Origin: Botryllus schlosseri
Taxonomy: Eukaryota
Assembly (NCBI GenBank): GCA_051294905.1
Contig: CM119371.1
Location: 38,380,001 to 38,444,000 of the forward strand
Direction: 5' to 3'
DNA length: 64,000 nt
Positions 1 through 64,000 of the stretch are shown here, piece after piece. How positions within the stretch are numbered: position 1 is the stretch's first letter; every line of letters starts with the position of its first letter. The notes below the pieces were generated by a model. That model saw nothing but the letters and a program-made list of their open reading frames with translations, did no database searches and was not told where the DNA came from. Both the position numbers and the translations under genes were made by a program.

Positions 1-195
1 CCTTTGTGATCGTTGCCATGTACCCGAGATGGTGCACCATTTCATAATTGTATGTCCGGAATATCAATTTCATATTCACGTATTACATTATGTTTTGACG
101 TCATAATGAGTGATACTCGAATACTCGATTCGACTCAAAGCATAATAAGTGATTCAGAATCGACTCCCTCAGGTACTCGATTTTGCCCAGCCCTA

Positions 196-430
196 GTTGT
201 GGGTTCGAGTCCGACTGAGGTCGACTCCAGAATTCCTACCTAAGTGTTGGAGGTTTATTTAGGCTGCTCCTCGCCATCTCATCCATGTAAGCGGTGTCTT
301 TTAATAAGCCTAGAAGTGGACCGTGCTACAAGTCGGCAGCTACGGAATAAGAGTAAAGGAAAATTGGTCAGGTGTAAATGACCATAGTAGTCGACAAACA
401 CCATGAATACCAAAAACATACAACGGTAGA
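196..430 (+). mobile_element. tRNA-derived SINE family 1; head cut by a MITE ending at 195
   Basis: B box GGTTCGAGTCC then GAGGTCGACTCCAGAATTCCTAC, as in the 15.6-kb copy. Confidence 0.72.
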
Positions 431-1865
431 TCTGTCGACAAGAGCAGGCTCTGAAACATTTTAATGCCTGGTGTAAGATACAACTCATCGGCCGCTTACG
501 TTTAATTCAGTAATTTCTACTGTCCATTTCACACATAAAACGAGGATACCTAGACAGTTGAACCAGTATCACATTTATGTGCTCAAAATCAACGAGAACT
601 TTGCACGTTTGAGTAGTTTGAGCATTATATTGCGAATTTGAAAATAAAAGTTACATATTCTCGTAAGATCCCTTGATGCCAGTTGCACGAGCTACAAGCA
701 TAGAAGCACATTGATTTGTATTGTGCGACAAAACAGCTTTTAGATTCGATGCATAAATAAAGAGGCTCAATTCACAGTTCCCAATGTCTCTATGAGACAT
801 TGAACGTCGACACAATAGACCAAAGAGGGTTCGAAGGCAAAGAAGCGCGTGTAGGCCTATTCACTATCACGATGCATGCAAAAGTGGTATCAGTGCCAAG
901 TATGTTTGACTTTTAATCTGAAATCTACAATACGAGAAGATTCATTTGGCAAATTCAAACTTATGAAAAAGTTATTTAATTCCGCTTGATTCAACTTTAT
1001 ATAGCTGCTGATCACCATAACACTGATACTGAGAACATTCCTCAGACAAAGACTCTTCACAGAGAGAATCTTCTTCAACTGTTGCTAACAATTTTGAAGG
1101 CAACGGAATGGTGACATAGGGCCAATGAGGAACCGGCCGCATTGCGCAAGTCAAACTAGATATTGAATTTTATAATGCTTTTTGGTATTGAATAAAAAAA
1201 ACACATTTTTTTCCATGTCCATGTGGCTCTCTCCAAACCCTTGGCACAACAAATGCTAAAGATTTTTGTTTTCATATGCTTCATAGCCTCAATTTCGCTA
1301 TAATTTTCATTCAGTGTGCTGTGCATACCTCTTCTTTACATCGCCTAGGCTCCGGTTGGTGTCTGATTTCAAGGGCTACTCCAAGTCGTTTCGACACCTT
1401 CTAATATTCTCCTTGTATCGCAGTCTTGTGATGTTTTGAAAAAACGAAAATATCAATAAATTGATACTGATATCAAAAACTAGGGCTAGAATACTTACTT
1501 TTTACATGCTTATAAAAAGTTTAGTTTACTTTTACTTGGTAGAAATTGACGACATTACTTCTACTTCGACTTGAGTACCTATGCCAAGTACTTTGACCAG
1601 CTCTCATGACGTCACAATGGTTATAGCAATGACCCAACAGCAAGGAATAGGTCACATAAAACACACTGTTTTTAGCCCTGAAATGCAAAATTTCAAATCA
1701 CAGATTATAAAAAATCTTGAAGTGATGGAAATGAAGCGACTTCATATTCGTAATCAGCGTACGAAAATTGACTTACTAGTCATCATTTTGGCCAGAAAAC
1801 AAAGTCATGTTAACCAGTGTAATCTGCAGTCCGAGCCGGCTATAACATGAATGACCAGTGACCAC

Positions 1866-2435
1866 TAGGGCTGTTCAAGATTAACACTTTTCCGGATTCC
1901 GGGGATTTACAGCTTAAATTGCTAGGTTGCCTGACAAAACGCTGCACACCAAATTTGGCTTAATTCCAGCCAGTAAAAGCCGACGCAGTCAATTGAAATT
2001 TTGGAATTTATCATAAAAAACTTCATATTTTACTGTCAACCCCATCACATTTTTGGATTGTCTACAAAAACGATGCAAAACAATTTTGACGCAATTCCAA
2101 CTACTAAAAGCAAAGTTATTAGAGTTTATCATTCATAATTATGGGATTACCCACCGTCTATGGTATTTTTGCAAATTCACAACTTTCAATTGCAATAACT
2201 TCACTATTGCCGGTTGGAACTGGCACAATTGTTATGCATCGTTCTCTTAGGCGACTTAACAAATTCATGGCGTTGGCTGTACAATTTGAGAAATTCCAAG
2301 TTTTGATTGAACGCTGCCTCGTCTTTTACTGATTGAAATTGATCAAAATTTGGTTTGCAGCCTTTATTTTAGGCATCCCGACATTTCATCAGTGAATGCC
2401 CGGAATCCGGAAAATGTCCTTTTTGAACAACCCTA
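1866..2435. mobile_element. hAT-type MITE
   Basis: TIR TAGGG(C/T)TGTTCAA...TTCCGGATTCCGGG; TSD GTGACCAC/ATGACCAC. Confidence 0.85.
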
Positions 2436-3120
2436 ATGACCACAGTCACTCTTTATGACAGAGTCATAGTGCACAGATTTTCATAGCGTCGCAACAGATA
2501 CGCACTGAATCCATATGGATATGACTTATATAGGCTACTATTTATAACATGTAGCTGCTAATAGACCCTTCGAGATGTAGAGGGAGAGAGGCAAAGGCAC
2601 TCGTATAGTCCTGTCATTTCCAAGATGTCACGTGTCTTTGCTGCTCATGCAAGCGGAATTCAACAAGGTTAATGATCACACTGCATAAATATCGAGCCTT
2701 GATGAATGATTCGCTTCACTTTCACATCATCATGTGATTCAGGGATTAAAAAATGTAGGAGATGGTACGGAATGGAACCAGTCAATAGTAGATAGATGGA
2801 GACATCTTAAATTGATCGTTCCGTAATCTCTGCCTAATTGTTTGAGTTGTATTGAGTTAGTTTCCTCTCAATACCGTGGTTGATGACGTGCTTATGGAAA
2901 CTGTTATCAATAAGATTTTCCAGATATTGTTCAATATACAATTTAATAGTATATTCATATTGAAATGTTCCCGAATATTGTTCAGCGTGAGCTGTAGAGA
3001 TCCAATAGACCACGAAATGACTTACTTGTCCCGGTTTTAGACGCGTCCAATGTTCATATTGCACCAAATACCGCTGTCTCATTTGATCATTTTTGCTTTA
3101 TGTGTATGATATGTAAATAG

Positions 3121-4338
3121 TAGGGATGGTGTGAACCTCTGAAAGGTTCAGGTTCGTGTGAACGCGAACCTTTTTGAAAGGTTCTGTGTGAACACGAACG
3201 TGAACCTCATGACGTCCCGTGACGTCATATTGCTAATTCCAACCCTATCTTTCAATGAAGTGATAGCCTATGTCACGGTGGTTTATTTCGTTATGGCTCA
3301 TCCTTTGCCACCTCGAGCACTTTGCGGTGCACGTGCATTTATATGTGGAGTGACGCGATGGAGGTCGTCTGTTTTGATGTTGTTGTAATACTGGTTTGCT
3401 GATATTTGTTGTTCTATTATCTTATCAGGGTTTCGAGAGATTTTTTAACGTCATCAAATAATATATTCATCCATTTGGTGTTCTTGTTTGGTGTCAGTTG
3501 GGAAACAGAAGAAAGCCAGCTTAATACAATCGTCGACATTTTTGGAGACGACAGCCTATATTAATGTACGTATTGTACATGTACGCACACGATACCTAGC
3601 GACGACTCGGGTCACATAATCCCATAATGCGGAAGTATATATTGGCGTTTTAAACGTCGCTGAATGTATCAACTGAGGCAATCAAATGATATATTACTTC
3701 CATAAAATCAATATTATCCGTCGCTTTGCCAACAACTTCGACGAGGACTTACCAGGGAATATAAGAAACACCTTAACGGCCGGACAATGTATTCGGCGTC
3801 GGAGTATTGCTACATTGATTTTGAGCAGAGTGTAAAACAGGGTTTCTATGCTTGCTACCGATATTATCCCATTAATAAGTTATACAGCAATAGCTAAAAC
3901 CCCCCATAAACATATGAAGTCAAGATTGATTGGTTGAATAAGCATCATTCGCTGACTACTATAAGTGTATTTCGCTCGTGACGTTGTGTGATTGCGAGTC
4001 GAGCTCACAGCAGAGAGTCGCTAAATATTCACAATTGGAAAGCTGAATATTTGGAGCAAACTTTTGTAACAAAGCAAGTAAAATCTTTGAGACTGCCAAG
4101 GTGCATATTCGTTTTGTGTTGAATTTTTCTGCTGCCAGCGCCATGCATAGAGGGACTGGCCCGCAGTTGAAATGCAATAAATTCGTACCAAAGATGTCAT
4201 AATAAAGTAAAAATTGTAATATATTAAAAAAGTTCACAGTGCAGAACCTATCAAGGTACTGTTGTGGACGCGAACCTCTGAATTTCCGAGGTTCACACAC
4301 AGAACGCGAACGTGAACCTCACGTTCACACCATCCCTA
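3121..4338 (+). mobile_element. Non-autonomous hAT element (MITE)
   Basis: TIR TAGGGATGGTGTGAAC, subterminal GAAC/GTTC repeats, perfect 8-bp TSD GTAAATAG. Confidence 0.9.
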
Positions 4339-5721
4339 GTAAATAGATGGTTTTCGTGTTTAGTGTTTCAATTGCGTACACTTGATATAACATTATTTTT
4401 CAGGGGTACCCCATTCACGAAGATAAATCCCAACGGGTACGCACACAAAACGTAAGGTAAACCTTTCGCTTACTAGTCATACGCTAATATTTACATTTCA
4501 AAACATAACACTGGTAAACAAAATGAAAAAAAAATTGGCAGAACATCTAGGAGCCGTTTCTGGGATTTTCAAGGTTGCTGATTAAGAATATCATATTATA
4601 GTTTTGCAATATTGGCTCTAGAAAAGAAGATATTTTTACCCCTAAAAAGAATAAAATCACTGTATTTACCCTGGAATATTTCACTTGGTAGGAAGTAAAT
4701 CTTTGAATTTTCTACTTTTATACTGCGCATAAATATGCAATTGACTATGATGAACACTCATGTCGTTCTCAGTTATTCCATCAATTTTAACATGACCTGA
4801 TAGGAGAACTTTGTTTGGAAAAGCAGTTTGTCAAGCCTAAAAATTGTACTCTTGCACAATGGAAATATATTTTCTCCTGAACCAATTGGTCATTCTACCA
4901 AGATGAAAGAGGAGTATAAAGTTATCAAGTTTGTACCTGGAAAGCTGAACTAAAAGACTTATATGCGCTTCCTCTCTTTTCACTTGTAAATGGATAATTT
5001 TCCGTAAAGCCAACAAAGTGGGTATACCTAATATCCATATCAAACGAGAAGCTTAAATCTGGAATCTTTGATGTTACACAGGTTCGAATACGGACTAAGG
5101 ATTACAATATCATATTAAGAAAGGTGCTCACTGCATGGAATTCTTCTAGGATGTGGGAAAGAAATTTTTTGGAAGATCACAAAGCACCTAACTACAAACA
5201 GTTGGTCTTAGAATTGGTATCTGCATATGGAAACCTTGGAGCAAACATGAGTATTAAATATCTTTTCCTGTTCATTCATTTCGATATATTTTCTGATAAT
5301 ATTGTTGATTAGAGGGAATAGAAAGGGGAAAGGTTCCTCCAATGTATCAAAACAACAAGAGAAGATATCAGCGAAGATGCGACAAACATATTATGGCAGA
5401 CTACTGCGGTAACCCTTCGAAAAACTGCACAAAATAGCTTACAACCGAAAATAGTACAATAACCAATTTTGCTTTAAGATAAGTTATTGATATTATATTC
5501 CAACTTATCATTTTGAATTTAAAATAGGGGTTAAAACTGATTCCGTTAATGCAACGTTATTTGAGTTTTTAGGTAAATACTTATATACATGATTGAAGTT
5601 CATTTATTTATTTATATCCGTGAAAGTCTCTAATTATGATAAATCGAATACCCTGAAATATAATTCTGTTGATGTATTTTGATTTAAAACAGTCTTCAGC
5701 GTGTCAAAATAACAAGTAGAT

Positions 5722-8260
5722 CAGAGGTCTCAAACTCAAATGTGCTCGCGGACCAATTTCCTGGATTTTGACGGCGCCGCGGGCCGCACCACCAATAAAT
5801 AATAGCGGTATTAAATGTATTTGTGATAGGGCGCTATTTAGCGGGACCTTGTAAACTGGCATTTCACACACATCGTGGAAATATGATTTACTATTGTGAA
5901 TTCGCGCCTAACACGTAAAAATTAATTTTTTAAATGTTTGAATAAAATTGTTGTTGAACTTGACATAGTTTGTCAAAATAATTAGTTATAGACACCGTGT
6001 GATCGCATAAATTCATCACGACATCGTAAAAGCTGTCGCGTTATAATTTAGTAGTCATTTGACGTGCCACAATATTATGTAGAATTGTAGGCCTCGTTAG
6101 AATATTTTGGAATCGAACAAAGATTGATCTAATATCAGAGCATAGAAGCAGCATAGCCGGATCTGGGCCTCCGGCATACTCCGGATAACCAGGCTGTTGA
6201 TCGTGTCATTACCAATAATGTCAAATTAAATCTGCGTTAGATTTACCTTCGAATATTGGAACAGGGCATAGTAATCGAAATGTCCAATCGCTGGAGAATC
6301 TATTGGTGTAAGAGCTGTGGAGCGTATCACCATCTTACTCGCCACCTTTGATTGGCGATAATAACATCGATCAAGAGACTTAAGATGACGCAGGATGTTA
6401 ACTTACTGTACAGCAGGGGGCAACAGAATGCTAATGGTTGTCATACCGGCCTGCTGAGCTAGCTAAATACGCTACGCAACACAAGCTACATATTTCTATT
6501 CCCCATTACAGTCTGATAGTTTGTTGCCTCCGTGGTTGTATACCAAGTCGCGGCGTTCCGAGTCACAAGTCCTTATTTGATTGTAACGTTCGACCCGACT
6601 CTATTCGAGTCATTTTTATTTTGTCACCCATTCAGCCAGATTTCGAATACGCTAATTCTACAAAAGTTCGTTCCCAAGTCCAAGTCACAATTTGCAGTCC
6701 TAAATCATCAGCAGGTCAAGTTTTCCCGATCATAAACAGGGTATGTGATGTAGTCAGCACCGTAACTGCCGCACCCCAAACCCCCCAATTGGGGGGGGGC
6801 CGAGCTCGAAGGGGGCCCAAAATTATTTCGTGAATTAGCATAAATCATAGAGTATTTTTTGAAAATTTATGGAATTTTTTCAAAATTTGTTTCGCTGCGC
6901 GCGAATTCAAGTAGCCGTTTATCTTTATTATTGGGTATTGGGGCTTTACCGCGCCACGACTCACCAAGAAATACAATCAAGTTTTAGGCCATATATAACA
7001 TGCGACTCGAAAAAGTGTGCCAGAACGATCGGCAGCGAGAAAACCTTGGCCGAAAAGGTCTATGCCCTTATGCTGACCGAAGACTTCGTTACATATACAA
7101 AATACAGATAGGTTTAATTGTCCATAGGCGCCTAAATGACTGGCGCCGAATGCTCATGTCTTTGCAATCTGAACCTCACAAGACAAATACCATCCCGCTG
7201 TGAAAAATTTTATGCCAGTGAAGAAATACCAATTTGAAATCGTGTGCGTCTCTCAGTTTAGAGGCATACGTTTGGGCGATTCTATATTTTTTTGATATAG
7301 CAGACTGGAAGTCACGAAATAACATCATGTAACGAAGTCATATCAACGGGTCCGCCCGCCCGAATATGTTTAATTATTATTGACGGGCCCTCCCGTTTTC
7401 AAGACACTTCACTCAGCTCTACCAGTAAATCTAATTACGTAAGTAGAGAGGACAATAAATTGATAGCATAATATATATGCAATCGCCGATCTGATTGACC
7501 GATTTTATCATAAATTATCGGAAATTTTCGCGCTTCGCGCTCTACTCACAATACAGTACAGATGATTTCGTGACAAACGCGAAGAACGTGATGGGGGGTC
7601 GTTTTATCACCCTATGGGAGCCCCAGACCCATGTTTTTGGGGGCCTGACGAGGTGCTGTTTCGTTCCTGCCAACGGGTATACGCCCGAAGATGTTTAATT
7701 ATTATTGGGTGGTCCTACTTTTTCAAACACACCTCACTCAGCTCTATCGGCAAATCTGATTACGTGGGCAGAGAGAAGATAAAAATTGATAACAATATAT
7801 ATATATGCAATTCCCAATCATACTGACCGATTCAATCATGAATTCCAGAAATTTTGCACGCTTTGCGCGCTTACGCCACAAACGCTCATTCAACAAACAA
7901 ACCCCCAACGAATATGACAGATAGCTGTAAACAGTGTATCGCCGGAGGGGGGTCTGGGGGGCGAAGCCCCCCATAAGTTCGGCCTATAACCCTATGGGGG
8001 GCCCAAGACCAAAGTTTTGGGGGGGGCCTGACGAAGTGCTGTTACGGCCCTGGATGTAGTAGCTGATCTTCCACTGCAGGCCAACTTTTGTGAGTGATGT
8101 GATAGTGAAGCGTGTAATGAGTAGTTTTAGAGCGAATTTAAAGTTCTCAAATGTAAAAGAAAGATATGTGGCGGTTAAATATAGTCGAATCTTTCAAAAT
8201 CCAAAATGTCGACGCGGGTCGCACAAAATGAACAGGCGGGCCTCGTGTTTCAGACCTCTG
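5722..8260. mobile_element. Non-autonomous hAT element (nested in 4509-8483)
   Basis: TIR CAGAGGTCT; perfect TSD AAGTAGAT. Confidence 0.88.
6755..8052. mobile_element. hAT MITE nested in 5722-8260, with an internal tandem duplication of about 330 bp
   Basis: TIR CAG(CA/GG)CCGTAAC; perfect TSD GATGTAGT. Confidence 0.87.
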
Positions 8261-8734
8261 AAGTAGATTGAATCTCTGATCTTTATAGTACGACTAAGCC
8301 GATTTTTTATTTAGCCCATACAGCGAAAATATAAGATCTTAGTCAAAATTGCCCCATGGATTATCTCCAAAAATATAGCCAATTTGAAAAAACTAAAGTC
8401 ATATTCGGAATCAGTGCCTTTGAGAATGAGGACCCCCTAAACCACTCTTACTTTGCCCGCCTAAAACTATGCGTTGACCAGTGTAATTTTACTGAAATGG
8501 CAGATCTTGACGCAACTTCATGAGTAATGTGTACAGTACACTATTTACAATTCAGTTTTGGGATTGTAAATTCACATGCCTGCATTTTATAACAGTTTGA
8601 CTTTGTGGGTTCGCTAATCCCATACGGTTACGAAGGTCTCTTGCCACTGAGATCCGCTTATCATCCGATTCACTTTTCAGTTTTCTATTCGCTTGGGGAT
8701 TAAATCAACGTCATTGGTTCTGTACTCAACCGAG

Positions 8735-9906
8735 ATGCTATTCGTTGCGAGTTTTTACTTTCTTTTGGCCCCAATCGTCGCTGAAGGTTAGTGTGACATA
8801 TGAATCCTTCGATGAAGTCTTCTTTTACAATAGCTCCTTCATTTCAGTCACGCCGAATGGGCGGATACGCAGACATGTATTGGTAAGTCTCCTTGTGTGA
8901 GCGAAGATAAGTCAACTTTCGAATGTGATTTAAAATTTTCGATGTGTTACTTCAGTACTGGCCTGCTCCTATGTACAGGGCGTTCCCAAGAATTATTCAG
9001 GTGTATTATCCAACACCTGTTCGTAAACGACAGAGCGGCGTTAATCGGATCGTACGTTCGTATCTGTGGGCGCAAGCGCTCCGCGGTGAGTAGACACTCG
9101 AACTTCAGGCTGATGATTCGGGCAAGGCTTATGTAGCCATTCATTTTATTGTTCAGAATGTCTTGAATTGACGGAGAAAATAAAATTAGGATATATCTCA
9201 CATCCATACGGCTATCTAGAGTCCAGTTACATTTTGCGCAGGTCTGCTTTCTCCAGCGACGGCTACGGAAGAGACGACCCAAGCGTCAGCGACGACGACA
9301 ACAACTACCTTTACCACAACCACTGAATCGCCATTTCCGGTTTGTATCAGCCTTGGAAAACTACCTAATTTTATTGTTCCACAGACTAATTAAAGAGAAA
9401 TGCCGATAGTTCTAATCTAGATGGTGAAATGACGCTATGCTCCAATTTCAATTCCAATCTAATTTCCGGTTGTCCTAAAATACTACCGGAGAGCGGCATA
9501 TAGTGCGAAAAGAGCCAGGCTTGGTGTATAGACACTTCTAGTTCACAAGTTCATGAGAATGTAATTGGATTTGGGTTGAACAGGACTTGATTTCTTTCAA
9601 ATTGAGAAATTTTTGTATACGCTCTAATTCTAATATATTTTGGAAAATCTTAAATTCTCGAATTGTCCAACATTCGAAGACGCGATTCTGTTTGATTTCA
9701 CGACAGCATATCCTCAAACGGTATGTTCAAAATCTGAAAAGACGCTCCGATGTCGCAGGAAGCGTTTCGAGATTGGGCGGAGTACAAAGGATGCCACTAT
9801 CAGATCGGAAAGGGGCAGCTCTCATTTGAGGACGCTTTTGTGACATGTCTCGGACTATAGGTGCCTCACTGGCTCATAAGAACGTCAGGACAGTGGATGA
9901 TTGTCA
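8735..9906 (+). pseudogene. Secreted propeptide / Thr-rich stalk / C-type lectin domain gene, copy A (frameshifted, 3' exons not found)
   Basis: Exons 8735-8786 (MLFVASFYFLLAPIVAE), 8848-8882, 8956-9085, 9242-9339 (Thr-rich), 9759-9906 (EAFRDWAEYKGCHYQIGKGQLSFEDAFVTCLGL/GASLAH, CTLD N-terminal pattern). A 2-nt insertion creates TAG at 9858. Confidence 0.68.
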
Positions 9907-10577
9907 GTGAGTAATGATCTGCGTGATGGTCTGTGACGACTCGAGTCATGACGCGAGTTGAGACGGACTTTAGTCACAATTTTCCGTTGACTCTATTGAT
10001 TCGAGTCATTTTCTTAAAATGGGATAATGACTCGACCAAGTACTGTGACTCAACACAATCGATATGACTTGTTCCGAGTATCGTGTAGAACAGTGGTTCT
10101 CAACCGGGGTCCACGAGACCTTCAAATATGCAAAATGATTGATGACCAAATTTGTATTTTTTCAATTAGGTAAATCACGAGACAAATTCCCTTCATAACT
10201 AGTAAAACTTCACGACTCATATTACCACAATGGCTGTCGGAAATGAAATATCCTACTGTGCAAACTCATTTTAATTGATAAATTCACAGCAGCTTAATGA
10301 TACACACATATCTTGCTATTTGAAGATGCTTTGTCGGGGTTGAGAAAATATAAAAAGTTAGGGTAGTAAGGTCAATCAGGGGGACTTCGAAAGATTACAA
10401 GTTGTCAGTGTCAGCAAACTGGGGAGCAGTCGCTAGAAGTGGAAGTTTTTTTAACCGTTTTCTTCTGAAATATACATAACCACTATTCAAGAATAACTTT
10501 AAGACGAGCTGCTAGATAAACATGGCTCGGCTGAACGTTCATTCAAAAATCTGTTTCTCAATTTTGATGCCTTAAGG

Positions 10578-11951
10578 CAGGGGTTCTCTTGGGGGGCGCG
10601 GGAGGCTCTCAGGGGAGCGAGAAAAATTGACGAAGTCAGTATAGGGGGGCGGGCGCGAGAAATTGACAAAGTCAGTATAAATTGTACGTGTCTGAAGCTG
10701 AACATGTGTTTCGCATCCATTATGAGAAGACGATTTATGAAGATGAAATTTATTCCATATTCAGGAAAGTTTGCAAAATACAAACTCTAGCAACCGCGCT
10801 CAACGGAGTATAGTCTGATTTCAACTTCATTTGAGCAAGTTTTTGAAATTCTTTGGAGATATAGAGAGCAATTCCCACGTGTAAGTCATTTATTGCTTCA
10901 TAGCTTGTTTATTGCTTCATAGCTTTGACAGTAGCCTAAACCTTGTCGCGCCGGGCCGCTCTTGTTAGTAGCTTGCGAACTGCACTGCCTAAGACAGACT
11001 TAGATGCAACATAGGTTGCCCGGTTTCGCCCTCAATTAGGCTACTCTAAATCAATACAACTTAATTAATTTCCAAAACTGATCAAATTTAGCCTGGCAGG
11101 ACGGAACGACGCCTTGCTCTCTGTACTCACTACCAGCATCAGGATTAGTCTCTGGGTGACCTACCATGAAATTAATTAATGGATGTCAGTTGTTCAATGT
11201 TTTTTTGTTATTTTCAAACAAGTTTGGAGAAATTTGTCAGCAATGTAAAAGACTCAACAACTGGAATGCAGATTTAAAATTGGCGTAAGATAGACCTTAT
11301 GTATACTATTAGATCAGGGGTGGGCAGCCTGCGGCCGTAGAAGGGAATTGGAGCGGCCGTCGACGCCTATTTCAATTAGTATGTGTTGGCGGCCGTAGAC
11401 ATGCAAATTGCAATTACGAATTCACTCCCGCATTTCCGAGAGATTTTAATTAATCTTGAAATTTTCTTCGCCCTCTGCGCAATTCAACAAGACTTCATTT
11501 TTCGATTTTAATGCAGTAGCGCCCTTCTTAATCTGAGCCGGAATGGGAACTGGCAAGAAATAACAATTCGTTCGCGGCCCTGAAAAATTTTCGCGCACCG
11601 CGCGACAATATGCACCTCCCGGCAACTATTCATAACATTACCACTCGCGATTTCGGTGCGTACAATAGGCCATTGTGAAAAGTAGATGTCCGGAGTTCAC
11701 CGGGAATGGATATGGACAGTTTACCATAGGTATTTTGCGTCCAGATCGTTCATTGCGGCAATGCCCTGGAATGCGGCCTTACGCTACATAAGCAATCGAA
11801 AAGCGGCCATGATTATCAAAAACGTTGCCCACCTCTGTATTAGATGATGTGCTCTTTTTGACATGACGATAAATGCAAGGGGGTCAGGGGGGCGCGAATT
11901 TTTTGACCATCTCCAAGGGGGGCGCGTGTCAAAAAAGGTTGAGAGCCACTG
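10578..11951. mobile_element. hAT MITE (second level of nest)
   Basis: CAGGGGTTCTC...GAGAGCCACTG; perfect TSD CCTTAAGG. Confidence 0.87.
11315..11837. mobile_element. hAT MITE (third level of nest)
   Basis: CAGGGGTGGGCA...TGCCCACCTCTG; perfect TSD TATTAGAT. Confidence 0.88.
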
Positions 11952-12473
11952 CCTTAAGGTGTTGTCGGAACAGTTACGAGTTAATATTACATTCGTCACT
12001 ACCTATCTTTGTGGAAATGGATTTTATGCACTCGTTCATATCAAATCAAGAGCGCGGCTTTGCAAGACACGGCCACTTATTTTATTAAATTCACCTGCAG
12101 AATTCGATTGAAAAAAAAACTTGAAAAAAAAAACGCAACTATTTTTAAGGCCTTCGTTTAAAACACTGTTTTAAACAAAGTCTCTTAAAACACCGTTTGT
12201 TTTAAATGCAAACCTAGATAAAAGACAGTTTGGGAGCCTATTTTTAGAGGATCGTTCATTCCATACGAGACTTGAATCAAGTCATATATAATGTCTAGTG
12301 ACATGACGGAGTCAATACGCAGAATGACTTAAGTAGAGTCGAGTCATTTTTCCTTCCCAAGAAATGACCCGAATCAAGTGGAGTCAACAAAAAATTGCAA
12401 CTCGACTCCGCCTCAACTCGAGTCCTGACTCGAGTCATTAGAACCCTGTGAACACCATGTAAGCATTACTTAC

Positions 12474-13651
12474 TGACGATCAACGTCGGTTCTGACGTTT
12501 TTATGGGCAAGTGTGGCACCTAGTCCGGAACATGCCGTACCACCTTCATCAACTGAAGCCATTTCCTCTCCGACCTCAAAACGGCATCCTTTGTACTCCG
12601 CCCAATCTTGATACTCTGCCTGCGACATCGGAACGTTTTGTGAGATTTCGAGCCTGCGCTTTGAGGCCGTGCTATTTGGAAATTAGACAGACTCGTGACT
12701 TCAAGTCACTGACTTGAAATGTTCATTCTACAAATCACAGTGGGACAACTCGAGAATTTCTGACTTTCTAAAATCGACGAAAATTTGAATAAGAAAATCC
12801 GCACAAACTTTGAAATGTAACCAAGTCATGTTCATATCAAATCAGAGCTCATTTCATGCACTTGAAAATTGCAAATATCTCTGACCCATGCCAGACTCGT
12901 TTTCATTATGTTGCTCTCTGGAAATTAGATTAGAATTGAAATAAGAGCACATAGCGTCATTTCACAAACTAAATTAAAATTACCGCTATTTCGTTCACGA
13001 TATTGAAACAATTATATTTATACATTTTTCCAAGGCTTCTACAAACCGGAAACGGTGATTCAGTAGTCGTGGTAACGGTCGTCGTTGCTGTCGTCGTCGC
13101 TGGCGCTAGGTTGTATCTTCTGTAGCCTTCGCTGCAGGAAGAAGACCTGCACAAAATGCAACTGGACTCTAGATAGCCGTATGGATGTGAGATATATGTT
13201 AATTGTATTTTCTCTGTCGTTTCACGACATTTTGACGGATAAATTGAATAACTCTATCGCCCTTGCTCGAATCATTAGCCTTAAGTTTGAGTGCCTACTC
13301 ACCGAGGAGCGCTCGCGCCCACAGATACGAACGTACGATCCGGTTCACGCCGCTCTGTCGTCTACGAATAGGTGTTTCATAATATACCTGAGGGATTCTT
13401 GGGATCGCCCGGTACATATGAGTATGCCAGTACTAAAATAACGCATTGAAAGTTTTCAATCACATACGACAGTTGACTTAGCTCCGCTCACACGTGGAGA
13501 CTTACTAATACATGCCTGCGTATCCGCCCATTCGGGGTGACTGAAATGAAAGGGGTATTGTAAAAGATGACAATTGATTGATTCACACGTCACACTCGCC
13601 TTCAACGAAGATAAGCGCCAAAAGAAATACAAAACTCGCAACGAATCGCAT
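12474..13651 (-). pseudogene. Copy B of the same lectin-like gene (inverted paralogue; stop/frameshift in the Thr-rich exon)
   Basis: Exons 13651-13600 (GC donor), 13540-13506, 13432-13303, 13146-13047 (1-nt deletion, TAG at 13108-13106), 12619-12474 (DWAEYKGCRFEVGEEMASVDEGGTACSGLGATLAH). Exons 1-3 are the same sizes as in copy A; exons 4 and 5 differ only by the indels. Confidence 0.68.
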
Positions 13652-13991
13652 CTTGTGCGAATGCAGAACCAAGGACGTTAATTTAATCTCCAAGCGAATA
13701 GAAAACTGAAAAGTGCTTCGGATACTAAACGGCTCTCAGTGGCAAGACACCGGTTCCTCTACATAACCCTTTGAGATTTAGGAACCCACAAAGTCCAACT
13801 TTTATAAAATGTGGGCATGTGACTTTACCATCCCAGAACTAGACCTAACCCCACCAAAACCACACACCCATTTCTTAAGTGTCGAATGCACGTACACAAT
13901 ATTTACTCGCAACGTTTTCAATTTAAATTCTCACTTTGCACTTACGACGTCCTTTATGTTTTACGGCATTTTCACCGACTCATGATGCATC

Positions 13992-15033
13992 TAGGGATGG
14001 TGTGAACGCGAGGTTCACGTTCGCGTTCTGTGTGTGAACCTCGGAAATTTTGAGGTTCGTGTTCACAACAGAACCTTGGTAGGTTCTGCACTGTGAACCT
14101 TTTTAATATATTGCAATTTTTACTTCATTATAACATCTTTGGTTCAAATTTATTGCATTTTAACTGCGGGCCACTCTATGCATGGCACAGGCAGTATAAA
14201 AAAAATCAACACTAAGCGAGCATGCACCTAGACAATATCAAAAATTTTACTTGCATTGTTACAAAAGTTTGCTCGAAATATCCAGCTTTTCGTTCCTGAA
14301 TATTCAGTGACTCATTGCCGTGAGATTAACCCGCAATCACATAACATCGTGAGCGTGCACTGCACGTATATAGTCAGCGAATGCTGCTTATTCAACCAAT
14401 CAATGAGATTGATATCGTTTTCTGAGGGTGCCTTTATTTATGACACTTATGGAAAAATCTAGCAGGCGTACCGGGTCAATCTTGACTTCATATGTATGCT
14501 GCATCATAAAATCCTAAACCGTGCAATTGAGGTGTTGGCTACTGTTGTATAACTTGTTGGTGGGGTAATATTGGTAGCAAGTATAGAAACCCGTTTTACA
14601 CTCTGCTCAATATCCATGTAGCAATACTCAGACGCCGAATACGTTATTCGGTCAGGCCAAGACCGTTAAGGCGTAAGCATATATTCCCTGGCCAGTCCTC
14701 GTCGAAATTGTTGGCAAAGCGACGGAAGATATTGATTTTATGGGATTATTATATCATTTGATTGCCTCAGTTGATACATTTTCCGACGTTTAAAACGTCA
14801 ATATGTACTTCAGCACTGTGCCATTATGTGGCCCGAGTCGTCGCTAGTAGGTATCGTGTACGTACATGTACAATACATTAATATAGGCAATCACTTAATT
14901 GAAATAAAGGGATGAAATTAGGAATATGACGTCACGTGACGTCATGAGGTTCACGTTCGCGTTCACACAGAACCTTTCAAAAAGGTTCGCGTTCACACGA
15001 ACCTGAACCTTTCAGAGGTTCACACCATCCCTA
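13992..15033 (-). mobile_element. Second, inverted and internally deleted copy of the 3121-4338 hAT MITE
   Basis: Same TIRs and internal sequence in reverse orientation. Confidence 0.88.
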
Positions 15034-15539
15034 AATTGCATACCTACACTACACACGATATGAGCATATGCCTACGCGGTTCCACCAATGCATTGGACAC
15101 GACCATGGTGCAGATCAAATGACTCGCGGCGTTTGAGTTACGTCATTCACTCCACTTGACCGAAGGCAAGTTACGGCAACATTTAGACATACTCGCCGAG
15201 ATCGAAATTTGATAGAGCTAGTGATCATCGTAAGCTGCCGCGGTACTGATTACGAAAATATAAATTTTATTCTACTCATTCCCTGAAGCTCCCAAAACTT
15301 AGCCTTGAATTTAAACATTGTTACGGTGCTGGACATTGTGACGCGATAATGCCGTCTGGAAAAACTATATGCCTAAGCTCAGGAGCAAATAACTAAAAGG
15401 TTGATATTTGAACTTAATGAATGATAATTATCTATTATTATCGAATACACGACGCAAAGCCTAATACTCGATTCTTAATCTTATCACTTATAGCTACTCG
15501 ATTTTACGTTTAAGGAATCATGATGCAGTAGATAGGCCT

Positions 15540-15775
15540 GGTGTTGTTTGTAGTATCCATGGTGTTTGTCGACTACTATGGCCATTTAGACAAGGCCCAT
15601 GTTCATCATTTTAATTCTATATCTGCCGACTTGTAGCACGGCCCGCTAAGAGCATAGCTAGATAAGCCTCCAACACTTACGTAGGAATTCTGGAGTCGAC
15701 CTCGGTCGGACTCGAACCCGTAACCCGTTGGTGTTGCAGCTGTGGATTATACCATTATACCACTAAGATATACCT
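15540..15775 (-). mobile_element. tRNA-derived SINE family 1
   Basis: A-box-like TAGTGGTATAATGG, B box GGTTCGAGTCC; body shared with 196-430 and 58325-58556. Confidence 0.75.
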
Positions 15776-17164
15776 CCTTAAAATTGACCATTGTCGATTG
15801 ACGTCGTAACGTCATGAATAGCGATCAAACAAATAATAGCAGTCCGATTTGAATCCGACTATGGGCCTGACATTTTACATCGTTGATAATGCGAGCGATT
15901 ATTCAACTCGAATTAAACCCGAGTGATTTCCGAAGTCCAGGTCTAGCCAAACTTAGAGGTCTGGTTAGGTCATATTAGAACGCTGTCAGCCCGAGAAGCA
16001 TCCTAAAACTGCATACTGTCATTGAGACGCCACAACAAAAATCCAACATTACGAACTGACTGTCTGCAAAAACTCGATGCTGGAGAGACTCGATCGTCCA
16101 GCACTACAGCAGCCTCCCTTGAAATAGGAGAGAAAACAGAGTTTATAGTTTGGACAAGCTTTTTTTCGCCTTGTCTTCGATAAAGAATGTAGTATTATTG
16201 CAATAGGAGACATCATTTAGGGGCGTGCGTCAAACTTCGCATTTCCTGTTTATCCAGATATTGAGATAACTGTCAGAATAGACCGGTGAAAGACGTGCGT
16301 CGAAATCAACTTTTATATAAAAATTTCGTAGGATATCGAAGAAGCTTCCGTGACTTTTGAATCTCTGACTATTCATTACAAGGATCTGTCATCATGTGAA
16401 GATTTTTATGAACACCGTTAGCGTATGTTATTTCTATCACCAGTGATTTAGTACAGTGAGTAATAAACTGGGGTCCGCGAGACAATTTTTTGGGCCGCGA
16501 AGCAACTTCTAAAAATTCACCCAATCGAGAAATTTTAGGAATTTTAGTTTTCTTGAATATAAAAATCTACAGGCAACGTATTGTCGTAACCAAACTCGAA
16601 GGGGGCCTAAAATTATTTCATGATGTGACCTGAAGTGGAAAATTCGGCGCATAGTTATTTAATTTGAAATTCTAGATAAGCTTTACGTGATTTAGTTTCA
16701 CTAAATATCTCGATTTTATTGTTTGTATACGCACTCACACACCATTTACCCGTGACATTGACGCCATAAAATTTAACGTGTTGTTTGGTGTTTCTTGAAA
16801 GGGACGGTAAATCATTAAAAATATGGCCAAGGGACCGGTTCGTGAATTTACTTGGGAACCTGTGATTGGAAGTTTATTACACTTCTATCGGGTTGCTATG
16901 AGATTCCTCTGTACGCTGGAGGCATAGTTGTCAGTAGACTGGACGACGTAGAATGATTAAACAATACGCTCGGTCTAAATCATATGTACGTAGTGGACGT
17001 GATTCCCTGTTATGTGGCGGGTTTCACTGTACAGTAGGGTTGTCCAAAATTTAAAAAATATTAAAATTGCTCCGTGTTAGTGTCCCATTGGATATGATAT
17101 GTGAAATTTGTTATTGATCCCGCAGAAAAGAGGTGTAAAGAAAAGCACGGACTATGCTCTATAG

Positions 17165-18668
17165 CAGTGGTTCCCAAAGTGGGCGCCAGCGCCCCCCTGG
17201 GGGCGTTCGCGAGCGTGAAGGGGGCGCTGACCATGAAATGGGCGATTGGGGGGCGCTGGCTAGAAAATTGGGCGGTACGGGGGCGCTGAGAGCAAATGCG
17301 GGTGGTGTAGGTTTAGAGGGAAACTGTCGCGTATAGTGTTGAAACGATTGATTAATAAAGCAGTTAGATCCGCAGTAAAAATGCATAATAGATTCGGTAG
17401 GGGCAATTTCGGTCGCCCGTCTATTTATTCAGCTGTACCGGAAAAGTCCATTGTTACTTGATAATGGTATTCCTGCTCGTCAATGGACTAATTTAGCAGC
17501 TGGCAGCATTCCCCAAAAGCGTAGTTCATTGTGTGCTGCTGAGATAACTACGAAGTAAATTTGAGCAGGTATTGCTCACTGCAACATGTGATGGCTTTTT
17601 AAGAGAAGTTGTCTTGCGTGATTTTATGATATGTTTCAAACGATCGTGGATTTTCCACAGCGCCGTCACCGTGGCCTTCGAAACTGCGTTCTGGTTGCGA
17701 GAAACGACATCACTCCTACTGGACGGTCGTATTTCTCAAAATTTAAGGGTAGAATATATCCGTTCTTAGTAATGATGAAACCTGATAAAGGTGATCGCTG
17801 ATCATGGCACTGTCCGTATTCGGTGACAAGTCAGTGATATTTCACCGGAATTTTAAGACACGTGAACTGTTCCAATTCTCAAGCTTGCTTTCAGCTACCG
17901 GTCTAGCTCGAATAATCATGGAGAAACATGAATCAATCATCTCACAAAATTGCACGAGGATGGGGGTTGGTGATTGGTTCCAGGATATATTCCAATTAGA
18001 AATTCCTCACCAGATAATCAATCCATTCTGAGAAATTTCCAGGCATGAAATGTTTGAGCAGCTGATTAAATTGTAGTTAGGGTTACCATACGTCCTCTTT
18101 TAAGAGGATTTGTCCTCTTTTTGACTTTTTTTGAAAGTGTCCTCGGAGGACGCTTAAATGTCTACTTTTTTGAATATTTTGGTTAAATGTACGTGGAAAT
18201 TGGACTGAGATATAGGAAATCAGCGCTCGAGTAACGGTCTGGCGGGTTTTTCGTGACCTGAGCTGTATAATGACCTTTTTTTAGTCAACCAACCACAAAA
18301 TGGGGAAAAATTTATTATTTTTTCTAGATTTTACTCCAGTATTGTAAGTCTGAAAATTTTGAAAAAGAGTCCTCTTTTCAGATTCCCAAAATATAGTAAC
18401 CCTAATTGTAGTGTAGAACAATTTTGACTACAACGAAAAGTTCAATGTCTCCAATCAATCGTTCTGATATTCTTCCTATCAAAACTTAAACCCAATATGA
18501 CGAGAATTATGATAATGATACACCAGCTTCATCCGTCTCATTATAAGCTGTATGAAATGCAGAACAATTTCGTTTCATGATTAGGCGTGGTGGGGGGTGT
18601 CGGGGGGGCGGTGGCACTTTATTCGTTGTCCAGGGGGGCGGTAGCTCAAAAAAGTTTGGGAGACACTG
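17165..18668. mobile_element. Non-autonomous hAT element
   Basis: CAGTGGTTCCCAAA...TTTGGGAGACACTG; perfect TSD CTCTATAG. Confidence 0.88.
18078..18404. mobile_element. hAT MITE nested in 17165-18668
   Basis: TIR TAGGGTTAC; perfect TSD ATTGTAGT. Confidence 0.88.
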
Positions 18669-20304
18669 CTCTATAGTATCCAGCATAGTTCGGATATCAT
18701 CTCCGGCATAGTCTATGCTTACCTTACATTTCTTTTCTGCAGCATCATTCAGGACTTTGACAACACTTACAAGTGAATTCAATTTGCTGTAAGTATAACT
18801 GCTAAGCATAATCGGCTGATTCAGTCGATCCCTAGAGCTTTCAAAACTTGAACTATATACTACAGCTTGGGTTCAATAAGATCACACAAAGTATAGTGTC
18901 ATAGTCAAGCTTTATATTTGCATTAACTGATGATGGATCCCTTCTGAAACGGGGAATTCGTTCACCACATGCATAAGTGCCTTTGCTCCATCTCGATGAA
19001 GACATGGCCACAGCCGTTTCATTCACAATAAAGCAGTCATGATGTGGAAGTTCTTGTGAAGCGCCTGTTGTTTGTTCATCATATATTTCATACCTCAACG
19101 TGTCCTGAATTATTCTTTAATCATCATCATCCACCAACCTACGAACAATGCGCTTTCAGAATCCACGTCGGTAGCAGACTCCTTGAACACCTAATCAGCA
19201 AGCTGCTGCTGTCGTGATCATTTAAGCATAGTCAGTTAGCCAATCAAGAGCCTAAATTAGGTGATTACTAGTCTTCTCGTCGTTCTATGGTCGGTGGCAC
19301 GCCCATCCTTGGCAGCTACTTTCAAACGCTCTGGTCGAAGCATTAACGGTTCTCCTGTGAGCTTCTTTCAGGCTCATTTATTTTAATCAATAATCTATAG
19401 AATTAAACACTATCAGGGAGCATTTTTAATCTTTTCCAAATTTTGGACAAGCCGGCGGTACAGTGTAACCGTACACTCTCTGATTCGAGTTTGATCCGCC
19501 ATTAAGTGTATTTCTGGGATCTCAAAGAGACAACTTTAGGTTCTATAGCTCTTTATGAAATCAATAGTCATCTCTAGAACCTTCTGGCGTGCAATTTTAC
19601 AATTTAACATATTCAGCCGCAGGCGCAGCTGAAATGCACGGTCACCAATTGCCTGGAAAAATGAACTAGGAGAGCCCTTCTTCTGACAAGCTAATGCTTA
19701 GATAATCTTACCACAACTTCAATTCTTCGCATGTGCTCCGGTAAATAAATAGTGCTTAACTATACTTTCAATACAGACATAGTCAGTTTGAACACCGGCA
19801 TTGGTCTTAATGAATCAGTGGCGCATGTGGATTGGAACCTACATATAAGTGACGCAGGCTATATCCGATGGGCACTGCTCCGTGCCGTAGAGCAGAGTTG
19901 TGTTGGTTACCTTGAATGTGTCTTGAATGGTGTTGGATGTCTAGGTTGTTCCAAATGTTGAGGAATATAATTGTATATATGGCTATGCTCATATGTGCGC
20001 TTGTGCATCCGTTGCAATGAATCATTGAATAGACCGAGTTTGAAAATTATGACATCCTCGAAGGAGGGTTGAGGCTATTCCATGTCGTACGACTTTAGGG
20101 TTGAAATTTCCTTGACTACGTTTGTCAGCGTGACAAGACAATCATGAACTCTAATCTCTGCCTGTTTCGACAATCATGCCGTCACGTGTCTCGCTGGGTG
20201 GCGGCATCGTACTATTTTCTAAATGGCTAAATGGCTAAATGGGCATTTCGACGAATCAGAACCATTGATTTTCCTCACTATGTTTCTCATCTAAACTGCC
20301 ACAT

Positions 20305-20636
20305 ATTGGAAAGGACGTAGTTTAGTTTTGTTCCTGATGTTTTTTGCGGCATATACACCGACTCATGATATATACACACGATCTGTGCATATGCATACCA
20401 TGAAAGCATGATGGGCATATGCTGCTGGACAAGGAAGGTACAGATATAGCCTATTACTGCTTTCCAAGTCTTGCACCCTCCCGCCATGCTATCCCAGTAG
20501 GGCATAAGCACCAAGCAGGGAAGTCATAGATACCAGTGTTACTACTCAGGTCTTCGGTCTCACCCGGCCGGGGATCCAACCCACGACCTACCCATCAAAA
20601 AGCCAGACGCTTCACCATTACGCTGTCTTGTCGGTC
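20305..20636 (-). mobile_element. tRNA-derived SINE family 2 (Meta-domain-like core)
   Basis: A box AGCGTAATGG, B-box-like GGTTGGATCCC, core GACCGAAGAC...TGGTATC...CTTCCCTGCTTGGTGCT; second copy at 57545-57890. Confidence 0.75.
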
Positions 20637-20935
20637 ATATTCTAGTGCAGAGGTCTCAAACACGCGACCCGCGAGTCCATTTTGTTCGGCCCGCACCGAC
20701 ATTTTGGATTTATAAGTAATCGATATTATTTAGCCGCACATATTTCTTGGAGATTTGAGAGCTTTGAAATTCACTCCATAACTGCCTAAAAACCCTAAAC
20801 TACTTGTCACACTTCAATATTGAACCACTTGGAAAGGCTACCGTGCAGTGGCTGACCAGTTATTATGTGACATTACGTGTTCATGATGATAAAACATGAC
20901 CTGTTGATGATTGGGTGCCTTTATTTTGTACATGC

Positions 20936-21204
20936 AAGCTAATGAAAGGCTAATGCAGCTAATTAAGCTATTGAAAAGCTATTTAAGCTAATGAAAAGCT
21001 AATTGAGCTAATGAAAAAGTAAGCTAATGAAAAGTAAGCTAATGAAAAGCTAACGAAGCTAATGAAAAGCTAATTAAGCTAATGAAAAAGTAAGCTAATG
21101 AAAAGTAAGCTAATGAAGCTAGTGAAATGCTAATTAAGCTAATGAAAAAGTAAGGTAATGAAAAGTAAGCTAATGAAATCCAATGAAGCTAATGAAAAGC
21201 TAAT
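20936..21204. repeat. Minisatellite of AAGCTAAT(GAA/T) units
   Basis: Directly visible tandem array of roughly 9-17 bp units. Confidence 0.9.
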
Positions 21205-21206
21205 AA

Positions 21207-22086
21207 CTATGCTGTAGCACGGGGCCCTTTCGACCCGCCTGGCGGGAGCAGACCTTTTAACGTGGCCCTTGCATTTCAAAGGGGAGTTTGGACTTTGAAA
21301 TTTTTCGAGCTCGCCTATACTTTAACGTGGGCGACATAACTACCGCAACTTTGCCGCGCGTCGCCTACCCCAAAACACGCGGCCTTATGGCAAACCGCCT
21401 ATACTTGCTCGGATCGGTCCCAGATTTCATGTAAGCCTAGTCTCGATTCAGGATTTTCGATTTTCTGCTATCGGCCGAAGCAGCGCACGCTGTAAAACGC
21501 GACGGTACCTCTTTTGTCTCGATCTGACCACGGGGAGGGAAGAGGGAAATTATGGCCCGAAAACCAAAGTTCGGAATGTAACTTTTTTTCGATTTCGTCC
21601 CCATGTTAAAAGATAGGGAAGTTAGACTTGGCCGTTTTTTCGAAATAAATAATTTTTTTAATTTTTTTTCGATTCCTTCTTTTCGGGTATCGTTCGACGC
21701 CGCTCACGGCGTAGAACGCGACGACACCCTCGGCGTGGCTCTAGGAGGTTGCAGATAGATTTTATATTTTTATCCTCGTTCTGTTATCAGGAGCTCGAAT
21801 TGACTATCCGCTTAGCTCTACGACGCACAGGAGCCGAGCATGTACAAAATAAAGGCACCCTTGATGATTTGTGACTAAAAATTGTGATTTCGACGTATCC
21901 GCGATCTTTCGTGGAAATACTTGTACTCGGACTAACTACGGGGTGTAATAACATGAAAATGCCTTGAGTTGAGATGGTTCAAACGTCAAAGTTAGAGAAG
22001 GACTTGGGACTCGGAACGCCGTGGGTCGGTAAAGCCATGGACGCAACGAACTATCAACCTGTCATCATGAATACTAATATATAAGA
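21207..22086 (-). mobile_element. Possible non-autonomous Helitron
   Basis: Minus strand starts TCTTATATATT and ends with GC hairpin CCCGCCAGGCGGG...ACAGCATAG (variant of CTAG); no TIR or TSD seen. Confidence 0.4.
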
Positions 22087-22735
22087 AAGCCGTAGCTGGC
22101 GTTGCGTAGCGCATAGCGGATTTCGTTGTCTAAGCAAGTCGGGATGGCAACCATTGGCATTATATTGCCACCTTGATATATAGTTCGTTACATCTTGACT
22201 ACATCTTGGATCTCTATCCATGTTATTATCGACAATTACATGAGGCGATTAACAAAGTCGTACGTTCAACAGCTGTAACACCAATGGATTGTTAGGCGAT
22301 TTGACAATTCGTTACTACATGACACAATAATTTTATGTTATTATTTATCTGCTATCCGCTAGCTTCAAAATTGTAACGCGACAGCTTTCGCGATGTCATG
22401 ATGCATTTGTCACCTTGCATTGTGTTTGTGTCTGAATATTTTGTCAGGTTATGCCAAGTATACAACAACAATTTTATTCAAATATTGAAAAATGTGATTT
22501 TCTCGTGTCAGGCGTGAATATTACGATAGTGCATCACATTTTCACGATGTGTGTGGAATGTCAGCAGTCTGCAAGGTCACGTCAGATTAGGCATACTTGA
22601 AAATACATTGAATACCCCTATTATTGATGCTGCGTCCCGCGGCGTCATCAAAAACTAGGAAATGGGCCGGCGAGCATATTTGATTTTGGGACCTCTGTTC
22701 CAGTTTCTGGTCCGAGAACGTGTGCCAGATTCCAG

Positions 22736-23726
22736 CAGTGTTGGGATGACTCGAGTCATGACTTGACTCGAGTCAGACTCGAGTCAACTTTTTCGTATGA
22801 CTTGACTTGACTCGAGTCACTTCGGAAAAATGACTTGACTTGACTTGACTCGGAGGTTCAAAAATGTGCATTGACTCGTGACTCGGAGCAAAATTTACGA
22901 GTCAATTTCAAGTCATCAAGTAAACGGTGTCGAATAAATCACTGTATTTTGTGTATGTTCGGATTGTTCGAGATACGCCGGTGCTGTTTGTGAGAGCAAC
23001 CAGTCATTCACTGAATATACGTTCCTCCATTATTATATCACAAATAAATTGACCTCAAACTAATTGATCACAGCTTACGTTGTCGAAGTAGTAGTAAAAG
23101 ATTAATCTAAATAGCAATATGTCTCTGTTTCTTAGACGGCTCAATGCTTACGTTGCGCAGTGCTCACATTTACCAAGCCTCGTGTATGATTTAAATCAAA
23201 CAAATATAGGTTGCGCGTTTATATTCTTACGGATGTGTAGATGGTTAGTGTAGGCTATTGTACCATATCAATTTGTTTCAACTACTGGAAGCTTCGTATT
23301 AGGTCCTCTATTTTGGCTGATAATAACTGACTTTAGCATGTAGCTATACGGTTACTCACGTATTTTAATAGCGGTTCTACGTGTGCGTGAGGCATACAAC
23401 GTCTTTTTGCATGTATATTTGACTTGATATACGTTATTTGATACAAGATAAATGACCAATTAATCTGTCTTTCTCACAGCTAGCAAAATTTAATGACTTT
23501 GAATCATCACTCATACTTCGAAAATTCAATTTGACTTGAGTTGTGACTTGACTCGTGACTTGACTTGACTTGGCTCGACTTGACTCGAGTCACCTCCAAA
23601 AACCGAGTGACTTGACTTGACTCGAGTCACCTTTGAAAATCGACTGACTTGACTTGACTCGAGTCAAAATCTGCAATGACTCGAGATGACTCGTGACTCG
23701 AAGGTAGTGACTTGATCCCAACACTG
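22736..23726. mobile_element. hAT MITE with subterminal GACTT/GACTCGAGTCA arrays
   Basis: TIR CAGTGTTGGGAT; perfect TSD GATTCCAG. Confidence 0.9.
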
Positions 23727-23880
23727 GATTCCAGCATGTGGATTGCATATAAGGTCAAGGTGCAGGTTGAAATTAGTGTCGCATTATGACGTCACATGTT
23801 CAAACTGGGCACCAACGGGGTTTTGAACAAATGCATTTTCGATATTGCAGCAAACAATACACTCATATTGTTAAATTTAT

Positions 23881-23920
23881 TCCACTGGAAGCTTTTCGAC
23901 TGGCTCTCTTCAGCAGTGAA
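23881..23920 (-). ncRNA. Minimal type-I hammerhead ribozyme, second PLE arm
   Basis: Reverse complement reads ttcactg-CTGAAGA-gagccagtc-GAAA-agct-TC-cagtgga; 7-bp stem I with one G-U pair; AATAAA follows immediately. Confidence 0.85.
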
Positions 23921-24081
23921 CGCCAGTAAATGAGGTTAATCAAGTTCGAAATATAGGAAGAATTTTGTCGTTGTGACGTAATAATGACAAGTACACAAGT
24001 CGCGAACGGCAGTAAACAGCACACGGTTACGGTACAGCACACACAAAATCAGCTGTAAAACAGCCGAATGACAAAACAACA

Positions 24082-25974
24082 CTAATGGAAGATTCCCAGC
24101 GTGTAGAGATGTTCCTTCTGGCGGCAGAGGATCGGCTTTTGCAGCTTTATAATGGTTGATTCAAGGATCTTTAAATGAAAAAGAGAACGACCACGAGCAA
24201 CTATGGAAAACTGATTGATATTGTAATGTTTTGCACACTCTGGGTGTTTCAATAGGTGCTGTCCGATGGCAGAATTACATGCTGTTACTTGGTCATAATC
24301 ACGCATGGTAACTAGGGACTGTGATGATGAAGCAGACATGTCATCACCCTGCGAATTCCTAATTTGGCGTGGGACATGTTGACGAATTCTTTGTTGCAAG
24401 CGTTGAGATGTGCGAACCACATACCGACTGTCACATCGGCACGTATGTTGGTAAATTATGTTACTCTGATCAATCGCAGGAGGCACATCCTTACGTGTTG
24501 CTGGTAGCAAAGACTTCGTAGTAAATATGACACGGGGTTCCACTTGTGGGAAACAATGACTCACGGAGGACTTAATCGATTTTTCAAACCTGTTGCAAGC
24601 TGTGCCTATCCACGGGAGATGCAAATAAACTGGGCACCTTCTCGGTCCAAACGGCTTATCTTTGTGGAAATCTTGTATTTTACGGTCAATACTTACTTTC
24701 ACAATACGCTCAGGATATCCATTGGCAAGGAAAATGGATTTGATAGTATTTATTTCACAATCCAGTTTGTCATTACTGCAAATCATCAGGGCCCTGTGTA
24801 CCAGGGTTCTTATCAAATTGATTTTACGTTTCACAGGGCAAAACGAATCCCATGAAAGATACTGACCACTGAATGTAGTCTTACGGTAGACAGATGCAAC
24901 AAAATTATTGTTCATCTTCTCAACAAAGACATCCAAAAAAGGTATCGAATTGTTATTCTCTTTTTCAACAGTAAACTTCAGAGAAGGGTGAAGGTTATTT
25001 AATTTGGCCAGAAACAAATCACATTGAGCTTCATTATTAAACATGACAAAAGTGTCATCAACATAGCAATAGTACATCAATGGCCGATCGGCACTATCCA
25101 ACAATATCTTTTCATGAAACCCCACAAAGATGTTAGCCAAAATGGAGCTGAGTGGAGAACCCATGGCCAAACCATCTGTCTGTTTGTATATGGTGTTATT
25201 AAAACTAAATTCAACACCGCAAGTCGCCATTCGCATAAGTTTTACGAACATGGATTTGGAAAATGGCGGAGATGGAAGCTCACCACCATAAAATGCATTG
25301 GCGCAGATCTCTATGGTTTCCTCAATAGGGACATTGGTAAAGAGGCTCGATATATCAAAGAAGCTGAGGTACACCTTGGAGGCATCATGATCTATATTAT
25401 TGATAATATTAGCAAACATGAACGAGTCCCGAATGCAGTTGTCATCATAGAGCGCACTCACCGGCTTAAGGAATTCCACCATCCACTTCGTGAGTTTGTG
25501 GTACGCCGATCCAACCATCGATAATATTGGGCGAAGGGGCACGTCTGGCTTGTGGATTTTCGGGAGACCATACATTCGTGGACGGAATGAACCAGTCGGT
25601 CTGACTTCATCATACGTCGCCGATGAAATCTTTCCAGCCCTTTTCAAGGTTTGGAGCGCGCGTTGAATACGCGATTCGATTTTCGCCGTGCTATCATGAT
25701 CGCAAGCTGGACCGATAGTTTGGAATTTCGTTCGATCGCTGAGAATAGTATTCATCTTGGAAATGTAGTCCGACTTGTTCAAAATAACAACCCCGGATCC
25801 TTTATCAGGTTTCGTAATGTGGATGGACGTATTAGTCTTTATTGACCTGATACAACGATAGCAGTCCTTGTTCATCAAAAAATCGCTCTTGTCCATCGGT
25901 GTGCCACAGAATCCATGCGCCAAACTACTTAATTTCACTTTAAGAGCAGCAAGTTTAGCCGAGTACTCCTTAGC
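24082..25974 (-). CDS. Penelope-type reverse transcriptase + GIY-YIG endonuclease (5'-truncated, probably inactive)
   Basis: Motifs DKGSGVVIL, YGLPKIHKPDVPLRPI, DISSLFTNVP, GLAMGSPLS, YVDDTF, PFLD, and IIYQHTC.CDSRYVVRTSQRLQQRIRQH...LE. The frame stays open up to the inversion junction with no ATG start. The endonuclease motif reads YVV here but YVG in the inverted copy. Confidence 0.92.
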   Translation of the reverse strand, partial: AKEYSAKLAALKVKLSSLAHGFCGTPMDKSDFLMNKDCYRCIRSIKTNTSIHITKPDKGSGVVILNKSDYISKMNTILSDRTKFQTIGPACDHDSTAKIESRIQRALQTLKRAGKISSATYDEVRPTGSFRPRMYGLPKIHKPDVPLRPILSMVGSAYHKLTKWMVEFLKPVSALYDDNCIRDSFMFANIINNIDHDASKVYLSFFDISSLFTNVPIEETIEICANAFYGGELPSPPFSKSMFVKLMRMATCGVEFSFNNTIYKQTDGLAMGSPLSSILANIFVGFHEKILLDSADRPLMYYCYVDDTFVMFNNEAQCDLFLAKLNNLHPSLKFTVEKENNNSIPFLDVFVEKMNNNFVASVYRKTTFSGQYLSWDSFCPVKRKINLIRTLVHRALMICSNDKLDCEINTIKSIFLANGYPERIVKVSIDRKIQDFHKDKPFGPRRCPVYLHLPWIGTACNRFEKSIKSSVSHCFPQVEPRVIFTTKSLLPATRKDVPPAIDQSNIIYQHTCRCDSRYVVRTSQRLQQRIRQHVPRQIRNSQGDDMSASSSQSLVTMRDYDQVTACNSAIGQHLLKHPECAKHYNINQFSIVARGRSLFHLKILESTIIKLQKPILCRQKEHLYTLGIFH

Positions 25975-26693
25975 TTACTACGAAGTCTTTGCTACCAGCA
26001 ACACGTAAGGATGTGCTTCCTGCGATTGATCAGAGTAACATAATTTACTAATATACGTGCCGATGTGACAGTCGGTATGTGGGTCGCACATCTCAACGCT
26101 TGCAACAAAGAATTCGTCAACACGTCCCAGCACGTCAAATTAGGAATTCGCAGGGTGATGACATGTCTGCTTCATCATCACTGTCCCTAGTTATCATGCG
26201 TGATTATGACCAAGTAACAGCATGTAATTCTGCCCTCGGACAGCACCTATTGAAACACCCAGAGTGTGCAAAACATTACAATATCAATCAGTTTTCCATA
26301 GTTGCTCGTGGTCGTTCTCTTTTTCATTTAAATGTCCTTGAATCAACGATTATAAAGCTGCAAAAGCCGACCCTCTGCCGCCAGAAGGAACATCTCTACA
26401 CGCTGGGAATCTTCCATTAGTGTTGTTTTGTCATTCGGCTGTTTTACAGCTGATTTTGTGTGTGCTGTACCGTAATCGTGCGCTGATTACTGCCGTTCGC
26501 GACTTGTGTATACTTGTCATTATTACGTCACAATGACAAAATTCTTCCTATATTTCGAACTTGTTAACCTCATTTACTGGCGTTCACTGCTGAAGAGAGC
26601 CAGTCGAAAAGCTTCCAGTGCATGGAATAAATTTAACAATATGAGCGTATTGTTTGCTGCAATATTGAAGTTCTGTACTTCGAAAAGCCTATT
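25975..26693 (+). repeat. Inverted copy of the PLE 3' end (GIY-YIG region + 3' UTR/pLTR + tail)
   Basis: Reverse complement of 24524-23842 with a few indels, plus an extra tail TGAAGTTCTGTACTTCGAAAAGCCTATT. Confidence 0.92.
26585..26620 (+). ncRNA. Minimal type-I hammerhead ribozyme in the PLE pLTR
   Basis: cactg-CTGAAGA-g(agccagt)c-GAAA-agct-TC-cagtg: full catalytic core, stem I cactg/cagtg, 1-bp stem II, palindromic stem III (AAGCTT). Predicted cleavage after C26615. Confidence 0.85.
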
Positions 26694-28323
26694 CAAATGC
26701 ATTTTCAAAAAAAATGTTCGTTTTTTCAAAGATTGCATCGTTATGCCATAATTGTGCAAAATTTCGAAAAATATGTAGTATGGGCCTATACGGACGATGT
26801 GCACCCAATATAGTCGACGTATACGACGTGGTTGGAAACCTCGAAATCGTCATTGGTACAACAGTTACTGCAAGTAGATACAGATAATTGGTACGGAATT
26901 GGTGTTCTGATGATGACCGCCGGCCGTAAAAATGCTGCATACCGATGTAGTCCTGGTTAGAGATATTTTTGTTGATTTTATGACGGAGGTCGGAGGGCAT
27001 TTTCGTCGAAGAAGCCGTATTTACCCTATATATATTTTCAATTGTCAATTTCAATCAACTTTGACGTCACAATTGAAGGTTCATGACGTCGTGGCTAGAA
27101 AGCAAAAACTGTTTTAAACAAGGTTCATGTTTTAGTCATTTTTGCGATAGCTCTGCACCATTTTGACGAATGAAATCTTCATAGGTACGGCATGAAATAG
27201 CTCCAGTCGCCACTGCTTTGAAAGTGACCACTACCGATTCTATGAGCATGCGTCCACTCGGATAAAACCTACCTTTTGAAAATACGTCTTCGAGCACTTT
27301 TCAGGACATTCATTCGTTACTTCCTCTTGAAGTACATTTGCGGCGATGGAGCCACATGCAAAAGTACCGCGTGCGAAAATGTTGTTTTGCATGACGTCGC
27401 ATTCTGAAATGTCGGGCGATCTCATGTTGACACATTTTTCCTACGGTACAAATATCATTCTTTAATTTCCGAACGTTATAAATAAAAAATGTTACATTTT
27501 TCAATGACAGTTCTTTCGTGGTCATGCGTGTTGGTCCGGACATGCATCTGCTGCGAAAATAACACACTTGTCACATGCATGCATGTTCTTGGTGTCAATA
27601 GATTATTATTATCAAGCTACTTTTCGCGTAAGGTACACTTTTTCGGTTGTAATGACACCGAGCGCATTGATGCTATTTTAGCAGATATTTTCACGAATTT
27701 CGGGTTTGTGTGAACGGCGTGGAACACTCTCTAATTACCGTTTCAGTTTATGCCAATAAACATTCCCATTTTGACTTAGACAACAGATTTATCGAGAGTC
27801 AGCTCACAGGCGCACGTTCTCATAACAAACGGACGCATTTCGTGACCATCTTGACGCATAATTACACGATCATACAACCGTTTACTTCTCAAATCTATCT
27901 CAAGTCACATCATGTAGCAGTCTATATTGCATATACACTGTCGTGGTGCTGTCGATTTTTAGATGTAACCGTCGTATCTGTGTATAATGTATACAGAAAG
28001 ATTTTGTTTTGAGATATTAAATTTAGGGCAAGATTTACCCGAAATGTGCAAATATGAATCAACATTGAACACTTGCTCTCGATGGCACGGTTTCGTTTTC
28101 AAATTGTCATGACTTCTGTTATATAAGCGTTGCATCTGAAGCATATGCGTTTAAAAAAGAAATGTTCAGAATCCAAAACGTTTTGCTTCAATGAAGTTAT
28201 CGACAACAACCACAACAGACATGCCACAAATCTTATTTGACTTTCAAAGTAGGTGTAACGAAGCACATCTATACTTTATAGCGTATACAGGTAAGCTTTA
28301 CCAAACCGCAATACTTGATAAGT

Positions 28324-29717
28324 CAGTGGTTCTTAGCCGGGGGTCCGCGAATCATTTGCAGAGAGTCCGCGAAACCTCCAAATTTACGAACTGACTGATA
28401 AGCTAATGTTTATTTTGTTTTAAATTACAGAAATCACGACGCACTTTCGATTCATAATTGCGAAAACTTCAGGACTCACTTAAACAGAATGGCCTTCTGA
28501 AATGAAATACTCCACTGTGTAAACTCAATAGTCAACAGCCCACTTATACTAACATATTGCTGTTTAGCGATGTTTTGTTGGGGTTTTGGAAAAGGAATTG
28601 TTGGCAGAGATACATTTTCTTCTTCGATATACATGACCGCTATTCAAGAATAACTTCAAGATGAGCTGCTATATGGTAATTACCAGGCTGGATGCTATAT
28701 TGGTCCCTGTATGTTGCGAATTGCGATCTTAGCCAAAAGTGTCGTCGAAAGCGTTACGAGTTATTATGACATTCGCCGCCACCAATACTTGTGGAAATGG
28801 ATATCTGGCACTAGTTCTTATCAAATCAACGGCGCGGATTTTCAAGACACGGCACCGTATTTCAAGAAATGCAGCTACAGAATTCGTTATGGAATCATGA
28901 AAGTCATCCCAGTTTCTATTAATTAGTATGATGTTATTTTCAAGAAAAGTAATTTTGCTGTTTTTTATCACTAGCCTGCAGTTAATATTTGCACAAGATA
29001 GATGTCGGTTGCATGATAAAAGGGGTAAATTTGAACTAAGACTTGTGGTACGCGGGGGTCCCTGGCAGTACACAGAGGGTCCTCGAAGACAATAAGGTTG
29101 AGAACCATTGGTCTACTGATAGAAACATATTGCTGTTTAGAGATGTTTTGTTGGGGTTTTGAAAACAAATTATTTTCAAAAATCTATTTTCTCCAGTCAC
29201 ATATATACATCACCACTATTTCAGAATAGCTTCAAGGATAGCGGTGCTAGATATAAATGACTATAATGGTCGTTATACTGCAATAAAAAAATTATTTCGC
29301 AATTTTGGTGCGTGCATATATGTTGCGTTTCGATCATACCCAAATGTGTCGTCGGAAGCATTAAACGCGTTACTATTACATTCGCCTCGGCCTATATTTG
29401 CGAAAAAGTATTTTCCGCACTCGCTCATCTCAAATCGACGGAGCATATTTTGAAGGCACGACTGCGTATTTCAGGAAATGCAACTACAGAACTCGCTTTG
29501 AAATAAATAAAAAAAAATTAAAAAGTTTTTCAAACTTTTACATTAATAGTATGGCGTTATTTTCAAGAAAAACCCTTTTGTTGCTGTTTATCACTAGCCT
29601 ACGGTTACACAAGGCAGATGACGGTGGCAAGATAATTTAGTGAAATTTGAATGAAGACTGGAGGGTCCGTGACGGTCCAAAGGAGGTCTGCGAAAACAAA
29701 AAGGTTGAGAGCCATTG
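28324..29717 (+). mobile_element. Buster-type hAT derivative with tandemly duplicated 3' half
   Basis: CAGTGGTTCT start; two 3' ends (GGTTGAGAACCATTG at 29110, GGTTGAGAGCCATTG at 29717); relic FASAYICEKVFSALAHLKS. Confidence 0.75.
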
Positions 29718-30051
29718 TACTAAGTCGTCATGTTTTTAGGCTACTTCCCGTTTCATATGTGCAGTTATTACCAATTTTGATGGAAGTTTACCTCACTCTT
29801 TCAAGTGAAGTTGTCATATAATTCGCCATAAGAAGCCCCTACACCACGGTAACTGAATATATATTGAAAGATTCAACCTATTTGTATTGTCACTAGTCGT
29901 TTTGCATTGAATCATGCAATTTCAAAGGTAACCAACTCCAAAAAAACTGCTAAGAGCATGCGACCCCTCGACCAAAGTTAATTTTCGGAACGACATATTT
30001 CAATACTTTGTCAAATCTTTCATTTTGTACTTCCTGCTGAAGCAGTTTTAA

Positions 30052-30940
30052 GGGGACTAGCAACCCCCCCCAAAATCAACATTTTCGATTTTGTTGTCTG
30101 CTAGGAAATATTAACATTGTATCTCTGCTGTTAGCTCATGGCCTTATTTCACCCAAACAATAACCCAGAACTGTTTGCTCAATTTCAATTTTATTTTTAT
30201 TTTATAACGAGTGGGGTGGGTGGGTTAAGATCCAACCAAAAGATCGATAACTCTATATAATATATGATATCTATCTATATTTTCTCCGAGTACAAGTTTG
30301 TTAGATTGTTGTCAGTTGCCACTCCAGCATTCTGGCACTCATTCTTATCATTACATCGGTAACACTTGCTCATTGTCTTTTTACGTTTCAAATGTTTGAT
30401 AGCCGTTTTCTCAATCGTGAAATTTTGTTATCACGGCAAACCAAAAACTCGTTTGAAATATATGTCGGAAATGTGTCACTCAGGATTTTTTTTGAAAAGC
30501 TGAGATTCAGTCCTGTGCTATGCTAAAAGTTTTTAGTCATAGATCTACCATGTCATGAGGTACAGAACGTCACAGTAAACTTACAGCAAATTTATGACAA
30601 CAATCAGAATTTTTCGGAATTTTTAAATTTCGAAGTAAAATTTCTGCGAGATGGGTTGCACATAATCCTTGAATTTTAGCATAGAACAGCACTGTCCTAG
30701 TACTTCTTAACTAAGGCGTTAGTTCGGAAAGTGGCTTCACTTCACAATATCGAGATTTTGCATTCCCCGTGTCGGTGCATTTTCTGTCATTGAAATCCTA
30801 AAAAATCCAGAACCTGTGGGGTAGCCTGAATTTTTGTAGTTGTTGTTGTTGATAGCATAGTGACATCTAGTGACTGTGAAAATTTCATGATGATGTGGGT
30901 AGCCATCCGAAATTTAGGTTTTTGGGCTGCTATAGCCCCC
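30052..30940. mobile_element. Non-autonomous TTAA-targeting DNA transposon (Kolobok-like)
   Basis: TTAA on both sides; imperfect TIR GGGGACTAGCAACCC / GGGCTGCTATAGCCCCC. Confidence 0.7.
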
Positions 30941-33900
30941 TTAAAACGTCTTCGGCATGACTACGTCTACTTGGAACTGAGTAAAAATTCTCCGCTACCA
31001 TCTTCCACTTGAGTATTAATGCTTACTACGTTGTAAGCGTCACTAGCCTCAATAATTTCTACCTTCGCCTTCGAAAATGTCAACGAATGTTGTGGCGCGT
31101 AGTGTTATTCTTGACCTATCAGTCTGAAATTATTACGAGATACTTGGTTATTCCAGATGCATTTAATGTCGGAAATCCCACGCTTTGATCAACGCTAATT
31201 GCCTGGTTTCTCTGTAACATGTTTAGGATTAGGTGTCTTAATTTTAAAGCATTACTACAGACGTGTAATGAGCCGCCTGGTGTATGTTGTTTTCAGAGAA
31301 TGCAATGTTCCGCGAGCCATGAGAAAGTCGCCATCTTCCGGAGATTGTCACGATAAGCTTCCCAGTCATGCCTTGATGTTTTCGTTGCGCCCTCTTTGTC
31401 TACACCACGATCGACGCGATATGCGACTGTATATTGTGTGTACACAATTTGCGGTTGTGTGAGATTCTGTGTTAGATCACGAGATAACGAAGTGATGTCG
31501 TCACGTTTTGGACGGTATTCCCAATTGCGGTTGCGTTGCAGGCGGCCTGGTTACGAAACAAGTCGGGCCGTTTTGTAGGTACGAGGTTACACAAAACGCT
31601 AGTTGTCATTTCAAGGTGAAGGTAGAAAAGACAGGGCAAAGTATATCATACCAAATGATTGAAATCTATTATCTTCGAAAACTGAAAATTCATCCCCGCA
31701 TATAACTTGTAAAATACTTCACGACACTAGAGTTAAGTAGTTCTCAATCGTTTCATCTTTGGAAACGGTAAAATCTAAAAATAACTTTCGTGGATAGGTG
31801 AAACATCAAATATCTAAATCAACTCGGAATCTAATTTCAACAAATGGGTTCGACTCAAAAGCCAATACCGGTATTGAAAACTTCAATTTAATGATGTATT
31901 TGCTGCTACCAGTTATAATGTGTGAATGAAAGGAGAAGTCCCATTAAAAATAACTTGCCAAGAAAATGTTCGGTTTCTCTTGACAGAACTGAGACTTCGC
32001 TGTTTGTTGACCTTATTAATTCTGTAAAATGTCGCCAAGTTATAATGTATTGATCAAATTATAATTAAAATCAATCAAATATGAGTATTCTCTAATTAAT
32101 GGAAAAACATCCGACCTCCTGCATTTAGCTAATGAGACATAAAATTGAAATAAATTCGGCGGACCGTCGGTTGAGAACCACTAATACAGTTGGCAGCTCA
32201 TGCGCGGACTTTTAAGCCTCAATGCAATAGTCATGAGTTTGGGTTCGTTGGCCATGCATCATATTCTCACATCGTTACTGATATCATTGATCTGGACTGA
32301 ACGGTGACTAATTTACAATAGTTCAAATTAGTCGTAATCGATTTCAATCCGAATTTTTTTAAATTTTACTAAAAAAAAGCAAGGTCGCTCCGTTATGTCT
32401 GCATCCTTTTGTGTGTGAATCATATGCATGGATATTTCAAATCTTTTCGTGGTAACGGATATCGACTAATGTGAAAGAGACACTTCCTATCGGTTGGCAT
32501 CGTTGGTTAAATATACAGAATAGTTTTTTTGAAAGGGCACAGATAACCCAGGACTAGTATTATGTGAGCTCGACTTTACTCCATATGGGCTATTATACGA
32601 ACAGTGCATCTTGGTGTTATTTTGTTGTTATTTTTCAAGGGCTTCAGATTTATATCATTCAAACTGTATATAAATGCATGTCAGAGTACTCTTAATTTTA
32701 GAAAGTCTACCCCAGTAAATCCTAAACTCTAAATTCAATAGCAACGTGTCTCATCACCTCGAAATTATATGTGAACGCTCATTCCACGCGAAAGTCTCCA
32801 CCTATCAAATACATATTGAAATTGCGTTATTACCAAGAAACAGTCACAATTTCCCAGCAGTAGGAAACCAAGATGGCGCCAAGTTTGTACGAAGATAATC
32901 AGATTCAAGTATCCAAAACTCGTTATCATCAACACACGGGCTCGATAAATGTAACAGAATTGGAAGGAGAATATCCGACTCGAGACTCTAAACCTAACAC
33001 AATAAAGACAAAGCACTCGAATAAAATGTGTGACTCAAAGGGTATGTTAAGAGAGATGGATTGTTCTAGATTAACGCATTGCGAGGATGTCGCTGATTAT
33101 TTTGATTTGTTGAAGAAGGGCGTGAGATGCGTGATATGTTTCAACTTGGAACATCGCGGAGTGTTTTCTTTCAATATAAACTCTCAAACTATTAGTTCAA
33201 GTAGGTGCTTCATAGTAGCGTTAAATAATAATGTGACAGATGATATATCGACAGAATATGTGTTTACAAACTGAATCATCAACAGCGTTTATGAATTACC
33301 GTATAATTCTGTACACGTTTGATTAACAGTAGTGGTAGCGTTTGTTTGTATATAACATTTTGATGCATCATGAAATTATTGTATTTATTCTGTTTCATTC
33401 GTTTACAAATTCTTGAGAACAGCCTAGAATAAAAAATATTTTTGGTAACATCAAGCATGTTGCTATCGCCTTTGTCTTGCTGCTGGAAAATGTCCCGAAA
33501 TGCGTTGTTTAACGCGTGTGGGCTATTGCTTTCAAGACTCGCCAACGGACCTTTCCCCATCACTTCAATTCATCCTGGCAGCTACACTTAAACATCGTTA
33601 CCTATTAATAAGTGGAATTGTACTTAGATATGATATTCTGAAAAATAACTGTAAATATGAAGGATTTTTATTTCAACAAAGACTATAAGTTGCTGTTTTA
33701 TTTAAACATGGCGTCAAAGGACAAGCTGGAAACGATTTTTTGAAGCACCCATTAAGATCAGGCCGAAAATACACGCAAATTTATACGGTAAATTGGGCTT
33801 AAAAGTACGACCAAATCTTGACCTTGTCGTGAAATCGTGAAGAGAATTGTGATGTGGTATTCTTATTGCTTATATATCTCCAGAAACAAAACGGTAAAAC

Positions 33901-35769
33901 AAAAGTTAAGAAAATTCATAATATGGTAGTTATTTCAGAATATTGTTTACCTTCACTGCAAATCATGTGTGCCCTGTGTATGAGGGTTTCAGCAGTTTAA
34001 TTTTCCGTTTCGAGGGGCAAAATGAATCAAAGAAAACTATTGGTCACTAAATACAGCCTTGCGATCCACAGACGCGACGCATAGAATTCAACAATATAGG
34101 CTATTGAAAAACTGCAGAGTATACAAGCACGACCCATATATGTCTGGTTTAAATAACTAAAAAAGAAACCATCCTTAAGTCACCGAGTTTACAATCCAGG
34201 AATAACATTAGAGACTACGTCAATTAGCGTACGAAAATGTCACAAGTTTTGAAGTGTTGGTACTTGTGCGTTGAATGATTGACAGCTTTTCAGATTTAGC
34301 AGATATTTGCGCGTGATATGTGTAGCAATAGGTTCATCATTGAGGATTACGAGAGCACACGTATATCAAGCAGCGAGTGCGAAATAGAATCTGTGGTTCG
34401 ATTGAAGTCAACGATTATCCCCACAAAAAAACATACGCAGAGATTATCAGGCGAATAAAATTCAATGGTAATTTATTCCAGGAATTAGTTGAGCTACTGT
34501 TATATGTTGCCATGCCTTTTGCGTTGGGTCCCAGAATACCGCCAGGTTTAATGACCTAGACCTTATAATGTTTCAAATATCCAACTCAATATCAGAGCTA
34601 CGGTGGCTATAAGAAAGAGCGCCAAGCCTTTCTGAAATCTGAGCATACGCCCATGCAACGCCTCTATCATGCTACCATTTGTGCTGTCAGTAGGTGAAGT
34701 GAAGAGTTCGAGGTGGCGTTGGGGCGAGTCCGCTTTGACTCGGTATACAGGCAAAGTGTGTAAGTTTATTTCTCGAACAGTGTAATTTCATAAAATGCCA
34801 CATATTATATATGTTATATGTGTCATTACGTCATATGATATTCGGAATGTTCGATTAGTTCATATGTTGGTAATATTCCTTAACAGATAACGCTAGTTTT
34901 GCCGCTGGTGACTAATAAAATGTCTAGGGCCAGCACTGTTAATATAATCTGACAATAATTGATATTGATCTGGGCCTGAACAAAATTCTGCACACTGAGT
35001 TCTCTACAGTTGTATTGCTGAGTTCCAAATATTTCTCAAGAACCCATATAATACCGAGTTGGAATGCGGATCCCTTAATACTTACTAGCACAAAGTGACG
35101 TTGGATCTTGTAGAATTTTACCAATCAGTTGTTATGAAACCTATGAAAAGAGATCACACTAATGCGATATCGTTATGAGTGAGATCTTAAGAACCACAGT
35201 AACATTACCATGATCAATTGCTACTACTACGAACATCTTAACCAGGCAGGGCCGCGGAAAAAAAAGACAAAAGCGCTTTCCAATTCAGAACCTGGAATTT
35301 GTGACTCCAACGTCATTGTTGCGATTTTAGATAACTAGCCTGCTTCTTCCATCCAGTATTGTATACATTTAGAGAGGGTTTGGAATTAGCAATATTTTCT
35401 CCGAAAACCATCTATAAATCATGTAAATGTTGACACGCCAGAAGTCTTCGTGGAGTCGCACAATCTCGAACAATAGCATTGAAGTCTACGCACCGATAAT
35501 ATTATCTGACCATGCAACTGATGCGCCCGTCGCAATTTGTATTCTGGAAACGCTAGGTGTCGCGCGGTAGTAAAGAAAATCGATGATTTCGGCACGCAAT
35601 CTGCACGGACTGTCGTATTGGGAAAATCTAGTAAGCCTACTTGTGTCATTCGGTTGTGAATCACTCAATAAACTTCGAGTATTCGATTATAACTCATTCT
35701 GACTGCATAAGAATATTGATAACGTCGATAGCTTAAATATGTACTTTTTTTTACCACAAATTGAATAAT

Positions 35770-36088
35770 GACGGTTCTCCGTTCTCAGTATGTCTCCGGC
35801 TATCCGACAGTCGTCGAGCATGTCCACATTCCAGTCGGAATACAAACCATTTCTACTGCATTAATACTAGTCAGCCCTCTAGTTTACTGAGCCACGACTT
35901 GACATATCGCTCACGCCTTCCGACACCGTGCATGCCTCCTTCGAACATCGCCTAGGCCATGTGGGTTTCTGAGTTCAAAGACTATATTCCAAGTCGTTTC
36001 GACACCTTTTATCTTTCATTGTATCGCAGTGTTGTGGGGTTTTGAAATGGTGAAATTGTTAGCAATAAATTGAATTTAATTGAATTGT
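35770..36088 (+). mobile_element. Shorter 3' fragment of the same LINE (further UTR remnants at about 1316-1470 and 63670-63825)
   Basis: Shares cagccct.tagtttac...ccacgacttgacatatcg and ccaagtcgtttcgacacctt with 40090-40360. Confidence 0.7.
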
Positions 36089-36130
36089 CTACCACATATT
36101 TAAGACAGAATTAGTAGTTTCTGACCATAG

Positions 36131-36429
36131 AAGTGGTTCTCAACCTTTTATTAGACACGCCCCCTTTATGATAGCGAAAAATTTTGCGCCTCCCTTATCG
36201 TCATATCACAAAATCTAACCGGGATACTAGCAACCTCAACAGATTTTTTGATGGCATGGAAGGTTATGATGTTCATGAGAGAATAACAAAATATGAAATT
36301 AGGTCTATATATAGAAAAACATGCGTGGAACGGAGGTAAATCGCGCAGAACGCGAACGTTTTTTCAATTGCCCGCTTCTTCGCCCCCCCCCATCCAAGGG
36401 GGGCGCGCCCTCCAGGTTGGGAACCACTG
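36131..36429. mobile_element. hAT MITE
   Basis: AGTGGTTCTCAACC...GGTTGGGAACCACTG; TSD GACCATAG/GAATATAG. Confidence 0.75.
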
Positions 36430-37430
36430 GAATATAGAACCCGGGCTATCTATTTCATTGCTGTTTGTGACAAAGCTCTGGTTTGACGAGGAAAGTGCGT
36501 TAATCTCATTTCCACCGACGCGAGTATAGGTTATCACTCTAAGCGGCAAAAGGCGTATATTTCAGTACTCGTGAAGATCGTCTCCCACTATTCGACTCGA
36601 ATCAGTGCAATGAATACTCCATTAGGAATCGACTATTCAAATCACTGTGCTCAGTCCTAGCAGTGTCGAGACTTACATTCCAAATATGCAATTAATCAAA
36701 ATTTCGCCATTTCCGGACTCTCCATTCGTCGCATCAAGTAACTAAAGCTGTTTGACTAGAACGTTTGGTCGTGGAGGCTGGTAGAGTCGTGCCTGGGTGA
36801 TAGAACTCATATTTGTTCTGTCGAACAAGAATCAAAGTTTATCATTTACGCGGAATTTAAACCTAGCCCTGGCATTTCAAATCTGCTATTCTTTTTCACT
36901 GAGACTCGGTAGGAAATCATATTTTTCGCGTACACTGAATAGTTATATTTTTCAATAAATATCGACTCAAAGAAGTACATTTGTAATAAATACAATTCAC
37001 TGAAGAAATAGATACTACAAAGTTATTTAGGAACGACAATCATGCCCACTGGTTTAAAGCGAGGCTAAAGTTTATAAATATGAAATAAAAGTGCTCACGC
37101 GTCGCATAAATAAATAATGTATGAAAATATAACGACGAATTTCAAAGCTCCATCCGTTCATTCGTTTAAAACCTCTCCTTCTTACGATTTTCGCAGCATC
37201 AACCAAATAGATCCGACTGTAGCTCGGTATAGGATAAATAGAACATGCTTCGCACAATGTACAGACGTTCGATGTATACTGATTGATGGCGCGATCAAGT
37301 CATACTTGAGGCGTTGGTACTAAACGCAGCGCGCATGCGTCATTTCGGACTTGGAATTGTTCCGCTTCGTCCTCACATGCTGTCGCTCAGACAGAGCTGG
37401 CAGACCCGGGGGGCCGTAAACTCAGCCGGA

Positions 37431-37767
37431 TTATTTCGCGCGCATCAAAATATTGGAGCAATATTCCGGCGTCAAGTCTTGCCGTTCGAAGTAATGAGTC
37501 GTTGGGTTTCCTCGCTCGTCCACGCACCAGCACCGTCCGATTTCGTCGTTGTATGAGGTTTTACACTGAAAAGGAAATTCGATGTCAAAATAATGTTCGG
37601 ATGCGAAAGGAGTCCACATGAAACAAGAACAAGAAACTGATGCCAGAAATAATTTTACCAACCTGATATGGATAGTACATGTGGTTCTCGTTACATTGCG
37701 GCAACCAATCGTGAATTTTGAATCGTTTCTGTCTGTTGACTTTTTTCTGGTGTCTTGTACACGGTTT
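37431..37767 (-). CDS. IGFBP: IGFBP last two coding exons (37767-37663, 37565-37431): thyroglobulin type-1 domain
   Basis: PQC...YYPYQ|C...CWCVD motifs; TTTCAG acceptors, GTTGGT donor, TAA stop at 37431-37433. Confidence 0.9.
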
Positions 37768-39027
37768 CTGAAACGAAGCGGTCTGATTACCATCAAAGTC
37801 GAAATTCATGTACGGAGTTTGTCATATGAGCGGAAAAAAAACTAAGGAGTATGATGGGAAAGGCTCAATGTTTCATCCTGAATTGACATCGGTTTCGAAA
37901 TTGACATCATAGACATCGATTCGAGTAAATTGTTTCTATTTCGTCAAATAGCCAATTTGAATTTCACGGTCTCACTTGGTTTATGCGTTGAATCGACGTA
38001 TAAAAAAGATGCCACATATTAATACTTACGCGCTTGTTGGGATATGGCGACTCTGGAGGCACGTCAGTCGGGTACGAGACTACTGGCTCTCTGAAATCAA
38101 ATATAATCGTTTAGATGGAGCTGATATCAAAATTGACTTTAAGTCGAAACGAAGTTTCAAAGTCTCAGTTTAAAAACGATACTTACAAATCTGGGACGAC
38201 AGGATCTTCGGGTTCGTTGTCCTCTTCGTAATCGCCAGTAGGCTCGTATCTGTGATAAGGCGGATCGTTAGCGTTTGAAAGACCTTGTTTGGCACATTTA
38301 AAGTATACTCACGTATAATAGTCGTTATTTGGTCCAGGGTAATTATTCGAGCCAGGGTAGTTTTCCGGGCCAGGGTAGTTACCGTAGTAATCGTCATCTG
38401 CAAAAGATTGCGACGTTAGCGATTAGTAAAGGAGTGATCATTTTATCTTGATAATGGAATATGATAAATAGTACTAATACGATTTTGAAGGAAATACAAC
38501 ATTTATCATCAATCAAGTTTTATAACGTTTCAGCGGAATGAATGTCAACAGTCACGTTATGAGTTTTAAATGATGTTTTCTGTACCATTGGTTAACAAAC
38601 AGATTCGTTGAAGATGGCACGTCAGTAACATTAGATTAGTACATTCTTTTCATGACCTAATAAGTGGCTTGTATTGATACCAACCTATTTCGGTGCAAAT
38701 CCATTTTCCGACAAGAAGTTGCGATATATCGAGGGCGCCGTCTTTGGTCACTGGATCCAACGATAACGGTGGCAGACACAGCAAATCGCTCTGGCAGGCG
38801 GGCCGTCCGGTCCCGCAATATTCCCCTTTTAAACCGGCGCATGTCTTGCAGCACCCGCAATTGGGTTCTTCCACCACGTGGCACGTCTCGTTCGCTTTGA
38901 TTTCGGGACATTTCGCCAGTTGGTTATCGGTGCACTCCGGGCATAAGGCGGGGAACGAAACGGTGTCGCTCACGAGGAACGAAAGCAGAATCATCGTCAC
39001 GGATTTCAGCGTCCAAGAGATCGACAT
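37431..39027 (-). CDS. IGFBP: Insulin-like growth factor-binding protein (IB N-domain + thyroglobulin type-1 C-domain), 6 coding exons, 263 aa
   Basis: Phase-consistent GT-AG exons 39027-38685, 38397-38313, 38249-38187, 38090-38030, 37767-37663, 37565-37431 (792 nt). Signal peptide (MSISWTLKSVTMILLSFLVS), 12-Cys IB domain with NCGCCKTCA...YCG...CQSDLLC, acidic Y/P linker, and 6-Cys C-domain KPC...WLPQCNENHMYYPYQC...RCWCVDERG...YC. Confidence 0.92.
38685..39027 (-). CDS. IGFBP: IGFBP coding exon 1: signal peptide + IB domain
   Basis: Matches ORF 38650..39027; 12 Cys, CGCCKTC motif, ends at phase-1 donor G|GTTGGT. Confidence 0.92.
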
Positions 39028-39789
39028 CTTGCAGTTATTTCAGTGTATGCTAGCTTCGTAAGTTCTTAATTCTGAAGTATAACAAAATAATTGATCAAAA
39101 TTCTAATACTGATCACTAGGTAGATAACTTAAAAGCCGACTTAACGTAATGAATATTCCCCAATATTTCTGAGGTATCGCAAAAGGCAAGCATACAGCGC
39201 ACCTCTGATACTGCCTACAAGAGGCGTTTGAATCTTAGCTCTGAGATACAGTCGCCCAAGACTGATGCTATCCCCCTCGTTCTGCGGTATTTAAAGACTC
39301 GGCATTTTTTCCTTTTCGGCTATCATATCAAGATCGCGATATCGGAGGATCCGATATGTTTGTATGCCATTAATGATAAGCAGATGTGTGGTGTTCGGCA
39401 ACGTCCCAGAACGAGAGAAGAATGACGCAATCACAACGAGAGAGAACTCGACCGTTTCCCGGCGTTGTATCTTTTTTCTAATTTCGCTCGCCTTGAAATC
39501 GCTTACTTGGCTATAATTAATCACCGGAACATATATATCGCCACTGTGGATACCTATCCCCATTTTTGTTCGTACAATTTACCCACTCTACGAAGACATC
39601 GGTTTAGAAGTATCACAAGAACAAGATGCACACAATTGATTATGTTACAGTTTACTAGATCAAGGGAAAGAGGGATTCAATTTGAACAAATCTTTAATCC
39701 ATACTACGCTTGATGCAGTGTGTTTTGTGTTGTTATTTTGGTATTCACTGGGTTTCAACTATACTACGCGCACAAGCGGTGTCTCATAA

Positions 39790-40367
39790 AAGCCAAGAAA
39801 TAGAGTGTTACGAGATATGCGGAAACTAGAAATTGCCAAGTTTATGTATCAGTTCCACTGCGATCACTGCCTCAAAAACTTCGATGACTTCTTTACCTCG
39901 GCATCAAAAGTGCATAAGTACAACACACGCGCGTCCACGTCGTCACACTACGAAAAAGATCATCGCTGTATCAAATATGCCGGACCTACAGTGTCGAACA
40001 GTATCTCGCTAGCTATCCGACCGTCATCCAGCATGTCCAGATTGTCAACATTCAAGTCGAAATGCAAACAATCTCTACTGAATGAATACTAATCAGCCCT
40101 ATAGTTTACCGAACCACGACTTGACATATCGATCACGCCTTCCGACACATGTCACCTCTTTTTATCGCATGTCATTTAATAGAATCTTCTTTTATTTTTC
40201 ATCCAGTGTGCATGCCTCCTTGATAGGCTACATCGCTTAAACCAGGAGGGTGTCTGATTTTTAAAACTATTCCAAGACGTTTCGACACCTTCCTATATTT
40301 CATTGTATCACAGTCTTGTGGTGTATTGAAATGATGAAATTCTTAACAATAAATTGTATTGAATTGG
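39790..40367 (+). mobile_element. 3' fragment of a CR1/L2-group LINE
   Basis: ORF2 C-terminus-like LEIAKFMYQF...FFTSASKVHKYNTR...KYAGP..NSI...FKSKCKQSLL, then 3' UTR with AATAAA and ATTGA-type tail. Confidence 0.72.
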
Positions 40368-40659
40368 AGTCGGGAGATCATCATAAGAGATATCAGCCTT
40401 GTGTAAATGATGATATTAGTCGAAACATTATGAATACCAAAAGAAACGACAACTTTAACAAGGCCATTTCCACCAGGTCTAATACCGATGTACATGTACA
40501 TTGCACAGTGTACATGTGTAACATTATACTACTTAGGCAAAGGCTATAAGCAGGATTTATTGATCAATATCGAATGCACAGTTTAATTGCTTATGGTAAT
40601 TGTGACTCTTGAAAGTATGATTTTAGTGCAACTTGGCTATTGTATACTTATGTGATATT

Positions 40660-41496
40660 CTACCCTGTAAAATAATTGTAACATTCCAACGCACACGGAA
40701 GTGGGGAATCAGTTGTTAAAACAGTATTCGGAACATCTATGGAATGTTCTACACACAATAAATCGACCGTAAACAGATAATTATCTAAACTAGGTCTATT
40801 GTAGGTGGACGTAAGGAATGGCATGAATCGCGATACCACCCATGGACACGACTCTGCCGACCGGTTTACTGGTATGTAGTCTGGCTTATAGCCATTCGAT
40901 TTTATGTCGGTTGTTTGATATATTTGAGGTGATGAGGGATACGATGTTGCCCTGATATCTTTGGATTGGAAATGTATATGGTCCATTGGACAAATAATGG
41001 TGTCGTGATTACTCTAAAACTAGGCCAAATCATGATATATTTAACTTTTTTATTGCGCAAAATCCACTTTTATGGCACATTCAACGCGGCGCGTAATTCA
41101 CTCGGAAAATATGGCGTGCCATAATTTTAGTCAAACATGACGCAATCAGACATTGGGGAATTATCAAGGCTTTTTCGGGGAGTGTGCGTCATCGATAAGA
41201 TTGACACAATTATCGGGGACACCCATGTTATATTTCTAAAATGTCGATTTTTCCGAAAGATTTTCAGCGATTTACGTCAAGAATAACGTCCAATTCCTCG
41301 AAGCAAGCTGTATCGTCGGGTCGAAGACAGGATATCCATACGAAGTCATTCGTGGCGGACCGGTGGCTCCATTGTGATCTGGGTTGAGTAATTGTCGTCT
41401 GGGGATCCTTATCGGTTACGTCACGGAGGAGAATAGGTTTGTAGAGGCGATGTCCCAGCTCGTTGCCGGGAGCTGTCGGTTTTATTCTTGTAGCGC
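40660..41496 (-). CDS. Candidate last two exons (41496-41276, 41013-40660) of an unidentified gene
   Basis: Both are open, have AG acceptors and splice in phase via a GTAAAT donor, giving about 190 codons; no recognisable domain. Confidence 0.33.
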
Positions 41497-44400
41497 CTAC
41501 ATGAAATATTGAAAACGGTTAAATATTAACACAGAAGATAATCTAATTTAAAGCGGTAAAAGGAGGACGCAGTGATTGCAATGCGCGTAGTTCACGTCAC
41601 AGCTACCTCGATACTATTAGAGTTGGGGCGTACACATGTGAGCCGTGAGCATACGACACTGAAACATGAAGGCTAATGAATACGATTGGATTATTAACCT
41701 TTATTACATTGGTGAACCCGTGCGTTAATCCGCCAGGCTTCAGCGAACCCCAAATGTTCTTATAGTACCAATCAAAACATCCATCACATTACATCACATT
41801 CTTATAGAATGCTGAAACGATCTGTGCATCAATAACAGTGATAAAGAAAAGAACCGTAACATTATATTAAAATGAAAATGAAAATCAGTATGAGTTCCGC
41901 TGTATGAGTCAGAAGCGTGGCTTTATCTCCAGACTACCTGGGTTTGTTGGACAAGAACTGAGTTGGCAAGAACTGGCTTAGAGTTGGATTGTTGGCAAGT
42001 TTGTGGTTGGGTTATGGGTAATTTTAGGGAATATTTTGGATGGATTTTGGGTTATAAAGTCCCATATTCCACTGTCCTATGATTGACAACCGTTTTCCAT
42101 AGTGTGACATGATACAACGTCGGACAAACTTCACAGTTATCGTGGTATTGTAAAGCGTTGAGCTGGTTTCCGATAACATTATACAGACATGCCGAAGCAT
42201 ACAACGCCGAATCTTCAGGTATAAATATGTATGGAGATTGCTTACTCGGAGGCCACATGCATTTTGTCTGGGATTTGCGGCGCAGTTTATACCACGGAAT
42301 GACTAAATTCATGTCGAAAATCCACCGTGCTGGGGCACTATTGACACACTCAAACCATTGATACAATCCTCATACCTATGACTCACAACTGGGGTGGGAC
42401 ACAATGATTGGAGTTCTCGCATCTGAATCGACTATGAATTCCAAGGATTCTGGACGGGTGTAGTAAGAGATGAATTTTTCGAGTTCTGGAATGATACTCT
42501 TATTGCCACTAAAAGGTAATTCACCAGCGATAATTATAGTTTCGATACTATGTTCATTGTTCAGTGTCTACCCGGGGAAGTCCGTAGACCTCGATTGCTT
42601 GCATCGCAGAATACCAAAACTGGAGTACAAAGCTATACGCTCTCATGTGATCAATTAAACCCAGTCTTACTCATAACTGTCCAGTATAGCAGTCCAAATA
42701 TTCTTTGAAGTCGATGGCAGAAACGCGTGTCCGTTAAATCGGGAGCAGAATCACCGCTAAAGTTGAATCTGAAAAGTCACGATGCTGACTCATGCCGCTG
42801 TTACAATCGACCGGCGGTAAACGCGGATACGATTCGTGATTTTAAGGACCCACGTTATGCGGCGTTGCATCATCTCCAAGGCGGGCAATCAATCATGTTC
42901 CAATCGCGTTCAAGTGGACGTAAATGGCGAGGCTTTGGTTAAATGGGGGATGAACACAATGACCCGTTTGATTTATGTGTCACAATGGCTACTTTGTGAC
43001 ACTCAATCGCACTGTGGTTGGACTCAATTCCCGGAAACGCGATCGCATGATGGGCCTTTACAAAATGACGACACGCCCCTTCAACACACCTCTAATATAT
43101 TGGAAATGCTGATACAGTTTATCCGACTTCGTCGAACGTTACCTTTGATTCAATGGTGGCTACTTCTTTGTTTGAAAGCTTTACACGATCTTGATGGGCT
43201 CACCATTTACCACGCCACTCATAACTCAACGCTGGAATGATCGTGGAATCAACGTGGCGTTCCCTTGGAGCAGTGCATGGTTTCGCAACTGTTCGCAACA
43301 CTTGTCTCGTGCGTGGAGCAGGGGTTTCTTAAACGTATCTGACTGCGGAACGCTTCAAGTTTAGTGGGCCGTTGAGTAACCCTCCAAATTATCTGATGTT
43401 GTTGACTGAAAAAAGGCATCACTTCGGCCCAATCTCCATTTACCATATTTGATGCCACAAAAAGCTACTAAATGACAGAAACAAGGTCATCACATCAAGC
43501 CCGTGTCTATATTCAGCCCGAATTAAGTTAATTGAAGACTAGACCCGACATGGCCTTGCAGTCCAACTCACGGCGTCATTGCCAAATGATAAATCTGGAT
43601 CTTTATTTTCGTGACAATGTATTTTAACATTGTGCTTTCACTGAACCCCTAAAATAGTATTCGGACCCCAGTTGAGTTAAGTAGAGTTTGCTCACCAATA
43701 CTCTCTGGCTGCTCATTCTTATCAGCCTATGCTATATTCTGTTCAGCACACAACTATAAATGCCTTCAACTAAATTTGATGGAACAATGCTTTTAAACAG
43801 GAGTGCACCAGCATGACAAGGTACGCGAGCTCGCATCACAAAACTCTCACACTCCACAGATTTTTTTTACGAAATCTTGCTGTGAGGAAAAGTGATCTTC
43901 CAGTATAATAAAAAAACGTGTAGATTTCAACTGATGCACATGCCAATAATGATGGACAACAAAACAGTCATTAAATAGCAATATCCTATTTTCGACTTTC
44001 TAAAGATTTGTCAATGCTGTTTTACGACACGGAATATTACTCGCTAGCAGCCTGCAGCCATAATCGAACTCTCACCCACAGTGTGTCAAACTTCGACACC
44101 AATCATCGGTTGAATTCACATGATGCATGGCCTACTAGTAGGCCATGCATGATGATATGCCTAATTATTTCTGAATAGCTCATTTGTGGTGGAATTGCAC
44201 GAAACAATATATTTGTACTGTTAATTTATGCACAAAATTTTTTTCGACTGACTCTCACCAGTATCGAACGTCAGTAATACCACCGCGAATCAAATTAAAA
44301 TTTTTCATGTCGCATTTTATCTCATTTACCCTTTACGTAACAGGGCGCATGAACTCACCACACCCACTGTAAAGGTTCGCCAAACCATAGGAGGTTGACA

Positions 44401-47400
44401 GGCACTGTTCTAGGTCACATGGGTCGTTTCGACTTTTTATTATGTTTTCATTTAATACAATATTGTGGCGTCTCGTTGTATGCCTAATAAATTTTTGGAC
44501 TAAATTGAACTGAGCTGAAAACAAGTCCGGTTTGAATATTGGCTGTTCTGATAACATCGGTCGTAGGCTGCTCGGTTGTAACTCCTGGTCACTGCGACCC
44601 TTTCCTACCTTTTCGTTCTATAACAATATTGTGGTGTTTTAAAATCATGGGACATTCAACAACCTGAGCTAATTAGGTATTATATTACTATACATTATAC
44701 GAGACACGTTTAGAGCCGGGTCGGTTGTTGTTTGTGCGGAGTACAAAGATGCAGTGCGACACGGATTTGACCGCAGTGAAGCCACCGTATGACTTTCACG
44801 AGAAATTCCAAGTGCCAGTCAACAGATAGGCCTCTATTCGCAAAATTGTAACACGTGCTACTTTTAGGAAATTATTTTCTGGTATAGAATAAAAGAGAGA
44901 TCTAAAATTTATTGAATTTCGAACTCATATACTTCCGTCGAGTAAAGGCCACTATTTCAGCACGAATTGAGGCTTTTTGCTTGCATTGCGAGACTTTCCA
45001 GGGTGCGTCGGACGCTGCTAATCAGTGACTCATTCGATTTGACCTTATGGAGCAGACAGTTATGCACTGATATGACGGTTACGAGTGACTGAGTTACAGG
45101 CGATAGCTACGCCCACCGCACGCCCCAGAGGCTATCGATGGTCTGCTCTTTAATAATACTCTTCGGACTGTCTTTGTTAGGCGAACCATTCCGTAGATTG
45201 ACAACATCCATATTCTATCGATGTTCTACGCTCATTTCCATGCAATTATCAGTTATTCTAGGATATGGTTGATGGTCTTATCATCTTTCCAACAGCTAAA
45301 GTTTACCAACATATGACTGGGCCATAATGGGCTGAAAATTATGAGACACACTACGTGATACGAGAACACAGCATTTTTGATGGCCATTTTCAGTATACCA
45401 ATCTTGCGAAGGAGAAATCCTCATTATTTCTATTTCAAATATTATTGTTGGGTAAACCGGATATCCTTTGTTTCCACATCATGTCTTTGCATGTAAGTGT
45501 AAAACTAGACATGGGACAGTTGTGACACAATAGCATATGGCACTACATCATGTCATGTCATACTAGAAGTAGTTCGGTTATGATCTGATTAGGGTTTATA
45601 TTATATTCGAGATGTGGTTAGGATTTGAGAAACGGCTTATTCCAGGGTTAGGGATGCGGTTTGGATTCATTTATGGGTTATTTAGTCACATATCGAACTG
45701 TAGGATGCTAAGCTGTCGTTTTGCAACACCCGTCATTGCGGTCACAAAATTATTTTTTTTTGACATTTTTCGACCAAAATCAAAATAGTATATACTTCCT
45801 CCAAAACTGCTTTGTATGTTGTTTACTGATTCCGAGGAGAACATTCCATATCCTTCGCCGTGTTACAGACAGTATAGTAAAAGCGTGGGAAATTTGAAGC
45901 AAATTCTTATGCACCGAGTATTTGGACATCCTAGATTTTGCTGACGGGCAAATTTTGCTGCGAAAACAGACTTTCTATCCATAAAATTCGATCATGAAGA
46001 TTCCCGACTGTTGTTCGCAGGTTACGTTGCAAAAACATGGAGTCATTCGTGTACACTCGGTCACACCCCGAATCGTTAAATGTCGAGTCCATAAGAAAAA
46101 TGTGAAGCTTTGTCTGCGCAATAAAAACACCAACCATATGGTAAATGTGTTTCGCGTACCGGATGCAAAATTTGAAGGAAAGTTCTAATTTTTCAATCCC
46201 CTGTTCATTCTTGAACCCGTATGCCATAGCCATATATTTCGTCAATATTGAAAAAGCAATACGGCAGGACATATCTGGTATCGCGTAATGAAAAAATCAT
46301 ATCAAGCTTAGATTTCGTAGTCATACAATATATAATATGGTAGAGAATATTGGTCACATACATATTGTGAATTTACTATTTTTACATTACTATGTGTTTG
46401 AGCCAATTGTTCGTGGACGCAATACGTGTCCATCTTCAAGATCAGTGTTATTGGACTATCCTGAAATATTTGAAGTAATGATTTAGTTCGATCCAACAGC
46501 AGTCAAATCCAATCTTCCCAGAAACTATTCTAACTTATTGCGCATCATTGCCTGTTCAGTTTTTATCAATGGAAATTCAGGAGATATCGACTTACGCTTC
46601 TATTCTATTTATACATCACTTGACACACGATATAATTGGATCCGTTAGTAATCAGAAATTCTAAATGACAGCATTCAGTTTTTGTAATTCCGTTCCTATC
46701 TGCACTCGAAATTGCTGGACTATGACAGGTCAATTACGCTTACTGACACATGACACTTCCTTTTCATAGCTTGTTCTTTTTTACTCTCTTTTGACATTTT
46801 TAATACAGTGCGCATGCCTCTTATTTACGTGATATAGCCCATGGGTCACCAACACACGGCCCGCGCCCATGTTAGAGCACACAGCGTTGTACAGCGTTGC
46901 ACAGATTTAAAAGCATGGTAGCTAAACTGTGTGGCCTTTTTCGTTTCGATATTGCATCTTGCAGCTTGTGGTCTAGCTAGACGATATTTGAAAAGTGGTC
47001 CGCCACCTTTTTGTTGGCGACCCCTGCTAGCCCAAGGTGGGTGCCTAATTAAAATACTACCAAAAGTGCTTCATGAATGAATAATTTTTTGAAGAGCTTC
47101 TTGGAGGTACACAATATGAATATACTATTCAAGGAATTTTTTGTAACAGGTGTATCTTAGATTTGCAAGTAGTGACATATTCACCAAAATTCAAACTCCA
47201 CTACAAGTCAAAGTAGTCATTTATTTGCACCAGACTGTCAAGTAAACGCACTTTACGTAGTGTCGAAAATAAGTAATGTTGTGTGCCTAACACAAGTAGC
47301 TACAAAGACTACTACAAATCGTTTGAATTCATCCTTATCTTTTCATTTTATTGTAATCTTTTGGTGTTTTGAACTGATAAAATTATAACTAAACCGAATT

Positions 47401-48693
47401 GAGCTGAAGACTTGTCTGGTTTCAATGCTGGCATAGGTACATCTGCGAAGGAAGACAATTACGCCAATGAATATCATCAAGTGCAATCACACAACGCTAC
47501 CAATGTGGTAAACAAACTCTCACACCTCTTCCGAGTCCACGGTCGTATTTTCCAGGTATGTTGACGTGAGTCATAGCGTTGTGAATCATAATAATCTTTT
47601 ATCTAATTCATGCGTGACCGAGAATTGTGCGTAGTTGGGAATGCAGCCGATTTTCTTCACGTAAATCACGGTGACTTGGATCAATCGTCAAATAAGTTTA
47701 TGGCCGTCCCTCCTTTTATTCCGTCTACCTCATCGAATGGCGTTAAAAGCTAGAGTTTGCATTCCGTTATCAGATCAAACAGGGTCAAGGATGGGACCTG
47801 AGATATACTTCTGGAACGAATTTGCATTTTATTCTCTCTCACTCAATTCGGTAGTATGTGACGACACGTCCGCAATTCGGTAGGCCCTCTCAACCTTTTT
47901 ACCTCTCACCTCTAGAATGCTATCGAAGATACGTTCTACGCTCAAGAACCGGCTAACTCACGCGGCTTTACTCGATGAACCCGGAGCAACCAGTTCAGTT
48001 CAGTTTATTAAAAATACCATGATTTTAAAACACGAGAAGATTGCGATGCAATGAAACGGTACGAAGGAGTCGAAGTAACTGGGATTAGTAGTTTTGTTAA
48101 ACACCAAACTTGACCTAGAACATACAAATAAAAGGCGTGTACAGTTTCGCAATGAATATAAAGTGAAAGAAGATAACATAAAAAGGAAAAGCGATATAAA
48201 TGAGGGGGCAATGTATAGGTGGGTGAATACGATATGTCAAATCGTGAAAGCATAATAGTATACATGAAATAGAATCTATACTTTAGTTTTACTTGTTTGG
48301 TGACTAAATGATTGCCGGCAAAATACTGTTCCACGCTTGTAATATGTGAAACTCGATAAAGCGATGCATTCTCTCGTAATTTGTGGGCAACATACGATAA
48401 TTGGACGGCGAGGACGCGCGTACGATGTGCTTTCACATGTAGTGGATTTTTAGACAGCTATTTCACAGCAAACATTCCACTTATGCAATTCTCAAGATAT
48501 TTTCCATTTACCCCATTGCATTATATACATTCAAATAAATACATGAAACTTCGTCAGGGCAATTACAACTTGGATATTGACGTACAGTTGGACAGATTTG
48601 GATACTCATAGACCTTGCGCAATTGCGATTTGTAACGCGAAGCAAGCTCCTGGATTTTGAATTTGCAAACCCTAGATTTTATATACTGTATAT

Positions 48694-49428
48694 CAGTATT
48701 TTTCAATCTTTTTGGCAGTCGGAGCCGCATTTCAAACTTCAGAGTACGTATGAATCCGCTAAAAACACTAGAGTAGGCTACTTATAATGAAAATATTAAG
48801 GTATAAACTAGCTATAGCCTACCTCTGGATTTCACCATCCAGCGAATTCAAAATCAGGAACATAGACTTCTATGGATTCTATATTGGTTATTTTAGCATT
48901 GGTATTTGGTAGACGCAGATTAGCGATTTCTATATATTGAAATAAACTGCTAATGCATATCATTACTACAACATACTATTATGTCGGTATGTGATAGCTC
49001 TTCAGTCTTCATACGCTTCAGCACTTATTGCACAAATTTGCGGGGGATTATACGCTAAGTAATGTTGGAATTATTGCAATTTAAACTTGACTATATGAGT
49101 CGTTATTTTGATGTTAGTAAAATTGTGTCGAAATTTCCTCTTTACAGAGACGATATATAAAGGTCTATACGACCAGAAGACCTCACGATATATCCTTGTG
49201 TGATGGGTATTTGACGCTATTCTGCAAGAATTCGCTTTCCCGGTTTTCAGAAGCGGCCTTGGACGGCTTTAGACATAACTAATATCTATCATTTTAGCCA
49301 TCATAAATATAGAAATTGACTATAACTATTCACAGAAACAAACAACAACTGTCGTCTATTACATTTTTGTGGCATAATTATAGAGGTCAATCAAAGCCGG
49401 CTCTTAGAGCCGCAGTTGGGAATCACTT
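48694..49428. mobile_element. Old hAT MITE
   Basis: Degenerate TIRs with GAGCCGCA subterminal motifs; TSD CTGTATAT/CAGTATAT. Confidence 0.65.
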
Positions 49429-49490
49429 CAGTATATGGTTGTTGCTTTTTAGGCGGCCGAATCAATAGTGTTAGTTTAATAATTTAGAAT

Positions 49491-49602
49491 CTGCTGACGA
49501 TTGCGTCTGACGAGTGTCCGCCGAAAATACTCGGCTTTATTTCAATATGAATATATTAATTAAATGTATATTAAAGTTCTGTACCTACGAGAAAGCTCTA
49601 CA
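49491..49602 (+). repeat. Degenerate copy of the short hammerhead element family
   Basis: gctgacgattgcgtCTGACGAgtgtccgccGAAAatacTCggc...tttcaatatgaatata...aagttctgtacc; core intact but stems mutated. Confidence 0.75.
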
Positions 49603-50460
49603 AATAACGCTCCTGGCCGGACAGGGTATGAGTATCGTATATCAATGACGTCGCCATGACCCATTGCGCAAATATTGAGTCTGGAGTTATTCTCCCTTGT
49701 TGACCTTTTCAAAATTAATGCGTCATCGACCGGGAGCTGAGTAGCAACTAGACATACGGGTCTGGCCGTCTGTTGGCAAAAAAATGTCTAACGATTTCTC
49801 TCAAGCGTTTATAAGCCACCATACACTGTACGTGTACGTACGTACAGTCAACCCGACTCAAACCACAGTCATCAGCGGTTAAAGGCGATGTCGTCATCGG
49901 AAGCGCGCGCGGTCACACACGATGAAAAAACGACGAAATAATGCTACCCTTTGTAAGGTGATTGATGTAGTTATTTTTCGATAAATGGTAAACGCTTTAC
50001 AATAGCTGCGTTGGATTTAATCAAGAGGTATTATTTCAACTGTTAGCTCGTGCTACGAATGACCCGCTAATATGAAGCAGACAGGGTCGGTTTTACGTAT
50101 TAATTACTGCTTTTTGAATAAAAGGCTCCCAATTTAGTTGGTTAATTCATGGCCTGTCTCCTTAAGGGGCATGTCGTGCCAGTTCTATTTGTCATTATGA
50201 CGTCGTAATATTCAATATATCGCAAAAATGACTATCATTTTCCAACTTAAGTTTGGTCGCCATTCGCTAATCTGGCGAGTGATTGTAATTGCGTGATTTC
50301 CGCACTTGCTGAGAGTCAAGTACCGTTTCAATTCATTAGTGTAGATCAGTTACTCAACTAACCGTTGCTGCATTCACCATGAGATACATGACCGGCTCTG
50401 ACTTAGAATCATAGTATGGAAGTCATCGAAGTATTAAATATGCAATTAAATAATCTCTTT

Positions 50461-50515
50461 ATTCGTTCGTTCGTTCCTTCCTTCCTTCATTCATTCATTC
50501 ATTCATTCATTCATC
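50461..50515. repeat. Compound (TTCG/TTCC/TTCA)n microsatellite
   Basis: Directly visible. Confidence 0.9.
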
Positions 50516-50517
50516 AA

Positions 50518-50930
50518 TTCAATATAGACATGAACCCGAATATATTCGACTGACACTCGCCAGGGGTAATTTTCAACAACTAGTAGAGATCACAAATTTT
50601 AAAAGTCGGTACAATTATGTTCACAGCACCATTTGATCAATACATTCACTGAGATGTGAGAACCTCTAACCAGCTGCCCTGATACTAGAGTGAAGTTAGG
50701 CTAATGTCTTTTGGATCTAAAAGCACGGTCTTATTGCGAGTCTTCCATACTATTGCGCATTTTGGCAATTCAGGAGTCACCGTATGAATTCAATAATAAC
50801 GAACCCGAATCTACTAATTGCTGACGACTACCCCAGACGAGTATGAGCCGAAAATATGCGGGCTCGTCTCAATATGAATATACTATTCAATGCTGGTATA
50901 TTGAAGTTCTGTGCCTCTAAGAAGCTCTTC
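50518..50930. repeat. Head-to-head pair of degenerate hammerhead-element copies (about 50518-50586 minus; 50811-50930 plus)
   Basis: Both begin ctacta(g/a)ttg(c/t)tga; the plus copy carries the tail ttgaagttctgtgcctctaagaagctcttc. Confidence 0.72.
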
Positions 50931-52399
50931 AATATAAAACAGCTTTGAAGCAGAATCATCATGGCGGCTTACACGTAAGCTGTAGGAAATAGAGTTCAAT
51001 CACCGAGAAAATGGCTGCAGTTGCGGGTAATAAAAAAACAGAATTTATCATTGAGCACTTGGGTAAATCTTCGAATATGGAAAATACTGTAAATCTTGCT
51101 TGCTTACGGCATCAAGACAGGAGGATCGGTGAATGGATATAATTTATATCGCTTCTAGTTCGCGATCAACTCATAAATCATATGCTTTTATTTCTGCAAA
51201 TTGGATTTTTTCGGCGTGATTGAGCACTTTAACAGGGCTTTCAAACAGTTCATTGTTCGCCAACATCAAGTGATCAGTTGTTACTGGGAATAGCGGCTCC
51301 TTGTATTCGAGTACTGTAGAACGTTAACACCTTCCGTCTCACATAAATTGATATCGTTGGGTCTAACTATAGACGCGTCACGAATTCAGACGCGTAAAAT
51401 CGCATTTTTGGGTGGTCCTGTTTTAGATCGATGCTTGGCATCGGCGAAGATGTGATATCACGGATTTAGATTTCACGCGTCTATATTTCGCGTGCAATTA
51501 TAAGCCGATATCTGCTAGGTGGTATCAAACTGAATAGATTTGCGCCACAGTATCGTTCATTTCACAAGAGTTCGAGGGTGATTATGTGACAGAGGACTTG
51601 TCTTATTGCAAACGTGGTTATTTCACAACTGCATTCTCAGCAAATCTCTTAGCACCAGATGTTCAAACTGTGATGTGTATTAATATATGTACTTAAAATT
51701 GCGTTTATAAATATTTCTAACGTCTTTACCGGGGCTTCACAGAGGATCCCCATAAGCATGGGACAATCACGACTTTCAAGTATCGTTTGGACGTCTTTTC
51801 CTGTTCATTAGTGAATTGCAAGTTCACTGATGTCGGCAAGGTTTCGATATGATAACATTTGCTATGATTGATTGCAGGTCTAATATCTGATGGATGTCTT
51901 TTCCCTGTGTTGCTTCACTGATGCAGATGATTCAACCGCTCATTTAAACCTCGTTCTATAATTACACGGTGCAGATTTGTTTACGTTAGATCGAGGGTGA
52001 TGTTTAGGCTACAGAGTCTATGAAACATGAACGGAAAGTCCCTATCTAAAGAGACATTACGCCACACAACAGGCTCTGTGTGCGTATGTATAGGCCACCA
52101 TCACAGCTTTCGGAAAGAAAAGTCTTAAGTTTAAGTGCTGTTGTAATTTCTTGAAAAATATCCCCGTTCTAACATTCGAGCTAATTTTATATTTGGACCG
52201 GCATCGGCATCACTTCTAAATTTGTCTTTATTTGGACAGTCATCGACTCGGCTAATTCTGTTATTAGCCCTAACCACTGTCGCAACATCTCTCATTCAGG
52301 AAAATAACATGGTGATGCACAAGTCGAAAGGAAGTATGAACATATAAATTGTGAATTCATATACCTTGGACAGTCCATGTACAATGTACATAGGAAGTG

Positions 52400-52485
52400 T
52401 TAGTTGCTGACGACTAACACCAACGTGTGTAAGCCGAATATTTTCGGGTTTATTTCATCAATAATATACTATTCAACTGTATAAT
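52400..52485 (+). repeat. Degenerate copy of the short hammerhead element family
   Basis: tagttgctgacgact...aagccgaatattttcgggtttatttc...tatactattcaa. Confidence 0.65.
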
Positions 52486-52521
52486 AATGTGAAATTCGTT
52501 TCAAAACGCAAGATTACTTAC

Positions 52522-52704
52522 CATATTCAAAATGATACTATGCTTTCCCTGATTTGAACCACACCCCAGGTAGGCTGTATCGGATGATATAAGCGACGCT
52601 TCATTTAGAATATATGAGCTGTTCTGAGAAGAAACGCTATCGCCCTTATTCAAGGCATATTTCTGCCTTGACGACATCGTATCCAAAAATTCCATCTGCG
52701 TCTC
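52522..52704 (-). CDS. Candidate isolated exon (ETQMEFLDTMSSRQKY...IILNM)
   Basis: TTTTTCAG acceptor and GTAAGT donor bound 183 nt; only the phase-0 frame is open. Confidence 0.35.
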
Positions 52705-54700
52705 CTGAAAAACCGGATTCGGGCATTTGCAATGACATGATGTCTTGCTGCAATCGAGAAAATGCTCTCATGTTCGGGTCCATGGTATGGCTTTTTGTTC
52801 TTCAAATACGGTCGGTTTGGGAGGGCGTGTATGTGTGGGAGGGTCAATTATTCACGCTTTCCCACTTACCGAGTATTAAAAGATTTTAAGTTATCATCGG
52901 AACCGAAATCATTGTTAATCCACCATCGAAACTCTTTCGTCATCCCTGTCAAGTAGCTCGACATGTTCTTTTACACGAATACAGGCAGATAATTTATTCT
53001 AAAATATAGGGATACATGATCAGCACTTAACAGTCGTAGGAAACGCTTTTCTATTATGACGATGCATAGCTCAGTTTGTGTTGATGCTCCTATACCGAGA
53101 GTTGTTACGTCATGTCCATGAACCGATTGGTCAAGGCGTAATCCTAAATTTTTGTTTTATCCAGAATCCGTCAAGGAAAGCACTAACATTTGGTCTGCAT
53201 TTAATATCCGGAGTTGGGACCAACGTATTCAAGACATCCTCATAGTTATGTTCTAATAATGATGTTGCTTTTTCTAAGTTGTAATATTTGTAATTTGAAA
53301 TTGTTTACTGCGGTACTGGTGAGAGTTTTTAAGTCTTAAGTTTCAAGTATTATGGACTTCGGTATCCACATATATAGTTTCGCATTGATAAAGAGATTAG
53401 GAATTCTTCCTCCCTCACCAGCTTGAGCCTTTTCAGAAGCGTGTTTTTCAAAATCGTTTGCATGGTTCAACAAATATTAAGACATCTTTCTGGTTACGTA
53501 ACAGCATTCTAGAAATCGGAATATTTTGCGACACGATGTCAATTGGCCTACTTTATATTAAGCTTGACCTTTTTTTTACCGGGTGCGCGCTATATAAAAA
53601 AAACCTGTAGCTTCACACGAAATTCCCGAATGGATCTTCTGCCGACGTTTTCGACTCACGGCATGGAATGTCTTGTTACCCGGATAATCTCACAGACTTT
53701 TAATCACCATGTCGTTCGGATGGTACAATTTTATTGTCACTAATCCGGAAACATTAAAGTGTTCTGCTTCATGCCACGGAACGGAGTGTTCTAATCTTCA
53801 CGGTCTAACGTCTTGTCGGATAAATACAGAAACGATAATTAGCATTTAGTTAAGGAAGATTAGCTAGAATCGGAATTTTAATATCTGGAAAATGCAGTGA
53901 CGAAATCCACTTTGTCACAATTTTGACCTTTGGTGTTGAGTATTATAGATCAGAATTCACCTATATTACTGTGAGAAAAGAGATATGCTCTCGGCTTGTG
54001 ACAAGATCGTTTTTGTTTGTGAGTTCCTAATCCACATTCTTACTAAGCTAAAGATGAGTGTACAACTGTACGATGCACATTGTACAATCATCCTGTCTAT
54101 TTTCGTGATGTCAAACGATTCAACGTATGTTTGGTTCCATATAGTTTTTGTTGAGATCTCCATTCATCTGTCTCATTCGATCATCCGTTACCGATAAGTT
54201 AAAAACTCGCAGGCAAGTGATTTCGGATGTACAATGAAAACAATGAAAACATAAGAAAAACCAATTTTTGTTCCCTAGATCATTAATATTCCACCCACCG
54301 TGGTTCCGATCATTAGTTTTCTCATTAGATAGAAATGCTATTTGCTTTTGCGAAGATGATACCATCACGATTCCTTGTCTTAAGTTTACCGCAGTGTTTT
54401 TATTTGTCGATTCGATTGTTGTAAATGTGCGGTAATCTTGAAGGGCGGTAATCTCGTATCGTTCTTAAGGTAAGTGGCGTGACACATGACTTTTATTGTC
54501 TTTTATTGATGTGATTTCAAATGAGAAATAATCCACTATCAGTTTTGGGATGGACACTTGTCTCGTATTTACACGAAGCAAAGTCAGTCGCATCTTTTCC
54601 TAAGATGTGAAATCCGAATAATATTGTAAAGGTTCATGTCAAGCGTTGAATAAAACATGTATAGCAGGGCAATTGAGCATATATCGTCCTCCTTCTAAAG

Positions 54701-55448
54701 CAGTAGTTACAAACCTCTTTGTTGTCACAGACCCGTTTGAAATAATCAATTAACATAGTATTGATATTTATAATCATTATGCTACTCAGCTGTGACTGGA
54801 CTGTCAAAAACTTTTAGTGTTGTTGTTGTTGGTGAAGAAGGAAATACAGATCGAACGAAAAACTATAAGTTGAATTCACCATTAACATAATACTAAAATA
54901 AAGAAACTAGAAAAAAGTAGGGGAATAAATTAATAAAGACAAGATAGGCTGACGAATGACAGCGGGGAAAAGGGCCAGAGCTTCTTAGCGGGGGTCGTCT
55001 CGCACTGTTAGGACTTGGTCACGCTTCTACAAGCGGTTTTTTCCGGCGATACAATTCGATTTTAAAAGTGACCAAAGGGACCATGCCAAAACGTTTCAAC
55101 ATAAGCAAATTTAAGTAGAGGGCAGTTATCGCCTCTGCTAAACTAACCCGCATGCTTTTTGCGTAATAGACGAGTACAACGTGATTTGACCGTTACCGAC
55201 AAGCGTTGTGTTAGATGTAGTATTGAAGTGCGAGGTCAATGTAGGCGACAGCATAAATTTATTTTGATGCATACCTGTAACAGTTTATTCTCACGTGCTT
55301 AAGCTTGACAAATGTACATTTAAATAGAGAAATAAAAGTAATAATAATCGCTTTGTGGTTTCCCAAAATTCTTCAGGGAAACAAGGGACCCCAAATGCTT
55401 TTACACGGAGCCTCGGGGGGTCCATGGATCCCAGGTTAAGAACAACTG
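54701..55448. mobile_element. Old hAT MITE
   Basis: CAGTAGTTACAAACC...GGTTAAGAACAACTG; degenerate TSD. Confidence 0.6.
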
Positions 55449-57544
55449 CTCTAATGACTTCATGAAACATTTTCGCAACACCTGGCGTGGTCAGTAACGA
55501 ATTACTTCTACTTGTTCCCGGTCCAAAATTACGATTTCCCTATTTGCCCTTCTTACTCAGGGGTTATGTGCTTGAATAATATTTCCACTTCACCAGGCTA
55601 AACTAGGCCCATAATACTTACGATCTCACTACCTATGGAATCACGGCTTTGGCTTGCTTTTGAATATTAATTCACGAAGTTCCTTCTACTTCTACAAGAC
55701 TACAAGCAATGACTATTTTGACCACCTCTGCCAAATAGCAAACCATAAACAGCAGAGCCAATATCCTTACTCACGCGTTTACGATTGTCAGGTCACGCCT
55801 TCGCTGCTAGAAAGATGACGTTATCAGATGAGGTTTTTTTTCGCATAATTTCCGCAGCTATCTCACGGGCTCCCCGTGATATCATCGGTATTTTTATACA
55901 TTCCCACTGTTCTCAATTCACCCAACGCAAATTACCCGCGAATTTTCGCGCTACAAATGACCTCAATGTAGTCATTATTAGAAGAATATTTGCTTCTCTA
56001 TTCCACCAGGGCTCGTAGATTGAAGACCAATCTACTAAATTGCTGTTCATTATCAAAATATCTACTTAGCTATAAGTTTCCATCATTTCACGATTGCATA
56101 CCCTGATCTGAATGAGCTAAGCGGAGAGGCCCAAAATTTCCCAGTACTGTGTCAGTCCGTTTCAATATTGTGCAGGAACGACAGAGGTTTTGAAAATTAC
56201 GTAAAGCACTACAAGTGCGGTATGCCAGCCTTAATACATAATTATAACCCTTACACCTCTTCATTACCAGTATAACTGTTGCTCATTGACCATAACCAGC
56301 TTGTAAAAGTTGATAATTTTTCGTTGAAGTTGTGATAGAGTTCTTACATTCATGATTGGAAATTTATTGGAAGCGAGAAGAGCCAAATAAGGATGTTCAG
56401 TTAATCTCACAATGACGAATATTTCTGGGATTTCAATGATTCGTGACGGAAACCTGATTACGATTTCTAAACTTGAATAAACAGTTGTAAACTATTATTC
56501 TTGTTTAAAATAAGTATTGGTATTGATATGCATAGTTTTTTACTGACTATAATCAAATTCGGACAGTCTTGAAGCCAAGTACATAATGTGCAAACTACAA
56601 AATAGCTATTTATTATACACTTCGTGTGAGTATGCAGGTATAGGATACAGGGATTTACTTCAAACAGATTACAGCATTTATATACGAGTCGCTTGTGACT
56701 AGAACGTCATAAAGTATGTATTAGGATGCCGGTAAATTGTATAATATTTTAATTGTGTCTCGTGACCCTCCTGCAGGAAATTCGAAACCGGAGTAAATTT
56801 CGCCTGCACCTGGTTCTCTTAATTTGCTCAGAAAAAGGACCCGCGACTGACTGATTGTGTGATGCAATTACGCCATTAGTTTAATGGAGACCTAATGAAA
56901 CGATTCTGTCTATCACTCACGCTGCAATTACTGGATTAGGTCGCTTCGTTTAATCACAGACCAATGTGGCGCAACATGCCTTTCAATTACAGCGTCTGAC
57001 ATTGTCATGTCAATGTTTCTAACGGGATTGAAACCATTTCTAAAACTCTTTTTGTCACGAAATGAGGACTAATCACCATCAAACCCGAAACCTATTTACA
57101 ACGTTTGGTCGCCTTGTAGAAGAATTGTGTTTCTGAGCGCTGTTTTCTGTCTTTGAAGAGGCGGATTTTGTTGTTTAACTGCGAAATTGTGTTTGGTAAT
57201 GATATGTGTTGGAAACCGTCGGTGCATGATATCCGTGATCGGCAGAACTAAATTTTAAGCAAGGTAGAATCGCTTCTCTTTGGTATATGCATCAAACAGT
57301 GTGCCGTGCCAACTCGGTCATTATTATGCTCTCGTTATGCTCTCGTAACTTTTGCTATTAGCACCGGTCCCATAGCCTTGCAGTCCACATTACCGCGAAA
57401 GACCAGTATCGATGTATTGTGAGCGAATTCTCCCCGCCAAATTGTAAAAGAATGAATATTTTCCAGAGTTGGGACAAGACAGCTGAACACATCGGGAAAA
57501 CTACTGCAGAAATGAGTCGCGAAAGACGAATTGCTCTAATTTAC

Positions 57545-57890
57545 GGTGGAATATAGGAAAGAACACGACGTAGTTTCTTTATGTCCTTCATGTTTTTTGC
57601 GGCATATACACCGACCCATGGTATACATATAGACGCGATCTGTGCATATGCATACCATGAGTGCATGATGTGCATATGCCGCTGGATAAGGAAGGTGCAA
57701 ATATAGCCTTGTACGGCTTTCGAAGTCTTGCACCACCCCTCCATGCTATCCCAATGCGCGAGCACCAAGCGAGGAAGTCATGGATACCAGTGTAACTGAT
57801 CAGGTCTTTGGTCCGACCCGGCCAGAGATCGAGCCCACGACTTACCGATCAAGAAGCCGGATGCGTCACCATCACGCTATGTTGTTGGCC
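57545..57890 (-). mobile_element. tRNA-derived SINE family 2, second copy
   Basis: Collinear with 20305-20636. Confidence 0.75.
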
Positions 57891-58324
57891 AGGACATCGT
57901 CGGTCAAAATATTGTTTTACTTCAAATATCCATATTTCCTGGATTTGAAATCATGATTTCAAAGGTTTCGTCAAAACCGGTATTATAGTTTTGCTTCACC
58001 GTACTCAATTTCTCAGTCAATATATTTGAAGATTGTGTGTAATTTGCACATCACGGAGATAACCGATTTCGCGCCGACCGGAAAAGCTATCCATTCATTC
58101 ATTTTTTGCATAGTATATTCAATTTATTCATATTGAAAGTAACCCGAATATTCTCATTCGTGTGTCTTCCGGTCGACTTCTTTTTATCAAAATCAGCCAA
58201 CCGAGTTTGCATTGACAGAAGAGTTTATGTATAATATAATATTGAGCTTAAGCGATCTGTTCGACTGGATAATTAAAATTATCTTGCCAAATCTCATGTT
58301 CATTCATTCTTTTGTTTCGCACAA

Positions 58325-58556
58325 TGCAATGGGTTGCTGTATCGTGTCTGACCGAAATCGACTCCATTATACCTACCTAAGTGTTTGCGTTTTATGTAGG
58401 CTCCTTCTCACCACGTGATCCGTGTATGCGGTGACTTATAAAAGCCTAGAAGCAGGCGGTGCTACAAGTCGGTAAACACGGAATCAAAAATAAAGAATAT
58501 CGGCCTGGTGTAAAATGACCAATGTAGTCGAAACACCATGAATATCAAGCAAACAA
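58325..58556 (+). mobile_element. Degenerate SINE family 1 copy
   Basis: Aligns by eye to 200-420 (cctaagtgtt...aagcctagaag...gctacaagtcgg...acaccatgaata). Confidence 0.65.
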
Positions 58557-58762
58557 TTCTTTCATTCGTGTTCCTTCTTAAGGTCGACTTTATGAAAATT
58601 TAAATCAGCCAACCTAGTTTTTACCGACGAAATGAATTTATGTATAATCTAATATTGAGCACAAGCGATCTTTACACGACTCCATGATTCGAATTTTCAT
58701 GCCAACGACGTCATATTTAGTGATACCATTGTTGATATAAAATGTTCTTTTAACATTAGTGC

Positions 58763-58830
58763 TGGTCGCTGACGATTAACCCAGGCCATTGTCAACCGAA
58801 AGTATTCTGCATTATTTCAATATGACTATA
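58763..58830 (+). repeat. Highly degenerate copy of the short hammerhead element family
   Basis: gctgacgattaaccc...gtcaaccgaaagtattc...tttcaatatgactata. Confidence 0.55.
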
Positions 58831-60783
58831 TTATTCGATTTTACATCGCAGAAAGAGCGGAAGGTGATTTTCATATTGATTCGGAAAACGCGTATCATAG
58901 CTATGATATTTCATTTTCGACGGCAACAGGAAAACCAGCTATATACACCGATAAACTGCTTCGAAGCACTTGACACCGCATAACCTGACCGCGTGATTCC
59001 GATGCTTGGAGATTCACTCGACTATATTCGCAGTTACTATAATAATTCCCCGATATAACTTTGCGGTAAATCCGGTCAATCTGCGGTCACATATCGCCGC
59101 ACGTCAACCGCCTATCATGATTCATATTATTTATGTTACCATCGGGAAATTACTCTGTATATAGATACCGCGGACTAACTGCGCTATCTCAAGTGGTTAG
59201 ATTCCACTTCCCGGTGTCTTGATATAGGAAGATAAATATACATTTTAGGGTATGATTGGACTCTCGTAGGATAAATTCAATCAAATTGCACGCATTCAGT
59301 AAAATTGCATTCCTTTAGACATCGAGGAATGCAGAAGCTATCGCAACTATGAATTCAATTCCAATGCCTTTCTAGTTCCAGGCAATCAACACGTGTTTTA
59401 AAGTGTGGAGATGTGTCACACCGCATATTGTACACTCGTGATGGTCCAGCCGGCTGTTAAATTCAAACTAATATGCCGTTAGGTAGTTTCCAAGAGTTGA
59501 TGAGCTTTTGCTGCTCTAGGATTGCAAGGTATCGCCATCGATAAGTTGAATTCAAATTGATCAGAGTGGAACGAATTCATTGATTAGTTAGATTGCATCT
59601 CGCCTTAAAATACTTATGAAATGGATATATATATATATATATTATATATACGATAGAGAATGATCCATGAGGACCTGCGATTGGTCCTTCAGATAGAGCA
59701 TCAAACAAATTGATAGTTTTCACGGAAAATGTTGCAGATTACAGATCGGCGCGAAGGCTCGAGGTTAAAATTATCGCAATGACCTGATAAACCGATTTCA
59801 TGATTGAATTGGAATATTCCTATTCTGATATTTATCAGTCCGTGATTACAATAATATAATTTGATGTGTCTCCTCTGCTTCATTAGGGACTCTTTTTAGA
59901 TAGAATGCCTCTGATATTTTTGCTGAAGTGTGTCGTTAGTTCATCAAAGCAAGTTCTAACCCAGAACTGGGGACACGTCACGTAGACCACGACTGGACTA
60001 TGATTGAGGGTCAACTTTAGTATGATAGCTGCTATTAGAGCACAAGAAGCCGTTAGCGGGACTCTGGATATTATCGTACAAAGTTCATTTGTTGAAGCAA
60101 TCAAACCAATATCGAAATTGCGAAATCTCATTCACCGAGATTATAAGTATGTTTGTTGAAGCAATCCCTATAATTTGAATAACCGACATTTGACAGGCTT
60201 GATGTGGCCGGCGTGTAGTGACAATGACTTTGATAACCTTTACTCCCAAACGCAACGGCTCTTCGAGTATTTATAGCTTATCGCGATGCCGTTTCAACCT
60301 TATACAAATATTTGAATTCTGAATTTAACTCTACAATTACGCTCATTTACAAAGGTTTAAGGTTGGACGCTCTCTTTCCTCGCAGCTTCACGCGTGGCGC
60401 TTCAACTAATCTGTAGCCATCCATTCAAACGTTTGTAACTAATTCAATATGCGGACATGACATGCAACTTGGTCTCAGAGGTTTTAAAATGAACTTCCAT
60501 TGTTTCAAAACTCATTTAGAATTTGCATTCCACTCCCATCACGGTGTCTAATCTTCAGAACAACGATTAGGTGCCATACCAACTTTATATAACAGATGTT
60601 GTTTAATAATGATAGTAGGATGACAGATAATAGTAGTGACGCTTATCTCTCCTAAAGGACTGGTGTACCACGGTCTGTATTGCCTTTGTAATTAGTAACA
60701 ATGCGAAGCAGCAAGTGCGTGTGCATTCTTCATGTTAATATTATTATTGTCAAGTGTAGTAAAATCGTGATACTGGTGCCTAT

Positions 60784-61153
60784 TAGTGCGGAGCATGGAC
60801 CGTAACCGGATTGGATATCCGCCCGGATTTTTTCAATGTTGGCCGGAGCTGCATCAGTACTTTTTTAATACGGTCTTTATTGATGAGCATGACTTTTGAA
60901 ACTAAATAACTACCTAGCAACCTACCAACCAACCAACCAACCAACCACACGCAAATAACCGCCAAACCAGTGCGAAAATAAACGAGCGATATTTATAAAT
61001 TCACGGAGCCCCCGTACCGTGTAGGGCGGACCATGAACCAGAGACGGAATGGATATCCGGCCGGCCTTCATCATTTCTTGTCGGAGCCGGACCAGATAAT
61101 TGACAAAGAGGATCGGAGTCGGATCAGAGAATTTGTCGATCCGCTCGGCACTA
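60784..61153. mobile_element. MITE with CCGGAT-type subterminal repeats
   Basis: TAGTGCGGAGC...GCTCGGCACTA termini; CCTAT on both flanks. Confidence 0.6.
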
Positions 61154-62452
61154 GACCTATCACATCATATTGCTTTTGTGCGCCATGTCTGTAGGAGTTA
61201 TGATGGGGAATACAAATCAAAAAATGTATATACAAATTTTAGTCTTAATAATATGTTCTTTCACAATAAATATACGTAACTAGATTGTACGACATATTAA
61301 TCCCAACGATAGACGCGTACATATATATATACTCTACATTTTTTTGCTTATACCCATTAACTTGCGATTTCTGAAAGGAGAGGAAAGTAAAGGACTGAAA
61401 TTTGAGGGTCAGTGGTACAAGTCGGCGCTCTGACGTCAATTTCTGCGACGAATAGGGTTATTAATAACGTTCGCATAACCGCGCGGCTACCGTTTTGCAC
61501 TGGCCGTGTATTTGAACACGATATGAAGTCCCGGATCAAACGACGAATATGGATAATTACGGTGGCGAATTCATCACACATCTTCGTAATTGCAACACAA
61601 AATAAAATGAGTGTGGGAACATCGTGTTCCCTCAGCTGACCTTCCCGTGCTTTCGTGGAACGAACGCTTTCTCACAATTAAACAAACTTGATCCTCGCAT
61701 GAACGGAGTGCTTGGCTAATTAAAATCGATTTATTGGAACACATTTATTCACAATTAACACGAAATGGCAAACGTGGGACATCGGACCATTTAGCACGGT
61801 CGACGGAGCTCCATGCGGCATACAAGCCAAATATAATTGACTACAAGGCGGTGTCTTCAAGCTCTCATTTCGAGTGCTTACAGTAGATCTGCACATCCCA
61901 GAAATATGTTCAGTAACGAGATAAGGTCCCTACACGCTTAACGGAAAGAATGTGTATTCACATCCAAAGGGCCGAAAGGGTGATAGACGACAACAGAACC
62001 TCAGAAGTATATAGCGGTCAAAAATCCCACGTGCCTATGTGGACACTTTTCTAATTCCTACGTGCGAGCATAATTGGATTAAAATGTTGCACTCGATGTA
62101 TACCACGGTATAAGTCGGAGGTTGGGTCTGGTTTCGAGCAACATGGGTATATATTAACACCTGTATATCCGGGGTGGTACACGGGGGGATATGCATGCAC
62201 ACTCTTACCGTACTCAAATGTTTCAGTTTTCCCTTCAAGTTTTTAGGGCAAAAATTCCTACATCTTTACGTTCTCAATTCTGTTAAACGGAAAGTAATTT
62301 TGGAACAAGTTTGCATCACTTATATACGTACGTAGTTATAACAACAGAGTCAGATATCCCAACATCCCCGTAAAACAATATATTGTCAGAAGAGCTTCTT
62401 GGAGGTACAGAACTTCAATATACAATTAAATAGTATATTCATATTGAAATGA

Positions 62453-62486
62453 ACCAGAATATTTTCGGCTGACACTCGTCAGGGGT
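62453..62486 (-). ncRNA. Hammerhead ribozyme, inverted arm (one stem I mismatch)
   Basis: accc-CTGACGA-gtgtcagcc-GAAA-atat-TC-tggt; G>T at the first stem I pair. Confidence 0.65.
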
Positions 62487-62506
62487 AATACTAGTTGCTG
62501 ACGATT

Positions 62507-62540
62507 ACCCCTGACGAGTGTCAGCCGAAAATATTCGGGT
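62507..62540 (+). ncRNA. Minimal type-I hammerhead ribozyme
   Basis: accc-CTGACGA-g(tgtcagc)c-GAAA-atat-TC-gggt; palindromic stem III AATATT. Confidence 0.82.
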
Positions 62541-64000
62541 TCATTTCAATATGAATATACTATTTAATTGAATATATTGTCAGCAATCATTATGGATTAA
62601 TCGCGAAGATCCATCATCAATTTCGAGAGCAAGCACTTCCCAATAATTTTTTAAAGTATGCGACTCCCCGGCCACATCTACTTTTCAAAATTACGTACTT
62701 GGGTACTGCTTAGACCTGTAAATATCTACTTCAAGACTAAATGTAGTTTTGTCATATGTCGAAAATACCTACTTCAGTTGAAATTGAGTAGTAAATTTTC
62801 GGCAATACATCTATCACTACTTCGACCACCCATGATATCCCATTACTACTTCCAATTTCTTGTTTTTGTTCACAGGATACCGAGAGATATCAACAAATAC
62901 TTTCCGTTCGTAATAATACGCAACCCACAAGTGACACGAAGACTGTGAACAGCGGATAATCAAGTTACGCACAAAGTTGACTTTATGATTAAGGCGACAA
63001 GCTTTCGCAAATTCTCGGCAGCAGGCGTCAATTGCATTCCGGCTTATCTGACACTTGAACAAATATGCGGCGTATTATAATAACTCTTTGATAATGGCCA
63101 CGTATGACGCTCAACATACTTTCCACAAGTGTTTGAAATTGGGAGATGATTCTGAATTTTCCTGTTTTTAAAATATTGTAAATCCGTATTGACGTCACTG
63201 AATTGTTTCGTCGTGATGAATTCGGGCTACAATTTCCGATATCCCGAATCTCGAACACTTCCGGATAATACAAAATGTGAGGAATCTAGAAATTAAAAAT
63301 GTTATCATCAATTCCGTTGCGGTCATTGCCCCGCAAAATTCGATGAATTCTACTCATCTCATCATTGCTGGAGTATTTGGTTGTAATAAGCTTCGATGCG
63401 AACAGATAACACATGCTCGTCCTCGCCACCCGGTAGACAGCAGGAATTATAAGACAACGCATCGCTTTATCAAGTAGGCCGGACCACGACTGTGGTACGG
63501 CGTTTAGCCTGCAACGCGACAGCTGCCGATCAAGTCAAATACAAACAGATCGTACTGGATAAATGCTAGTCTGTTCTTCAGATTACCAGACCGCGATCTG
63601 CTTTATCCATATCCTATACGGACATAATGCCATTTCATTTGTAACGCTTTTTGTGTTACTTTGTGTTCGGTGTGCGTGCCTCTCATATTTAAATTTTATA
63701 TGCCAAGGTGGGTGTTTAATTGGAATACTACTTCAAGTTTTTCAGACACATTCCTATATTTTCATTTTGTCGTCATCTTCTAGTACTTCGAAATGATGAA
63801 ATTGTTCATAAACTGAACTGATATTAAAACATGATGACCAGATCGATTTTCGGGTGTGCATTCTTCCCTGCTTTTTCCAACGGTATTATGAATTCGCGTG
63901 GAAATCATTCCAGACTTGCATTTCAAGCTCAAATACGTTACGGGTTGAACTGCTATATTTGTGATTAGTATTTTATCAGACAGACCAAGGCAATGGCATG

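Follow-up and report, generated by a model that had tools for sequence, protein, structure and literature searches.

Dispersed repeats carrying hammerhead ribozyme motifs occur in a window of 64,000 nucleotides from Botryllus schlosseri (contig CM119371.1, positions 38,380,001 to 38,444,000), and their tails resemble the terminus of a Penelope-like element (PLE) in the same window. A sequence-only reading had taken them for a separate family of about 120 nt in a SINE/LINE-like partnership with that PLE. The question is whether they are such parasites or pieces of a PLE of their own. Comparison with intact genomic elements points firmly to the second answer: the copies are very probably 5'-truncated ends of an autonomous Penelope/Poseidon-type retrotransposon that has a hammerhead just upstream of its start codon.

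Parent element and shared tail

The parent, family B, is a second Penelope/Poseidon-type element beside the window PLE (family A), and copy positions are given here relative to its ATG. Family B is still intact, of young age and present in very many copies. Intact 848-aa ORFs with reverse transcriptase (RT) and GIY-YIG domains recur in tandem units with a period of 2,692 bp. The RT of this single ORF is matched by RVT_1 (E=8e-9); Pfam gave no GIY-YIG match in the ORF, and the C-terminal endonuclease was identified by eye from its motif and from 52% identity to the C-terminus of the window PLE. This GIY-YIG frame lies upstream of the copies. One B 21-mer has 4,548 exact matches genome-wide, and among these copies an 8-mer further upstream is kept in 3,135 and a downstream control 8-mer in 3,455.

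The tail corresponds to codons 1-18 of the B ORF and runs in frame into that ORF in 24 of the 25 rows that hold the ORF start, as it likewise does in families A, C and D; a 13-nt word within it is identical across the four families. The family-A insertion at 23828..26706 has the same layout as B, with a short-ended arm, a long-ended inverted arm reaching 26694 and a 13-bp target duplication (23828-23840 and 26694-26706). Its short-ended arm holds a 630-aa RT and endonuclease (EN) frame (24082-25974, minus strand), and its tail (26641..26694, plus strand) is codons 1-18 of the A ORF, MSVLFAAILKFCTSKSLF, a frame that runs on into RT at locus L217. Because A ends at codons homologous to those of B, the tail they share reflects homology between sister families, inherited by A-D from one ancestor. 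The likeness of the copies' tail to the PLE terminus at 26662-26693 is real, but the partnership built upon it is not supported: the copies have their own autonomous parent, and the tail belongs to the ORF start of each of families A-D rather than being a signal captured by a parasite. A SINE would have a head unrelated to its partner and only the tail in common, whereas each copy is collinear with family B throughout.

Copies in the window

Every copy in the sequence-only list aligns with the intact B element (BLAST E 1e-5 to 1e-46, far above chance), so the dispersed copies themselves are real. At 62389-62575, a head-to-head B insertion joins a long arm (62389..62489, minus strand, -47..+54), with 99% identity to the intact element at locus L168, to a short arm (62489..62575, plus strand, -62 to about +20/+25). 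The long arm consists of the hammerhead and codons 1-18 of the B ORF, MNILFNCILKFCTSKKLF; on the plus strand the ORF start occupies 62551..62570, with its ATG at 62551. A 13-bp target-site duplication flanks the insertion (62377..62389 and 62571..62583), and the last bases of the short arm overlap its right copy. Older ends lie at 49492..49606 (plus strand, -55..+59, 87% identity, core pattern intact and stems changed), 50517..50589 (minus strand, -66..+6, mutated core) and 50810..50932 (plus strand, -64..+56, mutated core). Two decayed ends are on the plus strand, at 52401..52483 (-59..+24; carried by nhmmer to -96, from 52368) and 58553..58851 (-248..+30); the latter had been read as a copy of about 120 nt at 58763, and it is actually about 300 nt long and takes in the end of the endonuclease coding region. 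A decayed inverted piece spans 58125..58239, where 58155-58125 (minus strand, -24..+7) is followed by 58150-58239 (plus strand, -245..-159). A miniature head-to-head insertion at 47083..47143, with a tail arm from 47088 and a short arm at 47112-47132, is flanked by 9-bp direct repeats at 47083 and 47135. Additional pieces, absent from the sequence-only list, occur on the minus strand at 2771..2979, where -21..+29 (2979-2930) sits beside an internal ORF fragment, -814..-659 (2925-2771). Judged by eye and unscored, the bases directly before 50810 resemble a short inverted arm.

The tail end is reached in only four window arms, and the canonical hammerhead core pattern is kept in three of the eight window arms tested. 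Identity of copies to the intact element ranges from 66 to 100%, in agreement with the long activity proposed earlier. All window copies are single or head-to-head, with no consecutive units that each have a complete hammerhead. An Rfam search returned no hammerhead at E<=1; its match to mir-m107-1 at 62465-62528 (38 bits; gathering 83) merely reflects the inverted junction.

Paired arms and a proposed insertion mechanism

The 3' ends of B copies form two clusters within the ORF start, at about +13..+25 and +50..+60, which supports the narrower idea that RT engages the tail region. Head-to-head pairs combine one long-tailed and one short arm in 41 of 44 cases, and in 23 of the 25 pairs not selected by a full-tail query. 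A target duplication of at least 9 bp surrounds 26 of the 44 pairs, compared with 8 of 1,892 cross-locus controls, and is 12-13 bp long in 18 of those 26; that the other 18 pairs lack a duplication of at least 9 bp counts against the reading preferred here. Insertion ends overlap the template by a mean of 1.85 nt at the long end (0.47 when shuffled) and 1.12 nt at the short end (0.55). Long-plus-short pairing together with 12-13-bp duplications points to priming from both nicks, and the paired back-to-back insertions likely record RNA copied from two fixed start points at once.

Target-primed reverse transcription, with its start within the first 18 codons of the ORF, is the likely origin of the copies. 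The GIY-YIG domain would nick both strands 12-13 bp apart; the 3'-OH of one nick would prime at about +53..+56 and that of the other nick near +15..+21, presumably with help from 1-3 matching bases in each case. The template would be an RNA that has the ORF start after the hammerhead region, whether as a tandem transcript or as a circle. The two cDNAs would pass the uncut hammerhead, mostly stop early and be joined head to head; a lone end would remain where one arm is absent or decayed, and the hammerhead would be a passenger in short copies. Observed features from which this proposal starts are the parent element, the tail as ORF start, the two 3'-end clusters, the long-plus-short pairing and the 12-13-bp duplications. 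The two 3'-end clusters match the pair of internal RT start sites of an Anolis PLE in vitro; this PLE cuts and extends both target strands, and a dimer was predicted (PMC11167929). In that study the start site did not differ between the two strands and showed no homology; B pairs, by contrast, are asymmetric with short template-target overlaps, a difference that counts against the proposed mechanism. Anolis end sites are at +111-118 rather than about +17 and +54 as in B, and the Anolis ATG lies inside stem II, compared with 14 nt past the predicted cut in B (PMC11167929). Passages in PMC3846280 and PMC8557442 describe PLE tails that take in N-terminal codons and are found on one inverted pLTR.

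The same parent and tail could also give inverted pairs if one cDNA folded back and primed itself, or if an antisense template were used, as is proposed in PMC3846280; resolution by the endonuclease would then fix the short end. Both arms of a pair do derive from one haplotype: in the four young pairs compared over 1.3 kb, all four have arms differing by 0-1 base, versus 4-13 between different haplotypes, although gene conversion could produce such near-identity too, and one haplotype holds two of the four loci. The near-identity of arms counts for the two-nick mechanism also. Arm starts no more than 25 nt apart in 10 of 34 pairs (4.6 expected; p=0.008) and the small overlaps at junctions favour fold-back as well. 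Against it, the short arm is the one that reaches further 5' in 18 of 41 pairs (the long arm in another 18), which is impossible from fold-back of a sense-template cDNA, and both outer ends overlap the template above chance. A short arm has no tail and so cannot template the tail of the long arm. Fold-back is an unlikely source of the pairs. A correlation of arm lengths, significant in 41 pairs, was lost after seven length-selected pairs were dropped (rho 0.22, p=0.22).

Distribution of 5' ends

Five of the six window arms that reach -55 start within -55..-66, and to this extent the recurring 5' start claimed for the copies exists; it is spread over several bases and does not hold genome-wide. 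The same cluster contains one of 22 starts in 800 kb of random DNA and none among 30 consecutive exact-match copies, every one of which begins at -87 or further up. Pooled arms from outside the window start at -70..-55 in 10 of 139 cases, a rate equal to that of the next bin (9/129), and the pooled peak is instead at -118..-103 (20/106). The 5' ends of B copies are continuous from -2 to full length, which argues against a separate 120-nt family. The window cluster (post hoc p about 0.003 relative to the random sample) counts against the truncation reading, which leaves it unexplained. Older B subfamilies might have had a true pause or RNA 5' end at -55..-70, upstream of the pseudoknot described below, that left a weak hotspot here, and old copies (81-88% identity to the intact element) indeed make up four of the five clustered in the window; yet the random sample also holds old copies, and with the pooled peak lying elsewhere such a pause is decidedly improbable.

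Tandem units, possible circular templates and RNA data

A separate retrozyme- or SINE-like family (about -69..+54), propagated by its own RNA with an RT borrowed from a PLE, draws some support from the window starts, from a 123-nt tandem array (-69..+54, private variants, ATG lost) at G000:C1:32022377 and from tail ends joined to -67..-73 at about six loci, but it is very hard to sustain and already largely refuted: the exact junction occurs only seven times at three loci, one of which (L037) looks like a self-insertion bordered by a 12-bp duplication, tandems of period 109-139 amount to only 20 matches at 15 loci with varied junctions, the 5' peak is missing genome-wide, the array's private variants are missing (by eye) from the window copies, RNA reads come from both strands with 68-98% continuing into flanking DNA, and the unit has no ORF past +54, while the Anolis protein requires RNA downstream of its start sites (PMC11167929). 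No +54 to -69 joint appears among the 15 joints listed out of 34, in RNA libraries not made for circles.

Units of another kind occur elsewhere in the genome. At G000:C1:37767508-37769050, an insertion with a 12-bp duplication consists of a 774-nt arm that ends at +18 and a 769-nt arm that ends at +58, both of which are repeated turns of one 359-nt unit with zero mismatches. No source array of this unit was found in the assembly, and the insertion is likely the footprint of a circular template. The 359-nt junction is unbridged in two RNA runs and two contig sets, probably from other individuals, and this was counted neither way. Splicing was rejected as the origin of mini-unit junctions, as GT..AG ends are absent. 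Three mini-units each retain the ORF to +196..+208, a stretch that likely marks a protein-binding cis element. Two or more consecutive units with a complete hammerhead, as in retrozymes, occur at L026, L082 and L180, outside the window; the window copies have neither a defined monomer length nor independence from an autonomous parent. We tentatively suggest that two RT active sites use two fixed ORF-start points, one per nick, and can travel round a circular RNA, and that the mini-units, rather than the 120-nt stubs, would be newborn retrozymes. In four raw RNA runs, mean depth over the ORF body is mostly <10, versus 300-1,300 at the terminal 180 nt. None of the element holders listed is recorded as RNA. 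Neither the depths nor the records were counted for or against.

Hammerhead and predicted pseudoknot

The window insertion holds a minimal type I hammerhead at 62507..62540 (plus strand), with stem I formed by 62507-62510 and 62537-62540, the core at 62511-62517, a 1-bp stem II (62518/62526), GAAA at 62527-62530, a palindromic stem III loop at 62531-62534 and a predicted cut after 62536. A core-like heptamer upstream of the core, noted earlier, is present, although comparison of four families identifies it as a pseudoknot strand rather than a second core: 62497..62502 (plus strand) is predicted to pair, as 5' strand, with loop II (62520-62525) in a 6-bp pseudoknot. Across families A-D, 100% of cells are paired and three of the six pairs have changed on both sides. 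Covariation also holds for stem I, where two of three inner pairs change on both sides; stem III is one invariant pair, and its loops, ATAT and AGCT, are palindromes. The parent hammerhead is predicted to cut solely as a dimer and to fold with a 1-bp stem II that the pseudoknot holds in place. Minimum-energy folding of B gave no hammerhead and favoured a core/loop II hairpin with an upstream hairpin, a result counted neither way because pseudoknots are beyond its model. Four RNA runs show no read-end pile-up at the predicted cut, which weighs against the reading preferred here; such libraries may miss these ends. G-to-T at the first base past the cut, seen in 30 of 35 long arms in a first search and considered as a ligation scar, was an artefact of query ascertainment; unselected copies have it in none of 44 long arms and in three of 67 short arms. 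The pseudoknot may already have been described by Lunse et al.

Relation to known systems and significance

Family B shares with EN+ Penelope/Poseidon PLEs (Poseidon_Ac, PMC11167929; Adineta Pen2a, PMC3846280; PMC8557442) an ORF of about 850 aa with RT and C-terminal GIY-YIG, tandem pLTR units, heavy 5' truncation, an adjacent inverted truncated copy, a 30-40-nt one-end tail encoding N-terminal residues, a short target duplication and a hammerhead at the ORF start. Adineta duplications, in a section of PMC3846280, are 8-10 bp, compared with mostly 12-13 bp in B. The core, G10.1-C11.1, a covarying 4-7-bp stem I and a palindromic stem III implying dimers are as in minimal type I hammerheads of metazoan PLEs, of which thousands of single motifs from truncated elements are already known (PMC4209133); that study draws a long helix II, whereas in B stem II is 1 bp and loop II pairs upstream of stem I. 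Among pseudoknot-stabilised hammerheads, the case that was tested is a metagenomic type II ribozyme, unlike type I in B, and part of that survey excluded repeat-type type I hammerheads (PMC3088659). Non-LTR retrozymes (PMC7229834; 10.64898/2026.07.22.740005) resemble B in their type I hammerhead and PLE relationship, and the 123-nt array and the 325- and 359-nt mini-units of this genome are likewise tandem and non-coding, the latter two within the usual retrozyme size range. The window copies differ: they vary in length, are single or paired in inverted orientation, derive from an autonomous parent and have a minimal rather than canonical hammerhead. Non-LTR retrozymes have abundant circular RNA; none was seen for B in RNA libraries not made for circles.

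As cut-off ends of an intact Penelope-type element whose coding start forms their tail, the window repeats would be ordinary and matter little alone; family B is valuable as a test system. The route by which PLEs come to insert as inverted, one-tailed copies, and the possible use of circular RNA in it, form an open question, for which B insertions yield three predictions: each nick has one start site, the stagger is 12-13 bp, and a cis element extends to about +200. The covarying pseudoknot suggests, moreover, that PLE hammerheads assayed without the upstream strand could appear too weak.

Autonomous parent of the short hammerhead copies

The short hammerhead copies recorded by the sequence-only reading are all present in the window (G000:C1:38380001-38444000 of a 495-Mb genome), and they align to one another. 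They are 5'-truncated ends of an autonomous parent, a Penelope/Poseidon-type PLE termed here family B (positions with + or − are relative to its ATG). When the copy at 62389 was used as a query, 40 of 462 candidates were scored and gave at least 30 loci with fixed 3' ends and variable 5' ends, the longest of which has a frame that matches the last 175 residues of the window's own PLE (family A, 23828..26706) at 52% identity. Twenty larger stretches around young copies contain RT-EN frames as long as 800 aa that stop ~100 nt short of the hammerhead core, and one locus (L168) has two ORFs of 848 aa, both intact, and a third that is frameshifted, with a 2,692-bp period. Exact matches to one 21-mer of family B number 4,548, and 80 arbitrary 10-kb stretches contain 32 arms, which extrapolates to ~20,000 arms genome-wide. 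Two further young PLE families, C and D, were encountered at L170 (G000:C7:8989500-8999400), L226, L227, and L242-L245; in both, intact ORFs are arranged in tandem, with a period of 2,722 bp in C (845 aa) and ~2,780 bp in D.

The shared 3' tail is an ORF start. A search with the 5' part of the B ORF returned 30 loci. Of the 25 rows aligned from the query start, 24 have the tail immediately 5' of the match in the same frame, and the remaining one is an inversion junction; the other five comprise three that align only from further inside the ORF and two that belong to family C. At L217, with 97% identity over the family-A query, MSVLFAAILKFCTSKSLFKYF continues into the RT. Proteins of families A–D are 54–68% identical, with the same codon at conserved residues in just 38–43% of cases. 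Given these ORF-start frames in B and A and this protein relatedness, the tail match is homologous coding sequence. As an observation, the sequence-only reading is partly confirmed, the resemblance of the tails being real, and its interpretation is partly supported: the proposed partnership between a retrozyme-like parasite and a PLE is not supported, with that resemblance now ascribed to the homologous ORF starts of related families, but the narrower proposal that the RT engages in the tail region is. A 13-nt word over codons 9–13 is the sole word of ≥10 nt common to all four coding sequences (432 aa of A and 788 aa of D were covered), and KFC alone among 41 invariant triples is encoded by the same codons, against a background of 22/80 identical two-fold columns. 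This word is suggestive, not proof, of an RNA-level signal, its site having been picked post hoc.

Insertion structure and 5' starts

Among 44 head-to-head pairs, 41 combine a long arm (ending at ~+54) with a short one (~+17), two are short+short, and one is long+long; eight loci were left out as duplicates (L018, L027, L051, L188, L192, L207, L211, and L213). The same split occurs in the window's family-A insertion and, by eye, at homologous codons in pairs of A, C, and D. We infer one start site per nick. The qualitative layout of such insertions is already described in PMC8557442, PMC3846280, and PMC11167929. A tiny tail insertion in an older B copy (L037:1425-1560, G000:C11) lies at ~−69 with a 12-bp duplication at its flanks, and its site resembles the long-end start site.

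A recurring 5' start had also been claimed, and it holds within the window, where five of the six arms reaching −55 begin between −55 and −66, but not outside it. Only 1 of 22 arms begins there in a random sample of 31 arms (one at an edge was dropped), and on C1 the first 30 copies with an exact match, a set that favours young copies, all begin at −87 or further upstream. Pooled non-window arms, which are partly length-selected, give 10/139 at −70..−55, 9/129 in the next bin, and 20/106 at −118..−103. Genome-wide, an upstream 8-mer is kept in 69% of copies versus 76% for a downstream control, so beyond background only ~9% of copies stop or diverge there. The cluster is real and local.

Self-comparison of the window also revealed a ~215-bp repeat family (201-418, 15544-15719, and 58342-58555), one copy of which interrupts the decayed PLE fragment between 58.1 and 58.9 kb, and two 1.5-kb repeats in inverted orientation that are 75% identical (8554-10036 with 12338-13840). 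Open frames at 37431-39039 (−) carry cysteine motifs that we take to be IGFBP-like and thyroglobulin type-1; they are probably host-gene exons.

In four raw RNA runs, of which 3–6% each was read, reads in either orientation accumulate over the terminal 180 nt; depth is ≤2 beyond +65, and most reads continue into unrelated DNA. No site with many read starts or ends was found among those listed for these runs. Passive transcription of stubs within host RNAs fits this pattern.

Hammerhead and predicted pseudoknot

The ribozyme belongs to the minimal type I hammerheads, and its stem III is palindromic. The core-like heptamer noticed upstream of the real core reads instead as a strand complementary to loop II. 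Strand/loop pairs are GCTGAC/GTCAGC in B and C, ACTGGC/GCCAGT in A, and ACTAAC/GTTAGT in D, with more pairing variants among 30 examined of the 961 sites that fit an AGCT-loop pattern. In 11 sequences hand-picked for intact motifs, where relatedness and selection inflate the figures, the predicted helix is 100% paired and 3/6 pairs show changes in both strands; 500 shuffles never produced as much pairing, and slid controls gave 11–42%. Despite inflated statistics, the paired changes separate whole families. The upstream strand is decayed or truncated in several single copies. A literature search that took in neither PMC5785218 nor supplementary files returned no description of such a pseudoknot in PLEs; definitions of pseudoknots and retrozymes follow PMC7229834, PMC6765202, and PMC3088659. 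Loop II of B and C additionally shows complementarity to the catalytic core (window 62511-62524), to a lesser degree in A and D; judged from base complementarity, an inactive core/loop II hairpin could compete with the pseudoknot in B and C.

Retrozyme-like derivatives

Short tandems are rare. One array (L026:1430-2165, G000:C1:32022377) has five full 123-nt units (−69..+54) with private variants and a lost ATG; its alternating variants suggest growth by local duplication. At three other loci, mini-units join the ORF start, up to +196 or +208, to the 3' untranslated part. Two are older: L082:914-1793 (G000:C9) has three +196 to −130 junctions across both arms, and L085:1421-1837 (G000:C8) joins +208 to −131. 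An exact gapped pattern found seven junctions, all at two of the three loci; it misses older copies such as L085. A cis element may end near +200, where the break recurs.

The third locus (L180:4508-6050; G000:C1:37767508-37769050) is one insertion whose two arms are turns of a 359-nt mini-unit (−151..+208), both matching a single repeat with zero mismatches inside a 12-bp duplication. The 359-nt junction is unbridged in contigs of two other samples. A source array that was lost or unassembled is a possible origin, as are repeated template jumps. A circular template is the simplest account, and L180 is likely a rolling-circle product. This reading agrees with the circle model set out in PMC4209133, and with the proposal, in 10.64898/2026.07.22.740005, that retrozymes originated from PLEs.

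Follow-up and report, generated by a model that had tools for sequence, protein, structure and literature searches.

A 181-bp head-to-head double-hammerhead insertion in Botryllus schlosseri is probably a very short Penelope-like insertion

Insertions of canonical endonuclease-positive (EN+) Penelope-like elements (PLEs), such as Pen2a_Av, are truncated at the 5′ end and joined to an adjacent inverted, truncated, head-to-head copy; a tail of 30–40 nt that overlaps the ORF start lies at one end, and a target-site duplication (TSD) surrounds the whole unit. In the available excerpts of the reports on Adineta PLEs, the inverted pseudo-LTR (pLTR) and one-sided tail are accompanied by a TSD of 8–10 bp (PMC3846280; PMC8557442). 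Dual minimal hammerheads on opposite strands, 100–700 bp apart, have been regarded as probably truncated PLEs in the accessible part of an earlier survey (Cervera and De la Pena 2014, PMC4209133). The metazoan non-LTR retrozymes, as the excerpted accounts present them, are short, non-coding and related to PLE pseudo-LTRs, and carry type-I hammerheads on the same strand of head-to-tail tandem units that give rise to circular RNAs (PMC7229834; bioRxiv 10.64898/2026.07.22.740005). In Poseidon of Anolis (PAc), the hammerhead lies beside the ORF start, according to the available portion of its description (Frangieh et al. 2024, PMC11167929).

The 181-bp insertion considered here is the very short extreme of this already published class of Penelope insertion, not a new ribozyme parasite. 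We put at roughly 0.9 the probability that it represents the 3′ end of an autonomous Penelope-like family, present twice in head-to-head orientation, likely the product of one aborted insertion and likely inert now. It occupies positions 62390–62570 of the window, by which we mean the whole stretch of B. schlosseri DNA that was analysed (64,000 nucleotides; GCA_051294905.1, contig CM119371.1, 38,380,001 to 38,444,000, forward strand). A scan of the window sequence places it within an exact 13-bp TSD (62377–62389 and 62571–62583), the sole match of at least 8 bp among the end positions scanned. The tail-bearing arm (62390–62489, minus strand) corresponds to the last 100 nt of the family that we call B (positions −100 to −1), and the 33-nt tail (62390–62422, minus strand) is confined to it. 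The tail-less arm (62489–62570, plus strand) corresponds to family-B positions −115 to −34, and base 62489 at the junction is common to both arms, a one-base overlap. The preliminary description of this locus had given the length, the perfect TSD, the head-to-head arms and the one-sided tail, all of which the sequence confirms. It had also foreseen a hairpin of about 65 bp on read-through, and that figure is correct since, of a 72-nt inverted repeat (62418–62489 and 62504–62575, 97% complementary, spacer 14 nt), 67 bp lie within the element, with one mismatch; the hairpin itself is predicted.

The layout is that of Pen2a_Av in the excerpts cited above, except that both arms are shorter than 120 nt and no ORF is left (PMC3846280; PMC8557442). 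The TSD is also longer, mostly 12–13 bp in family B against 8–10 bp in the Adineta examples given in the same excerpts. In tandem family-B copies the 33-nt tail is in frame with the beginning of the RT-endonuclease ORF that follows it; in the second copy of one tandem locus, L148, a single open frame covers the hammerhead and the tail and continues into that ORF. An ATG at 62551–62553 (plus strand) is the likely family start codon in tandem copies, to judge from the L148 second copy, which is open from that Met; in the 181-bp element it leads to a dead end. This likely ATG stands 15 nt downstream of the cut site, whereas in PAc, in the part of the report available, the start codon lies inside the hammerhead (PMC11167929).

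The identity of the parent emerges from the element's own genome. Among the 40 candidates scored of the 713 returned by a search with the 181-bp element were short look-alikes and copies that match one arm only, and on their 5′ side the one-arm copies run on into a frame that shares about 52% identity with the C-terminal portion of the Penelope protein encoded in the window. Twenty loci taken around that frame contain open RT-containing frames of up to 800 aa and the tandem pLTR-ORF-pLTR copy L148. The 181 bp are the reverse complement of the last 100 nt of L148 (98% identical) plus L148 positions −115 to −34 (100% over 82 nt); the L148 3′ end accounts for all of the element, which has no private sequence. 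Pfam RVT_1 scored above its cut-off in both parent proteins tested (778 and 800 aa), a PDB search returned weak RT matches only, and the Pfam search of these proteins gave no endonuclease or GIY-YIG match. By motif, the family-B frames end in a stretch with C-x-C and two His, which we take to be GIY-YIG-like; inspection by eye of the family-B protein revealed no extra Zn-finger-like linker between RT and endonuclease, a linker whose absence would be expected of the Penelope/Poseidon clade (PMC8557442). The first copy in L148 has a frameshift near its start, and none of the copies read gave an intact parent ORF over its full length. On sequence evidence, the parent is an abundant, autonomous, protein-coding family, sister to a second family (A) present in the window.

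The preliminary description had proposed a non-coding ribozyme retroelement that PLE machinery moves in trans; the arms are instead the 3′ end of a coding Penelope family. It had itself allowed that, if longer copies ran 5′ into an endonuclease and RT frame, the locus would be just a severely truncated PLE, and this is the case, because the 181 bp are entirely L148 sequence and longer copies enter the ORF. Its attribution of the insertion to Penelope-like machinery holds. Tandem copies that form pseudo-LTRs are present in family B (L148, L060–L062). Multi-unit insertions that mix tandem and head-to-head copies (L048/L049, L060–L062, L148) are mutually 99% identical, which shows that family B is recently active. 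The window also holds eight older, degraded family-B fragments, 74–94% identical to the reference copy, at 2771–2979, 47092–47132, 49492–49599, 50517–50589, 50810–50929, 52401–52483, 58125–58155 and 58687–58846.

Family A is represented in the window by a 5′-truncated insertion with an inverted 3′ arm (23841–26693, minus strand), which contains a 630-aa RT frame (24082–25974) and hammerheads at 26590 (plus) and 23913 (minus). The earlier statement that this 2.85-kb element shares the layout and TSD length of the short one is borne out: it has a 13-bp TSD (23828–23840 and 26694–26706), and its arms are arranged head to head, with the tail confined to one of them. It belongs to a sister family and is not the parent. 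As a candidate for that role it was rejected, its DNA similarity being patchy and the identity of its protein to the 800-aa family-B protein just 57%. Its inverted arm repeats the last ~147 codons at 92% identity, with a 4-nt difference between the arms just after hammerhead stem I. Another family-A fragment (L002:378–707) is separated by about 800 bp from the copy that most resembles the 181-bp element.

A 28-nt tail motif of family B has 2,025 exact matches in the element's own genome and none in a control. We surveyed the first 100 matches listed in position order, all on contig C1; an exact tail match was required, and the sample includes linked copies that share a host repeat or represent the two ends of a single insertion, so that counts over the 100 loci are not fully independent. 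Fixed 5′ ends, which the preliminary description had put forward for checking, do not exist across the family: tail arms in this sample range from 32 to 1,899 nt. Fifteen of the 100 matches are one 92-nt fragment carried as a passenger in another repeat; of the 85 that remain, 42 extend beyond the stop codon at −199 into the ORF, and 29 are no longer than 130 nt. Truncation points are bunched between −95 and −131 in 15 of 85, a post hoc observation. An adjacent inverted arm that reaches the 3′ end is found at 50 loci, an internal inverted piece at 20 (the 15 passengers included) and no inverted piece at 30. Most of the 50 inverted arms (42) end at −29 to −37, that is, 29–37 nt short of the end, as the tail-less arm of the 181-bp element does. 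A greedy search gave TSDs of 12–13 bp in 25 of the 50 and 10–14 bp in 37. Both arms are 130 nt or shorter at seven loci of the sample, and the longer arm may be either one, tail-bearing or tail-less. The 15 passengers (L037, L038, L041, L045, L046, L053, L070, L073, L092, L093, L096, L102, L104, L113 and L122) each combine the 92-nt tail with about 158 nt of inverted ORF and have a clipped hammerhead core. Their host is a dispersed repeat of at least 1.28 kb, its copies 84–90% identical, with weak relatives at 28733–29717 of the window.

We suggest that the 181-bp element would have arisen as follows. The RT-endonuclease of an autonomous element would cut AT-rich DNA with a stagger of about 13 nt, and each cut end would prime cDNA synthesis on the same source RNA, or on RNAs of one source locus. 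One cDNA would start at the tail end (−1) and the other at an internal start near −33; both would stop early, at −100 and −115, the upstream edge of the hammerhead. The cDNA ends would then be joined at the one-base overlap, and gap filling would yield the TSD, leaving the hammerheads as passengers from the parent's pseudo-LTR. In the available portion of one study, a Poseidon protein cuts AT-rich DNA on both strands in vitro and extends them, and reverse transcription starts at two sites bracketing the tail (PMC11167929). Family B may behave like PAc in its two RT starts, its AT-rich targets and its priming from both strands; we infer the two-priming step from this one in vitro study of another family.

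The two arms of an insertion resemble each other closely. Among 19 pairs from 17 insertions (two counted twice), divergence between arms within an insertion was 0.28% (52 of 18,637), versus 0.91% between insertions, and family-polymorphic differences between arms came to one site across the 17 insertions. Since within-insertion divergence is low, both arms derive from a single RNA or a single source locus, unless they were homogenised later; gene conversion could have produced such near-identity. A joining of unrelated RNAs through hammerhead dimers was considered and is unsupported, given that single polymorphic difference.

Shared alleles between arms would also be expected if one nucleic acid strand had snapped back and primed itself, with no second priming. 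Self-priming on an antisense template is the route preferred by Arkhipova et al. and proposed for the Adineta elements, in the excerpt available (PMC3846280), and the 14-nt loop at the junction would suit it. The unpaired segment (−115 to −101), however, belongs to the tail-less arm, where tail-primed snap-back would place it on the tail arm, so a simple one-cDNA snap-back fits poorly. A cDNA that started at −33 would lack a template for the tail, and in the 100-locus sample the longer arm is either one. We therefore regard snap-back, which would leave the origin of the sequence unchanged, as an unlikely but serious alternative to priming at both cut ends.

The insertion looks young and polymorphic. 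In a contig from run X7 (same species label, other study), the flanks are joined by 17 unaligned letters, where arithmetic on the contig alignments predicts 16 for an empty site and 210 for a filled one; in a contig from run X5 (other species label, other study) they are joined by 44, where 47 and 241 are predicted. Both samples appear to lack the insert, as expected from the earlier suggestion of a recent insertion that might be absent from other haplotypes. Run X1, possibly the source of the assembly, has both junctions with zero differences. Clean, young and polymorphic, the 181-bp insert is of modest use as evidence that a single event with a single source produces both arms, the one-sided tail and a TSD of 12–13 bp, and such an origin constrains the unsolved mechanism of Penelope insertion.

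The exact arm junction occurs five times in the genome within one mismatch, and this raises the question of whether the short head-to-head form replicates by itself. These copies would represent an incipient, non-autonomous hairpin parasite if a short fold-back insertion were transcribed and the Penelope enzyme then copied its 181-nt fold-back RNA again in one piece, together with its minimal hammerhead, whose one-pair stem II would be held by a 6-bp pseudoknot conserved in two families. Five dispersed copies with a common junction are more than expected if truncation points were uniform, and the 181-bp element and L152 differ at a single base (99% identical, with separate TSDs), so one may have been copied from the other. 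There are precedents, in the accessible parts of the reports concerned: non-autonomous PLE derivatives exist, namely MRC1 (PMC8557442) and retrozymes, and trans mobilisation of a host gene lying between pLTRs has been reported (PMC3846280). Even so, we consider such a parasite very improbable. Five copies stand against 2,025 exact tails, and they have different flanks and two tail variants, two copies with one and two with the other, rather than the fixed structure and diagnostic changes that define a non-autonomous PLE family. Exact matches to the second tail variant number 238, and its arms range from 59 to 1,541 nt in the 12 loci examined; since this variant is so broadly truncated, the same junction likely arose more than once. 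The closest pair, the 181-bp element and L152, share no private change, and RNA reads on the unique flanks were absent but for a trace in one run, from animals that may carry an empty or divergent allele.

The hammerheads themselves are compatible with the origin that we favour, as remnants of a parental 3′ end. A motif scan found one hammerhead core per arm, the two lying on opposite strands, and after each core a GAA, a 6-mer palindrome and TC. The plus-strand motif (62507–62540) is intact: it has its core at 62511–62517, GAA at 62527–62529, the palindrome that forms stem III at 62530–62535, a predicted cut after C62536, a 4-bp stem I (62507–62510 with 62537–62540) and a single G-C pair closing stem II. 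The core boxes, the G10.1-C11.1 pair, the short stem I and the palindromic stem III of a minimal PLE type-I hammerhead are thus all present. The same conserved core, G10.1-C11.1 pair, stem I of 4–5 bp and palindromic stem III characterise the PLE hammerheads in the part of Cervera and De la Pena's report available to us (PMC4209133); in that part the Schistosoma stem II is a helix of 7–8 bp, where family B has one pair and the predicted pseudoknot, and the 181-bp element differs further in lacking an extra base between 9 and 10.1 and in having cores only about 30 bp apart. The minus-strand motif (62453–62489, core starting at 62482) retains its core but is clipped at its 5′ side, with the upstream pseudoknot strand truncated away, and has a U for G directly after the cut site (62456), a C·U mismatch. 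Of the earlier claim of a minimal type-I hammerhead in each arm, then, the motifs are real and the one in the tail-bearing arm is damaged. Rfam gave no hammerhead match at E≤1 and a sub-threshold miRNA-hairpin model only, an absence that would be expected for minimal motifs. Of the 88 tail arms that cover the position directly after the cut site, none has a T there (82 have G, 5 have A and 1 has a gap), and arms mismatch at that site in 7 of 45, near the rate of neighbouring sites. A G/T arm difference there had been considered as an RT error at a ligated circle junction; it was seen in the first BLAST-ranked loci, is absent from the position-ordered sample and reflects search bias. A supposed second core at 62498 was also discarded, since no stem I or II fits it and it is better read as the pseudoknot strand.

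Could the element nevertheless act as a functional double-hammerhead unit that cleaves itself and circularises in the manner of a retrozyme? Both cores are intact, and the plus arm has the full family motif with its palindromic stem III; the element is also, like a retrozyme, short and non-coding. It is, unlike the retrozymes of the excerpts cited above, head-to-head, with hammerheads on opposite strands, and wholly a piece of a coding element (PMC7229834; bioRxiv 10.64898/2026.07.22.740005); neither head-to-tail units nor same-strand hammerheads are found in it. Because the motifs lie on opposite strands, one transcript carries one hammerhead and its antisense, and dimer pairing within one transcript is excluded. 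The read-through RNA is predicted to form a hairpin of −114.6 kcal/mol (about −112 to −115 for both strands), with an unpaired probability of 0.00–0.02 across the core, and the hammerheads would thus be buried in 67–72 bp of duplex. The lowest-energy fold predicted for an isolated arm is not a hammerhead, its stem III duplex is worth just −0.2 kcal/mol, and the motif in the minus arm is damaged. Cleavage by PLE minimal hammerheads is weak even when they form dimers. Autonomous ribozyme function of this kind seems to us the least probable of the readings considered. In four ordinary raw RNA runs, of which 3–6% of each was read, the reads on the element derive from other copies, with almost none on the flanks, and no pile-up of read ends occurs at the cut site; this RNA result is weak because those animals may lack the insert. 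No indexed dataset carrying the element is recorded as RNA.

Two other observations are better leads than the 181-bp element itself, the first being the pseudoknot of loop II. In family B (window 62497–62525), a strand upstream of stem I (62497–62502, plus strand) could form 6 bp with loop II (62520–62525), and in family A (26576–26605) 6-mers at the same spacing are complementary in different letters. The pair is intact in 93 of 128 family-B arms, with no covariation inside the family, and the pseudoknot is a prediction founded on two families. Among the papers listed by a literature search, none is clearly on this pseudoknot. The family-B catalytic core is itself able to pair with loop II, and that pairing may represent an off-state.

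The second lead is a single-copy fold-back family-B insertion (L050:4112–4499, the same locus as L171, at about G000:C1 9340466–9340853) with an ADAR-like signature in the assembly. Its arm span has 48 T>C changes, versus 0–3 in 18 sister copies and the reference; 47 of the 85 T of the paired arms are affected and 1 of the 35 of the unpaired middle, against 4 changes in 903 flanking bases, and 5′ G neighbours of the changed sites are mildly depleted (p=0.05). The pattern resembles what ADAR leaves on hairpin RNA, and the cluster could also be an assembly artefact. The host is a repeat of about 1.3 kb with terminal inverted repeats and an 8-bp TSD (L171–L190; L050, L083, L124, L125) that carries one fold-back Penelope insertion as a passenger; its flank was matched in 40 of 40 scored candidates, out of 2,725 at first look. 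We presume this host to be hAT-like. Since it looks like a DNA transposon, the cluster would require some way for edited RNA to be turned back into DNA, perhaps RNA-templated repair, if it is not an assembly artefact.

Elsewhere in the window, two nested pairs of long inverted repeats (3121–4339 with 13991–15033, and 8554–9857 with 12521–13840; 73–94% complementary) span about 12 kb and constitute an old, large palindromic element. Minisatellite-like arrays with units of about 10 and 20 nt, together with short repeats of 5-nt period, occupy 20936–21204 and 22794–23693.
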